This document shows positions 1-64,000 of a stretch of DNA of 64,000 bases, piece by piece; within the stretch, counting starts at the first letter, position 1, and every line of letters begins with the position of its first letter. The notes below the pieces were generated by a model. It searched no databases and was not told where the DNA came from. It worked only from the letters and a program-made list of their open reading frames with translations. The position numbers and the translations under genes are program-made. The DNA is taken from NCBI GenBank assembly GCA_963754875.1, contig CAVWHO010000015.1, positions 96,001 through 160,000 of the forward strand, written 5' to 3'. This DNA is from Nitrospirota bacterium. GTDB lineage: Bacteria > Nitrospirota > UBA9217.

Positions 1-257
1 TTGCAGGCAAAAAAGAACTTCGTATTCAGGATAGTCCTGGGTCGCAGAAGCTCGCCAGGTTGTCGAAAAGGTTGTCGTCGAGTCCCCTGAGCGGTTTCAG
101 GATCGAGACTGGCGGTGAATAGTTCATGTCCTGAGCTGATGTCCGGGTGGACGGTTTTGCGCTTTCTCTTGATGAGCGAATAGGCAGCACCAATCTGAAA
201 CAGGTAGAGAATGGTTCCTAAGATTGAGATCGCCGCACATATGACAAAGAAAGTCAT
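1..257 (-). CDS. HpnI/ceramide glucosyltransferase-like GT2 (GT21-like) glycosyltransferase, 5' part, runs off window; two apparent frameshifts
   Basis: Manual translation. RBS AAGGAGG, ATG at 257, N-terminal TM segment (MTFFVICAAISILGTILYLFQIGAAYSLI). After frame changes it reads PPVSILKPLRGLDDNLFDNLASFC/TQDYPEYEVLF, matching the HpnI-family N-terminal motif. Not in the ORF track. Confidence 0.8.
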   Translation of the reverse strand, partial: MTFFVICAAISILGTILYLFQIGAAYSLIKRKRKTVHPDISSGHELFTASLDPETAQGTRRQPFRQPGELLRPRTILNTKFFFAC

Positions 258-339
258 GTGGCTCCTCCTTTAGTTTTTTTCGGGACCAAGGCAACCGCGT
301 TGCCGTGAATCACGCCGACATGGTCGGCTCGCTCCAAAC

Positions 340-1032
340 TCAATTCCTGAAGAGCGTGATCGCTACTCCTTTGTTGTGCCGTATGCAATTTTTCACCGAG
401 TCCACGTTCTTTTCGCAGTTCAGCAGCGTTTTCCATGAGTACAAGTGCCGGGCCTTGTGAAAATCGCTGTTGGCGATATAGGGGTATTTTTTCAGGCTGA
501 TCACATTGAACACGTCGTCCCGGTTCGCGATCTCCCAGGCATCGATGTATTTTGCGTACTTGTCGCGGTTGTTCCAGAGAAAGAGCGTGTCGGGGTTCAT
601 CATGTCCGGCGTATGATGAGGATGGCAGGCGACCGTCAGGGTGTCCTGGCGCTTTGCTTCGAGAAAGATCTCTTCGTAGCTCATGCAGGCGGGAACGAAT
701 TCCTTGATGTCCAGAATAAGCAGGTGGGCCGATTCGTCCTTTGATATATAATTCTTGCTGATCTCTACACCCGGGATCACGAGCATCCCGTATTTCTCCC
801 ATGCCCGCGCCCTTTCGCTACGGACCGTGGAAAGATATTCATCGAAGTTGTCTCCCCTGACGGACAGGTTGAAGCTTCTCGCGAATTTTCCCATCACGTT
901 GTCGCCGTTTACGACATGGTCGGTGATCGCAATGACATCAAAACCGGCCTGCCCGAAAAGATCGACCGTCTTTCTCATCTCCAGCGAGCCGTCGGAAAAG
1001 GTGGTGTGAATATGAAAGTCACACAAAAGCAT
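340..1032 (-). CDS. PHP-domain metal-dependent phosphoesterase
   Basis: CDFHIHTTFSDG, IAITDH, GVEIS, CHP and ANSDFH are the PHP metal-ligand motifs. Confidence 0.9.
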   Translation of the reverse strand: MLLCDFHIHTTFSDGSLEMRKTVDLFGQAGFDVIAITDHVVNGDNVMGKFARSFNLSVRGDNFDEYLSTVRSERARAWEKYGMLVIPGVEISKNYISKDESAHLLILDIKEFVPACMSYEEIFLEAKRQDTLTVACHPHHTPDMMNPDTLFLWNNRDKYAKYIDAWEIANRDDVFNVISLKKYPYIANSDFHKARHLYSWKTLLNCEKNVDSVKNCIRHNKGVAITLFRN

Positions 1033-1039
1033 TGAATAT

Positions 1040-1093
1040 ACCTTACACTCCCGCTGTTACAGGAACATGAAGGAACTGTTAAGTTTTCGTTAA
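1040..1093 (-). promoter_or_regulatory. Pho-box-like promoter of the PHP-GT operon
   Basis: Minus-strand TTAAC/TTAAC/TTCAT/GTAAC (plus-strand starts 1089, 1078, 1067, 1056; exact 11-bp period), then 10 nt, then -10 TAAGGT. Confidence 0.75.
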
Positions 1094-1111
1094 ATAATCA
1101 TTCATGCCGCC

Positions 1112-1369
1112 TTACCGCCTATACCGGCGAGAAGCATGCCGGTCTCCGGGGCGTCTGCATTCGAGCACCAGCGACTCGATCACCTGCTCGATGTCCTCGT
1201 GTCTTACGCGCTGCTCGGGCGTCATGGAAAGCACTGCTTTTTTCATGCGCGTCTCGAACGGTTCTCCGCCTTCGATGACGTCATGATCAACGATGGTTAC
1301 GTTGAGGGGGTCGGTGAAATAGATGTCGCTCACAACGCCGCTTTCGATCTTTATGATGATATGGTTCAT
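1112..1369 (-). CDS. hypothetical protein (85 aa)
   Basis: ORF with AAGGAG RBS and its own Pho-like promoter; no recognised family. Confidence 0.7.
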   Translation of the reverse strand: MNHIIIKIESGVVSDIYFTDPLNVTIVDHDVIEGGEPFETRMKKAVLSMTPEQRVRHEDIEQVIESLVLECRRPGDRHASRRYRR

Positions 1370-1462
1370 AGTATTTCTCCTTGCACTGTTTATTTACGGC
1401 ACTTCATTGCTGATTTTTATGAAAATCCTATGATGCTGTTGAGTCTTTCAATGAATGGACAG

Positions 1463-1516
1463 ATGATAGAGGAGAGGTATTACGGCAGTATGAAGAAAAC
1501 ATGAAAGTTCGATTAA
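1463..1516 (-). promoter_or_regulatory. Pho-box-like promoter
   Basis: Repeats ATTAC/ATGAA/ATGAA/ATTAA (plus strand) at 1479, 1490, 1501, 1512. On the minus strand, -10 TATCAT lies 10 nt after the last repeat. Confidence 0.7.
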
Positions 1517-1624
1517 ATTTTCTGATTGGCCCAGATCAGCAGGCCAAAACAGGTTGCAGCCGTCGTCGGGCTGTGCTGGATGTTAGCAGGACTATCGGGA
1601 GATACTTGTTTCGAAAACAACTTA

Positions 1625-1723
1625 TCACATTCCGCGAATGATAAGGACAATGAATAAGATACCGATGAGCAGCCCTGCTGCAGTCAGAATGTATTCAATT
1701 GCTTTCAGCATAGTTTTATTCAT
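1625..1723 (-). CDS. small single-TM protein (32 aa, MNKTMLKAIEYILTAAGLLIGILFIVLIIRGM)
   Basis: Manual translation; GGAGG RBS; hydrophobic helix; tandem stops TGA TAA. Too short for the ORF track. Confidence 0.65.
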   Translation of the reverse strand: MNKTMLKAIEYILTAAGLLIGILFIVLIIRGM

Positions 1724-1758
1724 GCCTAATTACCTCCACATTTTTCCCCGGCTGCACG

Positions 1759-1989
1759 TTACTGCTGCCCTAATAAACGTTCTTTAACGCCCCTGCTGAC
1801 AAGAATCGGAAGGAAGGTTTTCACTTTGATGTTCTTTTCCAGTTCTTCCAGCACTTCCCGATAGGACCTGTTAACAACTTCCGCCGGCATGCCGAGTTCA
1901 TGCACAAGCCTGTCGATGGCTCGTACGTGCTGATCATTGTCTTCGTTGTAGCCGGACCGGGAAATATTCAAAGACGTCTGCTTCAACAT
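1759..1989 (-). CDS. DUF3562-like small helical protein
   Basis: AIDRLVHELGMP...KVKTFLPILVSRGVKERL resembles DUF3562; AAGGAG RBS. Confidence 0.65.
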   Translation of the reverse strand: MLKQTSLNISRSGYNEDNDQHVRAIDRLVHELGMPAEVVNRSYREVLEELEKNIKVKTFLPILVSRGVKERLLGQQ

Positions 1990-2053
1990 GGCAATTCTCC
2001 TTCTCGGTTCGAAATATGACTCCGCATATACTGTTGACCGATTTTGGTCGGAT

Positions 2054-2263
2054 TCAGTTTCCTCTCAAGACCTTCGCAAGAAACACGGGGCAGCAATCGA
2101 AGTCTTCCGTAAGACAGTAGGTCATGTTTTTCCGTTGGTCAATGCGCATCGTCATGACCGATGCGGAGCAATACTGGCTATGAGCTTTCCTGTAGGGACA
2201 AATTGAATCCTCGGTGCCGCTGACCGGCGCCTTATTTCCGAAAGTAGTTTGAGCAATGTACAT
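2054..2263 (-). CDS. small Cys-rich hypothetical protein
   Basis: GGAGG RBS; Cys pattern CPY..YCSAS..YCLTEDFDCCP. Confidence 0.7.
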   Translation of the reverse strand: MYIAQTTFGNKAPVSGTEDSICPYRKAHSQYCSASVMTMRIDQRKNMTYCLTEDFDCCPVFLAKVLRGN

Positions 2264-2285
2264 GGTATCCTCCTGTTGTGTACCG

Positions 2286-2339
2286 ATACTACACGATGAA
2301 TGTTACAGGAGTATGATGTTCTCGTTACATGATCGTGAA
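2286..2339 (-). promoter_or_regulatory. Pho-box-like promoter
   Basis: GTTAC/ATGAT/GTTAC/GTGAA at 2302, 2313, 2324, 2335. On the minus strand, -10 TAGTAT lies 10 nt downstream. Confidence 0.75.
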
Positions 2340-2373
2340 ATAATCAGTGAGCTAGCGCACAGAAAAATGTCGG

Positions 2374-3638
2374 TTAGATCTTCGACCGGCTCTGGATCAG
2401 GTAGGCATAATAGGTTGCGGCGCTTGTGGGGGAACGCTTGAGCGTCTTGAAGTCGACCCGGTAGAGGCCGAACCGGGCATCGAGTCCCTGGAGCCATTCG
2501 TAGTTGTCGATGAGGGTCCAGTAAAAATAGCCCCGCACATCGAGCCCGTCCTTCAGGCACCGCTCGACGACGTCCACATGGCGTTTCATGTATTTTACCT
2601 TTTCCTCGGTATCGTGCGTTGCAATGCCGTTCTCGGTGATGATGAGCGGGACATCGAGCCGCGAAGCGTAGCGGAGGACCTTTGCCAGGCCGCGCGGGTG
2701 GACTTCCCATCCGAGATTCGTCAGGCCGTGGCCGTCAATGTCCGGATAGCGGAGTTCCACTCCCATCTTCTTGAACGGATTGAACCGGAGGTGGATGCGG
2801 GTATAGTAGTTCACGCCGAAGAAATCGAGCTTGTCCTTGATCGGGACCTCGATCTCCACTGCGCGGGAAAAGGGAAATTTGACGATGAAGACCCCGGTCC
2901 GGAACGCATTGATGATCGAGTGATTGTAGAAGTAGTTTGCCGATTTCTTCAGGAGCCGGTCGAGGGGGTTCCATTTTTTCCAGGGGGCGAACACGGACAT
3001 GTTGTGCGCGATGCTGACCCGGGCATCGGGGACATAGTCGATGGATGATGTCGTAAGCCTTGCCGTGGCAGGTGAATATATTTTTGAGCGCCACGAGGGA
3101 CACGGGGAACGTCCCGGAGGCCGGGAGGCGTGCAGCCGTCGAGGTAGCCGCCGATCAGGATGACATAGGGCTCATTGAAGGTTATCCAGTATCGGACGTT
3201 CCTGAGCGTCGAGACCATCATCTCGGTGTAGCGCAGGAATTTCTCGATGGACGCGGACCAGTGCCAGGGCGACCGCTCCAGAAACCAGCGGGGATGGGTA
3301 AAATGGTGGAGCGTGACCATGGGCTCGATGTTGTAGCTTCGCAGGATGTCGATGATCTCCTGGTAGTGCGCGATGGCCTCTTCGTCCCAGGTGTCTTCGC
3401 GCGGCTGGATCCTGCTCCATTCGAGGAGAAGCGATAGGCATTGACGCCCAGTTCCTTCAGGAGTTTGAGGTCCTCCCGGAAAAGGGCATAGTGGTTCGTT
3501 ATCAGCGGGGATGTCCCTTAAGACGGGGTCCCAGGTCGTCCAGTCCGCGTTGGGAGAGCCTTCGAGCTGAAAAGCCGATGTCGCAACGCCCCACTGAAAG
3601 TCTTCCGGGAAAATGGGCCTCTTTGTCCGGTCCCCCAT
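2374..3638 (-). CDS. glycoside hydrolase family 1 beta-glucosidase, split by several frameshifts (~3030-3520)
   Basis: FQWGVATSAFQLEG, EWSRIQP, VTLHHF, TFNEP (acid/base), GVNYY, ITENG (nucleophile) and WTLIDNYEW are spread over ORFs 2949-3638, 2735-3103 and 2374-3000. Confidence 0.9.
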
Positions 3639-3756
3639 GTGAAACTCACTTTCCTTTCTCTATCTCCAGTGGAAGAGCATCAGAAGAAGTATTGTCAGAG
3701 AAATCGCAAACAACACAATATCCTCAATTTTGCCGAGAGGATTCTTATTCATGCTG

Positions 3757-4182
3757 TTATCCATGTTTCGCCGTTTCCATTTCCTGGACTTTTTCCGGGG
3801 AGAACACAACGGCCAGCGTCCTGATTCCTCCGATTACTAGAATCAATACCGCAAGCGCAATGATCATTCCCTGCTGCAGGCTGTGCTGGTAAAGCCCGAT
3901 CATGATTTCACGAAGAACGAAAACGAGTGCTGCGTCGGTGATGAAGGTTATTTTAAGCCGGTGCACTGAAAAATATTCAATAATACTACGCAGCAGTTCG
4001 ATGACGATAAACATCGAAAGGATGTTGGTCACCATCAAGTCAAAGGCGACCGCCAGCGTCTGGCTCCCGAAAATGGACCGCAGGTCCAGAATGACCCGCG
4101 CGATTCCCATCAGAAGAGCGATGATGACGAGCGGTATCATGAATTTGATCATGCCGTCAACGATCCTAGTAAAGTATTTCAT
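3757..4182 (-). CDS. psiE: phosphate-starvation-inducible PsiE family membrane protein
   Basis: Four TM helices; ILSMFIVIELLRSIIEY and ITFITDAALVFVLREI motifs. Start chosen by AAGGGAG RBS; an upstream ATG at 4293 is possible. Confidence 0.8.
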   Translation of the reverse strand: MKYFTRIVDGMIKFMIPLVIIALLMGIARVILDLRSIFGSQTLAVAFDLMVTNILSMFIVIELLRSIIEYFSVHRLKITFITDAALVFVLREIMIGLYQHSLQQGMIIALAVLILVIGGIRTLAVVFSPEKVQEMETAKHG

Positions 4183-4328
4183 TAAAGCTGTCTCTCCCTT
4201 ATCATCAGTAAAATCCACTTCGTAATTGTTGGAATGCGTGGATGTTTCTCGCCGGATCTCGATGCCTAACTGCGCTGCTGAGTATTTCCGCATTGGTTGC
4301 CGTCACGGAGCGCGCTGTATGAAGCGAA

Positions 4329-4382
4329 ACTATACTCCAGCGCTGTTACATCGGCATTACAGTTTGATGACAAGTTGATGAA
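4329..4382 (-). promoter_or_regulatory. Pho-box-like promoter of psiE-GH1
   Basis: GTTAC/ATTAC/ATGAC/ATGAA at 4345, 4356, 4367, 4378. On the minus strand, -10 TATAGT lies 10 nt downstream. Confidence 0.8.
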
Positions 4383-4460
4383 AAGAATCTTATGTGGGTT
4401 GGGAAATCGGGATGATCGTAATGGAGGGTGTTTAAATACGCGCTTTGGAACTGCACTGCT

Positions 4461-5156
4461 TCACAGGTCGGCGTCCACGTAATAGCCTACTCCCCTTCGG
4501 GTCTTGAGGCACGCGGGATTTGAAGGATCATCTTCGATCTGGGTCCGGAGCCTCCGGATATGGACGTCGACGGTCCTCGGTTCGATAAATGCCTCGCCCT
4601 TCCACACCGCATCCAAAAGTTGTTCCCGGCTGAATACCTTGCCTTTTCGCTGAACGAGATACAGGAACAGTTTAAATTCCGTTGCGCTGAGCTCCAAAGG
4701 GGTAGTGCCCTTGCTAACGCTGTAGGTCTCCGTATTGATGCTCAGTTTCCCGATGCGGATAATCTTTTGCGTTGCTGTTTTTTCACCTGCTCGCCTCAAC
4801 ACTGCCCTGATTCGCGCGACGAGCTCTCTGACACTGAACGGTTTTGTCATGTAATCGTCTGCGCCGCTTTCCAGTCCCAGTACCCTGTCCATCTCTTCGC
4901 CTTTTGCCGTAAGCATGATAATAGGAGTGACGGCTGTTTTGGGGTCGTTCTTCAAGATGCGGCAGAGTTCCCCGCCCTGGATATAGGGAAGCATGAGGTC
5001 GAGAACCACCAGATCAAATTTGTCTTTCCTGATTTTATTGAGTGCTTCTTCTCCGTCTGAAGCTGTCGTGACCTTGAATCCGTCTTTTTTGAGATTGTAG
5101 GATAGGAGATCGACAATATCCGGCTCGTCATCAACGATCAGTATTTTATTATTCAT
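4461..5156 (-). CDS. phoB: OmpR-family response regulator, PhoB/PhoP-like
   Basis: REC domain (VDDE, LDLMLP, GADDYMTKPFS) plus winged helix (RTVDVHIRRLR, TRRGVGY); adjacent to psiE and the Pho-like boxes. Confidence 0.8.
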   Translation of the reverse strand: MNNKILIVDDEPDIVDLLSYNLKKDGFKVTTASDGEEALNKIRKDKFDLVVLDLMLPYIQGGELCRILKNDPKTAVTPIIMLTAKGEEMDRVLGLESGADDYMTKPFSVRELVARIRAVLRRAGEKTATQKIIRIGKLSINTETYSVSKGTTPLELSATEFKLFLYLVQRKGKVFSREQLLDAVWKGEAFIEPRTVDVHIRRLRTQIEDDPSNPACLKTRRGVGYYVDADL

Positions 5157-5349
5157 GAGCGTAGTTATAACATACCGTCAAAGAGAAATTCAATAGCAGG
5201 GGGAAGATTTAACAGAAATGTAACATTAGTCCGCGTGATGGGAAAAGAGGACCGGCTGGATTGATGAACAAAAAATGCACTCGATCGGGGATGTATCCGC
5301 TCGCTTCACTTCAGCAATACATTGTCAATTTTTCGCGCAACGGGAACAC

Positions 5350-6433
<1,084 letters not shown>

Positions 6434-6510
6434 GAACGCTATCTCCGGAAGGTAAAGAATATTTGTCGTGCAACGGCTAAAGCCACAGCGGGACTGTGGT
6501 TAATAAAGTT

Positions 6511-7041
6511 TCATTCCTGTTCCTCGTGCCAGGTCAGGTTTGCGACCTCCACCTTCTTTAATCGTTTCAACAGGACCTCCCCGGTATGGGTATAAAAAAA
6601 TATCTTTCGTCCCTGGAGGCCGCCGACGTCTTTCACGTTGAGCTTCAGACCTTCGGCGTGAAGGATCTTCTCGGCGGAGATGATGTTCTGCCTGCCGACA
6701 GACACCGCGCCCGGCCGTTCGATCCCGCGCGTGAACATATCGGCCCCGCCGAAGCATTTTACTTCGATCTCTCCGCGCCGCACCTTGTAGCGGTCAAAGA
6801 TCCGGACCATCCGCTGGATAGAACAATCAACGTACTTGAGCCCTTCGAGACAGTCGCCGTAGCATTCCTTCTGCCCGCTGCACTTCGGCAAGAGGCCGTG
6901 GCAGATCGCCCCCAACCCTCTGCGGCGATGGAACATCGTGACGGACAGGCAGGAGCCGAGCACGGTGACAACCACCGCAGGCTCTTCGGAAAAATACATC
7001 TCTTCTGGCTTGAGATAGACTAAGGGGAATTGCTCTTTCAA
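6511..7041 (-). CDS. cheD: chemoreceptor glutamine deamidase CheD
   Basis: TVLGSCLSV, CHGLLP, KCFGGA, VGRQN, DVGG motifs. Confidence 0.93.
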   Translation of the reverse strand: MKEQFPLVYLKPEEMYFSEEPAVVVTVLGSCLSVTMFHRRRGLGAICHGLLPKCSGQKECYGDCLEGLKYVDCSIQRMVRIFDRYKVRRGEIEVKCFGGADMFTRGIERPGAVSVGRQNIISAEKILHAEGLKLNVKDVGGLQGRKIFFYTHTGEVLLKRLKKVEVANLTWHEEQE

Positions 7042-7045
7042 TCGT

Positions 7046-7936
7046 TCACACTACCTTCCGGTAAATAGTCGACGACATTCGAATGAGGGGAAGGTCGAAC
7101 CCATGTACGGTCTCGGAATGTCCGAGGAAGAGGTATCCGTCCCGTTTGATGTACCTGCAGAGCCGGTCCAGCAGGGCGCCCTGCGTCGGCCGGTCGAAAT
7201 AGATGATAACGTTCCGGCAGAAGATCGCATCGAGGGACGCTTCCCGCAGGGGGTATTTTTTATCCATCAGGTTGAGCCGCTGGAATGCGATGCCGGACCG
7301 GAGCTCGGAAACCACGCGCACCTGGCCTTTGGCCCGGTCTTTGCTCCGCAGAAAATATTTTTGCTTCAAAAACAGCGGGATCATCGAGATCTGGTTTTCG
7401 TCGTAGATGCCGTCTTTGGCTTTGTCAAGGACCTTTGTCGATATGTCCGTGGCCATGATCGTGAATTTGAAACCCGGGTTCTGGCGCTCAAATTCACTCA
7501 TCACCAAAGCAAGCGTATAAGGTTCTTCACCTGAGGAACAAGCGGAGCTCCATACCGTAAAGGGGGCACGCATGCGGCTGTCGCCCCCTTGCATGAACTC
7601 AGGAAGCACGGTCTCGGAAAGAAACGAAAAGTGGACCGGCTCGCGGAAAAAATCTGTCTTGTTCGTCGTCACCGCGTCGATCATGTGGACCAGTTCGCTG
7701 CTGCCGTCCGGTGCCTTGAAGATGAGGTCGCAATATTCCCGGAACGAGTTGACGCCCAGAAGCCTGAGCCGTTTCTGGAGCCGCGACTCGAGCATGGTCC
7801 TTTTGACCGGCGGCATTTTGATTCCGCAGTGACCGTAGATGAAACGGCTCAGGCGCTCGAAGTCCTGTGTGGTCATCTTGTGCGTGGTATCGATATAGGT
7901 ACGGCTCTCACTCATAGGATTTGCCTGTTGTACCAC
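7046..7936 (-). CDS. cheR: chemotaxis methyltransferase CheR
   Basis: TTNKTDFFRE, WSSACSSGEEPY, ATDIS, FCRNVIIYF, GHSE motifs. Confidence 0.95.
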   Translation of the reverse strand: MVQQANPMSESRTYIDTTHKMTTQDFERLSRFIYGHCGIKMPPVKRTMLESRLQKRLRLLGVNSFREYCDLIFKAPDGSSELVHMIDAVTTNKTDFFREPVHFSFLSETVLPEFMQGGDSRMRAPFTVWSSACSSGEEPYTLALVMSEFERQNPGFKFTIMATDISTKVLDKAKDGIYDENQISMIPLFLKQKYFLRSKDRAKGQVRVVSELRSGIAFQRLNLMDKKYPLREASLDAIFCRNVIIYFDRPTQGALLDRLCRYIKRDGYLFLGHSETVHGFDLPLIRMSSTIYRKVV

Positions 7937-8066
7937 TCGGTGATGTGTTCTTGCGGATCAACGCTCCTTGTCGGATCGAGGATGAGATGAGAGGTGGAAA
8001 GCGGTCAGGCCTGCGGCCCGGGAAGAGAGATCAGGGGCGGCTCTTTCTTCCCGGACCAGTATTCTC

Positions 8067-8591
8067 CTATGCGACTGCCGATTTTGCTTCTTCTGCCTGG
8101 GTACTGTCCTGCACCGTCTGCACGAGCGCAAGTTCGCTGGTGGAGAATACCTTATCGATGTCGAGGATGATGATGAAATTGTTGTTTTGTTTTCCCATGC
8201 CTTTAATAAATTCCGTGTTTAATCTCGTGCCGATCTTCGGGGCCGGCTCGACCTGGCCTGCTTCGAGGTCCATCACTTCCTGCACTGAATCTGCAAGCGC
8301 TCCGAGAATGGTGGTCTCGTTGTCCACCGTCACTTCCGCAATGATGATGCAGGTGTTCACCGTCTTCTCGGTCTTCGTCATGCCGAACTTGAGCCGCAGG
8401 TCGACCACCGGCACCACGCTGCCCCGCAGGTTGATCACCCCGCGCATGAACTCCGGCGTCCGCGGGACCCTGGTGATCGTCGTGAAGTCCAGGACCTCGC
8501 GCACCTTCGTGATATCGAGGGCAAATACTTCATCGTCGAGTTTGAACGTCAAATACTGCGTTGTTTCCATAATGCCTGATGTGCTCATCAA
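8067..8591 (-). CDS. cheW: CheW
   Basis: QYLTFKL, ITRVPRTPEFMRGVINLRGSVVPVVDLR. Confidence 0.95.
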   Translation of the reverse strand: MMSTSGIMETTQYLTFKLDDEVFALDITKVREVLDFTTITRVPRTPEFMRGVINLRGSVVPVVDLRLKFGMTKTEKTVNTCIIIAEVTVDNETTILGALADSVQEVMDLEAGQVEPAPKIGTRLNTEFIKGMGKQNNNFIIILDIDKVFSTSELALVQTVQDSTQAEEAKSAVA

Positions 8592-8691
8592 AGCCTCCTT
8601 GTGATGCAGAAGTCAGAAGCCAGAATCCAGATCGGAAATCTTGGCTGGATTTCTCCTGACTACTGAATGCTGACTCCTGTCTCCTTTTTTT

Positions 8692-10359
8692 TCAGAATTT
8701 CTCAAACTCCACATCCCGTAAATCTTCGTTACCCTTCATTTTATTATGCCCCATGTTCAACGCCACGCCGCTCTGTTTGACTGTGGCACCTGTGACCTGG
8801 GTTTTCGGGAGCAACTGCACAACCTGTACTTTATGAGTGGGCGCTGCGGGCTTCGACGCGGCTCTGGCAACATGCCTCGTTTCCGATTCTCCGGTCTTGA
8901 AGAACCCGATCGTGCTCTGGAGCTGTTCGGCCTGGGACGAAAGCTCCTCGGCAGTAGAGGACACTTCTTCCGCTGCTGCGGCGTTCTGCTGGATCACCTG
9001 ATTAAGCTGCTCGATCGCCGTGTAAATCTGGCCTGCACCCGTGGTCTGCTCCTTCGAGGCCGCGCTGATCTCCCGCACCAGCTCCGCGGTCTTCTGGATG
9101 TCCGGCACCAGCTTGGCCAGCATCTGGCCGGCCCTTTCTGCGACTTCGACGCTTGTGGTTGACAGCTTGCCGATCTCGCCTGCCGCAGTCTGGCTCCGTT
9201 CCGCAAGCTTCCGTACTTCCGAAGCCACCACGGCAAAACCCTTCCCGTGCTCGCCGGCGCGGGCCGCTTCGATCGCTGCATTCAAAGCCAGCAGGTTCGT
9301 CTGGCGGGAGAGCTCTTCAATAATGGCGATCTTCGATGCGATGTCCTTCATGGCCCCTACGGTCGCGGTTACTGCCTTGCCGCTCTCCAGGGCGTGGGTG
9401 GCGGACTTGAAGGCGATCTTTTCGGTCTGTGACGCGTTGTCCGCGTTCTGTCTGATCGAGGCGTTCATCTCCTCGACCGAGGATGACGCTTCTTCCGCCG
9501 CCGCTGCCTGCTCCGTCGCGCCCTGGGACATCTGCTCCGCGCCCGCGGCGAGCTGCTGGCTGCCTGATGCCACGTTGTCCGATGCGCCCTTCACGTCTGC
9601 AACCACGGGCCGCAGACGCTCGACCATGTTTTTCATCGCCATCAGCAATCGGCCCGTTTCGTCCATAGCGCTTGCCTCGATATCGACGTTCAGATTGCCT
9701 TCAGACATGTCGTTTGACACAGCCACAGCCTTGGCCAGCGGTTTAAGCATGAGATGGACGATAGCTATGACAAATCCGGTCATCGTTAACACGCCGATCA
9801 ATCCGAGCACAATATAAAAATATTGCATTGACTTGATCCTGCCAAACGACGCCGTGAGCGGCACCTTAATGCTGATGGCCCCAAGGACCGTCCCTTCACT
9901 TACCCGATGGCAAGAAAGGCAGTTTTTCCCCATGAGGTCTGATTTCGCAATGTAGGGATATACTCCTCGGATGGAGGCGCCCTCAATCACCACTCGTTCT
10001 ACGCCGTTTTTTAGAACCTCTTTTTCAAGGGGGTCTGATTCATAGTCTTTGACGTCCCCGCGTCCAAAGTCCTGGTCCACAACTTCTGATCGTATCACCC
10101 GGAGGTCAATACTTTTTTGCATTTGATCAAGAAATGGTCTTTTCGTCTCTTTAATGTTGTTCGCCAACATCATTGTCGTAAGGGTATTTAAAATGGTATC
10201 TCTATACCCCTCAAGAGTTGAATGCTCCACCTCTCGAAAGACAATAAGCTCTGTCTTGTAACCGGTGACTATTGTCATAGCCGTTATTCCTATTGCAATA
10301 AAGAAAATGATGGGCACAGTCAGCTTGAACTTTAACGAAAGACTCTTAAAATTTTTCAT
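8692..10359 (-). CDS. methyl-accepting chemotaxis protein with periplasmic CxxCH motif, HAMP and C-terminal pentapeptide EFEKF
   Basis: Two TMs; [34 protein letters not shown] hairpin tip. Confidence 0.95.
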
Positions 10360-10382
10360 TTGGTCCTCCTTGTCCTGCGCCC

Positions 10383-12160
10383 CGTTTTGTCAAAATACTG
10401 CGATTAATTTTTCTGATTGCTTTTGCTTTTCAAGATGTTCTTAACAATTCTCTTGTCTCCCCCCTGAAAATGAGCTAAAAGTAGTGTTGATAACACCCTC
10501 AAGGGAGAGCTTGCTCATGTCGAACACGTCGCGTGTTGCTCGTTTTATCATCTGGATCTGTTCCAAGTTCACTCGCGTTGAAATTGAACAGATCGCCGCC
10601 GGGTTACAGGATGTTCTCCAAAATCGCAATCCGGAAGTGAAACCGAAAGACGATTTTAAAGAGAAGCATCCAAACTACCGGCAGTTCGCGGTCGATCCAA
10701 AACCGCCGCTCACCGAACCGCTGCTCGAAAAAAAACACAAGAAACGAAAGACTACAACCAACTCTTAGCTCAGTACGAAGCGCTTCACGGAAAGCCTCTT
10801 GCTGCTGTAAAGCGCTGGGGCAAGTCTCATGCACTCCCCAAACTGGTTTTTTGCCCCGTCTGCAATGCCCCGCACGACTATCTCTACTACAACGACGGTA
10901 AGAAAAAATCTCAGATCAGGTGCAAGGTCTGTGGTCACTTGTTTCAAGCCGACCAGAGATTCCGTAAAAACGATAAGTCAAAATACTTTTGCCCCTACTG
11001 CAACCACGCTCTCTTTCGTTGGAAAATGCGGAAAGAGGTTACGCTTTACAAATGCCCCAACGATGACTGCCAGCACCGCGTCCAGGCCATCGCAAAACTT
11101 AATCCGGCTGAGCGTGCATTACAGAAGAAACGAAGCTCGCAGTTCAAGCTCTGCTACCAGTACCGGGAGTATCATTACAAACCCCAAGAGCTTCTTCACT
11201 CTGAGCCCGAAAAGCCGATCGTCGAGCTTACGAAGATCCATAACTCCGAGAACGTCCTCGGCCTGATCCTTGCCTTTTATGTTTCCTTCGCCGTTCCAGC
11301 CAGGAAAACCGCGGCTATTTTGAAGTCCGTCTTCAATATCAAAGTCTCTTATCAGACGGTCCTAAATTATGCGGCAGCCGCAGCGTTTTACTGCCACAGC
11401 TACAATCTCCAGCGTAAAGGCCCGATCGATTCTATTCAGGCTGGCGATGAAACGTATATCAGGGTCCTGGGGAAGCATCAATACGTCTTTTTCTTCATCT
11501 CATCCAAGAGCCTGAAAATCACCGCCTACCATGTTGCCGATAACCGGGGAACGCAACCAGCAATCATCGCCATGAACGAAGCGATCCGTACCGCAGCTCC
11601 CGGTCAGGAGATTATCCTCGTGACCGACGGCAATCCTTCCTACCCAGCCGGCATCCATTTTCTGAATGCTCAGGAAGGCGATGATCCCGATATCCAGCAC
11701 CACAAGGTCATCGGCCTCCAAAACCTCGATGCCGAGTCAACGGAATGGAGGGCGTTTAAACAGCTCATCGAGCGCTTGAATAGGACCTACAAGTATCACG
11801 TGAGGCCTGCGGCCGGTTTCAACAGTAACAACGGCTCCGTGGTCCTGACGACGCTCTTTGTGACCCATTACAACTTTCTCCGCCCTCACATGTCATTGAA
11901 CTACAAGCCACCCGTTCAATTGCCGGAGCTCCAGGCCATTACCACGCTTCAGGGCAAATGGGCGAAGATTCTTTCTCTCGCTGCTTAAACTTTCCGCCTG
12001 CTACATCTCAAAGAACGATCTCGTTAATGGACTTCTGTTGCCTGCTGCGTCCCATGCCGACGGTCGATCCGCCGCTAGATGATCTGGCTCCCCGTCGCTA
12101 ACCTTATCCGTCGATCATTTCATAGGGTCTACTCTCATTTTCATGAAAGTTTTGACACTA
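10383..12160 (+). mobile_element. insertion sequence with IS6/IS240-like DDE transposase (Zn-ribbon N-terminus)
   Basis: Inverted ends TGTCAAAA (10388-10395) and TTTTGACA (12150-12157); direct repeat TCCTGCGCCC at 10373-10382 and 12161-12170; sits between two MCP genes. Family assignment is tentative. Confidence 0.85.
10517..11988 (+). CDS. DDE transposase, two frames joined by a -1 shift at A8 (10728-10735)
   Basis: ORF A (MSNTSRV...) ends at 10768. The -1 frame is open from the A-run through CPVC..CKVC..CPYC..CPNDDC and GDETY..VTDG..IERLNRTYK..HYNFLRPH. Confidence 0.85.
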
Positions 12161-12180
12161 TCCTGCGCCCTTCGTTTTCC

Positions 12181-13905
12181 TTAAAACTTTTCGAACTCCG
12201 CGTCCCGCGAATCTCCGTTACCCTTCATTTTATCATGCCCCAGGTTCAACGCCACGCCGCTCTGTTTGACTGTGGCGCCTGCGGCCTGGGTTTTCGGGAG
12301 CAAATGCGCGACCTGCACCTTGTGCAGGGGCGTGGCATGCTTTGTTGCCTGTGGAAGCGCGTGTCGGCCTGCTTCCCTGTCGTCAACCTTAAAAAAGGCA
12401 ATCGTGCTCTGGAGCTGTTCAGCCTGGGACGAGAGCTCCTCGGCAGTAGAGGACATTTCTTCTGCTGCGCCCGCGTTCTGCTGGATCACCTGGTTGAGCT
12501 GCTGGATCGCCGAATTGATCTGGTCCGCGCCCGTGGTCTGCTCCTTCGAGGCCGCGCTGATCTCCTGCACCAGTTCCGCGGTCTTCTGGATGTCCGGCAC
12601 CAGCTTGGCCAGCATCTGGCCCGCTTTTTCCGCCACTTCTACGCTCGATGCGGACAGATGGCTGATCTCTCCAGCCGCAGTCTGACTCCGTTCCGCAAGC
12701 TTCCGCACTTCCGAAGCCACCACGGCAAAACCCTTCCCGTGCTCGCCGGCGCGGGCCGCTTCGATCGCCGCATTCAAAGCCAGCAGGTTCGTCTGGCGGG
12801 CGATCTCTTCAATGATAGAGATCTTCGATGCGATGTCCTTCATGGCGCCTACGGTCTCGGATACTGCCTTGCCGCTCTCCATGGCGTCAGCGGCGGATTT
12901 GAGTGCGATCTTTTCGGTCTGCGACGCATTATCCGCGTTCTGTTTGATTGTGGCGTTCATTTCCTCGACCGAAGATGAAGCTTCTTCTGCCGACGCCGCC
13001 TGCTCCGTGGTCCCCTGGGACATCTGCTCGGCACCCGAGGACAGCTGCTGGGACCCCGAGGCCACATTGTCCGATGCGCCCTTGACGTCCGCCACGACGG
13101 TCTTGAGCCGCTCGACCATGTTCTTCATGGATGTGAGCAGCTGGGCGGTTTCATCCTTGCCCTTTACGTCAATACGAATATTGAGGTCGCCCTCTGCCAT
13201 GCTGTTGGATACGGCCACAGCTTCTTTGAGCGGCACGGTTATGCTTCGTATTAACAGGAAGGAAGTCACCAGACTGAGCACTGTCCCGATCAGGATAAGA
13301 GTTATCGAGCTGAAAAAAACCGTATGGTACTTGTCGGAAGCGGTTTTCGCTATCGCTGCAAACGCCTCTTCCTCTTGTTTCTGCGTCGATTCGGCGATGG
13401 AGGCGGCGAGTTCCGTAGGCTCCCGGTCCATGCCCTTTACCATAGTATCCACGGTATGAACGCCTTTGAGGTCGCCCGAACCATAGTGGCTCAGAGCGTC
13501 GTGGTATTTGGAACCCATCTCCAGATGCTTTTTCAGAAATTCATCGACTTTTGACGAGTCCAGCTTCAACGACGTGAGCAAGCTCCTTAGCTTCTGCCCC
13601 TTGCTCTGAACCGCGGACTCTTCTTTCTTAAAGTTTTCCTGGTATTTTACAAAATCTTCCGGTTTGTAACCTCTTAATAAAGTATCTTTCCATTCCTGGA
13701 CCTGTTTCTTGAAATTGAGCACAACGTCATCGGCATCGATGACTGCCTGTGTGTATATTTTGGCAGTCCCCATGCTTGCAACTAGCTGGCTGTTCGTGCT
13801 CGAAATGCCGTGCAGCAGATATACGCCTATGCCGATAAGCAGGAACGACATGAACCCTACCAGCACATTCAGCTTCACACCTATCTTTTTCCCCTCTAGC
13901 ATCAT
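12181..13905 (-). CDS. methyl-accepting chemotaxis protein (helical-bundle sensor, HAMP, pentapeptide EFEKF)
   Basis: Two TMs; [15 protein letters not shown] sensor motif; conserved signalling domain. Confidence 0.95.
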
Positions 13906-13980
13906 AAGTCCTCCTTGTCATGTTGCGTTTCATGTCGCTTCCGGATTTAATTGGTTGTCAAGCTCACTTTCGCCGCTGTT

Positions 13981-16152
13981 TCAGGACTGGCCGCATCCCT
14001 TGGTAAGAAGCATTTCCTGTTGCTCAACGAGCCGGATAAGCTTGGGAACATCGAGGATCAGCGCCACAGACCCGTTTCCCAGGATCGTTGCTCCGGAGAT
14101 GCCGTCCACGTTGCGGTAGAACGAGCCAAGGGACTTGATCACGGTCTGGTGTTCGCCGACAACGGTGTCCACGACCAATCCGACCCTCCTGTTCTCCACG
14201 CTCGTGATCACGATCTGCTCGAAGTCGGGGCGTTCTCCGCCTGCGAGAAAGTGCTCGCGGAGCCGGATGTAAGGCACCAGCTGCCCGCGTACGTTGGCCA
14301 GACGCCGTCCGTGGGTGCTTTGTGAATCGTTGTGCGTCAATTCTACACATTCCTCGACAAGGGACAGGGGGAAAATAAAATGCTCTTCTCCTATCCGCGT
14401 CAGGAAGCCGTCTATGATCGCAAGGGTAAGCGGGAGCTTGAGCGTAATCGACGTGCCTTTGCCTTTCACACTGCTGACCGCGATAGAGCCGCGAAGCGTA
14501 TCGATGGCCCGCTTGACCACGTCCATTCCGACGCCGCGTCCCGAAACGCCGGTGACGACCTTTGCCGTCGAAAACCCCGGCTCGAGGATCAATTCCCACA
14601 GCTTGCCTTCGGAAAGGTCTGCGTCTTTTTGGACCAGTCCTTTATCAACGGCCTTCATGCGGATGGCCTCGGCATCGAGCCCCGCCCCGTCGTCTTCCAC
14701 GCGGATCAGCACGTGAGCACCCGAATGCACCGCGGACAGGCGGATAGTTCCGCATCTCGCCTTTCCGGCGGCCGCGCGCGTTTCCGGATCCTCTATCCCG
14801 TGATCGATGCTGTTCCTGATGATGTGGACGAGCGGGTCGCTCAAACGCTCGATGACGGTCTTGTCCAGTTCCGTTTCGGCGCCTTCGGTGGTGAGCTCTA
14901 TTTCCTTGCCCAGTTCTGCGGACAGATCGCGCACGAGCCGCTTGAACTTGCTGAACGTCGTCCCAATCGGCAGCATGCGGATGTTCATGGTTGTATCGCG
15001 GAGCGAAGCCGTAAGCCGCTCCACTTCCTCGGCTATCGAGGACAGTTCGACATGCTGGGCCTGAAGCGCGGTCTGGCTGAGGCGGGCCTGGACCGTAACG
15101 AGCTCGCCCACGAGGTTGACGAGGCTGTCCAGCTTGTCCGTCGCCACCCGGATGCTGGTCACGGCATCGGCGCTCTTCCGTTGCTCGCGCATTTCCCGCA
15201 CGTGCTGCTGCTCGACCAAAGCCGACTGCACTTTTTCCGGAGAGACAATGCCGGTCTCGACGAGCATTTCTCCGACTTTCTTCTGCGAATGCAGCACTTT
15301 TTCGAGGTCCTCGGTCACCAGGTCTCCGCGTTCGAGCAGGATTTCCCCGAGCTTCTTATATGCAGCTTCACCGTCGATATGTCCTTCGCGGTCGATGACG
15401 CTGATCTTTACGTAACTGGTGTCTTTCACAAAAATGAAAACGTCCTCGATCACGTTCAATTCACGGTTGGTCGTCAGGATGATATCCCAATAGGTATTGC
15501 AAGCATGCGGATCGATAGTTCCGAGATGGGGAATGGCCTCCGTTTGGGCCACGACCTTGCAAGCGCCCAGGGTACGCAGTTCGTCGATAAGCTTGACGGG
15601 GTCAGTGCCCCGGACAAAGACCTCCGGGTGGGGCCAGAACCGGATCCGGTAGGTGACGGACCGTCCTGCTCCTTTGTTCGTTGAGGCGGCGCCCTCCGGC
15701 GCGGTTGTCGTTTTCGCCGGCGCCTTCGCGTCAGGGACCAGCTCCAGCAGCGCGGTGATGATTTCCCTGGACTTCGCCTCGTCCACGGACCCGTTCTGAT
15801 AGTATTGGTCGAACAGCGCCCTGATCTGGTCGCGCGCCTGAAGCGTCAGGTCGATGATTTGCCTGGTCGCGCTCGCTTTGCCGTTCCTGATTTTGTCGAA
15901 GATCGACTCGAGCTCGTGAGTGAACGCGACGACATCGTGGAACTCGCACGCGCCGCCCAACCCTTTGATCGTGTGCATGGCCCGGAAGGCCCGTCCGATC
16001 TGCTCCGCGTCGTCAGGCGTCTTTTCGAGTTCAAGCAGGGCGCTTTCCAGTTCCGCCAGAAGTTCATAGGCCTCTTCCTTGAACGTCGTGCGGAGTTCCT
16101 TGACGATCTGGTCCGGAGTGTATTCGTCCTGCATGTGCAGCGGTTTATCCAC
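13981..16152 (-). CDS. cheA: chemotaxis histidine kinase CheA (second copy) with MshEN-like repeats
   Basis: Hpt FRAMHTIKG, RNSIDHG, PGFST, GRGVGMDVV, C-terminal CheW domain. Confidence 0.95.
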   Translation of the reverse strand: MDKPLHMQDEYTPDQIVKELRTTFKEEAYELLAELESALLELEKTPDDAEQIGRAFRAMHTIKGLGGACEFHDVVAFTHELESIFDKIRNGKASATRQIIDLTLQARDQIRALFDQYYQNGSVDEAKSREIITALLELVPDAKAPAKTTTAPEGAASTNKGAGRSVTYRIRFWPHPEVFVRGTDPVKLIDELRTLGACKVVAQTEAIPHLGTIDPHACNTYWDIILTTNRELNVIEDVFIFVKDTSYVKISVIDREGHIDGEAAYKKLGEILLERGDLVTEDLEKVLHSQKKVGEMLVETGIVSPEKVQSALVEQQHVREMREQRKSADAVTSIRVATDKLDSLVNLVGELVTVQARLSQTALQAQHVELSSIAEEVERLTASLRDTTMNIRMLPIGTTFSKFKRLVRDLSAELGKEIELTTEGAETELDKTVIERLSDPLVHIIRNSIDHGIEDPETRAAAGKARCGTIRLSAVHSGAHVLIRVEDDGAGLDAEAIRMKAVDKGLVQKDADLSEGKLWELILEPGFSTAKVVTGVSGRGVGMDVVKRAIDTLRGSIAVSSVKGKGTSITLKLPLTLAIIDGFLTRIGEEHFIFPLSLVEECVELTHNDSQSTHGRRLANVRGQLVPYIRLREHFLAGGERPDFEQIVITSVENRRVGLVVDTVVGEHQTVIKSLGSFYRNVDGISGATILGNGSVALILDVPKLIRLVEQQEMLLTKGCGQS

Positions 16153-16501
16153 TGTGCGCTCCTGAAATATCGACCCAAAGACAGCTCTTGTCCAAATCCA
16201 GTTTGCAGCCCGCGTGGCGGGAGAAGCCGGACGCGTCCACGGCTTCCTTCAGCGCCTGGGGCGCGGTCCCCTCAAGCTCGACATGCTTCTTCTGCTGCGT
16301 GGCGCTCCGATGGAGGGAGCAGAACAGTTGCAGCAGGGACAGGTCTACCTTCTGAACGTGGTCAAAGACGATAGCAATGTCATCAGTCTCTCCCACGGCC
16401 TTGAGGAAAGCCTTCTTCAGCTCTTCGGATTGCGGCAGGGTGAGCTCGCCGTTCAGCACAACTCGCAATTTTTCACCTGTTTTTTCGAGCGTTACTCCCA
16501 T
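16145..16501 (-). CDS. STAS-domain protein
   Basis: LNGELTL...VQKVDLSLLQL STAS_2 pattern; located between the two cheA genes. Confidence 0.85.
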   Translation of the reverse strand: MGVTLEKTGEKLRVVLNGELTLPQSEELKKAFLKAVGETDDIAIVFDHVQKVDLSLLQLFCSLHRSATQQKKHVELEGTAPQALKEAVDASGFSRHAGCKLDLDKSCLWVDISGAHSG

Positions 16502-16641
16502 AAGTCCTCCGCTTCTTGAAAACTAAATCACTTAACGCAATCGGGTATCTTTGAAATGGCATACGAAAGAGATGCGGCAAAAAACAGTTTTAGGTCCTCA
16601 TTTCAGCCCTCACTGTTGTCTAACTGATCACCTCTGACCGT

Positions 16642-18801
16642 TCACACCGAAGCACCTGCGGTCGCATTGCGCAGGGAACCCGTTCGCTGTTCTGCTTCCC
16701 GGATGAGCTTTGGCACATCAAGGATCAATGCCAGCGTGCCGTCGCCGAGGATTGTCGCCCCTGATACGCCGGGCACGTTTTGATAAAACTTTCCCAGGTT
16801 CTTTATCACGGTCTGATGGCCGCCGATGACGTGGTCAACGACGAACCCGACCCTGCGGTCGTTGACCCGGGTGATCACGATCTGTTCGATCTTCGGCTGG
16901 TCGCTCTCGATCAGGAACTGCTCGCGGAGCCGCAGGTAGGGAACGATCCGGCCCCGTACATTGGCGATATTCCTGTTGTTGGCGACGTTCCGCTCGATAC
17001 TGCTCAGTTCAACGCACTCCTCGACCAGGGAAAGAGGAAAGACGAAGTGTTCGCCGCCGATCCGCGTGAGGAACCCGTCGATGATCGCCAGGGTCAGCGG
17101 CAGCTTGAGGGTCATCGTCGTGCCGGCGCCCTTGGTGCTGCTGATATCGATCGACCCCCGGAGGGCATCGATGGTCTTCCGAACAACGTCCATTCCCACG
17201 CCGCGGCCGGACACGCTGGTGATTTTTTTCGCCGTTGAAAAGCCCGGTGCGAAGAGCAGCGCAAAAAGCTCCTGCTCCGACAGGTCTGCATCGGCCGCGA
17301 TGAGCCCTTTTTCCACGCCCTTGGCGCGGATGACTTGCGGATCGAGGCCGGCCCCGTCATCGGCGATCCGGATCAGGACGTTCGCGCCGGAATGGACGGC
17401 GGAAAGACGGATGGTCCCCTGCCTCGGCTTGCCCGCTGCCTCGCGGTCCCTGGGCGGCTCGATGCCGTGGTCGATGCTGTTCCTGATGAGATGCACGAGG
17501 GGGTCGCCGAGCCGTTCAATGACGGTCTTGTCCAACTCGGCCTCTGCTCCCTCGGTCGTCAGCTCGATCTCTTTGCCGAGTTCGGCCGAAAGGTCCCGCA
17601 CGAGGCGCTTGAAGCGGCTGAAGGTGGTCCCGATCGGCAGCATGCGGATGCTCATGGTGTTGTCGCGGAGCCCCGCGGTCAGGCGTTCGACTTCTTCGGC
17701 AATAGACCGGAAGTCCGTTTGCCCGTTCTGTTTGTTTGCCGCCGCCTGGCTGAACCGCGCCTGCACCGTGACGAGTTCTCCCACGAGATCGACGAGCCGG
17801 TCCAGTTTTTCCGCGGGCACCCTGACGCTGAGGGTGGACTCCTCTTTCTGGCGTTTTTCCCGCACGTCTTTGATATGCTCCTGTTCCGCAAGCGCAGAGA
17901 CCACTTTTTCAGGCTCGATCGCGCCCATCCCGACAAGGATCTGGCCGAACCTTTTTTGCGAGGAAAGCGCCTCTTTGACCGCTTCAGGGGTCACATCGCC
18001 GCGTTCGAGCAGGATATCTCCGAGCTTTTTATTATACGTTTGATAATCCGTCTGACCGGCCGCATCGATGACGTCGGCGACCTCGATCTTCAAATCGCAG
18101 CCATCGGCGACGAAGATGAACACGTCTTTGACGGAGTTCAGCCCGCGGTCGGTGGTCAGGATGATGTTCCACTCCGTATAGCAGGATTCAGCGTCGATTT
18201 CGTTCAGGTAGGGAATCGGATCGGTCAGGGCCACGATGGTACACTGCCCGAGACTGCGGAGTTCCTCCAGCAAGAGCACGGGGTTGCCGCCGGTCTTGAA
18301 CATGTTTTTATGCGGACGGAAAGTGATGCGGTAGGTGGCGATCACATCGCTTGCGGCCGTTTGAGGCCGGGAAGCGGCAATTTCCTTGTCGGACGCCGGG
18401 GATTTGGGTAGTCCTTGCCCGGGGGTGAGGCCCTTCAGGTCTGCGATAATGGATGCGTTCTTCTGCTCCACATCAGGGCCGGTGCCGTCGGGCGAATCGA
18501 GCATCGACTTGATCTGGTCCCGGGCGGACAGGGTCAGGTTGATGAGGTCTTTGGAGACCTTCATCTTGTCGTTTCGTACCAGGTCGAAGACGGTCTCGAT
18601 CTCATGGGTAAACTTCGAGACTTTGTCGAACCCGAACATGGCGCCTGAACCCTTGATGGTATGCATGGCGCGGAAGACCCGGCCGATCAGGTCCTTGTTG
18701 CCAGGAGTCTCTTCCAGTTCGAGCAGGGCCGTTTCGAGCTCGGCCAGCAGTTCACCCGCCTCTTCCAGGAAGACCTGACTGTGCTTATCTTTCGCTCCCA
18801 C
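16642..18801 (-). CDS. cheA: chemotaxis histidine kinase CheA (first copy) with MshEN-like repeats
   Basis: FRAMHTIKGSGAMFG, RNSIDHG, GRGVGMDVV, CheW domain. Confidence 0.95.
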   Translation of the reverse strand: MGAKDKHSQVFLEEAGELLAELETALLELEETPGNKDLIGRVFRAMHTIKGSGAMFGFDKVSKFTHEIETVFDLVRNDKMKVSKDLINLTLSARDQIKSMLDSPDGTGPDVEQKNASIIADLKGLTPGQGLPKSPASDKEIAASRPQTAASDVIATYRITFRPHKNMFKTGGNPVLLLEELRSLGQCTIVALTDPIPYLNEIDAESCYTEWNIILTTDRGLNSVKDVFIFVADGCDLKIEVADVIDAAGQTDYQTYNKKLGDILLERGDVTPEAVKEALSSQKRFGQILVGMGAIEPEKVVSALAEQEHIKDVREKRQKEESTLSVRVPAEKLDRLVDLVGELVTVQARFSQAAANKQNGQTDFRSIAEEVERLTAGLRDNTMSIRMLPIGTTFSRFKRLVRDLSAELGKEIELTTEGAEAELDKTVIERLGDPLVHLIRNSIDHGIEPPRDREAAGKPRQGTIRLSAVHSGANVLIRIADDGAGLDPQVIRAKGVEKGLIAADADLSEQELFALLFAPGFSTAKKITSVSGRGVGMDVVRKTIDALRGSIDISSTKGAGTTMTLKLPLTLAIIDGFLTRIGGEHFVFPLSLVEECVELSSIERNVANNRNIANVRGRIVPYLRLREQFLIESDQPKIEQIVITRVNDRRVGFVVDHVIGGHQTVIKNLGKFYQNVPGVSGATILGDGTLALILDVPKLIREAEQRTGSLRNATAGASV

Positions 18802-18941
18802 GCGCTCTCCCGCTGGCTGTTGCTAAACTTTTTAAAAAAATTTCCCGCGGCGGGAAACTCAGGGAAAAGTTGTTTTCCATCGTTTTCCCTCCGCGCTCTT
18901 TGCGTCCTCTGCGGTAATAACGAATTTTTATCTCTTACTGT

Positions 18942-19307
18942 TCACTTAACGAACTTTTTTACCACATCCAGCAATTGCTCAGGCGAAAAGGGCTTCACGA
19001 TCCACCCGCTCGCCCCTGCCTGTTTGCCTTCCTGCTTTTTGCTTTCTTGTGATTCCGTCGTCAGCATGACGATCGGCGCGAATTTGTAGTCGGGCATGCT
19101 CCTGAGCTTTTTGATGAGCTCGATGCCGTCCATTTCCGGCATGTTGAGGTCGGTAATGACCATGTCGACCTTGGCTCCACCCAGTTTCCCAAGGGCGTCC
19201 TTGCCGTTTTCCGCAACGAGAACGTCATGCCCCGCGTCCTTGATCGTAAAGGATACCAGCTGTCTCATGGATGCGGAATCGTCTACTACGAGAAAAGTCT
19301 TTGGCAT
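18942..19307 (-). CDS. cheY: CheY
   Basis: VDDS, TDLNMP, MLTTES, GASGWIVKPF. Confidence 0.93.
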   Translation of the reverse strand: MPKTFLVVDDSASMRQLVSFTIKDAGHDVLVAENGKDALGKLGGAKVDMVITDLNMPEMDGIELIKKLRSMPDYKFAPIVMLTTESQESKKQEGKQAGASGWIVKPFSPEQLLDVVKKFVK

Positions 19308-19326
19308 GCGGTCTCTCCCGAATGTG

Positions 19327-20493
19327 CTATTTGCCCTGTGCGGCGAAAAGCGTATTTTTCATGACGGTCCGTTCTGATTCCATGGTGTACATTTTTTCGA
19401 GCCATTCGGTGCGGCGCTCGATCGTCTGCGCGTGCATCCGCTCGTTCACGGCCTGGAGGCGCTGCCGCAACTCTTCCGACTCCTGCTTGAACTTCAGGAG
19501 CGGATCAATGACGTGCTCGATGCGCTGCCTCGTGATGTCCTGGAACTGCATGGACATGATGATGCCGCTGATGTCCCTGGCAAGCGCCTCATTTTCCGTC
19601 TTCAATTCATCGAACCGGTCCTTCGCGCCGGCCATGACGCCATCGAGTGTCGTCAATGCATCCTCTACGGTTTTTCCGGCGTCGCTTGATTTTTTCGCAT
19701 TTTCGCTCACGCTTTTATCCGCCTTTTGATGGATCGTATCCATGTCCGTTCCTATTTTGTCGATCAGCTTTTTGATCTTGTCCGCGGCCGTGTTCGACCG
19801 GTCGGACAGCTTGCGGACTTCGTCGGCCACGACACTGAACCCCTTGCCGGACTCTCCGGCCCGGGCGGCCTCGATGGCGGCGTTCAACGCCAGGAGGTTT
19901 GTCTGCTGCGCGATATATTCGATCTCTTCGACGATCTTCTTGATGCTCTTCGCGTCGTTCGTGATGACTGCCATATCTTTCTGGGTCTCGATCCCGGCGC
20001 CGGCGAACGTGTCCAGGCTCGCCATGATTTCCGCGAAGGTCTTCCGGCTCACCTGGATGAGCGATGCTTCTTCTCCGGTGGCGCCGAAGCCCGTCAGCGC
20101 ATTGGCCGCATTTTCGGCCTGCTTCCGTGCGCGGCCCACGATGCGCATGAATTTATCGCCCATTTCGAGCGTGGCCTGTTCAGTCTGCTGGGTGACTTCC
20201 TTCAACTGCGTAGTCAGTACCGGCGTGATCTGGATGTTGGCATCCAGATGGGCGGTCAATGGGCCGATCACGGCATGTAACGCATCGACCTGTTGTTCCC
20301 GTTCCGCGGCCCAGGTGCATTCCATTGATGCCCGATAGGCTTTCAGAGCCGCGAGCGCCGCATACAGGGCGACTCCATAACAGAGCGCTGCCGCGGTAAT
20401 ACGGATCGCCGCCTGACCGATGAAAGACGGCACAGCAGCAAGCAACAGTGCGCCGGCTGTTTTTGTTTTTTCATTCCATTTCCATGCGTGCAT
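19327..20493 (-). CDS. short MCP-like protein lacking a periplasmic sensor, with C-terminal QFQDITRQ motif
   Basis: N-terminal hydrophobic hairpin; [40 protein letters not shown]. Confidence 0.88.
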
Positions 20494-20544
20494 GGCGATT
20501 CCGCCTGACGGGGGTTAAAAACTTTTTTATGAATTACGCTTTAC

Positions 20545-20571
20545 TTATCGGCACGCAGGACAAGATCTTTA
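20545..20571 (-). promoter_or_regulatory. sigma28 (FliA) promoter of chemosensory operon 1
   Basis: TAAA-N15-GCCGATAA, perfect consensus. Confidence 0.9.
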
Positions 20572-20727
20572 CTCCTGATTTTGCAACGTTGTGCAGTCAC
20601 AGCACCTGTGGGTACGGAAAATTTTCCGGCTGACTAAACCGTTTGTTACAAGTTGCATGTACATCTACAGTCAATCCGCCCTATCGACTTGTGGACATAC
20701 CTGTAACTCCTAACGTTGTGAAAAGAA

Positions 20728-20743
20728 TGCAAGAGTAGTGCCT
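20728..20743 (-). promoter_or_regulatory. sigma54 promoter upstream of chemosensory operon 1
   Basis: AGGCAC-tactc-TTGCA; GTC-N8-GAC site at 20787-20800 upstream. Confidence 0.7.
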
Positions 20744-20932
20744 CAAATTATTCCGACAAAAATCAACGGTCTGTCTGGTCTGAGATGTCGAAATTAAGAC
20801 AGTCGTCAAGATGGCATGCGGCCGGATTTTAGCTTAACGCATTAAGTAATAATCGTATATGCAGGGTCGTTTTTCAGGCAGGGGAGATTTGACTACCCCA
20901 TGAGTGTGAGAATATCGGCAGGCAATTTATTA

Positions 20933-21994
20933 TTAATATCTAAGGAGGCTGATGATTTCCGCTTCTCGTTTCATGACATATTTTGCAATGCTCTCTTCAT
21001 CCCACGGGTGCGGCCTGATCTCTGCGCCATAATGGATCCCTTCCATGCTTTCCTTCTTATAGCGGAAGATGCCGGTCGTGAGAATGATCATGTCAGGATC
21101 GGGCAGCTGTATGGTGAGGCTGAAGACGCTGTCAACGGGGAAATGGCGAGGACAGATAAAAGCGATGCCCCTCGTGCTGATGTCGATGACCTTACACGCG
21201 GTCGTCGGTTCCCCGGGAGCGAAGACATACAGCGCTACGGGTTTCTTCTTGTTCGGCTGAATTCGGATGTCTTTTTTTATGAACAGGCGGTCCGGCAGCG
21301 AGGCGTGAATTTCCGTGTCCGAGGTCATCTGAATATCGACGATCGCTTCGTGGTTGAGCTGACGGAAGGTATAATATAATTTGAGTGGACTTCCTTTTTT
21401 CATGGCCTGAAGAAAAATCGCCTGTTTAAAACGGTTCAGAACGATGGAATCGTCCATGATCGCTTTTATTGCGCATATCCCGCGCGCGGCGACCGGCACA
21501 CCGTGTTCCTGGATATCCATGGCCACGATGACCGGAATTCCTTCCTTCTGGAGGTAGGCCAACTGCTTGCGGATGGTGGCGGCGTCCTCAACCGGTTTTG
21601 TATCTGCCGGAAGAATGGACGGAGCGAGAGGCGGAAGCACCGGAGGTAAGGAAACACGGTAATGCCGCGCCGTGAACAGGATATAGTGGACGATGTCGTA
21701 CACCGCTTCGCTGCCCATTTTTTTCAAATCCAGGACAAGGGCATTGAAGCGCTGCAGATCGGGCTCATACATGATCGGTTCGGGTGAAATGATGAGGATC
21801 GGGCTGACAATGCCCCGCTCCCTGGCCTCGGCGAGAAAGTTCAGATAATCATCATCGATGCCGACGACCGCGATATCGTCGGGCTCGGCATGGTGGAGAA
21901 ATATTTTTTTTATTTCATGGTCCGGCAGCAGCCGGACCGGTAGTTCCTCGATGGTAAAGAATTCACTGAGTTTTGGCGTGGTCCAAATCTGCAT
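20933..21994 (-). CDS. PilZ-domain (YcgR-like) protein
   Basis: C-terminal KKDIRIQP...DISTRGIAF...YGAEI PilZ pattern, preceded by a YcgR_N-like region. Confidence 0.8.
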   Translation of the reverse strand: MQIWTTPKLSEFFTIEELPVRLLPDHEIKKIFLHHAEPDDIAVVGIDDDYLNFLAEARERGIVSPILIISPEPIMYEPDLQRFNALVLDLKKMGSEAVYDIVHYILFTARHYRVSLPPVLPPLAPSILPADTKPVEDAATIRKQLAYLQKEGIPVIVAMDIQEHGVPVAARGICAIKAIMDDSIVLNRFKQAIFLQAMKKGSPLKLYYTFRQLNHEAIVDIQMTSDTEIHASLPDRLFIKKDIRIQPNKKKPVALYVFAPGEPTTACKVIDISTRGIAFICPRHFPVDSVFSLTIQLPDPDMIILTTGIFRYKKESMEGIHYGAEIRPHPWDEESIAKYVMKREAEIISLLRY

Positions 21995-22009
21995 ACACTA
22001 TTGTAGCAT

Positions 22010-22036
22010 ATATCGACGACGGCATAAAGTATTTTA
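22010..22036 (-). promoter_or_regulatory. sigma28 promoter of the PilZ gene
   Basis: TAAA-N15-GTCGATAT. Confidence 0.8.
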
Positions 22037-22043
22037 CGCGGCA

Positions 22044-23352
22044 CGAATTGACTCACAATAAATGTTACCCAAGCGCATTTTGAAAAGTATCGTTGACTCA
22101 TAATGCATGTTACCGGAACTATACCCCAAAAGGAGGGTTAGTTCTGATGAGCCCACGATCAAAACGAGAGTATCTGGCCGCAATCGTTAAACGGTACCGG
22201 GCCGCCTCCCGGCAGATAAAGACAACGATCCTGAACGAGTTCTGTTTAGCCTGCGGATATCACCGAAAACATGCTCTCAGGCTTCTGCGGACCTTTCGGC
22301 GATTTACTCAAAAGGTTCCGGCTAAGCGAGGCAGAAAACGGGTCTATGACGCTGAAACGCTTCTACTTCCCTTGAAACGCATCTGGAAGACAGCAAATCT
22401 GCCATGCTCAAAGCGCCTGAAAGCCATCCTCCCTGAATGGCTGCCGGGATATATCAAGACCTATGGCCCGATCTCTGAGGTGACGGCAGTGGCCCTGCTC
22501 AAAATATCTCCTTCGAGCATCGATAGGATATTGAACCCGGTCCGTGCACAGTATACCAAGCACGGCAGGGCCACAACCAAACCGGGTACGCTTTTAAGAA
22601 AGCATATCCAGGTCAAAACCAATCAATGGGATGAATCCCGGCCAGGCTTCATCGAAGCCGATACTGTAGCCCACTGCGGAAGCTCTACAGAGGGTATGTA
22701 CGCCAATACCGTCGATTGCGTGGACATCGCCACCGGCTGGACCGAGCAGCGCGCTGTTTGGGGCAAAAACTATCAGGGTGTCATTGACCAGATCAAGGAT
22801 ATCGAACAATCCCTGCCGTTCCCGATCCTGGGCTTTGATACGGACAACGGTACGGAGTTCTTAAACCATCACCTGCTTCGTTATCTGACCGAGAACAGGG
22901 TCCGGCCGGTTCAATTTACCCGAAGCCGTGCCTACAAAAAAGACGATAACGCTCATATCGAGCAGAAGAACTGGACCCATGTGAGACAATGGATTGGCTA
23001 CGATCGCTTGGGCTCTCCGGAGGTTGTTCCTCTCATGAATGAGCTCTACACATCAGAGTGGAGGCTGTTTCTGAACTTCTTCTGTCCTTCGGTAAAGCTG
23101 CTGGAAAAGAAACGAGTTGCCTCAAAGATCGTGAAACGCTATGATAAGCCCAAAACCCCTTATCGGAGAATCTTGGAGTCTCCCAATGTCTCCGATGAAA
23201 CAAAGCGTAAACTCAAAGAACAATATAAAACGCTAAACCCATTTGAACTGAGAAAAGTCTTGGAGGTTAAGCTTAAAAAGATCTTCAAACCGTAAAACTG
23301 AACCTATACCTACTTACTATCTTCCGGTAACATTTAATTATGAAGCAACTGG
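22044..23352 (+). mobile_element. insertion sequence, ISNCY (ISLbi1-like) integrase-core transposase
   Basis: Left end TTGACTCACAATAAATGTTACC (22048-22069) with an internal second copy at 22092-22118; right end is the reverse complement at 23322-23349; flanking GGCA(C) duplication. Group assignment is from memory of the family. Confidence 0.85.
22147..23295 (+). CDS. transposase (rve-like DDE)
   Basis: MSPRSKREYL..GYHRKHALRLL, PGFIEADTVAHCG, DTDNGTEF, KKDDNAHIEQKN; AAGGAGG RBS. Confidence 0.9.
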   Translation: MSPRSKREYLAAIVKRYRAASRQIKTTILNEFCLACGYHRKHALRLLRTFRRFTQKVPAKRGRKRVYDAETLLLPLKRIWKTANLPCSKRLKAILPEWLPGYIKTYGPISEVTAVALLKISPSSIDRILNPVRAQYTKHGRATTKPGTLLRKHIQVKTNQWDESRPGFIEADTVAHCGSSTEGMYANTVDCVDIATGWTEQRAVWGKNYQGVIDQIKDIEQSLPFPILGFDTDNGTEFLNHHLLRYLTENRVRPVQFTRSRAYKKDDNAHIEQKNWTHVRQWIGYDRLGSPEVVPLMNELYTSEWRLFLNFFCPSVKLLEKKRVASKIVKRYDKPKTPYRRILESPNVSDETKRKLKEQYKTLNPFELRKVLEVKLKKIFKP

Positions 23353-23440
23353 GGCACAAACGCGTCTGCGGCAGGTCTTCCCGAAGGGCACACACCCCGT
23401 GCATATCGCAGGGAACGGTTCGGATGCCGCAGCCGGGGGA

Positions 23441-23935
23441 TTATTGCTGATTTTTTTTGCTCGACAATCGTGGCCAGGCGTCGCGTGAGTGCTGCGGCCT
23501 TACGCGGCTCCATGACCGCGATGATCGCTCCGGCTTTTTTGCTTTTCATGCGGGTCATGATGCGTAGTGCCGTATCGTTGTCCATGGCGGAAATCCGCGC
23601 TGCCGCGTCTTCCGGAGGCATCACCTCATAGGCCTTGACCACGTTCTCGATCTTATCGCCTTTCACCTGCTCTACGCGTTTGAGCACGTGCTTCCATACG
23701 GGCCAGCAGCCGCGTATAGGTCTCGATCCTGGCTTCGACCTCTTTTTTCAACGCATTCAGTCTCACTTCATCGCGTTTGAGCGCTTCTTCTTTTTCCTTC
23801 AGCTCGACGCGCTTGGCTTCTATGACTTTGACCGGATCGTCCTGGGCAATGGCCGCAGATGCAATAAAACACAGACGGCGGCAAGAGACTAGCAGGAAAC
23901 AGAATGTGTCCGTTGTTCACTGCGACTGCTGTCAT
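23441..23935 (-). CDS. MotE/MgtE_N-like flagellar protein (frameshifted)
   Basis: Coiled coil (EAKRVELKEKEEALKRDE), then VKAYEVMPPEDAAARI..MKSKKAGAIIAVMEPRKAA; follows fliJ; frame changes near 23870 and 23690. Confidence 0.75.
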
Positions 23936-24406
23936 TCCGGCTTCTGCTCCCTGCTGTTCATTCTTCTCATGTTCCCGGCCTTTCTGCAGAGAAACGTAAA
24001 GTCTGCTTCCTTCTGCTCGCCTGCGACGATCTCTTTGTCCTGCTCGTGGACGATCTTGTCGTGCAGTTTTTCAAAGAGGCGCTGTTCCTTAAAGGCCTCC
24101 ACCATGGCTTTCTGTTTCTGATCCACTTCCGCGGCGCGAACTGCGACAACGCTCTTCTGTTGGTCGATCTGCTTGGCGAGGTGTTTTAAATAGGTATCGA
24201 ACAGCTCGATCTCGGTCGCCTGGATGGCGCCCACCTGTTTCCGCGCAAGGTCGGCGCTCGTTTTTTTATACTCCCGGTCCAGCTCGTCGAGCTTCAGCCT
24301 GCTCGGCGTTCAGCCGCTCCTGCGCCTTCCTGACCTCTGCTTCGAGCTGCTCTTTGTTGAATTCCTTGATCTCGATGATCTTGGACACCATCTTTTCTTT
24401 CGTCAT
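23932..24406 (-). CDS. fliJ: flagellar export chaperone FliJ (frameshift ~24300)
   Basis: Located after fliI; coiled coil; EQRLFEKL..EQKEAD. Confidence 0.8.
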
Positions 24407-25726
24407 GGTTTGCCCCCCGCGTTCTCAAACAGGAGGTAGAGGCCCTGCAGGCTGTCGGCAAAATCGCGCCGCTCGTTCATTCCCTGCTTGAGGTACGTCC
24501 GAAGCTTGTCGTAGAGTCTTGATTGCCTGGTCCACTTTCGGATTGGAGCCTTCCTTGTAAGCGCCGAGGTTGATCATGTCTTCCACTTTCTTGTAGGTTG
24601 CCATGGTTTCCACGAACCGCGAGGCAAGTTCCTTGTGTCGTGCGTCCACGATATCGGGCATGAGCCTGCTGATGCTCTGGAGCACGTCGATCGCCGGGTA
24701 ATGGCTTTCCATGGCCAGCTCGCGCGACAGGACGATGTGGCCGTCGAGAATCGACCGGGCCGAATCTGCCACGGGATCGGACATGTCGTCGCCTTCCACG
24801 AGCACCGTGTACAGGCCGGTGATGCTGCCGCTTTCCCTCGGAGGTGCCGACCCGCTCGAGGAGCTTGGGAAGCAGCGCAAACACGGAGGGCGTGTAGCCC
24901 TTCGAGGTGGGCGGTTCGCCCGTGGCAAGGCCGATCTCGCGCTGCGCCATGGCCACGCGGGTCAGGGAATCCATGAGCAGCAGCACGTCGCTTCCCCTGG
25001 TCCCGGAAATATTCTGCAATGGCCGTCGCGGCGAGGGCGCCCCGCACTTTGGCCAGCGGCGGCTGTTCGGACGTCGAGACGACGATCACCGATTTTTTTA
25101 TGCCTTCTTCGCCCAGGTCCTTCTCGATGAACTCGCGCACTTCCCGTCCGCGCTCGCCGATCATCGCGATCACGTTCACCGACGCCGCCGTATACCGCGC
25201 CATCATCCCGAGCAGCACGCTCTTGCCCACGCCGGAGCCCGCCATGATCCCGATGCGCTGTCCCTTGCCGCAGGTCAGAAGGCCGTTGATCGAACGGATG
25301 CCGAGGTCGATCGGCTGGGAGATCCGCTGCCGCTTCAAGGGGTGCGGCGTAAGGGAGTACAGCGGGTATTCCCTGCCCACGATGGGTCCCTTCCCGTCGA
25401 TGGGCTCCCCGCGGTCGTTGATCACCCGTCCGATGAGCGCCTGGGACACGCGCACGGAAACCTTTTTCCCGATGGGCAGGACCCTGCTGCCGGCCTTGAT
25501 CTCGGAGAGATCTCCGACGGCCATGAGCAGCACTTTCCCGTCCCGGAAGCCGACGACTTCGGCGTCGAGTTCAACGTGCTCGGAAAGGATCCGGCACGAT
25601 TCGCCGATGCTCGCCTTCACTCCCGTTGCCTTGATGATGATGCCCGGTGATCTCGATGACCCGTCCGTAGACCTTCATCGGCTCGGTTTCGGGGACGGCC
25701 TTGATATAGGAAGACAGATCAATCAT
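24403..25726 (-). CDS. fliI: flagellar export ATPase FliI (about four frameshifts)
   Basis: [53 protein letters not shown] spread across frames. Confidence 0.92.
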
Positions 25727-25849
25727 GGTTTAATCCCGATGGACGACAAGCGATCATTCGCTTCGCTCACGGTGACGATGGGCGTATTCGTTCACTGCTC
25801 GTCTCGTCCCTCGTCTCTCGTCCCTCGTCCTTCTCTCTTTCTCACATTC

Positions 25850-26438
25850 TTACCCCTGGGCATGGTGCGCGCTCAGGTCCTTGATCAGGTTCTTCAACTG
25901 CTCGTCCAGGTCGGTCACCACGTCCTCCACCGGCCCCATCACGACGGTGCCGAACGGGGAAACCGAGGGATCGACATCAAATACGATGTCGGGATGGATC
26001 CGCGTCAGATCGGGCTTGTGCTTCATGAAAAACTCGTAGAGCGCGGGGTTCACCTTGATCGTGATCTGCCCCGTCCGCTCGAGCTTCAGGAGCCCCTCTT
26101 TCGTCATCTTGACGATCTCCGTCGGCTGGACGGTCAGTTCCTTCACGACGATCTTCCGTGCGATGCTGACGGAAAGTTCGACGCATTGCGTCTCCATTTC
26201 CTTCAGCGATCCGCTGTCGCAGCGTCGTGACGTCGGCCAGCAGGGCGTCCAGCTTGTCGATCAGCACCTTCGCTTTCTTTTCGCCCATGTCGAAGCCGGC
26301 TTTTTCGCCCGTCGCATACCCTTTCTCGTAGGCTTCCCGCTCGATGCGGTCCGCGCCGTGGCCCACGATAAAATCATCCTTGAGCGCCGGCATATCGAAA
26401 CGGGCGAGTGCCGCGTCCTGTCTGATCCGTTTAGACAA
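25850..26438 (-). CDS. fliH: FliH (frameshift ~26200)
   Basis: EAYEKGYATGEKAGFDMG GxxxG repeats; IARKIV, KVNP. Confidence 0.85.
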
Positions 26439-27415
26439 CAACTTCTTCACCGCCTCTCCCGGCAAGGACGATCTTGCCGTCCGTCTCCAGTTTCCTGGCG
26501 ACCTTCACGATGTTCTGCTGCGCCTTTTCCACGTCGGACAGCTTGACCGGTCCCCGCGTCTGCATGTCTTCCTTCAGGATCTGCGCCGCGCGCTGAGACA
26601 TATTCTTGAAGATCTTCTCTTTGAGCGCCTCCGACGCCGTCTTGAGCGCCAGTGCCAGTTCATCGGTCCCCGTCTCCTTCAGGATCATCTGAATGCCGCG
26701 GTCGTCCACCTTGACCAGGTCGTCGAACACGAACATGAGTTTTCGGATCGAGTCGGCAAGTATGTTGTTCTGCTCGTCGATCCTGCCCAGGACCGATTGC
26801 TCCGTGGACCGGTCGCACTGGTTCAGGATCTCGGCGATGGCCTTGGTGCCGCCCATGCGCAGGCCTTTGCTCTTGCCCATTTCGAGCTGCCCTTTCAGCA
26901 CTTCTTTGAGCTCTTCGATGGCGTGCTCCGGGATCCGGTCGGTCGAAGCGATCCGCATCGCGACGTCGGACTTGATGGTGTCCGGCAGGGCGGAGAGCAC
27001 TTCCGCGGCCTGCTGGGGTTCGAGCAGACAGATGATGAGCGCGATGGTCTGGGGATGTTCTGATATGAGGAAGTTGACAAGGGTCTTGGCATCGACCCAG
27101 CGCAGGGATTCGAGCGGCCCCTCTTTGGACGCCAGTTCCATGATCTTCAGCGCGCCGTCCTCGCCCAGTCCTTTCGAAAGGACTTTTTTAACGAATTCGG
27201 CGCCGCCCACGCGGACGTCGCCGCGGTTGACACTTTCCGCCACCTCTTTCAGAACATTATCGATCGTGTCCCGTCGAAAGGGTCTTGAGCCGCGTCATGT
27301 ACATCGTGATCCTGCCGATGTCCTTGACATCGAGACCTTTCAGGACTTCGGCTGCCGCATCTTCGCCGAGGGAGCTCAAAAATACCGCGGCTTTTTCATA
27401 ACCACTCAAAGGCAT
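26431..27415 (-). CDS. fliG: motor switch FliG (frameshift ~27270)
   Basis: GYEKAAVFL, EHPQTIA, MFVFDDL, KNMSQRAA, DVEKAQ. Confidence 0.92.
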
Positions 27416-27483
27416 GCCCCACTCCTTACCCGGCTCTCTTTGTCGCTGTACTCTGAACCCTGTATACTTTGAACTCTGCACTA

Positions 27484-29039
27484 TTATTTCTCTTCCAGCC
27501 ATCCCTTGATGAGGTTCGTCGCATCTTTCGGATTCTTCTTGGCCCAATCGGTCAGCTGCTCGCGGGACGACCGGTCCGGGGCCGGGATCGCCCTCTGCAT
27601 GTCGCCGCCTGCAGCCTGCGGCAGGCTGAGCTGCTGTTGCGGCAGGGAGAGCGGCGATGGTTCGGTCAGCGTCTTCATGAGCGGTTTTATGACGAACAAG
27701 AAACAGCAGCACGACCCCGATGAGCGGAACAACATACTTCGAAGCGGTCATCACTGTCGGCATGACCTGTGATGGCGCCTGCGCCTCTTCCATCTCTTCC
27801 TGCGGAACGACCTCAAAGGGCAGATTCACGACCTTGACCTCGTCACCCCGGTCCGCGCTGAAGCCGACCGCCTTCTTTACCATGTCCTCGAACTGCCGCA
27901 CTTCGTCTTCGGTGCGGGGAGCGTACTTTTTCTCCGTTGAGCCCTGTACAGCTGCATAGGTCCCGTCCACGAGCACGACCGCGGAAAGTTTTTTAATCTC
28001 ACCGGTCGGACTGACCACGTGGCTTACGGTCTTGGTGAGCTCATAGTTGATGGTCTCGCTCTTTTTTTCCGATACCGCCGGTGTGCCCGGCAGGGCCGCT
28101 GCGGTCTGCTGCCGCCCCGGAAGGTTCGAGGCAACGCCGGGAACGCCGCCGCTCGTCCCGCCGGTGGATTTTTCCGTGCTCCGCTGCTCGCTCCTCGCCA
28201 CCTGGCTGTCGGGATCGTATTTTTCTTCTGTTTTTTCCGTCTTCGTAAAATCGAAGCTTGCGGCCACCCTCACTTTTACCTTGCCCTTACCCACGACCGG
28301 TTCGAGCATGCTGATGACCTTGGCCTCTACATCGCGTTCGTAGTTCCGCTGATACTCGAACTGGCCGCCGGATTCGGCAAAGTTTTCGTCGACAACGGAC
28401 GTGAGCATATCGCCGTTGTTGTTCACCACGGTCACGTCCTTCGGCGTCAAGCCCTTCGATGCTGCTCGATACGAGATGGACGATGCCCTGGACCTGGGAT
28501 TGCGAGAGCCTTCTGCCCGGCCGGAGCTTCAGGAGCACCGAAGCTTTCGGTTTATCGTCCTTCTGCACAAAGAGCGATTTTTCCGGGACCGCCAGATGGA
28601 CCCGGCACTGCTCGACTTCTGCCAGGGACCGGATCGTCCGCTGGAGTTCTCCCTCGAGGGCCCGGCGATAGTTCAGCTTCTGCACAAAGTCGGTCATCGT
28701 GAAGCTTGTCTTGTCGAAAAGCTCATACCCGACCCCGCCGCCCTGGGGCAGACCCTGGCTCGCCAGCTGAAGCCTGACTTCATACACCTTATCGGCCGGC
28801 ACCATGATCCCGCCTGCTGACGCGGTATAGGGGATCTTCTGCTCGTTCAGCTTCTGGATGATGGCGCCGGCATCTTCCTCGCTCAAATTCGCGAAGAGGA
28901 GCTGCTGGTCCGCCTTCTGCGACCACGTCATCAGAAGGATGCCTGCGGCGCTCACGAGCGCAAGCACGATGAGCAGCGCAAAAATTTTTTTCATCGGTAA
29001 CGTTTCGTATCTGTTCGCCAACGTCTGCCATAGCTTCAC
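27484..29039 (-). CDS. fliF: MS-ring FliF (frameshifts ~28450 and ~27700)
   Basis: GLPQGGGVGYELFD, ALEGEL, GVPGVASN, GFSADRGD motifs. Confidence 0.92.
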
Positions 29040-29053
29040 CTCATACGAAAAGT

Positions 29054-29146
29054 AGTACAGAGTTCATAGTTCAGAGTTCATAGTAAAAATCCCAATCTTG
29101 CGGCTTATACGCTCTACTCTGAACTTTGAACTTTGTACTCTGAACT
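29054..29146. repeat. inverted array of 7-bp tandem repeats (AGTTCAN / NTGAACT)
   Basis: AGTACAG AGTTCAT AGTTCAG AGTTCAT ... CTGAACT TTGAACT TTGTACT CTGAACT between fliE and fliF. Confidence 0.8.
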
Positions 29147-29153
29147 AGCTCAT

Positions 29154-29444
29154 TTACACCTGCATGTTCATGACGGTCTGGTACGCGGAGATCAGTTTGT
29201 TCCTGACCTCGACCATAAGCTGAAAATTCATGTCGGCTTTTTCCATGGAGAGGATCGCTTCGGTCGGGTCTCCGCCTGATGCCAGTTCCTTCACTGCCTT
29301 GTCGGCATCGGTCTGCACCTGCGAAATCTTGCCGATCGCCTCCTGCATCATTTCATCAAAGCCCGAAGCCGGTTCTTTTCCCGCCGGCTTGACCTGGGGC
29401 AGCCCCTGGCCCATGCTCGCACCGTTGATCTTAATGTCACTCAT
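29154..29444 (-). CDS. fliE: FliE
   Basis: EKADMNFQLMVEVRNKLISAYQTVMNMQV. Confidence 0.95.
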   Translation of the reverse strand: MSDIKINGASMGQGLPQVKPAGKEPASGFDEMMQEAIGKISQVQTDADKAVKELASGGDPTEAILSMEKADMNFQLMVEVRNKLISAYQTVMNMQV

Positions 29445-29495
29445 TTCCCGCCTCCCAACATCTATTCCGCAATCCGAAAATTCCACATTCATTTC

Positions 29496-29909
29496 TTACA
29501 CACTCCCGAGTTCCAGCGTTTTTGAAAACATGGCTTTCGACATGTTGAATGCCGATACGGAGGCCTCGTAGGCCCGCGATGCCATCATCATGTTCACCAT
29601 CTCTTCGATGATATTCACGTTCGGCATCGCCACGAAGCCGTCCTTGTCCGCGTCGGGGTGGGACGGATCGTACTGCATCTTGAAGGGGGAATCGTCCTTC
29701 ACGATGCTGCTCACTTTCACCCCCGTGAGGCCGTCCTGGCCCGATGCCAGGGGGTCCGTGGTAAACACCACGTCCTGCCTGCGATAGGGCCCGCCCTCGG
29801 CCGAACTCGTGGAATGAGCGTTCGCCATGTTGGAAGCAATGACGTTCATCCTCTGCCGTTGTGCCGCGAGCGCTGAAGCGCTTACCGAAAATACTCCGAA
29901 CGAATCCAT
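29496..29909 (-). CDS. flgC: basal-body rod FlgC
   Basis: NMANA, PYRRQ, YDPSHPDA, MPNVN..EM..ASRAYEA. Confidence 0.96.
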   Translation of the reverse strand: MDSFGVFSVSASALAAQRQRMNVIASNMANAHSTSSAEGGPYRRQDVVFTTDPLASGQDGLTGVKVSSIVKDDSPFKMQYDPSHPDADKDGFVAMPNVNIIEEMVNMMMASRAYEASVSAFNMSKAMFSKTLELGSV

Positions 29910-30014
29910 TTTGTCACCTCACTGTACCAAGCCGGTGAATCGGAGAACCAGGGACGGGGAGGATGAGCCATCCCTCGATCTCCCGATTCATCGGTTTCCT
30001 GATGCGAAATTTTT

Positions 30015-30383
30015 CTATGCCGTCTTGAGCGCGTTCTTGAACATCTGGATCTTTTTCTTGAGCAGGGTGATCCCCGCTTCGAAGAGCATGGCGTTCTCCG
30101 TCATCTTCGCCACTTCCTGGTCCATTTCCACGTTGTTCTTGTCGGCCCAGGGCTTCGTATCCTCTTCCTGGACCTCGCCGGACGCGTTTCCCCCTGATCC
30201 GGCCTGCAGGTGTCTCGCGTCGGTAATGGTCATGCTCATCTCATTGCCAAGGACCTGGCTGAACTTGACGTCCTTTGCCCGGTAATTCGGCGTATCTACG
30301 TTCGCAATGTTCGAGGTAAGGACGTCGTTCCGTATACTGGCTTGCCGGACAAGCCGTTCCAATACGTTCATGCCGTCAGACAT
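30015..30383 (-). CDS. flgB: basal-body rod FlgB
   Basis: NIANVDTPNYRAKDV, DKNNVEMDQE. Confidence 0.96.
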   Translation of the reverse strand: MSDGMNVLERLVRQASIRNDVLTSNIANVDTPNYRAKDVKFSQVLGNEMSMTITDARHLQAGSGGNASGEVQEEDTKPWADKNNVEMDQEVAKMTENAMLFEAGITLLKKKIQMFKNALKTA

Positions 30384-30407
30384 AGGTCCCTCCTGCTGAC
30401 TTTACAA

Positions 30408-30422
30408 TCAATAACCGTGCCA
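30408..30422 (-). promoter_or_regulatory. sigma54 promoter of the flgB operon
   Basis: TGGCAC-ggtta-TTGA (non-canonical -12), 25 nt before the ATG. Confidence 0.7.
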
Positions 30423-30554
30423 GAGTGCTGCCTGGGAATGCGGGAATTCGGAGAATCGCGAAATTCGGGAGAAAACCCGGAGTATCATCAGTGTTCAATT
30501 TTTTTCTAAACTCCGCATTTCCCCTCTCTCCGCATTCCGCAGCAGGAATTTCTT

Positions 30555-31861
<1,307 letters not shown>

Positions 31862-31930
31862 CGCTTTGCTCCTTTACTTCCGGGGGCTCCGGTCGACGGG
31901 AAAACACGTTTCCATCTGGTCAATCGTCGG

Positions 31931-33150
31931 CTAAACTTCCGCGCCAACGCATACTCCCGTCCGCTTCTCCGCGGCCGTTGCTGCTCCGTGATTGGTCCTT
32001 TCCTGAACGACGGGAAAGCAAAGCCGGAAGGCGCTGCCCTTGCCCGGCTCGCTCGTTACTTTGATGTAGCCGCCGACGGACCTGCATGATGTTTGACGCT
32101 ATCACGAGGCCGAGGCCCGTTCCGCTGTCCTTTGTCGTGAAGAACGGGTCGAAGATGCGCTCCAGGTCCTGGCGGGGTATGCCGCATCCCGTGTCATTGA
32201 TGCTCACCACGACCGTATCTTTGCCCCTCTCCAGGCGAACATCGATAGCGCCGCCGTCCGGCATGGCCTGGATCGCATTGATCATGATGTTCATGAAAAC
32301 CTGCTTCAGCAGTTCGGCATCGCCGGACAGCTCGCATGCGGTCATCGCTGTGGAGAGCCGCACGTTCCGCGAGTCCATCATCGGCTGGAGCAGGCGCACG
32401 GATTCTGTCGATAACGCTATCGAGCCGCATGGCTTTGAGCGCCGGCTTGTTCGGCCGCGCGAAGAAGAGCATATTGGTCAGGATCGTATTGAGGCTGCCG
32501 ATGCCCGCCGTTATGCCCTGCGCAAGGTCCTTGTGCGAGGTCGTCGTGAGTTCTTTTTCAAGCATGCTCGCGAAGAGTTCGATGCTGCACAGCGGGTTTC
32601 GGATCTCATGCACGAGTTTGGCGGCCATTTCGCCCATGGAGATCAACCGCTGGTTCCGTTCGTGCCGGAGTTCGAGCTCCCGAAGCCGGGTGATGTCCTT
32701 GATTAGAATTACCCGTCCCTGGAGACATCCCTCGGCATCGACGACGTCGGAGCGGGACAGGATGACCGTATAGCGCTTACCACCCGCTTCCAGCACGGTG
32801 TCCGTGTCCTCCGTGGTCAGAGAGAATTCGATCGCAGCAACGGGCTTGCCTACGGCCTCGGCAACGGAAGTCTGGAGGAGTTTTTCTGCCGACCGGTTCA
32901 TCGTGGTCACCCGTCCGTCGGGGCCCGCCGCGACGATCGCTTCTTCGAGATTGTAGAGGATGGCCTTGAGATAGTCCTTGTTCCGCTCCGCATCGGCAAG
33001 GGCGTCGTTCAGCTGCCTGTTTTTGATTTCGAGTTCGTTGGACAGGTGGGCGATCCGGTCCTTCAGCTCTCCGTAATACGTTTCGAGGCTCTTCGATGCT
33101 GCGGCAAACGTCTGGAATGCTTCATTCAACTGGTCGATCTTCATCAGCAC
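31931..33150 (-). CDS. PAS sensor histidine kinase, FleS/FlrB-like (frameshifts ~32405 and ~32080)
   Basis: LVHEIRNP H-box; NAIQAM, DTGCG, PFFTTK, GTGLGL. Confidence 0.88.
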
Positions 33151-33152
33151 AC

Positions 33153-34976
33153 CTATTCGGCCCTTCTTCGGAGCTGGGCCCCCTTGAGTTCGGCGGCGGC
33201 AAAGCGTCCGATCGCGTCGTTTTCCGCCTGTATCGCTTTGAGGGAGTTCTCGGAGTCTTCACCCTTCGCAATGGCCGCTATGCGGTAATACGCCCATTCC
33301 GTATCAGCCGCGGTCTTGGCGTCCCTGGGCGCCTTCCCGGGTCTCGCGGCAACGGCGGCGCGATAATAAGCGAGCGCCTTTTGCCTGTTTCCCGCTGCGT
33401 ACAAAATATCGGCGAACCGCACGGCGATCGTGGGCGAGACGCTCGTCTTCGCGATGGCCCGCTCGCAGAATGCCGTTTCCTTCTTGATGTTCGCGAGCAG
33501 CTTCATCGAATCGAGAAGCAGGCGAACATCGTCTTCGCTCACGTCATGGATTTTCATAATCGACTCCGCCGCGTTCGTGCCCTCCTGGGAGGCCAGGGAG
33601 ATCTTGGCCCGGATGCGCAGGACCGTGTCGCTGACGACCGCCGGATTCGCACGCTTCAGATAGTCGCGTGCGGCCGCCGCGTCGCCCAGGTCCGCGTAAA
33701 AATCGGCAAGCAGCAGCAACGCTTCCGATTGAACATCACCGGTGCCGTACTTGATGAGCCAGGAGCACACGTCGAGAAAAGGCTTGCCGGCGCTCCGAAG
33801 GTGGGGGGCGATTTTGACGATCGAAGCGGCCCGTGACGGATCCAGGAGCAAGCTTCCCGCCGTGTTCCATAGTTTGACGAACTGAGCGGGGTCGCGGTCC
33901 TTCGCTTCATTGAATATCGCCTCGATCTCATTGAGCGCGGCGGGGACCGGGTTCCTGCGCAGAATGAGCTCTCTCAGGAGTGCAATGGACTCATTAAATT
34001 TTCCCTGGGTCCTGTACAGTCTGGCCAGAAGGACGAGCGCAGCATCGTACTGCTTCCCGTAGGGATAGTTCTTCTTGATCTCCAGGAGCGAGGTCTGGGC
34101 TTCCTCATTTTTCCCCGCCTGCATATAGGCATCGGCACGGTTCATGATGGCTTCGCGCCTGAGGGAGCGCTCCGGTGATTCCGCCGCAGTGTTAAATGCG
34201 GCCACTGCATCATCGAACCGTTTCTCTGTTAAAGCAATAAGCCCGAGCCCACGGGCCGCTTGGTATTTAAAGGCCGGATCTTTCACCAATTCAAAGAAAC
34301 TCCTCGCATCGTTCAATTTGCCCATTCGCCGATAACTTTCTCCGAGGTTGTAAATCCATTCCGGCGATGAACGGACCAGGTCCGGGTCCTGCTCGATCAT
34401 ATCGCGGAAAATCTTGTGCGCCTCCTCGTTTCTGTTCAGGGCTTGGAGAGTGATGGCCCTTTTGATCAGCGTCTGGTGTGATGTCCCCGCTTTTTCATAG
34501 TGATCGAGCGCCTCCCGGAATTGCCCGAGCCGGTAGCGCGCATCGGCGATGCCCAGGTGCGCCCGTTCGGAAAAGCTCGAACGCGGAAATTGTTTAAGAA
34601 AGGTTTTAAAGCAAACAGCCGCTTCCGAGGAATAGCCCATGCCGGCATACACCTCGGCCCGCTCGAACAGCATACGTTCTTTATCTGCCGGTGCATTGGC
34701 GTATAGATAAGCCAGCCGGTAGTGCTCGATGGATTCATAGGGGTGGTTGAGCGCAGTGAGCGCCCGCGCATACACATAATGATAGTCCGAGAGTTCCTCG
34801 TGTGATGGTCGATAGGCGGAGAGGGCGTCGATAGTCATTGCCGGTTTGTTCTCGGCAATCAACACCTTTGCCCTTTCCAGGGGGGTAGGCGGAGTGGCAC
34901 GCTCTCCTGCCTTCACATTGTGCGTGTTCGCAAGGATGAGCATGAGCGTTACAAAGATAAGAAAATAAATCCTCAT
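33153..34976 (-). CDS. exported tetratricopeptide-repeat protein
   Basis: Signal peptide MRIYFLIFVTLMLILA; multiple TPRs. Start set just after the sigma54 promoter. Confidence 0.85.
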   Translation of the reverse strand: MRIYFLIFVTLMLILANTHNVKAGERATPPTPLERAKVLIAENKPAMTIDALSAYRPSHEELSDYHYVYARALTALNHPYESIEHYRLAYLYANAPADKERMLFERAEVYAGMGYSSEAAVCFKTFLKQFPRSSFSERAHLGIADARYRLGQFREALDHYEKAGTSHQTLIKRAITLQALNRNEEAHKIFRDMIEQDPDLVRSSPEWIYNLGESYRRMGKLNDARSFFELVKDPAFKYQAARGLGLIALTEKRFDDAVAAFNTAAESPERSLRREAIMNRADAYMQAGKNEEAQTSLLEIKKNYPYGKQYDAALVLLARLYRTQGKFNESIALLRELILRRNPVPAALNEIEAIFNEAKDRDPAQFVKLWNTAGSLLLDPSRAASIVKIAPHLRSAGKPFLDVCSWLIKYGTGDVQSEALLLLADFYADLGDAAAARDYLKRANPAVVSDTVLRIRAKISLASQEGTNAAESIMKIHDVSEDDVRLLLDSMKLLANIKKETAFCERAIAKTSVSPTIAVRFADILYAAGNRQKALAYYRAAVAARPGKAPRDAKTAADTEWAYYRIAAIAKGEDSENSLKAIQAENDAIGRFAAAELKGAQLRRRAE

Positions 34977-34989
34977 GTCCGTGGGTATA

Positions 34990-35005
34990 AGCAACAAGCG
35001 TGCCC
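34990..35005 (-). promoter_or_regulatory. sigma54 promoter of the TPR-kinase-regulator operon
   Basis: GGGCAC-gcttg-TTGCT; palindrome GTCAGTTAACTGAC at 35052-35065 upstream. Confidence 0.8.
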
Positions 35006-35090
35006 GGAGATAACAGGTTGAATTTTAATGAGTATAGGTTGGAGAGGGGCTGTCAGTTAACTGACGTTGACGAAGGATTGGCGGAGAAAA

Positions 35091-36545
35091 TTACCGTTTC
35101 TGCATCTCGATTCCCATTTTCTTCATTTTCTCGAGCAGTGTCGTGCGGTTAAGGCCGAGCAGTTGTGCGGCTTTACTCCGTACGCCGCCTGCCTTCTCGA
35201 GGGCCTTGCGTATCATGTTCCGTTCCATGGTGCTTACTATTGCATTCAGGTCAATGCCGCCTTCACCGATTTCGACAGTGTTGTTTTGCGCGGCAGCAGG
35301 AAGCGCAGCAGTTTCGCCATGCCCCAGAGGCTCCTCAGCCGACGACGTCGCCGTTGCAAGAGCGGCAAAGGTCAACTGGTGAAGTTTTTCCGGTAGGTCA
35401 GATACTTTTACGACCGGACCGGACGCAAGGATGGTCAGGCGCTCGATGAGGTTTTCGAGTTCACGAACATTTCCCGGCCAACCGTATTTCAGAAGGCATT
35501 CCATGGCGTCCGGTGAGAACGTGAACGGCTCCCGTTTTCTCTTGCGGCAAAACTCTTGGACAAAATGGGCCATCAGAAGAGAAATGTCCTCGATCCGGCT
35601 TCTGAGCGGAGGCAGATGGAGCGGGATCACATTCAGGCGGTAGAACAGGTCTTCCCGGAACAACCCGTCTTTTGTCGCTTTTTCCAGGTCCTTATTCGTG
35701 GCAGCCAGGATGCGCACGTCCACTTTTATCGTCTTCACACCGCCCACGCGCTCGAACTCTCGCTCCTGAAGCACCCGGAGCAGCTTGACCTGAAGCGATG
35801 GATCGAGCTCGCCCACCTCGTCGAGGAAGAGCGTTCCCCCCTGCGCGAGTTCGAAGCGGCCGACGCGTGTGTTGATCGCTCCGGTGAAAGCGCCCTTTTC
35901 GTGGCCGAACAGTTCCGACTCGAGGAGGTCTTTCGGAATGGCGGCGCAGTTCAGGGGAACAAAGGGGCCGCCTGCACGAGAGCTGTTGTTGTAGTGGATG
36001 GTCTTGGCGATGAGTTCCTTGCCGGTGCCGCTCTCTCCGGTGATGAGCACGGTACTGTCCGTGTCCGCGATCTTTTCGATCAGTTCGTACACGACCTGCA
36101 TCCTCGGTGAGTCTCCGATGAGCCCCTTGAAGTTATACTTCTTCTTGAGCTGCATCTTGAGCATGACATTTTCTTTTTGCAGTTTCGATACGGAGAGCGC
36201 CTTCTCGATGACGATCATGAGCTCGTCGAGGTTGAAGGGCTTGGTCAGGTAATCGAATGCGCCGAGCCGCATTGCTTCGACAGCGGTCTGGACCGTGCCG
36301 AATGCCGTCATGACAATGACGGGAATGCTGACCTTGGATGCGAGGACTTCCTTGAGCACGTCCATCCCGGTGACGCCGGGCATCACCAGGTCCGTGAGGA
36401 TAAGATCGAACTTCTCCGCCCGAAGCATGTCGAGGCCCGTTTCACCGTTTTGGGCGAGCGTAGCCTCGAATCCTTTTTCTGAAAGAAACGAACGGAGTAC
36501 GTCCCGGACAGTATCGTCATCTTCTATGACAAGAACTCTATGCAT
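35091..36545 (-). CDS. sigma54 enhancer-binding protein, probable flagellar master regulator (FleQ/FlrA/FgrM-like) with REC domain
   Basis: [48 protein letters not shown]; divergent from fliL. Confidence 0.85.
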
Positions 36546-36556
36546 GTCGTAGCACT

Positions 36557-36596
36557 AACATAACAAATTAAATCTTCTCTGTCAACTGATTGACAG
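36557..36596 (-). promoter_or_regulatory. sigma70 promoter of the activator gene, overlapped by a palindromic operator
   Basis: TTGACA-N17-TATGTT; CTGTCAACTGATTGACAG (36579-36596) covers the -35 element. Confidence 0.8.
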
Positions 36597-36727
36597 GATA
36601 AACCACTGCTAAACATTGCCTGATGAAAGAGGTAGCGCTCCGTCACGTTTTCGCGAGCTCTTATGAAAAAGTCATTCCTTTGACACTGCTCGAAAAACTT
36701 ATCTCTTTATTTTCAACATGATGGCTC

Positions 36728-36742
36728 CGGCATAGTATTTGT
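36728..36742 (+). promoter_or_regulatory. possible sigma54 promoter of the fliL operon
   Basis: CGGCAT-agtat-TTGT (non-canonical -12); GTCA-N6-TGAC at 36671-36684 upstream. Confidence 0.55.
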
Positions 36743-36776
36743 ATATGTTCTCAGCATTGACATAAGGAGGAAGCTT

Positions 36777-37268
36777 ATGGCCGAAGAAAAAGAAGATAAC
36801 CAATCTGATGAAGAAAAAGCGACGAAGCCAAAAAAGAGCAACAAGAGCCTGTTTATCGTAATTGGAATCATCGTGGTTGCTCTCGCCGGAGGCATTGCCG
36901 CATATTCTCTGCTGTTCAGCAAGGGCGGAGAAAGCGCAGCGGAAACAAAACGTGAATTGAAAAAGGACACGAAGACCTCACTCATCGCACTTGATTCGTT
37001 CGTATTGAACCTCGCGGAGCAGGGGAGGTTCCTGAAGGTGACGATGCAGTTCGAAATCGCCGATCAGGCCAACCTGCCGTTGGTTACCGAGAGGACCCCC
37101 CAGCTGCGCGATGCAATAATAACGCTCATGAGCAGCAAATCCGCGGAGGCCCTTTCGAGCCCCGAAGGAAAACTGCAGATCAAGGATGAGCTTCTCCTCC
37201 GGGCCAACCAGGCGATAGGAAAGGACGTGTTTAAAAATCTCTACTTTACGGAGTTTGTAATGCAATGA
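36777..37268 (+). CDS. fliL: FliL
   Basis: TM segment, then FVLNLA..FLKV..PQLRDAII..LYFTEFVMQ. Confidence 0.93.
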   Translation: MAEEKEDNQSDEEKATKPKKSNKSLFIVIGIIVVALAGGIAAYSLLFSKGGESAAETKRELKKDTKTSLIALDSFVLNLAEQGRFLKVTMQFEIADQANLPLVTERTPQLRDAIITLMSSKSAEALSSPEGKLQIKDELLLRANQAIGKDVFKNLYFTEFVMQ

Positions 37269-38236
37269 GCGACATCCTTTCCCAAGACGAGGTTGATGCC
37301 TTACTCAGGGGCGTGCAGAAGGGCGAAATCGGCACCGAGGAGGCAAAGCAGAAGATCATGACCGGAGTGAGGGCCTATGACCTCACGAGCCAGGAGCGGA
37401 TCGTCCGTGGACGCATGCCGGGCCTCGAGATGGCGAACGAACGGTTCTCCCGGTTCTTCAGAAACTCGGTCTCCACGCTGGTCATGAAATTCGTCGACAT
37501 CAGCATCCACAATGTCGCGATCATAAAATTCGGCGAGTTCATGAAGACCATTCCTTTTCCCTCGAGCATCAACATCTTCAAAATGGAGCCGCTCAAGGGA
37601 TACTCGCTCCTGGTCCTCGAAGCCCCGCTGGTCTTCGCGTTCGTCGAGTTTTTCTTCGGCGGCGCCACCGTGCGGAACGTCAAATCCGAGGGGCGGGCAT
37701 TTACCACCATCGAACAGCGGGTCATCAAGAAGGTCGTTGCCATGGCGCTCACGGATATCGCAAGCGCCTGGGCCGGGATTTCGCCGATCAAACCCGAGCA
37801 CGTCGGCTCGGAAATGAACCCCCAGTTCGTGACCATCGTGACACCGAGCGAGATCGTCATCAAAATCGAAGTCCACATTGAGGTGGAAGACTTTACCGGC
37901 AAGCTTTTCTTCTGCATCCCCTATTCCATGATCGAACCGGTGAAGGAAAAACTCTACTCGGGGATCCAGAGCGACAAGTTCGATATGGACCAGCGCTGGG
38001 TCAGCCGGCTGAAAGAAATCCTCATGACCTCGGTGGTCAATGTTGCCGCGGAAATCGGCAGCGCGACGCTCACGTTCGGCGATCTGATGAGCCTGAAGGA
38101 AGGCGACGTCCTGACCCTCGACACCTCGACCACCGACGACCTGGTCGTAAGTGTGGAGGACACGCCTAAATTCGGCGGGCGCCCAGGCTTTAGCAGGGGA
38201 AACCAGGCCCTCCGGATCACCAAGATGCTGACGTAA
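37265..38236 (+). CDS. fliM: FliM
   Basis: LSQDEVDALL CheY-binding motif; FFGG; EMNPQF. Confidence 0.96.
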   Translation: MSDILSQDEVDALLRGVQKGEIGTEEAKQKIMTGVRAYDLTSQERIVRGRMPGLEMANERFSRFFRNSVSTLVMKFVDISIHNVAIIKFGEFMKTIPFPSSINIFKMEPLKGYSLLVLEAPLVFAFVEFFFGGATVRNVKSEGRAFTTIEQRVIKKVVAMALTDIASAWAGISPIKPEHVGSEMNPQFVTIVTPSEIVIKIEVHIEVEDFTGKLFFCIPYSMIEPVKEKLYSGIQSDKFDMDQRWVSRLKEILMTSVVNVAAEIGSATLTFGDLMSLKEGDVLTLDTSTTDDLVVSVEDTPKFGGRPGFSRGNQALRITKMLT

Positions 38237-38270
38237 AACGGAAATCCCCATTCAGAAAAGGAGCTACCTA

Positions 38271-38633
38271 ATGGAACAGGCTCAAGCAACAGGCAAGACT
38301 CAGGTGCAGAATCCGCCGCCCCAGGGAGCACGGTTCGAGGAATTGAAGGCCGGCAACGGGACCGGGGGAGTACAGCGGGACATGGATTTTCTGCTCGACA
38401 TCCCGCTCGAGGTCTCGGTGGAACTCGGCAGGACACGCATGCTCATCAAGGACCTGCTGCAGCTCGGACAGGGGTCCGTGGTCGAGTTGGACAAAATCGC
38501 CGGTGAACCCATGGAGATACTGGTAAACAACAAACTCGTGGCGCGAGGCGAGGTTGTCGTGGTCAATGAAAAGTTCGGGGTGAGGCTCACCGACATCATC
38601 AGCCCCACGGAAAGGATTCAAAAACTCAAATGA
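38271..38633 (+). CDS. fliN: FliN
   Basis: LLDIPLEVSVELGR, GEVVVVNEKFGVR. Confidence 0.96.
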   Translation: MEQAQATGKTQVQNPPPQGARFEELKAGNGTGGVQRDMDFLLDIPLEVSVELGRTRMLIKDLLQLGQGSVVELDKIAGEPMEILVNNKLVARGEVVVVNEKFGVRLTDIISPTERIQKLK

Positions 38634-39070
38634 TGGACCTTTACCTGCATATGGGACTCGCGTTGGTTCTGGTCAGCGGATTGATCTTCCTGCTCGGCCT
38701 GTTCGTCAAGAAAAAACAGGAAAAGGGCAGCCTGATGAAGATCATGGGATATCAGTCCCTGGGCCCGAAAAAAGGGATGGCCATGGTCAAAGTCGGCCAG
38801 GAAGTGCTGCTGCTCGGTGTAACGGCAAACGATGTTAAATTGCTGAAGACCCTGAGCGGTCTCGATGATGAGACCGGACATCACCGGTCTTTCGAACAAG
38901 TGGCTGCAACCGTCGCGGCCGATACCGCAGAAAGGCTCGATGCCTTCACCGCTGCGGGAGGAACCATGGAGCACCGGCAGCTGGAAAAAGCCGACCGGGT
39001 GATCGTCGCCAACACGGGCGATAAACTCAAGAAACTCAGGGCAATCAAGGACGCTTTGGTATGCAATTAA
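38630..39070 (+). CDS. fliO: FliO
   Basis: N-terminal TM; LGPKK..VKVG..LLLGVT; gene position. Confidence 0.85.
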   Translation: MMDLYLHMGLALVLVSGLIFLLGLFVKKKQEKGSLMKIMGYQSLGPKKGMAMVKVGQEVLLLGVTANDVKLLKTLSGLDDETGHHRSFEQVAATVAADTAERLDAFTAAGGTMEHRQLEKADRVIVANTGDKLKKLRAIKDALVCN

Positions 39071-39693
39071 CCGATCCCGCAATCCAGGTATTTCTGATCA
39101 TCAGCTTTCTGTCCTTTCTGCCGGCAATCCTGGTCATGTTTACGTCCTTTACCAGGATTGTGGTGGTGCTCTCGTTTTTGCGCCAGGCGATCGGCGGCCA
39201 GCAGATTCCGCCGAACCCGGTGATCATCGGCCTCTCGATCTTCCTCACCTTCTTCGTCATGTCACCGACGATCGACGTGATCACGAAAGACGCGATCGGG
39301 CCCTATATGGACAAGAAAATTACGATCCAGCAGGCGATCACCATTGCATCGCCGCCCCTCAAGACCTTCATGCTGAGGCAGACGCGCCAGAAGGACATAG
39401 CACTTTTTTTGAATATCGCGAAGACACCGGTGCCTGCGACCCCCGCAGACCTGCCCATGCGGATCGTGGTGCCGGCATTTGCGATCAGCGAGCTCAAGAC
39501 CGCCTTCGAAATCGGCTTCCTCCTCTTCCTGCCGTTTTTGATCATCGACGTCGTTGTCTCGAGCGTACTGCTCTCCATGGGCATGATGATGCTCCCGCCC
39601 GTGCTCGTATCGCTCCCCTTCAAACTTTTGCTCTTCGTGCTCGTGGACGGGTGGAACCTGGTCGTGGGATCTATCGTAAGGAGCTTTCAATGA
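39061..39693 (+). CDS. fliP: FliP (short N-terminus)
   Basis: TSFTRIVVVL, QQIPPN, PAFAISEL, MGMMMLPP, FVLVDGW. Confidence 0.96.
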   Translation: MQLTDPAIQVFLIISFLSFLPAILVMFTSFTRIVVVLSFLRQAIGGQQIPPNPVIIGLSIFLTFFVMSPTIDVITKDAIGPYMDKKITIQQAITIASPPLKTFMLRQTRQKDIALFLNIAKTPVPATPADLPMRIVVPAFAISELKTAFEIGFLLFLPFLIIDVVVSSVLLSMGMMMLPPVLVSLPFKLLLFVLVDGWNLVVGSIVRSFQ

Positions 39694-39959
39694 CCGTTGA
39701 TCTCGTAAAAGAGCTTTCCGGAGAGGTCTTCAAGACCGTGGTGATTGTGTCGGCCCCGGTGCTGCTCGTGAGTCTTGTGGTGGGCCTCGTCATCAGCCTG
39801 TTCCAGGCAGTAACGCAGATCCAGGAGTTTACCCTGACCTTTGTGCCGAAAATTCTGGCCGTCTTCGTCACCTTGTTCCTCTTTTTTCCCTGGATCGCGA
39901 GGGTCTTGATCACATACACCACGGACCTTATCACGAAGATCCCGGTGTACATACGATAA
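39690..39959 (+). CDS. fliQ: FliQ
   Basis: FQAVTQIQEFTLTFVPK. Confidence 0.95.
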   Translation: MTVDLVKELSGEVFKTVVIVSAPVLLVSLVVGLVISLFQAVTQIQEFTLTFVPKILAVFVTLFLFFPWIARVLITYTTDLITKIPVYIR

Positions 39960-39981
39960 AAAAGTACAGCGTTAAGGAACT

Positions 39982-40734
39982 ATGGAATCATACGCCCACT
40001 ACATACCGAACTTTCTTTTCATCCTCCTCCGGGCCGGGATCGTGTTGAACATGCTCCCGTTCATCGGCAGCACAAGCCTGCCGCACCAGTTCCGGATCGG
40101 CCTTGCCGTGGCAGTCGCTCTCGTTCTGACGCCGGTCGTGGATGTTCAGGTCGCAAAAAGCGCCATTCCCCTCGTCGTGGTCCGGGAAGTCATGTTCGCC
40201 ATGATCTTCGGTCTGGCAGCGCGGTTCGTCTTTTTTGCAGTAGACATGGCGGGCCAGGTCATGAGCAACGCGACCGGCCTTTCCATGGCCGCAATCATCA
40301 ATCCCGAAATCGGCCAGACCACGGAGATATCGCAACTGTACAGCATCATCGCGACACTCCTGTTCTTCGCCATCGATGCGCACCATGATCTTATTACGAT
40401 TTTCGTCAGGAGCTACGAACTTGCCCCTCTGGGGACCATCAACATGCAGGGAATCATGACGGCGGGAGTTTCCTTTACCACCAGCATTTTCATCATCGCG
40501 CTCAAGATAAGCGCCCCTGTGGTCATCATCATGCTGATCACGAACATCATCCTCGGGTTCGTTTCAAAAGCGGCGCCGCAGATGAACGTGTTCTTTGTCG
40601 GCTATCCCCTGTACCTGTTCCTCGGGTTCTTGACGATGTTTTTGAGTCTCCCGGTTTTCGTTTTTGTCATGGGCAGGTATTTCAAGGGCATCCCCGATGA
40701 GATGGGCAGGGTCTTGCTCCTCATGAAACGATGA
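39982..40734 (+). CDS. fliR: FliR
   Basis: Multi-TM; AGQ, DAHH, KAAPQMNVF. Confidence 0.95.
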   Translation: MESYAHYIPNFLFILLRAGIVLNMLPFIGSTSLPHQFRIGLAVAVALVLTPVVDVQVAKSAIPLVVVREVMFAMIFGLAARFVFFAVDMAGQVMSNATGLSMAAIINPEIGQTTEISQLYSIIATLLFFAIDAHHDLITIFVRSYELAPLGTINMQGIMTAGVSFTTSIFIIALKISAPVVIIMLITNIILGFVSKAAPQMNVFFVGYPLYLFLGFLTMFLSLPVFVFVMGRYFKGIPDEMGRVLLLMKR

Positions 40735-40805
40735 TCGGACAAAGGCAGAAAGAGAGTAGTTAAGGATTTTAGCCCTATGCTCCATCCGGTTTTTGAAAGG
40801 CAGTC

Positions 40806-41840
40806 ATGGCGGAAAACAACGACAGAACAGAACAAGCAACACCGCGGCGGCGCGAGAAGGCACGGGAAAAGGGCCAGATCGCGCGAAGCCGCGAGCTCGT
40901 TTCCATGGCCACAACGGCCGGTATTCTGTTCGTGTTCTACTTTGCAGGAACGTCGTTCATGAGGAACGTCACCGGGCTTACCGGCAGGCTATTGGGCCTC
41001 CGCTACGGCAGGGACCCGCTCACCGTTATGCGGGCGGCATCCGTGGACATGGCGATGATCCTTGTTCCCTTTTTCGCAGCCGCCATCGTGTTCGCGGTTC
41101 TCTCCAATGTGCTGCAGGGAGGCGTCCTGTTCAAGCCGCTGTCGTTCGACCTGTCGAAGCTTAATCCGCTCTCCGGGATGCAGAACCTCTTCTCGATAAG
41201 CGCTTTGCCGGGCCTTTTCAAGAGCACGTTCAAATTCATTCTGGGCATCGTCCTGTTCTACATTATGGCCAAGAAGGCCCTCGTCATCCTGCCCATGACC
41301 TCAGCCATGGAACTGCACGATATCCAGTCCGTCGCATTCGGTCTTATCGGCAAGACCGTGGCCTATGCGTTCACCACCTACTTCGTCCTGGCCCTGCTCG
41401 ATTATTTGTACGAACGATGGAAGTTCGGCCGCTCTCTCAGAATGACCAAGGAAGAGATCAGGGAAGAGGCCCGTGAATCCGAAGGCGACCCGCTTATTAA
41501 AGCAAAGATCAGAAGTATGCAGCGAGACATGGCGCGCCGGAGGATGATGGAGGCCGTGCCCAAGGCAACGGTGGTGATCACCAACCCGACCCACATTGCC
41601 GTGGCGCTGCTCTATAAAAAAGATCAGACCTCTGCGCCCAAGGTCATTGCCAAGGGTAAAGGATACGTTGCTGAAAAAATCCGGGAGATCGCACGCAAGC
41701 ACGGCGTGCCGCTCATGGAAGACAAACCCCTGGCCCGGGCGCTTTTCAAGGTCAAACTCGACTCGTTCATCCCTGAAGAGCTGTACCGCGCGGTGGCCAA
41801 GATTCTGGCATACATCTACAAACTGAAAGGAGCGGCCTGA
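40806..41840 (+). CDS. flhB: FlhB
   Basis: TEQATPRR, EGDP, NPTH autocleavage motif. Confidence 0.96.
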   Translation: MAENNDRTEQATPRRREKAREKGQIARSRELVSMATTAGILFVFYFAGTSFMRNVTGLTGRLLGLRYGRDPLTVMRAASVDMAMILVPFFAAAIVFAVLSNVLQGGVLFKPLSFDLSKLNPLSGMQNLFSISALPGLFKSTFKFILGIVLFYIMAKKALVILPMTSAMELHDIQSVAFGLIGKTVAYAFTTYFVLALLDYLYERWKFGRSLRMTKEEIREEARESEGDPLIKAKIRSMQRDMARRRMMEAVPKATVVITNPTHIAVALLYKKDQTSAPKVIAKGKGYVAEKIREIARKHGVPLMEDKPLARALFKVKLDSFIPEELYRAVAKILAYIYKLKGAA

Positions 41841-43882
41841 TGAGCGTTTTAGAACAGATACAGCAGCGGGGAGACGTCATTGTCGCGGTGAGCGTGGTCT
41901 CCATCGTGGGCGTCATGGTCCTTCCGGTACCGCCCTTTATTCTGGACCTCCTGCTGTCTTTTTCCATATCGCTTTCCATCGTGATCCTGGTGTCGGCTGT
42001 CTACATCAAAAAGCCCCTGGACCTGTCGGTGTTTCCGACGATCCTGCTCATGACGACCCTCTATCGCCTGTCGCTCAACATTGCGTCCACGCGGCTGATC
42101 CTGCTCCGGGGGAACGAGGGCATCGACGCCGCGGGCCAGGTGATCAAGTCCTTCGGCAGCTTTGTCGTGGGCGGCAATTACGCCGTCGGCTTCATCATCT
42201 TCCTGATCCTGGTGGTCATCAACTTCGTGGTCATCACCAAGGGTTCGGGCAGGATCGCCGAGGTCGCGGCCCGGTTCGTCCTCGACGCCATGCCCGGCAA
42301 ACAGATGGCCATCGATGCCGACTTAAACGCAGGCATCATCAATGAAGCAGAGGCCCGGCGCCGCCGGTCTCAGGTCGCGCAGGAGGCGGATTTCTACGGA
42401 GCTATGGACGGCGCCTCCAAGTTCGTACGCGGTGACGCCATTGCCGGCCTGATCATTACCAGCATCAACATCATCGGCGGGTTAGCCATCGGCACTCTCC
42501 AGCAGGGCATGCCCTTCGTCGAAGCGCTCAAAACCTACACCGTCCTGACCATCGGAGACGGCCTCGTTGCCCAGATCCCGGCACTCCTCATCTCCACGGC
42601 CGCCGGCATGGTCGTCTCCCGCGCCGGTTCCGATGCAGACATGGGCAAGGACATCTCCAAACAGCTCTTCGTCAACCCAAAGGTGCTGCTCACGACCGCG
42701 GGCATCATGGCCGTGCTCGGCATGGTCCCTGGTTTGCCGCACATTCCTTTCTTCCTTCTTTCTGCGGCATCGGGGGGCCTCGCCTATGCCCTCGGACAGG
42801 GCGCGGTGGAGGAAAAGGCGGCCGCGGAGCTGCACAAGGTGGAAGCGCCGCCTCAGGAAGCTCCCATTGAGACGTTTATCGAGCTCGAACCTCTCACATT
42901 TGAAATCGGCTACGGTCTCATCCCGCTCGTGGAAGGCGGCAAGGCTGAGCTCCTGAGCAAGATCAAGGCCATGCGCCGACAGCTGGCTTCCGATCTCGGG
43001 TTCGTCGTTCCGTCGATCCATATCAAGGACAACCTGCAGCTCAGGCCCCACGAATACACGCTTTTGATCCGCGGCATCGAAGTGGCGCGCGGCGAAGTCA
43101 TGATGGGATATCACCTGGCCGTTCCCGCCGCAGACGCCCAGAAGATCGAGGGTATTCCCACGAAGGAGCCGGCGTTCGGCTTGCCTGCATACTGGATCAG
43201 CGACCGCGACGTGGAACAGGCGCGGGCCAGAGGATATATGGTCGTCGATCCGGCCACGGCCATCGTCACGCACCTCACGGAACTCATCAAGGCGCATGCC
43301 TGGGAGCTGATCACGAGGACCGAGGTACAGAACCTGCTCGACAGCGTGTCGAAAAACTATCCCAAGCTCGTGGATGAGCTCATTCCGGCAAGCCTCAGTC
43401 TCGGCGGTCTCCAGCGAGTGCTCCAGAACCTGCTCAAGGAGCGCGTTCCGATCAACGACCTGATCACGATTCTTGAAACGCTCGTCGACCATGCGCCTGC
43501 GACCAAAGACACCGAACTCCTGACGGAAGCCGTGCGCCAGTCGCTCTCGCGGTTCATCACCAAACAGTATATCGCCTCGGACGGCGGCCTCCACGCGATG
43601 ACCCTCGACCCGCGCTTTGAGCGGGCACTGATCCAGGCCACCGAGTCCGGCGGGGCCATCAGCCCTGAAGTCGTAACGAAGCTCATGAAGTCGCTGGAAA
43701 AAGCCATTGCGAATGAACGCAATCGGGGCCTCCAGCCCATCATCCTCTGTTCCACCCAGGCGCGGCGGTTCCTGAAAAAGATCACCGATCGGTTCCTTTC
43801 TTCGCTGGTCGTGCTGTCGAATGCCGAGCTGGCGCCGAGCGTGCGGCTCTATACTACCGGAGTGTTGAAATATGAAGATTAA
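41840..43882 (+). CDS. flhA: FlhA
   Basis: RIAEVAARF.LDAMPGKQMAIDADL, FYGAMDGASKFVRGDA. Confidence 0.97.
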   Translation: MSVLEQIQQRGDVIVAVSVVSIVGVMVLPVPPFILDLLLSFSISLSIVILVSAVYIKKPLDLSVFPTILLMTTLYRLSLNIASTRLILLRGNEGIDAAGQVIKSFGSFVVGGNYAVGFIIFLILVVINFVVITKGSGRIAEVAARFVLDAMPGKQMAIDADLNAGIINEAEARRRRSQVAQEADFYGAMDGASKFVRGDAIAGLIITSINIIGGLAIGTLQQGMPFVEALKTYTVLTIGDGLVAQIPALLISTAAGMVVSRAGSDADMGKDISKQLFVNPKVLLTTAGIMAVLGMVPGLPHIPFFLLSAASGGLAYALGQGAVEEKAAAELHKVEAPPQEAPIETFIELEPLTFEIGYGLIPLVEGGKAELLSKIKAMRRQLASDLGFVVPSIHIKDNLQLRPHEYTLLIRGIEVARGEVMMGYHLAVPAADAQKIEGIPTKEPAFGLPAYWISDRDVEQARARGYMVVDPATAIVTHLTELIKAHAWELITRTEVQNLLDSVSKNYPKLVDELIPASLSLGGLQRVLQNLLKERVPINDLITILETLVDHAPATKDTELLTEAVRQSLSRFITKQYIASDGGLHAMTLDPRFERALIQATESGGAISPEVVTKLMKSLEKAIANERNRGLQPIILCSTQARRFLKKITDRFLSSLVVLSNAELAPSVRLYTTGVLKYED

Positions 43883-45008
43883 GAAATTTACCGCCAGAAC
43901 ATTTTCCGAGGCCCTCGCACTGGTCAAGAAAGAACTGAGCCAGGACGCCATCATTTTATCTACGGAAGAAAAGAAAGGTTTGCGGCCCCACGTCGAGGTC
44001 ACGGCGGCCGTGGATTATGATGCCGCGGAAGTCCGCGAAGTTCGGAGTTCCGGGTTCGGAGTTCAAAGTGAACTGCAGAAACTACAACCCAAAACTCACA
44101 ACTCACAACTAAAAACTGACTCGTCCCCCCGTCCCGTACGGGTCACCCCCTACAGCATGACGCCGGCGATCGATGATGCGGCCGACGACCTCAAGAGCGA
44201 GATCGCCGGTCTCCGGCTGATGATCGAATCCATGAAGAACAACGGCTACGAGGTGTCCCTGCCGTCAAAAAAACGCGCCATGATGACGTTTCTCAGGGAA
44301 CGGTCGATCCGCGAGGAATTCGCCCTTCGCCTCTGCGACCGAACCACGAACATCGACGAGCTCCCGCTCATGGTCTCGGCCGACATCAAGATCAAACGGC
44401 AGGGCGGCTCCCGCAAGGCCGTCATGCTGGTGGGCCCCACGGGCGTTGGTAAAACCACGACGCTGGCCAAGCTCGCGGCCCAGGCCGTCAAGGCCGGGAA
44501 AAAAGCCGCCATCATCAATCTCGACACGTACCGGATCGGCGCCGTGGAGCAGGTGCGGATCTATTCGCGGATCCTCGGCATTCCCCTGACGACGGCCCAT
44601 ACCGGGGAAGAATTCAAAAGCACCCTCGCCAAATACGCCGAAAGCCGGGATATCGTGTTCATCGACACGACGGGGAGAAATCCCCGGGACGAAGCTTACA
44701 TCGAGAGCATTGCCGGGCTCTGCAATTCCGACGTGCCCCTGGAGCTCCACCTTCTCATGGGCGCGAACGTCGACGATGAATCGATGATTGAGGCGTACCG
44801 CTCGTACCGGAAGCTCCCCATAGACTACCTCACGTTTACCAAGGTGGACGAGGCCGTACGCTTCGGGTCCCTGTACAACATTCTCATCACCTATCAGAAG
44901 CCGGTTGCCTATCTCACGACGGGCCAGCGTGTCCCCGGCGACATCGAAGCCGCGACGGTCAACAGGCTGGCAGGGCTCATCGTGAAGAAGGAGTGTTATT
45001 CATGCTGA
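43872..45008 (+). CDS. flhF: FlhF SRP-type GTPase
   Basis: GPTGVGKTTT, DTYRIGA, DTTG, TKVDE, GQRVP. Confidence 0.96.
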   Translation: MKIKKFTARTFSEALALVKKELSQDAIILSTEEKKGLRPHVEVTAAVDYDAAEVREVRSSGFGVQSELQKLQPKTHNSQLKTDSSPRPVRVTPYSMTPAIDDAADDLKSEIAGLRLMIESMKNNGYEVSLPSKKRAMMTFLRERSIREEFALRLCDRTTNIDELPLMVSADIKIKRQGGSRKAVMLVGPTGVGKTTTLAKLAAQAVKAGKKAAIINLDTYRIGAVEQVRIYSRILGIPLTTAHTGEEFKSTLAKYAESRDIVFIDTTGRNPRDEAYIESIAGLCNSDVPLELHLLMGANVDDESMIEAYRSYRKLPIDYLTFTKVDEAVRFGSLYNILITYQKPVAYLTTGQRVPGDIEAATVNRLAGLIVKKECYSC

Positions 45009-45853
45009 CGGAACCGCTGCAAAACAAGAAATACGTAAAGACCATCGCGATCGCCAGCGGCAAGGGCGGCGTGGGCAAAACTAACATCGCGGCCAGTCTC
45101 GCCATCGCCTTGAGCAAGCTCGGGAAAAAAGTCGTTATCGTGGACGCCGACCTCGGACTCTCCAACATCAATATATTGCTGAACAAGCATGCAACGTATA
45201 ACATCGGCCACCTGCTTGACGGGTCGATCACGCTCAAGGACATCCTTATCGACGGGCCGCAGGGCGTCAAAATCCTGCCCGCCGGGGAAGGCGTCCAGGA
45301 CCTGACCCGCCTTGACGAGTTCCAGCGGCTCAAAATCCTCGACGCCTTCGATTCCTACGACGGCGATATCGACATCATGCTCATCGACAATTCAGCAGGC
45401 ATTTCGGAGAATGTGACCTTCTTCTGTTCCGCTGCGCAGGACCTCATCATTGTGACGACGCCGGAGCCGACCGCATGGGTCGACGCCTATCACCTGATCA
45501 AAGTCCTCTACACGGAATACCAGGAGAACAAGTTTCACGTGCTCGTGAACGCCGTGAAAAACGAAGAGGAAGCCGACGATGTGTTTCAGAGACTCGCGCA
45601 AGCGACGGACCGGTTTCTGAACATTTCCCTCGACTACCTGGGCTACCTCCCCTATGACGAGGACGTCAAGAAGGCGGTACGTTCGCAGGCCGCATTTATC
45701 GACCTCTATCCCAAGAAATTCATTTCCAAGTGCGTTAACGAGATTGCGGCAACGCTGATCGACCGGCCGCAGAAAGTCAAGGGCTCGCTGCAGTTTTTCA
45801 TCGGCAATCTGCTTTCGGCCCGCGTAGATCCGGCCCGGGAACAGGTGCGTTAG
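45002..45853 (+). CDS. flhG: FlhG/FleN MinD-like ATPase
   Basis: SGKGGVGKT, DADLGL, TTPEPT. Confidence 0.93.
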   Translation: MLTEPLQNKKYVKTIAIASGKGGVGKTNIAASLAIALSKLGKKVVIVDADLGLSNINILLNKHATYNIGHLLDGSITLKDILIDGPQGVKILPAGEGVQDLTRLDEFQRLKILDAFDSYDGDIDIMLIDNSAGISENVTFFCSAAQDLIIVTTPEPTAWVDAYHLIKVLYTEYQENKFHVLVNAVKNEEEADDVFQRLAQATDRFLNISLDYLGYLPYDEDVKKAVRSQAAFIDLYPKKFISKCVNEIAATLIDRPQKVKGSLQFFIGNLLSARVDPAREQVR

Positions 45854-45891
45854 GAGCAATGCGAAACAATCAAAATGGAGAGGGTGCGACG

Positions 45892-46629
45892 ATGACAGAT
45901 TATAAAGTTGAAATGAGCGAAGCGGAGAAGGAGAAGATCATTAACGATTCCCTTCCCTTTATCAAGTATACGGCCTATCGGCTGGCACACCGCCTACCGC
46001 CCCAGCTTGCGGTAAACGACCTCATCAGCGTCGGGATCGTGGGCCTGTTGGACGCGCTCCAGCGCTATACCGAAGGCCGCGTAAAGCTCAATACGTTTGT
46101 GGAATACCGGATCAAGGGAGCCATGCTCGACGAACTGCGGTCCCACGACTGGGTGCCGCGGTCGCTCAAGACCAAGATCGGCCAGATCAGAAAAACGCAC
46201 CGCGAACTGGAGCAGGACCTCGGTCGCATGCCCCGTGAGGAAGAGATCGCGGAGCGGCTTGAGATCACCCTCGACGAATATTTCCGGACCGTCCAGAGCG
46301 CCAGCAACGCCGTCGTGTTCAGCTTCGAGGATTTCCGGGACAAGATGTATGAAGAGAGCGATATGGACGTGATGGAATGCATCCCGGACCCGGACGCGAA
46401 GAACCCGCTCGAACTCCTTGAAGAGAGCAGTTCGAAGGAAGCCCTTGCCCAGCTCATCGAACGCCTGCCGGAAAAAGAGAAGCTCATTCTGTCGCTGTAC
46501 TACTGGGACGAAATGACGATGAAGGAAATCGGCAAAGTCTTGCATTTGACCGAGGGACGGGTGTGCCAGCTCCACAACCAGGCGCTCATCAGGTTGAAGG
46601 CCCAAATCAACCTTCCCGTCCACCGCTAG
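45892..46629 (+). CDS. fliA: flagellar sigma factor FliA (sigma28)
   Basis: RIKGAMLDELR..DWVPRS, TEGRVCQLH. Confidence 0.95.
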   Translation: MTDYKVEMSEAEKEKIINDSLPFIKYTAYRLAHRLPPQLAVNDLISVGIVGLLDALQRYTEGRVKLNTFVEYRIKGAMLDELRSHDWVPRSLKTKIGQIRKTHRELEQDLGRMPREEEIAERLEITLDEYFRTVQSASNAVVFSFEDFRDKMYEESDMDVMECIPDPDAKNPLELLEESSSKEALAQLIERLPEKEKLILSLYYWDEMTMKEIGKVLHLTEGRVCQLHNQALIRLKAQINLPVHR

Positions 46630-46677
46630 TCCTGTTATTTCCCCCGCCCTGCAGATTCTCTTCCGGCCCGTGCGGGC

Positions 46678-46705
46678 TAAAGAAATATTTGTTTTGTGAC
46701 GATAA
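46678..46705 (+). promoter_or_regulatory. sigma28 promoter of chemosensory operon 2
   Basis: TAAA-N16-GACGATAA upstream of the HEAT gene. Confidence 0.65.
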
Positions 46706-46726
46706 GAGCACTACTGAGGTCTATGC

Positions 46727-48577
46727 ATGAAACCAACCGAGGAACTTTCTACAGCGATACGGGACCTTGCGGCTCCCGATCCGTCGGCGCGGCGCATTGC
46801 CGCGGAAGCGCTGGCAACAGCGGATGAGCGGGCCATCTACCCGCTCATCCGGTCTCTCCGCGACGAAAACCCCGGCGTGCAGGACGCGGCCATGCGCTCC
46901 CTCATCGCGATCGGCGGCGAAGTGACGGCATACATGACGCTGCCGCTCCTGCGGGAAAGCCCTTTTCTCCGGAATACCGCGCGCATCATTCTGAGCCAGA
47001 TCGGCATACCCGCGGTCCCGCTCCTGCGCTCTCTGCTCGCCGACAAGGATGACGACATCCGGACCTTCGCGGTGGACCTTATTTCGAACATCGGCTCCTG
47101 CGATTTTCCGGAAGAGCTTGCGCGTTTGCTCGAGACGGATCCGAACCAGAATGTGAGGGCTTCCGCTGCCAAGGCGCTGGGAATGCTCGGATACCGCGGC
47201 GGCCTGCAGGCGCTGATTAACGCGCTCAAGGACAGCGAATGGGTCTGTTTTTCCGCCCTCGAATCCCTCGCCCACCTCAACGACGACGCGTGCGTGGAGC
47301 CGGTCCTTGCCCTGCTGCAGGGTCCCTCGGAAACGGTGCGGTATGCGGCGATCGAAACGCTCGGCAGGATGGGCACCAACCGGGCAGTCGATTCTTTGAT
47401 TGGCCTCCTCCCGAAGTCAAACGATATGGAAAAATCCGCAATCGTGAAGAGCCTTGTCCAGATCGGCATCACTCCGGCCATGGCCCAGGTCGCCGATCTG
47501 CTGGTCGACCTGTACGTAAAGGGAGAATGGGACGACCGTCTCCTCGCGCTCACGGGGCTTGCCGATCTGCGACACGAGCAGGCACTACCGGTCATTCTGG
47601 ACAGCGCCGGCTCTCTCGACCCCTCGGCCCCGGAAAGCGAAGATCGGCTCTTCGCGGTGAAGCAGGCGCTCCTCCGGTTCGGTTGTGCTCCCCCGTTGAT
47701 CGCAGCCCTTGCCGACCCGGCGGTACGGTTCCGTGCAAAGACAATCGCCATTGAAGTCATCGCCGAACTCCGGTGCCCGGAGGCGGTTCCACCGTTGCTC
47801 CGGATTATGGACGGGGACCTGCGCGAGGTGCGTCGGTCCGCCGTTCTTGCGCTCGCGGAAATGCCGGGAGATGAGGCGCTCCAGGCGCTTAGGAAATGCA
47901 TCGAGGACCGCGACGGTCACGTCCGCAACGTGGCCCTTTCCGCTCTCGGCAGGATCGGCGACCAGGCGTCATTCGACCGTCTCTTCCGCCACCTCGATCT
48001 CGAAAATTACCGGGACGTGCTCGAAGAAACGGTCAAAGCTCTCCTGATGATCGATGCAAACCGGCTCTTCTCCTCTCTGGACGCCCTTTCGCCGAGGGTA
48101 AAGGAAATACTCGGACGGAACGCCCGGAATGTCGACGTCCTCCTTACCCTGTCCCGCGACCGGGAACCCGGCATCCGTCTCGCCGCGCTTACGGGTCTCG
48201 GCCGGGTCCAGGACGAGCGTGCCCGCAAGCGGCTGTCCGAGGCGCTTGCCGAAGGGGACCCGGAAATGAGGAAGGCCGCCGTTCTGGCGCTGGGCGCGCT
48301 GCACTGCTCCGTCGACGATATGAAGCAGGCGCTCGCAGACAGCGATATGTGGGTAAGGCTCTATGTGGTCAAGGCGCTGGGGGACTCGCAGGACCCGGCT
48401 GCGGCCGCGGCCGTCCTTCCGTTGCTCACAGACAAGGATGTCCCCGTCGTTCTCTCGGCGATCGATGCTTTGGTCCAGCTGGGCAGTGCAAATCCGGCCG
48501 CGCTGCGTGCTCTCCAAGACCATGGCGATGAAACAGTACGGCAACGCGCAGCGGGCGCAATGGAGCGTTTATGCTGA
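46727..48577 (+). CDS. HEAT-repeat protein
   Basis: Repeated L.D...VR..A..ALG units; overlaps cheR. Confidence 0.9.
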   Translation: MKPTEELSTAIRDLAAPDPSARRIAAEALATADERAIYPLIRSLRDENPGVQDAAMRSLIAIGGEVTAYMTLPLLRESPFLRNTARIILSQIGIPAVPLLRSLLADKDDDIRTFAVDLISNIGSCDFPEELARLLETDPNQNVRASAAKALGMLGYRGGLQALINALKDSEWVCFSALESLAHLNDDACVEPVLALLQGPSETVRYAAIETLGRMGTNRAVDSLIGLLPKSNDMEKSAIVKSLVQIGITPAMAQVADLLVDLYVKGEWDDRLLALTGLADLRHEQALPVILDSAGSLDPSAPESEDRLFAVKQALLRFGCAPPLIAALADPAVRFRAKTIAIEVIAELRCPEAVPPLLRIMDGDLREVRRSAVLALAEMPGDEALQALRKCIEDRDGHVRNVALSALGRIGDQASFDRLFRHLDLENYRDVLEETVKALLMIDANRLFSSLDALSPRVKEILGRNARNVDVLLTLSRDREPGIRLAALTGLGRVQDERARKRLSEALAEGDPEMRKAAVLALGALHCSVDDMKQALADSDMWVRLYVVKALGDSQDPAAAAAVLPLLTDKDVPVVLSAIDALVQLGSANPAALRALQDHGDETVRQRAAGAMERLC

Positions 48578-49389
48578 ACCCGGTGTTGCCGGACATGGTC
48601 TTCAAACAGATCAGGGATTTCATCTACGAGAAATGCGGAATCTACATTTCCGATGCAAAAAAGTATCTCGTCGAAAAAAAACTCGTCACGCGTCTTCAGC
48701 AGAAAAACCTGAACACCTTCGAGGACTATCTCTCTCTGCTGAAATACAGCAGCAACGGCGACGAGCTCTCGAAGCTCTACGACGCCATAACCACGAACGA
48801 GACCTATTTTTTTCGGGAGCCGCAGCAGTTGGCGGTCTGCGTCGACACGGTAATCCCGCAGGTGATGGAACAGAAAAAGTCCAGGGACATCAGGATCTGG
48901 TCTGCAGCCTGCTCCACCGGAGAAGAAGCATATACGCTGGTCATGATGCTCCTGGAAAAAAAGAGCTGTACCCGTATCGACGTGGTCGGTTCGGACATCA
49001 GCAACGAAGTGCTGGAGTCGGCAAAAAAAGCCGTATACGGTTCCTACTCCATGAGAAACGTGGCGGAGCCGTTCTTGAAAAAATATTTCCGCAGCAACGG
49101 CTGGACCCACGAGCTTGATGCGTCGGTCAAAAGCATGGTCAGGTTCACGAACATCAACCTTATCGATCCCGGCAAAATGCGGACCCTTCAGGCCATGGAC
49201 GTCATCTTCTGCCGGAACGTGCTCATCTATTTCGATGACAAGGCAAAGCAAAGAGCGGTCTCACTGCTCTATGACAGCCTGCGGCCCGGCGGATTCCTCT
49301 TTATCGGCTCGTCGGAAAGCCTCCACAGCGTCACGAGGGCGTTTAAACCGGCCATATTCGGCAAGGTCGTTGCCTATCAGAAGGTGTGA
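48571..49389 (+). CDS. cheR: CheR
   Basis: TTNETYFFRE, WSAACSTGEE, FCRNVLIYF. Confidence 0.95.
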   Translation: MLNPVLPDMVFKQIRDFIYEKCGIYISDAKKYLVEKKLVTRLQQKNLNTFEDYLSLLKYSSNGDELSKLYDAITTNETYFFREPQQLAVCVDTVIPQVMEQKKSRDIRIWSAACSTGEEAYTLVMMLLEKKSCTRIDVVGSDISNEVLESAKKAVYGSYSMRNVAEPFLKKYFRSNGWTHELDASVKSMVRFTNINLIDPGKMRTLQAMDVIFCRNVLIYFDDKAKQRAVSLLYDSLRPGGFLFIGSSESLHSVTRAFKPAIFGKVVAYQKV

Positions 49390-49390
49390 T

Positions 49391-49783
49391 ATGAAAATAC
49401 TGATCGTAGACGATGATTCAACGACAAGAAAACTACTCGGGCTGTTCCTGAGGTCCAAGGGATACGAGGTGGCTTATGCGGAAAACGGCATCGACGGCCT
49501 CGAAAAACTCGGCCAAGAAAACCCCAATATGATCATCAGCGATCTCAACATGCCCTATATGGACGGCATCGAGTTTGTAAAAAGTGTGCGGTCCGATCCG
49601 GCCCGTGCGGAGCTCCCCATTTTGATGGTGACGACCGAGGGGGACCCCGAGGAACGGGAACGCGCGCTCTCGGTCGGCGTCAACGGCTACCTGGTCAAGC
49701 CGGTGACCGCCGAAGTGGTGATCCAGCATATCCGGCATATATTGAAGAACATGTTCGCGCAAGGAGGAGGTTCCCATGCCTGA
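49391..49783 (+). CDS. single-domain response regulator
   Basis: VDDD, SDLNMP, MVTT, YLVKP. Confidence 0.9.
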
Positions 49784-50168
49784 TTATAAGATGAAGATCC
49801 TCGTGGTCGATGATTTTTCGACCATGCGTCGGATCGTTAAAAACGTCCTGAAGCAGCTCGGCTTCGAGAACATCGACGAGGCAGAGGATGGCGCGCAGGC
49901 GCTCGCAAAATTAAAAAGCGGCAGCTATGGTTTTGTCGTGACCGACTGGAACATGCCGAACATGGACGGTCTCGACTTTTTCAAGGCCGCGCGTGCGGAG
50001 CCGAATCTCAAGGAGCTCCCCTTCCTGATGGTGACCGCGGAAGCGGAAAAGGAAAAGGTCATCATGGCGATCCAGGCAGGCGTCAACAACTACATCGTCA
50101 AACCCTTTACCGCGGAAGTGTTCAAGGAGAAAATGGACCGGATCTTCGAGAAGCTGGCGAAAAAGTAG
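49776..50168 (+). CDS. cheY: CheY (E. coli-like, motor-controlling type)
   Basis: [35 protein letters not shown]. Confidence 0.95.
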
Positions 50169-50225
50169 CCGCGGCCGACAGGCCGCTTCGCTTGCAAGCG
50201 TGCAAGCCGATTAGCGAGGTGCAAC

Positions 50226-52001
50226 GTGCCTGATGAAATGGAAGAAATAATCGCCGAATTTGTTACCGAATCGGAAGAGACCCTCGACAAGATCGACCCC
50301 CTCTTCATCGAGCTTGAGGCGAATGGTGAAGACAAGGAAATCCTGAACCGGCTGTTCCGGAGTGTCCACACGATCAAGGGCGCCGCCGGCTTCCTGGGTT
50401 TCCAGTCCATGGTGGAAGTATCCCACAGCGCCGAAAACATCATGAAGAAGCTTCGGGACGGCGACATCACGGTCTCTCGGCAGCTCATGGACATCGTCTT
50501 GAAGAGCGTCGATATGCTGAGGCTCCTGCTCAGGCACGTCAAGGACAAGGACGGCGTTCGGGAAAATACGACGCCTCTGGTGCAGGAGCTTAACCAGGCG
50601 CTCGAAGCGGCCCTTGCGGCTGCCGGCACTGCCCCCTCTGCTGAGCCAGCTTCTGCTGTGCCTGCAGCTCCTCCCGCATCGACGGCGCCGACAGTGGTCC
50701 CCATGGAGCAGAAGAAAGCTGCTGCTGCGATGCCTGCCCCGGTCCTCCATGAGGCTGCGATTGCGGAGAGCGGCCAGCAGAGCGAGACGGCGGCGAGGCC
50801 GGAGTCGCTTCAGACGCTCCGTGTCGAAGTGAACAAGATTGACAAGGTCATGGACCTGACCGGAGAGGTCGTGCTCGTCCGGAACAGGCTCCTGAATATT
50901 GTGAGCCGGCTCGAACACCAGTACAGCGACGACCATGACGTGCAAAGCCTGCTCGAGGCCGTTTCTTTCCTCGATCTCATCACCTCCGACATGCAGCTCG
51001 GCGTCATGAAGATGCGCATGCAGCCCATCGCAAAAGTCTTCAGCAAATTTCCGCGCCTCGTGCGCGACCTTGCCGGCCCGCTGGGAAAATACGTCGACCT
51101 GAAGGTGGCCGGAGAGGACACCGAGGTCGACAAATCAGTGATCGAACAGATCGGCGATCCGATGGTGCACATCATCCGGAATGCCATCGACCACGGGCTC
51201 GAACTGCCGAAGGACCGCATGGCAAAGGGAAAATCGGAGAAAGGCACGATTTCCATCACAGCATCACAACGGGGGAACCAGATCGTCATCGAAGTGTCCG
51301 ACGACGGCCGGGGTATCGACCTCGATAAAGTAAAAGCAAAAGCGCTCCAGAAAAAACTCATCACCGAGGACGAAGCCGTCCGCATGACGGACGAGGCTGC
51401 CACCAACCTCATCTTCCTTCCCGGCTTCTCCACCGCCGAGGTGGCCACCGAGCTCTCGGGCAGGGGCGTCGGCATGGACGTGGTCAAGACGAACATCTCG
51501 AAGCTAAACGGCACCGTCGAGATCGCGACGCACAAAGATCGAGGGAGCGTGTTCACGATTCATATTCCCCTGACCCTTGCCATCATCCAGACCCTCATGG
51601 TGCGTTCCGGCAAAGCGCGCTACGCGATCCCCCTTGCGCCCGTCGAAGAAACGCTTACCGTGTCCGAGGGCGACGTGTCCGATATGGGAGGGACCGAAGC
51701 GCTCATCATCAGGGGCAAAGTATATCCCCTCTTTACCCTCTCGAGTGCGATCGGTGGCGTTCGGGACGCCAAGACCGGCTGCAAGTACGCCGTCGTGGTG
51801 GCCATAGGGGACAAGCGGTTCTGCATCGGTGTCGATGAACTCCTGGGCCAGGAAGAAGTGGTGATCAAGACCGTCTCGGGCATCAATACGGGGTCGTCGT
51901 TCATCCTCGGCGCGACCATAACAGGCGACGGGAAAGTGGTCTTCATTCTCGATCTTGCTGCCATTTCAAAGAACGCGTACAACCTTGCGCAGGTTTCATG
52001 A
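50226..52001 (+). CDS. cheA: CheA (third copy), apparently lacking the P2 domain
   Basis: Hpt FRSVHTIKG, Ala/Pro linker, RNAIDHG, GRGVGMDVV, CheW domain. Confidence 0.95.
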   Translation: MPDEMEEIIAEFVTESEETLDKIDPLFIELEANGEDKEILNRLFRSVHTIKGAAGFLGFQSMVEVSHSAENIMKKLRDGDITVSRQLMDIVLKSVDMLRLLLRHVKDKDGVRENTTPLVQELNQALEAALAAAGTAPSAEPASAVPAAPPASTAPTVVPMEQKKAAAAMPAPVLHEAAIAESGQQSETAARPESLQTLRVEVNKIDKVMDLTGEVVLVRNRLLNIVSRLEHQYSDDHDVQSLLEAVSFLDLITSDMQLGVMKMRMQPIAKVFSKFPRLVRDLAGPLGKYVDLKVAGEDTEVDKSVIEQIGDPMVHIIRNAIDHGLELPKDRMAKGKSEKGTISITASQRGNQIVIEVSDDGRGIDLDKVKAKALQKKLITEDEAVRMTDEAATNLIFLPGFSTAEVATELSGRGVGMDVVKTNISKLNGTVEIATHKDRGSVFTIHIPLTLAIIQTLMVRSGKARYAIPLAPVEETLTVSEGDVSDMGGTEALIIRGKVYPLFTLSSAIGGVRDAKTGCKYAVVVAIGDKRFCIGVDELLGQEEVVIKTVSGINTGSSFILGATITGDGKVVFILDLAAISKNAYNLAQVS

Positions 52002-53209
52002 AGGAGGGTCCCGTGCAACAGTACATCGGCTTTAAACTGCACACCGGGGAGTTCGGAATCCCGATCACGAAGGTCCGTGAGATCATCAATCTGCCGGAGA
52101 TCACCAGGATACCGCAGTCGCCCCCCTACCTGAACGGCATTACCAATCTCCGCGGGAGCGTCATTCCCGTGGTGGACCTGAAAAAACTGATCAAAGTTCC
52201 GGCAACGGAAGCCGGCGGCACCAAGGTCATCGTTATCGCAAGCGGCAGGATAACGTTCGGCCTCCTGATAGACGGTATTACGGGTGTCATCAGCATCGAT
52301 GAAGGAATGATCGAATCTCCGGAGAACCTCCCCCAGGGACATGTGGACCAGGTCGAAGGCGTCGCAAAGCTCGACGGCAGGCTCATCGTCCTTCTGGACA
52401 TAAAAAAATTGATCCCCCTCGATGACATGAGTCTCCTCGAAGACATGGCAACGGAGGTAAGCGCCGAGGACGAGAACGGCAGTGTCCAGGTGACCCATGC
52501 AATACAGACCATGGCGGGCGAGGTCCGCGTTACGGAGCTTCGAAACGCAAAAACATTTTTTGAGAAGACGAAAGGCATCAGTCCCGACGATCCCCGCAAG
52601 GAAATCCTTGAGGATATCGTGAGCTTCATGACCGCGGTCTCGGAGCATGATTATGAGAAGGCCGACACGGCAATCCAGCAGATCGTACAGCTGGGCCAGG
52701 GAGACCTGTTCAAGGAGGTCGGCAAAATAACGCGAAAACTGCATGACGCAATTAAGGGCTTTAAAGAAGCTGTGGACCCGCGTTTAAAGGGCCTGACCCA
52801 GGCGGAGATCCCGAATGCCGTGGACAAGCTCCAGTTCGTGATCGACAAAACCGAGGAAGCCGCCAACAGGACCATGAGCGTCGTAGAGAAATATATACTG
52901 TCCATGGACGATCTCGCCACCCACCTCCGGAAAGTCCAGGGGCCTCCGGAAACGGTAGCTTTTTTGAAGGAGTTCAAGAACGGCCTTGAAGACGATCTGA
53001 CGGAAATCCTGACGACCCAGTCCTTCCAGGACCTGACCGGCCAGACGATCAAGAAGGTCATCACGCTCGTTCATGATATTGAAAACGAACTCGTTCGTCT
53101 TGTCTCGTCCTTCGGCGTTAAAATCGAGGGGGCAAAAGAACCGGTAGCTGCTGTAGAAAAGGTTTCGCAAAAGGACGTTGATGAGCTGTTGAAGGATCTC
53201 GGCTTTTAG
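51998..53209 (+). CDS. CheW-CheZ fusion protein
   Basis: N-terminal CheW (GITNLRGSVIPVVDL); C-terminal CheZ (EVGKITRKLHD, TEEAANRT, QSFQDLTGQTIKKV, SQKDVDELLKDLGF) in one ORF. Confidence 0.92.
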   Translation: MKEGPVQQYIGFKLHTGEFGIPITKVREIINLPEITRIPQSPPYLNGITNLRGSVIPVVDLKKLIKVPATEAGGTKVIVIASGRITFGLLIDGITGVISIDEGMIESPENLPQGHVDQVEGVAKLDGRLIVLLDIKKLIPLDDMSLLEDMATEVSAEDENGSVQVTHAIQTMAGEVRVTELRNAKTFFEKTKGISPDDPRKEILEDIVSFMTAVSEHDYEKADTAIQQIVQLGQGDLFKEVGKITRKLHDAIKGFKEAVDPRLKGLTQAEIPNAVDKLQFVIDKTEEAANRTMSVVEKYILSMDDLATHLRKVQGPPETVAFLKEFKNGLEDDLTEILTTQSFQDLTGQTIKKVITLVHDIENELVRLVSSFGVKIEGAKEPVAAVEKVSQKDVDELLKDLGF

Positions 53210-53273
53210 GGAATGCACAGGGGGCGCGACGCAGTCGATGACCCGCCCATCACTTTTTTATCGGGAGGAGAGT

Positions 53274-53681
53274 ATGGCACTCATAGACTGGAATGACAAT
53301 CTCAGCGTCAATATCAAGGAAGTCGACTCGGAACACAAAAAACTCATCGGCATGATCAATGAACTGCACTCAGCTATGGGCGCGGGAAAAGGCAAAGACG
53401 CTTTAGGCAAAGTCCTCGCAGGGCTGGTGGAATATACGAAAACCCATTTTTCCTATGAAGAGAACCTTATGCAGAAGCACAACTACCCCGGCTACGTGAG
53501 CCACAGGGGCTTGCACGATGCTCTCGTCAAGAAGGTCCTCGGTTTCCAAAGTAATTTTCAAGAGGGTAAAAGTCTTGTCACCGTAGAAGTCATGAACTTT
53601 TTGAAGGACTGGCTCACGAACCATATCCAGAACACCGACAGGAAGTACGGACCGTTCTTAAACGGCAAAGGGGTTGTATAG
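53274..53681 (+). CDS. bacteriohemerythrin
   Basis: WNDNLSV..DSEH, HFSYEE, HRGLH, WLTNHIQNTD di-iron ligands. Confidence 0.93.
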   Translation: MALIDWNDNLSVNIKEVDSEHKKLIGMINELHSAMGAGKGKDALGKVLAGLVEYTKTHFSYEENLMQKHNYPGYVSHRGLHDALVKKVLGFQSNFQEGKSLVTVEVMNFLKDWLTNHIQNTDRKYGPFLNGKGVV

Positions 53682-53770
53682 AAAAGGGAAGTTTTTTGCC
53701 CGGCTCAGGAAAAGGGCCGGCCGCGGCGTTGCCCTGATACGCTCACCGCAGAGAAAGTACGGAAACCACC

Positions 53771-54829
53771 ATGACCGTAACAGTGCTCATCGTAGACGAT
53801 TCGGCGTTCATGCGGAACGCGCTTACCACCATGCTCGGGTCTGATCCCGAGATCAAGGTGGTCGGCACGGCGCGGGACGGCGTGGAGGCGGTCGAGAAGA
53901 CGGCGCTGCTCAGGCCGGACATCGTCACCATGGACGTGGAAATGCCGCGCATGGACGGCATCGAGGCGCTCCGGCTCATCATGGACAAGACGCCGGTGCC
54001 CGTGATCATGGTGAGTTCGCTCACCACCGAGGGGGCCCATGTCACCCTCGATGCGCTGGACCACGGGGCCGTGGATTTCATACCCAAAAACCTTTCCGAG
54101 CTTTCGATCAACATCGTGAAGATCAAGGCAATGCTGATTGACAAGGTAAAGCAGATAGCAAAGAGCGGCGTGGCAAGAAGGACGAGGCGAAGCGCGGCGA
54201 CAGCCGCGCGTCCTGTCGACAAGCCCAGGATGTCGTCGATACTTGCTACCGGCGCGAGGCGGGTCAGCATAGTGGCCATCGGCACGTCCACGGGCGGACC
54301 GCGCGCGATCCAGGAGATCATCCCCCGCCTGCCCAAGGACTTTCCGGTTCCCATCGTGATCGCGCAGCACATGCCGCCGAACTTCACCAAACCCTTCGCC
54401 GAGCGCTTGAACCAGCTCTCCCAGATCGCGGTGAAGGAAGCCGAAGAAGGCGAGACGCTCAAGCCTGGCGTCGCGCTTGTGGCGCCGGGTCGGGGCCATA
54501 TGCGCACGTCGCGTCTCCGCGGAATCGAGACGGTGGTGAACATTTCGGAAAACCGCGAGGAATTCATTTACCGGCCTTCCGTCGATTATCTCATGCAGTC
54601 CGTTGCCGAGTGCTTCCCCGGCAGGGCGCTCGGGGTGATCCTGACCGGCATGGGCAGCGACGGCGTCAAAGGTCTTACGGCGCTCAAACAGACCGGCGGC
54701 AGGATCTTTGCTCAGAACGAAGAAACCTGCGTAGTCTACGGCATGCCGCGTGCCGTGGTGGATGCAGGCATTGCGGACAAGGTGCTGGGTATAGAAGAGA
54801 TGGCGGGAGAGATCATCAACGCGGTTTGA
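53771..54829 (+). CDS. cheB: CheB
   Basis: REC domain plus GTSTGG, QHMP, TGMGSDG. Confidence 0.96.
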   Translation: MTVTVLIVDDSAFMRNALTTMLGSDPEIKVVGTARDGVEAVEKTALLRPDIVTMDVEMPRMDGIEALRLIMDKTPVPVIMVSSLTTEGAHVTLDALDHGAVDFIPKNLSELSINIVKIKAMLIDKVKQIAKSGVARRTRRSAATAARPVDKPRMSSILATGARRVSIVAIGTSTGGPRAIQEIIPRLPKDFPVPIVIAQHMPPNFTKPFAERLNQLSQIAVKEAEEGETLKPGVALVAPGRGHMRTSRLRGIETVVNISENREEFIYRPSVDYLMQSVAECFPGRALGVILTGMGSDGVKGLTALKQTGGRIFAQNEETCVVYGMPRAVVDAGIADKVLGIEEMAGEIINAV

Positions 54830-54902
54830 CCAAGCCTGGCAACGGGGTGCGGGAAAACGAGCCGGATTTTGAAACAGCAATTCATCAGGGGGTATGTGTG
54901 CA

Positions 54903-56498
54903 ATGAAGATAACCTTGTCAAAGAAGCTCTATGGTGCAGTGGGCGTCGTGCTCGTCGCGATGATAGTGATATCAGCCATGTCCTATTTCACCAACCGCAG
55001 CCTGATCAAGGGCTACCAGCAGCTGTCTAATGAGGACGGCGTCCAGATGCAGGTGAGCGTCCATGCCGAGAACGAGCTCGGCCTGTCGGTCCAGGCATTT
55101 AAGGACTACCTGCTCCGGGGAGACGATAAGTATGCAAATGACTTCCGCGAAAACATCGGCAAAATCCGTGATGATATGGCCGTTTTCGAGAAGCTCGTCG
55201 AGTCCGAGGAAGAGCGGACAGTGCTCGGCAATGCGAAAGAAGCTTTCGCAAAGTATGAGAACTCGATCGACAACCTGATAGCGGGAAGGAAAACGAACCA
55301 CGATGCGGCCTATCTCGACAAGAGCGTGCGCGGAGCTGATAAGCCGCTCCGGCTCGCGTTGGAAGAGATGAGCAATGTGGCGGAGCAGGCCTATTCGGAA
55401 AAGAAAGTTATGCTCCAAAAGCATGCCGTACGTAGGGAACTGATAGAAATCGCCATCGCCCTCATCGCAGTCCTCGTGGGCATCGTTCTCAGCACCCTGA
55501 TCATCAAAGGCATCCTGAAGTCCATCCTCCAGGTCACAGCGGCTGCCGAACATGCGGCCAAAGGGGACCTGTCCCACGAGATCACCGTGCACACCACCGA
55601 CGAAATCGGGGAAATGGCCCAGAGCTTCAACCTGATGATCACGAACATCCGGCGCATCATCGGCGAGATCAACGCCGCAACCAGCTCCCTGGCCTCCAGC
55701 TCCGAAGAGCTGTCGGCCACCTCCGACGACATGAGCAAAGGCGTCAACCAGCTTTCGTCCCAGACCGAGCAGGTGGTAACGGCCATGACCGAGGTGTCCC
55801 AGACCATCATGGACATGGCAAAAAACGCCAGCAATGCAGCCGCGGGCAGCAAGAACGCGTCGGAAACGGCAACGAAAGGAAAACGGACCGTCGATACAAC
55901 AGCCGAGGACATGGTCAAGATCGCCCAGACCGTCCAGGAGGCAGCCGGCACCATCGAGGAACTGGGCAAAAGCTCGGCCCAAATCGGCGAGATCGTGGCT
56001 GTGATCAACGGCATAGCGGACCAGACCAACCTGCTGGCGCTGAACGCGGCAATCGAGGCTGCCCGGGCGGGTGAACAGGGCCGGGGGTTCGCCGTTGTTG
56101 CCGACGAGGTGCGTAAGCTGGCCGAGCGGACCGGTCAGGCCACGAAGGACATCGCCCAGCGGATCGAAGCGATCCAGGCGGCAGCGGGAGAATCGGTAGA
56201 TGCCATGAAACGGGGCAGCGACGAAGTGGACAAGGGTGTGGGCCTTGCCAAGGAAGCCAGCGCGGCCCTTGACTCTATCGTGTCCGCCTCGACGAACGCC
56301 ATGGACATGGTCCAGCGCATTGCTGCGGCCACGGAGCAGCAGTCCGCTGCGACCGAAGAAGTGACCCAGAATATGGAGAGCATTTCGGGCATCAGCAGGC
56401 AGTCCTCGGCTTCAACGGAGCAGATAAAGGTATCGGCTGCAGAGCTGGCGAAGCTGGCTACCAGCCTGAAGGAGATGACAACGTTTTTTAAGACGTAA
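54903..56498 (+). CDS. methyl-accepting chemotaxis protein
   Basis: Two TMs, [35 protein letters not shown]. Confidence 0.95.
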
Positions 56499-56666
56499 AA
56501 GAACACATAGGAAAAACATGGATGATCGTCTTTTTTACAACGCCGTGAATCGGCGCTTTCATGGGCAGATGGACATTCTTTGATTCGTTGAGCTCTTATG
56601 CTTACAGATTTTTTTCATCAGATCGTGGCGGAACGTCACCTATTACACAAGAAGGAGGAAGTAGAG

Positions 56667-57119
56667 ATGAAGAAAGTGCTGGGAGTGGTACTGATGGTAA
56701 GTTTCTTTATGGTGAGCCTTGGTTTTGCCGGCGATAAAGGCACACCGGCCGAAGCGAAAGCGCTGGTAAAAAAGGCGATCAGCTACATCACGGCGAACGG
56801 CAAGGACAAGGCCTTTGATGCATTCACGAACAAGGATCCGCAGTTCATTGACAGGGACCTTTATATCTTCGTCTACGACATGAACGGCAAGGTCCTGGCC
56901 CACGGCCAGAACCCAAAGATGGTCGGAAAAGATCTGTATGATCTCACTGACCCCGACGGCAAACTGTTTGTCAAGGAAAGAATCGACATAGCAAAAACAA
57001 AGGGCAGCGGCTGGCAGAATTACAAGTTCTCCAACCCGAAAACAAAAAAGATCGAGGAGAAAACCTCGTACATCGAAAAGTATGATGCTTTCATCGTGGG
57101 ATGCGGGGCCTATAAATAG
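56667..57119 (+). CDS. stand-alone exported sCache_2 domain protein
   Basis: Signal peptide; DLYIFVYD..VLAH..DPDGK..GSGW..Y.F.NP..K.SY..VGCG; GGAGG RBS. Confidence 0.88.
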   Translation: MKKVLGVVLMVSFFMVSLGFAGDKGTPAEAKALVKKAISYITANGKDKAFDAFTNKDPQFIDRDLYIFVYDMNGKVLAHGQNPKMVGKDLYDLTDPDGKLFVKERIDIAKTKGSGWQNYKFSNPKTKKIEEKTSYIEKYDAFIVGCGAYK

Positions 57120-57195
57120 CCGTCAAGCGGCCGGCCGGGCATGCTCCCGGCTGGCCGCCGTCTGAATCCCGACGCGACACTCGCACCTCAGCTGT

Positions 57196-57234
57196 CATTC
57201 GCAAAAGGACCGCACTGCTGTCCTTTTGCGAATG
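57196..57234. repeat. perfect 15-bp inverted repeat (9-nt loop)
   Basis: CATTCGCAAAAGGAC-N9-GTCCTTTTGCGAATG; a second GC-rich hairpin lies at 57127-57158. Confidence 0.8.
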
Positions 57235-57436
57235 GGACTCTGAACCGGACCGGGCAGCACGGATTTTCCAAACGAAGGAGCGTGGTTGGTGATACCGGCA
57301 GTGGACTTCAGGGAAAGGACGGCAGAGTTTAAGATAAACAGCGGCGGGCACGGCAGCGTGTCCGGGAAAATCCGCAGGACCTCGCTCGCTGTAGTTCAGA
57401 GATGACGATATCACCGAAATTGTTGAGGAGGACACT

Positions 57437-57646
57437 ATGAAACAATTGCTGAAAAAACTCAAAAAATTGCTGGCCGGAATGTGGTTCACCAAGAGCAGCG
57501 CGGGAGCAGGAAAGCGCACGATAACCAGGACCAAGACCTATGCACGCCGTTCTCAGCCGGGTGCTGCCAGGGGTGAAGCACCGGCAGCCAAGCCAAAACG
57601 AAAGGCATCTGCACCGGCGAGGCGCCGCAGGCAAGCGAAGGATTAA
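57437..57646 (+). CDS. small highly basic hypothetical protein
   Basis: GAGGAGG RBS; K/R/A-rich, 69 aa. Confidence 0.55.
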   Translation: MKQLLKKLKKLLAGMWFTKSSAGAGKRTITRTKTYARRSQPGAARGEAPAAKPKRKASAPARRRRQAKD

Positions 57647-57699
57647 ACGACCGCGCTCCGGCACGAAGCCGCAGCTTTTTTTCTGGTAAAAAGGAGGTC

Positions 57700-58185
57700 A
57701 TGATCATGCAGACAACCGCGCATACGGAGATGCTCCAGCTTGTCACGTTCAAGCTGGACGGGCAGAAATACGCCGTCGATATCTTGAAAGTACAGGAAAT
57801 CAACAATATGAAGGAAATTACTTCCATACCCAATGCGCCGGCGTACCTGGAGGGAGCCATCAACCTCCGGGGCAAGGTGATCCCGGTCCTCAATCTCCGG
57901 AAGAAATTCGGATTTGAGGAAAACGCCAGCAGCGAGCTTCGCAAGATCGTCATCATGGATGTCCGGGGGGTCATCATGGGCCTGGTCGTTGATGCGGTAT
58001 CGGATGTCTTGAGGATAACCCGTGACGTGGTCGAGCCGCCGCCCCCGGTTTCTTCGAACGTCAGCTCCGAATTCATCGCCGGCATCGCCAAGCTTCCCGA
58101 AGGACTCGTCATCTTGCTGGATATGGACCGGCTCCTCGACGCCGAGGAACACAAGACCGTATTTGGTGAAGCACCCGTCTCGTAA
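57700..58185 (+). CDS. cheW: CheW
   Basis: [20 protein letters not shown]. Confidence 0.95.
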
Positions 58186-58220
58186 GGATGGCAATGTTTC
58201 GCTCAATGGTGGGGGAACTT

Positions 58221-59894
58221 ATGATAAAAAATATGATCTATAATATGAACCTGAAGAAAAAATTGTACATCATTTTCGGCGTCATTATTGTGGCGACCGC
58301 CTTGGGTATTACTATCGGCGTGTCAGCCTTTTCCCGCGTCCAGGTGGGCGGGAAAACCTATAGCGCCATCGAGCGGAACATGCTGATTGCCGATAATATA
58401 GCCAAGCTGCGTGCGAATCTAGCATTCGTACGGACCACTCTCCTGACCATGATTATCGATGATGATGCGGGAAGGCGGGAGTCCTCTCGCCAGGACATAA
58501 ATGGCCTGTCCGTTCGGATCGATGAACTGTTCGACCTTATCGATGGGCAGCTGAAAGCGTCCGATCATCCTGAAGTGGTGGAAAATATAACGGCAGCTCG
58601 TGATGCCTGGACCGCATTCAGGGAAACACGGGACAAGGAGTTAATTCCCGCCATCCTTGGAGGAAAGACCAGCGCGGCGATGGCGCTCGCCCGCGGCGTT
58701 CAGTCGGACCGCTATCTCGTGATGTCGGAAGAGACCAAAAAAGCGGTCGATCGCGTGCGCGCAGAGGTCCCCGAAACGGTGGCCCGAATGAAGGGCGAGT
58801 CGCGTTTGATTCAGGTTTCATTTATTGTCGGGGGCGTGCTCATTGTCCTGTTCTACATCATCGTAGCCTTCTTCTTTTCGAAAACCATCATAATCCCTGT
58901 CGGCCTGGTTTCTGACCGGTCGGCGCAGATGGCGCAGGGCGATTTTTCCCATGCTGCCCTGCATGCACGGGGTAAGGACGAGATCGGCGCCATGATCACG
59001 AACTTTTCGACCATGACATCAAAAGTCGGCGACGCCGCATCGCGACTGAAGATGAGCATCATGAATCTTTCTTCCTCGTCCGAAGAGCTGTCCGCGACGG
59101 CGGAGGACCTTGGCAAGGGCACTGCGCAACAGACGCACCAGGCAAAGGAAGTGGCCGCCGCGACGACCCAGATGTCCCAGACGATTTCCGAAGTGGCCCA
59201 GAACGCCGTCTTGGCGGCAGACGCTGCCAAGAACTCTTCGGAGAACGCTACGACAGGCAAGGAACTCGTAAAAAAGACCGTCGAACGGCTGGCTTCAATC
59301 ACTGAAACGGTCGGGGAAGCCTCGCAGACGATTGAAGAACTTGGCAGAAGTTCGGGACAAATCGGCGAGATCGTGAACCTTATCCATACCATCGCCGACC
59401 AGACAAACCTCCTCGCACTGAACGCGGCAATTGAGGCCGCCCGTGCAGGAGAACAAGGCCGCGGTTTTGCGGTGGTCGCCGATGAAGTGAGAAAGCTGGC
59501 GGACAGAACCACGAGCGCAACCAAGGACATAGAGCAGAAGATCACCACCATCCAGGCGGAAGCGGAAAAATCACTCGTAGCGGTGAAAAAAGGAAACGCC
59601 GAGGTCGAGAAGGGAGTAGGCCTGGCAAAGTCCGCCAGTGAAGCCCTCGACACGATCGTCAAAGCGTCAACCCAGGTCCTGGACATGATCCAGCGCATCG
59701 CGGTGGCCACCGAGGAGCAGTCCGCGACCGCGGAGGAGATCAAAAAAAACATGGGGACCATCTCCGAGGTGACAGACCAATCTTCGGAGTCGACGAACCA
59801 GATCCAGCAGGCCGCCCATACTCTTGCCCAGCTGGCGTTGGAAATCCAGAACAGCACAGCCTGGTTTAAAACGGAAGGCGCTGATCCGAAGTAG
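58221..59894 (+). CDS. methyl-accepting chemotaxis protein (4HB sensor)
   Basis: Two TMs, HAMP, conserved hairpin tip. Confidence 0.95.
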
Positions 59895-59931
59895 ACAGTC
59901 ATAAGGCGCCGCTGGCCTGAGGAGAAAAGAC

Positions 59932-61488
59932 ATGCATATTAACAGGCTGCTCAAACTGATCGTAATGGTCCTCGCGATAATCGCGATTCTGGGCGCTTTT
60001 TCCGTCTTTCTTCAGCTCAGCGCCATGTCTGCCGACGGGAGAGTGGTAAATTACGCCGGGATCGTCAGGGGTGCGACCCAAAGGCTCGTCAAACTGGAAC
60101 TGGAGGGGCAACGTTCGGATGCCCTGATCAGCAAACTGGATATTATCATGCAGGGACTCTTGACAGGAGACAAGGAGCTTCAGCTGCCTCCTGCAGCCGA
60201 TGAAGTCTTTGTTGCAAAAATGCAGGAAGTAAAACAGGAATGGGAAACCCTTAAGAAGGACATTGCCGCATTCAGGCAAAATCCGGCAACAACGCGTGAG
60301 CAGCTTCTAAAGGCAAGCGAGTCCTATTTTGAATTGACTAATGCGGCAGTATCGTCAGCGGAGGCCGCTTCCAAAGCGAAGACAACAAAACTGCAAACCC
60401 AGCAGATGTGTATTCTACTGTTAACCCTTATTATTCTTGCCGTTGTCTGGACCATCAGCAGCAAGAGAATATCCCGACCCCTCAGGGACCTTGCCGACAA
60501 GCTGGCCCCTCTTGCCGAAGGCGACCTGAGGGTCTCCATCGGGCAGACAAGCGACGATGAGATTGGACGACTATCAAAGGATATGGATAAAGTAATTGGG
60601 TCATTCAATACCATGATTCAAGCCATTCTGGAAATCGTAAGAGATGTCGTGGGCTCCATTGATATCATGCGGGTAAAAATGAAAAGCACCCGCGAGGCGA
60701 CCGCCCTCCAGTTCCAGCAGGTGGGTCTGATATCAGCCGCGGCTGACGGCATGATGGGTACGATCGTGAACGTCAGCGAAAACTCCTCGAGTGCAAACGA
60801 AAGTTCTTTGTCTGCCATGAAGACCGCTCAACAGGGCAAGGAGGTCTCCAATGGGGCCGTACAAACCATACAAAGCGTCCATGCGACCACCCTTGAACTT
60901 TCCGACGCGGTCAGCGGCCTTAATAATAAAGTCTCCGAGATCGGGGAGATTGCGACGGTGATCAAAGGAATCGCCGATCAGACGAACCTTCTGGCCCTCA
61001 ACGCGGCCATCGAAGCAGCCCGCGCAGGCGAACAGGGCCGCGGCTTCGCGGTCGTCGCCGATGAGGTGAGGAAGCTTGCCGAACGCACCATTCAAGCCAC
61101 CGGCGAGATAGATTCGAAAATAGCCGGCGTCCAGGAGAAAACCGAAACGACCACCCGGTCCATGAAAAAAGCCTCGGAAGAAGTGACGAACGCAACCCGA
61201 CAGATCAGCGACGTGGGCAATTCCCTGGCCTCAATAGTCGAGGCGATCAGCAGCTCCCATGCCAAGATAGCAAAGATTTCGGGAGCGGTAAGCGAACATA
61301 CCGTGGGGTCTCTCGACGTATCGGTCAATATTGAAAAGACCCTGAGCGTTTCCCATGACGTTCAGGACATGACCGAATCGATGGTGAAGGAGGTGGACAA
61401 TCTCATCCTCATCGCGGAACGGCTGCGGTCAAAAACCTCCGTCTTCACCATAAAAGGAAGCGCTCCGGGCATGCAACCGGGGCGATAA
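59932..61488 (+). CDS. methyl-accepting chemotaxis protein with PilJ/NarX-like sensor
   Basis: [18 protein letters not shown] after TM1; HAMP; conserved tip. Confidence 0.92.
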
Positions 61489-61587
61489 GAACAAGGTCGG
61501 ACAAGTTTATAAGCAGTTGGAGGCAACCTCGAAGGAGGTGATTGGCCTCCTCGATATGATAAAACAGGAATACCGGTAGAAGCATCT

Positions 61588-62490
61588 ATGGAAAACCAGC
61601 GGATAGATACCCCTGAGAACATTAAAAAAGCGGAAGAAATCCTCGGACAGATCGGGCTTCCCCTCCAGCCGAGGGCCGTCATGGATATCCGCAGGGAGAT
61701 GGCAAAACCGGACCCTGACTTTCAAAAGATAGTGCATTCTGTGAGCACGGACGTCGCGCTTTCGGCCGCAACCCTGAAAATCACCAATTCCGCTTTTTTC
61801 GGCGGGATGAAGACCGATTCCATACCTCATGCCCTCCTCCGTCTGGGGCTGAGCAACTTCTATTCCATCGTGTTGACGACAGCGCTGTATAACGCAATGG
61901 GGTGCGGCACAAATCGCGCTCTCGACAAGTTCAGGAGACACTCTTCGTCCGTGGCACTTGTCTGCTCGCATATCACGCATAAGCTTCAGATTGACCTTGA
62001 AGAAGCAGCGTATACGCTCGGCCTTTTCCATGATTGCGGGGTACCTCTTCTTCTGAGGAAATTCCCGGACTATGCGAAAATGGCCGACTATGCGTTACCC
62101 TCTTCGCCTTTGGAGGCGATCCCCGACTACTTCGAATCGGTCGTCGGTCTCGAGACGGATCGCTACAACACGAATCACTGTATCATGGGCTATATCATGG
62201 CTAAGTCATGGGGACTGTCGGATACCGTGCTTTCGGTAATTTTGAACCACCACAACATCAGCATGCGCGCGCTGAAAGACCCCGTCCGAAGAAAGTTGCT
62301 GGGGATTCTGTTCCTCGCAGAGTTTATCTGCCAGTCCTGTGATCCGGACACCTATGCATTCCATCAAAATGCGTCGGAATGGCATGGTGTTCACCACAGG
62401 ACCCTTGCGGTGCTCCGGGTAAATCCCGTTGATATCAGGATACTGGAAGAGGAATCATGCGAGATCATAAAAAACAATGACTGGCTTTGA
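61588..62490 (+). CDS. HDOD-domain signalling protein
   Basis: DVALSAATLKITNSAFF, LLRLG, AYTLGLFHDCG, NHCIMG..WGL..ILNHH. Confidence 0.92.
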   Translation: MENQRIDTPENIKKAEEILGQIGLPLQPRAVMDIRREMAKPDPDFQKIVHSVSTDVALSAATLKITNSAFFGGMKTDSIPHALLRLGLSNFYSIVLTTALYNAMGCGTNRALDKFRRHSSSVALVCSHITHKLQIDLEEAAYTLGLFHDCGVPLLLRKFPDYAKMADYALPSSPLEAIPDYFESVVGLETDRYNTNHCIMGYIMAKSWGLSDTVLSVILNHHNISMRALKDPVRRKLLGILFLAEFICQSCDPDTYAFHQNASEWHGVHHRTLAVLRVNPVDIRILEEESCEIIKNNDWL

Positions 62491-64000
62491 CGAAATCAAG
62501 CACATAGCTGAAAGACTCTCCGTCCTTGGCGTATCGTGCGACGCAGCAGTGAACGACCTTTTCAACGATCTGCTTGCCGGACTTTTTAAAAAGGCAGTCA
62601 TCGTAGGTGACGCCGAAGAAGGCGGCAAAAAGCTGCGTAACGGCGATACGGACGTCCTTATCGTCGATGGTGCCCCCCCCACGCTTGACGGGCTGAAGTT
62701 GCTGAAGGAAATACGGCGGACGGATCAGAAACTATCGATCATCGTGATCGTTTCCCGTGAAGACGCCGGGGGCGTGTTCGACGCAATTTCCCACAGCGCG
62801 ACGCAGTTACTCGTAAAGCCTGTTCAGGTGGATAAACTCCTGAGCGCGTTGGATGCTGCCCTACAACGCAGCATGGGAGAACGTCAAAAACTGTTGGTAC
62901 ACGAGTTAACGCTTACGAGACAGCGGGAACGGCAGAGGCTCATTGAAGAAAAAATTTCTTTTTTTAAGGCATTGAGCACCATCAGAAATGATTTATATTA
63001 TAAAAAACTCGACGTTGTTGCAGCAGACGGGGAAAAATCGGAGTGGCTCATCAATATCCGCTATAAGCCGAAGGACGTGCTTTCCGGGGACTCCTATTCG
63101 ATCAGGACCGTGGATGAGGACCGGGTTTTCGTGTTCCTTATTGACGCCATGAGCAAAGGGCTTTCCGCATCATTTACCGCGCACCTGGTGACCGCTTTTG
63201 CGAACTATTTGATAGACAGGGAAAAGAACAATTTCAACTTCGGACTCTTTGTCCGCGAGTTTCAGCAATTCATCCGGCGAAACCTGCACGAGGAGGAGCC
63301 CTTGTCGGCCTCTCTTGCTCTTCTGGACCTGAAGAAGGGGATCATGGATTATGCGCTCTTTTCCATGCCCCCTCTCTATCTCCAGACAACCCATGATGAG
63401 GTGCTGAAACTCAATGGCTGCGCTATACCGATCATGAGGGATGCTCATGAAGTTGAACTCCGGCAGGCGGCGCTGCATCAATGCAAAAAAATACTGATCT
63501 GCAGCGATGGGTTGCTGGATCCCGACTATTATGAGCATCTTGAAGAGGATTTTGCCTCCTCATCGTTCAAGAACATGCTCTACAACCGGTTTGTCGACAG
63601 GGTGGGCGAAATACGGGATGATCTTACCATGGTTTTTCTCAGAAAGCTTGGAGGAGCAGTCCGCTGGGAGAAAACGTTCACGATACGCGCCCTCTTCGAT
63701 GAAGTAAACCGATCAATCCAGGATGTTGAAAAGCTGCTCACGACAATGGAGTATCGCTTCGAGTTTGTCATGGAATGCATAAATGCATATACCGAGATCA
63801 TCATGAACGCCTATGAGCACGGCAGCCTTCATATAGGGTCAACGCTGAAGAACAAGCTTGTCAGGGCGGGTGAATATGAAGACTACCTTCTCAAGAGGGA
63901 ACAGGAGGCGGGCGCAAAGATAACGATTACCCTGAAAGCGCTGGCGGACAACAAAAATGACATCGTGGTGGTAAAAGTCCGCGATGAGGGTGAGGGATTC
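62477..64000 (+). CDS. REC - PP2C (SpoIIE) phosphatase - RsbW-like kinase protein, truncated by window end
   Basis: Manual translation, open for 508 codons: DVLIVD..KP, LSGDSY, IDAMSKG, CSDG, DDLT, EIIMNAYEHG, VRDEGEGF. Not in the ORF track. Confidence 0.88.
   Translation, partial: MTGFDEIKHIAERLSVLGVSCDAAVNDLFNDLLAGLFKKAVIVGDAEEGGKKLRNGDTDVLIVDGAPPTLDGLKLLKEIRRTDQKLSIIVIVSREDAGGVFDAISHSATQLLVKPVQVDKLLSALDAALQRSMGERQKLLVHELTLTRQRERQRLIEEKISFFKALSTIRNDLYYKKLDVVAADGEKSEWLINIRYKPKDVLSGDSYSIRTVDEDRVFVFLIDAMSKGLSASFTAHLVTAFANYLIDREKNNFNFGLFVREFQQFIRRNLHEEEPLSASLALLDLKKGIMDYALFSMPPLYLQTTHDEVLKLNGCAIPIMRDAHEVELRQAALHQCKKILICSDGLLDPDYYEHLEEDFASSSFKNMLYNRFVDRVGEIRDDLTMVFLRKLGGAVRWEKTFTIRALFDEVNRSIQDVEKLLTTMEYRFEFVMECINAYTEIIMNAYEHGSLHIGSTLKNKLVRAGEYEDYLLKREQEAGAKITITLKALADNKNDIVVVKVRDEGEGF

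What the first reader, a model, noticed from the sequence alone, without database searches (positions are those of the whole stretch)
51998..53209. CheW-CheZ fusion: a phosphatase carrying its own array-anchoring domain
Seen: one uninterrupted ORF, in a region free of frameshifts, joins a full CheW domain to a full CheZ. The CheZ keeps its catalytic D-x3-Q (QDLTGQ) and the C-terminal CheY-binding peptide (DVDELLKDLGF). Known: E. coli recruits CheZ to arrays through CheA-short and H. pylori through ChePep, and CheZ is mainly proteobacterial. Inference: this is a third, covalent route for placing the CheY phosphatase in the CheA/CheW baseplate. I cannot confirm from here whether it has been described.
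Basis: partly seen in the sequence, partly recalled or inferred. Interest (0 to 1): 0.85.

Follow-up and report, generated by a model that had tools for sequence, protein, structure and literature searches.

The report
CheW-CheZ fusion: array-docked chemotaxis phosphatase
One real gene, shared by many related bacteria, joins the adaptor domain of the chemical-sensing array (CheW) to the enzyme that switches off the swimming signal (CheZ), which likely fixes the off-switch beside the on-switch; the layout has been listed in print but we found no study of it.

Summary
Confirmed. Window 51998-53209 is one open frame: CheW domain (residues 8-139), linker, helical hairpin, CheZ (236-403). It is not an assembly artefact: 120 of 120 listed homologs carry both domains, and contigs from two other runs cross the junction without gaps. 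CheZ keeps its catalytic pair (D345/Q349, 52 of 52 aligned members) and C-terminal peptide. CheW keeps the Glu38/Arg62/Gly57 equivalents (28 of 28). It is the only CheZ/CheC/CheX found in this genome and lacks the aromatic hairpin tip that binds CheA-short in E. coli. In 51 genomes of the phylum (relatives are labelled Nitrospirota), 29 are fused, 9 have a decayed CheW half and 13 are unfused. Most likely a CheY-P phosphatase docked in the receptor array as an accessory CheW; docking and activity are inferred, not shown. This scan has noted the same fusion before in at least a dozen other genomes. New variant of a known kind, apparently unstudied; interest 0.4.

The parts
51998..53209 (+). cheW-cheZ fusion gene (403 aa from ATG 51998; more likely 398 aa from GTG 52013)
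   Evidence: homologs; junction bridged in other runs
52001..52007 (+). Shine-Dalgarno-like AAGGAGG, 5 nt before GTG 52013, overlapping the cheA stop
   Evidence: sequence; homolog starts
52019..52414 (+). CheW domain, residues 8-139; E28, G47, R52 = E. coli CheW E38, G57, R62
   Evidence: Pfam; alignment to 2HO9; conservation; model and fold search
52421..52591 (+). Linker, residues 142-198: variable, with a low-confidence beta-hairpin (162-183) and a short helix; replaced or deleted in several relatives
   Evidence: no Atlas hit
52592..52699 (+). Two-helix hairpin, residues 199-234, homologous to the N-terminal extension of stand-alone gammaproteobacterial CheZ; weak likeness to the HAMP domain that other phylum members carry here
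   Evidence: hhalign 99.3%; 81.7%; no Pfam HAMP hit in 23 of 23 members
52700..53113 (+). CheZ core, residues 235-372 (helix 1 and helical hairpin; tip shortened, no Trp)
53030..53044 (+). Catalytic D-x3-Q motif, D345-Q349
   Evidence: E. coli D143/Q147; 52 of 52 rows
53165..53206 (+). C-terminal amphipathic peptide (CheY-binding in E. coli CheZ), residues 390-403
   Evidence: Q391 and L398 in 52 of 52, F403 in 50 of 52; role from the title of Blat and Eisenbach 1996 in a reference list
50226..52001 (+). cheA (Hpt, dimerisation, ATPase, P5; no P2 domain), directly upstream
49776..50168 (+). cheY, E. coli-like; the likely substrate
   Evidence: NCBIfam PRK10610 191 bits, cut-off 189
49394..49783 (+). 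second single-domain receiver, conserved in this gene order; possible second substrate or phosphate sink
46727..49389 (+). HEAT-repeat gene and cheR, conserved head of the operon
53274..54829 (+). bacteriohemerythrin (53274-53681) and cheB (53771-54829), downstream
57700..58185 (+). stand-alone cheW of the same cluster, between chemoreceptor genes
   Evidence: separate clade from the fused CheW

Best explanation
The protein joins a CheW domain to a CheZ domain with intact catalytic residues, and likely works as a CheY-P phosphatase that docks into the chemoreceptor array as an accessory CheW. Shown: one conserved polypeptide, both halves with their key residues, the only CheZ-family gene found in the genome, beside cheA and cheY of the flagellar operon, with a separate free CheW always present. 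[quoted passage not shown] This would do the job that CheA-short does in E. coli, and would flatten the CheY-P gradient between array and motors.
For: Catalysis: D345/Q349 match E. coli D143/Q147 and are in 52 of 52 rows. Docking surface: E38, G57 and R62 equivalents in 28 of 28 fused CheW domains, I33 27 of 28, V108 28 of 28; E38-R62 aligns the receptor and kinase sites (PMC3828127, passages). Fold: model CheW part pLDDT about 75-96, best matches are CheW chains (6s1k_C E 5e-15; 2qdl_B Z 20.6, rmsd 1.9, 143 aligned). Selection: in 5 of 5 pairs pN 0.11-0.21 against pS 0.55-0.73 for the CheW half, pN 0.08-0.14 for CheZ (uncorrected). Natural contrast: in family f10, where cheZ lies away from cheA, the CheW half has decayed (E38 lost in 8 of 8, R62 kept in 1 of 8), so an unused domain looks different from this one. 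The E. coli anchor is missing: hairpin segment 45-62 residues and no Trp in 49 of 49 fused rows, 66 residues with Trp in 54 of 54 gammaproteobacterial rows; the aromatic tip binds CheA-short (PMC7750401). No CheC or CheX found in G000, 90% complete; one CheZ. Precedent: Treponema CheW-CheR-like, a CheW with C-terminal cargo, binds CheA and sits in the rings (PMC7666581). Benefit of co-location: PMC1447658.
Against: No binding, localisation or activity was measured. The fused CheW differs from free CheW at family-specific sites near the receptor face (E. coli position 107: Gly in 21 of 28 fused, acidic in 26 of 30 free; position 21: Gly 24 of 28 against Thr 25 of 30) and drifts a little faster, so its partners may differ. 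Unfused members of family f6 and one of f5 also lack the Trp tip, so that loss is not specific to the fusion. 13 of 51 sampled genomes do without the fusion. The genome has several other che clusters, so which array it joins rests on gene order. The model leaves the relative position of the domains open (pTM 0.42), and its match to 1KMI is not diagnostic (Z 8.2, rank 40).
Confidence: 0.7

Rival explanations
1. Regulated phosphatase: the CheW domain docks the enzyme and also passes the array's signalling state through the linker and the HAMP-like hairpin to the CheZ bundle, so kinase and phosphatase are controlled reciprocally.
For: Family f8 has CheW-HAMP-CheZ (Pfam HAMP 17-21 bits, under the cut-off of 25) and f6 has HAMP-CheZ (31 bits, over it). 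The window's segment 199-258 aligns with those at 81.7%, E 1e-5. The E38-R62 bridge, kept in 28 of 28, matters for signalling rather than assembly (PMC3828127).
Against: The same hairpin is found in stand-alone gammaproteobacterial CheZ (99.3%), so it is not special to the fusion. No Pfam HAMP hit in 23 of 23 members. The linker is the least conserved part (32% mean identity), varies widely in length and is low-complexity in f5 and f13, which suits a tether better than a signal path.
Confidence: 0.1
2. Mainly structural: the CheZ dimer cross-links two CheW positions and orders the array, as the CheR-like domain does in Treponema; phosphatase placement is secondary.
For: CheZ is a dimer (PMC1447658 abstract), so the fusion is bivalent. 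Loss of the CheR-like domain disorders Treponema arrays (PMC7666581).
Against: The Treponema cargo has lost catalytic residues; here they are invariant and no other CheY phosphatase was found. The two roles do not exclude each other.
Confidence: 0.1
3. The fused CheW is the main or only coupling protein, so every adaptor position carries a phosphatase; or the CheW half no longer enters arrays and only stabilises the protein or binds another partner.
For: cheW-cheZ sits next to cheA, and many loci show no free cheW nearby. Family-specific changes on the CheW surface.
Against: 10 of 10 other genomes checked and G000 have a free CheW that scores higher on the Pfam model than the fused one. Truly relaxed CheW halves (f10) lose the signature residues that this one keeps.
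Confidence: 0.08
4. Artefact or two products: an assembly error joins two genes, or slippage or an internal start gives separate CheW and CheZ.
For: The assembly has apparent frameshifts elsewhere. An A7 run lies at the end of the CheW domain (52402-52408); one relative (L047) is frameshifted there. GTG at residue 208 has GAGG upstream.
Against: Hundreds of intact homologs; gap-free contigs across the junction. The A7 run is shortened by a silent A>G at 52408 in 3 of the 4 runs laid and occurs at that place in only 6 of 47 other fused rows. L047 is a single genome one A short in a homopolymer.
Confidence: 0.02

Closest known systems
E. coli CheZ (PF04344, PDB 1KMI) recruited to receptor clusters by CheA-short
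   Same: Helix 1, helical hairpin, D-x3-Q motif, C-terminal peptide; the inferred outcome, a phosphatase at the array.
   Different: Here the anchor is a covalent CheW domain; the aromatic hairpin tip is missing and the hairpin is about 21 residues shorter.
Stand-alone CheZ of Vibrio, Shewanella, Photobacterium and kin (fliA-cheY-cheZ-cheA-cheB)
   Same: Closest unfused relatives outside the phylum (31-40% identity); share the N-terminal two-helix hairpin.
   Different: No CheW domain in 57 of 57 such loci; longer Trp-bearing tip.
Treponema denticola CheW-CheR-like (PMC7666581)
   Same: N-terminal CheW domain with C-terminal cargo, beside a classical CheW; shown there to bind CheA and join the rings.
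   Different: Its cargo lacks key catalytic residues and is mostly monomeric; here the cargo keeps its catalytic pair and is expected to dimerise.
CheV (CheW-receiver), CheA-CheC/CheX fusions of Leptospirae, and the rare CheW-CheC/CheX/CheZ architectures listed by Vass et al. 2022
   Same: Signal-terminating module joined to a baseplate domain. The CheW-CheZ layout itself is named in one sentence.
   Different: CheV is a phosphate acceptor, not a CheZ; CheC/CheX are a different fold family; the preprint passage gives no taxon, sequence analysis or function for CheW-CheZ.
H. pylori CheZ-ChePep; Azorhizobium CheZ
   Same: CheZ localised without CheA-short.
   Different: Both localise independently of CheA, so they are not array-docking routes.

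Membership tests
CheZ phosphatases (PF04344) | Profile match above the curated cut-off | tested here: met
   121 bits against 30.7. NCBIfam's enteric equivalog is hit at 71 bits, under its cut-off of 257.
CheZ phosphatases (PF04344) | Catalytic D-x3-Q pair (E. coli D143/Q147) | tested here: met
   D345/Q349; 52 of 52 rows
CheZ phosphatases (PF04344) | C-terminal amphipathic CheY-binding peptide on a flexible linker | tested here: met
   Helix 391-400 after a low-confidence linker 373-388; Q391, L398 invariant
CheZ phosphatases (PF04344) | Long helical hairpin forming a dimeric four-helix bundle | tested here: inconclusive
   Hairpin predicted (273-372); 1KMI matched at Z 8.2, rmsd 3.3, 108 aligned, rank 40 among generic coiled coils; dimer not modelled
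CheZ phosphatases (PF04344) | Stimulates CheY-P dephosphorylation | not testable with these tools
   needs an assay
Enteric CheZ anchored by CheA-short | Aromatic residues at the apical hairpin tip | tested here: not met
   No Trp, segment 45 against 66 residues; E. coli alignment gap
CheW coupling proteins (PF01584) | Profile match and two-subdomain beta-barrel fold | tested here: met
   126 bits; closer to CheW chains than to CheA P5
CheW coupling proteins (PF01584) | Glu38-Arg62 salt bridge, Gly57, Gly63 | tested here: met
   E28, R52, G47, G53; 28, 28, 28 and 23 of 28 fused rows; features from PMC3828127
CheW coupling proteins (PF01584) | Binds CheA-P5 and chemoreceptor tips in an array | not testable with these tools
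   needs pull-down or tomography
HAMP domain (PF00672) | Two amphipathic helices joined by an extended connector, scoring on the HAMP profile | tested here: not met
   No hit in 23 of 23 window-type members; the connector position is helical in the model. Relatives in f6 do score over the cut-off; weak profile likeness.
CheV | C-terminal receiver domain | tested here: not met
   No receiver hit; CheV domains form their own clade

The most novel reading that the evidence does not exclude
A phosphatase wired into the array as a signalling subunit: the CheW domain senses the array's on/off state and passes it through a HAMP-derived segment to CheZ, giving reciprocal control of kinase and phosphatase. 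Relatives with a recognisable CheW-HAMP-CheZ layout (family f8) would be the clearest case.
Probability: 0.1. Interest if true: 0.8.

Novelty: new variant of a known kind. Interest (0 to 1): 0.4.

Why it matters
Why cells place the CheY phosphatase next to the kinase is argued mostly from E. coli and from simulation. One phylum here offers a natural series: intact fusion, fusion with a decayed CheW half, and unfused CheZ. A cultured species carries the intact fusion (Dissulfurispira thermophila, WP_203471643.1), and a single domain deletion separates placement from catalysis. It also predicts a 'three-component ring' array with a long dimeric enzyme under the baseplate, visible by tomography. 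A specialist would find it neat rather than surprising, since CheW domains are known to carry cargo and the layout is already listed. If the array also controlled the phosphatase's activity, that would be a new layer of chemotaxis logic.

Tried and rejected
Complex prediction of CheA-P5 with the fused CheW domain (alignments A7, A8): no answer, scores 0.19 and 0.15 under the mark of 0.32, controls not folded; not used either way. First structure model from 40 close sequences was poor (mean pLDDT 58) and was set aside for the second. ESM Atlas search of the linker 140-236: no usable hit. Sequencing runs: no RNA holder listed; only contigs, no raw reads. Promoter/terminator scan gave nothing on the + strand that bears on the gene. 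Sole-CheW idea rejected. Programmed slippage at the A7 run rejected for this gene. L047's split gene read as a one-base homopolymer loss, not a natural split. True HAMP domain in this protein not supported. A CheV/fusion complementarity was considered: some unfused loci carry cheV and others do not, and genomes with the fusion also hold CheW frames of CheV size; dropped. Base composition of the two halves is like the neighbours. Literature searches without a description of the fusion: 'CheW-CheZ' 0 papers; CheZ+CheW+Thermodesulfovibrio 0; 'CheZ domain'+'CheW domain' 0; two searches listed 3 and 6 papers, of which I read passages of 4; one search gave 0. Wuichet and Zhulin 2010 and Lertsethtakarn 2015 are not held.
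Full report
Observation. Window 51998-53209 is one open frame of 403 codons. Pfam finds CheW at residues 8-139 (126 bits) and CheZ from residue 236 (121 bits). The best solved relatives by sequence are E. coli CheW (E 1e-23) and E. coli CheZ 1KMI (E 8e-10). The likely start is GTG 52013, five bases behind AAGGAGG, where most homologs begin. The gene lies in a flagellar-chemotaxis cluster: flhB-flhA-flhF-flhG-fliA-HEAT-cheR-receiver-cheY-cheA-cheWZ-hemerythrin-cheB-mcp, then a free cheW at 57700. CheA has no P2 domain. CheY passes the NCBIfam cut-off for E. coli-type CheY.

Is it real? The assembly has apparent frameshifts elsewhere in the window (fliF/fliG, a glycoside hydrolase), so the question was fair. 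The protein search gave 832 hits among 7997 candidates; 120 of the 120 listed carry both domains at 59-91% identity, and so do 120 of 120 listed with a broader profile. The rest of each list was not shown, so I do not count it as fused. Named hits are almost all Nitrospirota. Contigs of two of four other runs cross the junction without gaps. A scan of species genomes stopped at 6 of 64 parts; of the 80 loci kept from 596, 21 are fused (19 labelled Nitrospirota, one Deltaproteobacteria, one unlabelled), one is split by a one-base loss in an A run, one is a CheZ without CheW, and 57 are stand-alone gammaproteobacterial CheZ.

Spread. 164 of 301 genomes of the window's phylum match CheZ, 157 over the cut-off. 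I fetched 51 of the 164, chosen to cover families, not at random. 29 have a clear fusion (13 family codes), 9 (all f10) have a CheW-like half that has decayed, and 13 are unfused (f6, f9, f17, f30, f31, f32 and one f5). The fusion occurs in three gene orders: after cheA, before cheA with HEAT-cheR, and fliA-cheY-cheWZ-cheA. In f10 the gene lies away from cheA; 2 of 8 N-terminal domains still pass the Pfam CheW cut-off, E38 is lost in 8 of 8 and R62 kept in 1 of 8. On a CheZ tree of 62 rows the fused state needs 5 changes and lies on both sides of the deepest split (60 rows without two long branches). On the CheW tree one clade of fused domains is not rejected (p-AU 0.79; 47 of 63 rows, 3 long-branch rows and 13 others left out for speed). 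One old fusion with several losses fits; several origins are not excluded, and the root is not known.

The CheZ half. D345 and Q349 align with E. coli D143 and Q147 (numbering read from that alignment) and are present in 52 of 52 rows; the C-terminal Q391 and L398 too. The D-x3-Q residues are needed for activity in Azorhizobium CheZ (PMC8563088, passages). The apical hairpin is short and lacks Trp in 49 of 49 fused rows, against 66 residues with Trp in 54 of 54 gammaproteobacterial rows (2 fused and 3 gammaproteobacterial rows did not fit the pattern; a few genomes appear twice). E. coli CheZ binds CheA-short through two aromatic residues in that loop (PMC7750401, passages). Residues 199-234 form two helices homologous to the N-terminal extension of gammaproteobacterial CheZ (99.3%). 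Families f6 and f8 carry a HAMP or HAMP-like domain at this place, to which the window's segment has a weak likeness (81.7%) but no Pfam hit. No second cheZ, cheC or cheX was found in G000, which is 90% complete.

The CheW half. The second model (mean pLDDT 75, pTM 0.42) gives a confident CheW fold and leaves the linker and domain orientation open. Its best structural matches are CheW chains, ahead of CheA P5. The residues named as most conserved in CheW, Glu38, Arg62, Gly57 and Gly63 (PMC3828127 and PMC4742279, passages), are kept in 28, 28, 28 and 23 of 28 fused rows. Non-silent differences are far below silent ones in both halves in 5 of 5 pairs. Against this: a few family-specific surface changes and slightly faster drift than the free CheW of the same loci. 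The fused domain is never the only CheW: 10 of 10 other genomes and G000 have a free one.

Mechanism. Shown: the layout, the conserved residues, the operon, the missing CheA-short site, the free CheW beside it. Inferred: the CheW domain fills some ring positions, CheZ dimerises beneath the baseplate, and CheY-P is hydrolysed near its source. In E. coli simulations, CheZ at the cluster flattens the CheY-P gradient (PMC1447658, passages). A CheW with C-terminal cargo does enter arrays in Treponema (PMC7666581, passages). I put this at 0.7. Rivals are a regulated phosphatase (0.1), a mainly structural cross-link (0.1), a main or a retired CheW (0.08) and an artefact or two products (0.02).

What is known. 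[quoted passage not shown] Its companion 10.1101/2022.05.07.491037 does not mention the fusion in the CheZ passages shown. CheA-CheC/CheX fusions are reported in Leptospirae (PMC10782961, passages). CheZ in Nitrospiria is noted in PMC12887009 (passages). PMC9321776 (passages) added nothing. H. pylori CheZ-ChePep is independent of CheA (the primary paper was seen only as a title). Searches returned no paper and 10, 11 and 50 only the above or unrelated ones; the library lacks most subscription journals, and Wuichet and Zhulin 2010 could not be read. Databases label the protein 'protein phosphatase CheZ' or list both domains. Earlier notes of this scan reached the same reading on other genomes; they are not independent support, but they pointed me to the printed sentence.

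Verdict. It works like E. coli CheZ plus CheA-short, built like Treponema CheW-CheR-like. It is a member of the CheZ and CheW domain families by every sequence feature tested, not of the CheA-short-anchored type, and not a CheV. New variant of a known kind, listed but apparently unstudied. Interest 0.4; the bold reading (array-controlled phosphatase) has probability 0.1 and would deserve 0.8.

Noticed in passing
window 26431-29039 (-): fliF is split over two overlapping frames, its C-terminal part runs into a FliG N-terminal match, and the rest of fliG is a separate frame: likely indel errors in the assembly, and an example of a false-looking fusion in this same window.
   Followed up: no
window 2374-3638 (-): Glycoside hydrolase family 1 gene split into two overlapping frames.
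   Followed up: no
window 5306-20493 (-): A second chemosensory cluster with two cheA genes in tandem around a STAS gene, three chemoreceptor genes, cheW, cheR, and an IS-type transposase (10939-11988) inside it.
   Followed up: no
window 53246: All four other runs carry one more A here; it lies before the hemerythrin gene and makes the longer start at 53238 doubtful.
   Followed up: partly
window 53274-53681: A bacteriohemerythrin gene sits between cheW-cheZ and cheB here and in close relatives L031, L032, L043; L033 has a chemoreceptor with a hemerythrin match. Possible oxygen input.
   Followed up: partly
window 46727-49783: HEAT-repeat gene, cheR and an extra single receiver are conserved as a block before cheY in most fused loci and in unfused f6.
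   Followed up: partly
L014:4939-5610, L030:1052-1720, L121:7108-8232, L122:6747-7895: HAMP-CheZ (f6, over the Pfam cut-off) and CheW-HAMP-like-CheZ (f8) proteins; CheZ helix 1 takes the place of the second HAMP helix.
   Followed up: partly
L015-L017, L036, L037, L126-L128, L130: Family f10: orphan cheZ with a decayed CheW-like N-terminal domain.
   Followed up: yes
L047:5884-7187: Fusion gene frameshifted in an A run at the end of the CheW domain (one A short); the upstream cheA is also split, which points to assembly errors.
   Followed up: yes
L001:10761-11240: A free CheW, 29% identical to the window's free CheW, that groups with the fused CheW clade on a long branch: perhaps a domain released from a fusion.
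   Followed up: no
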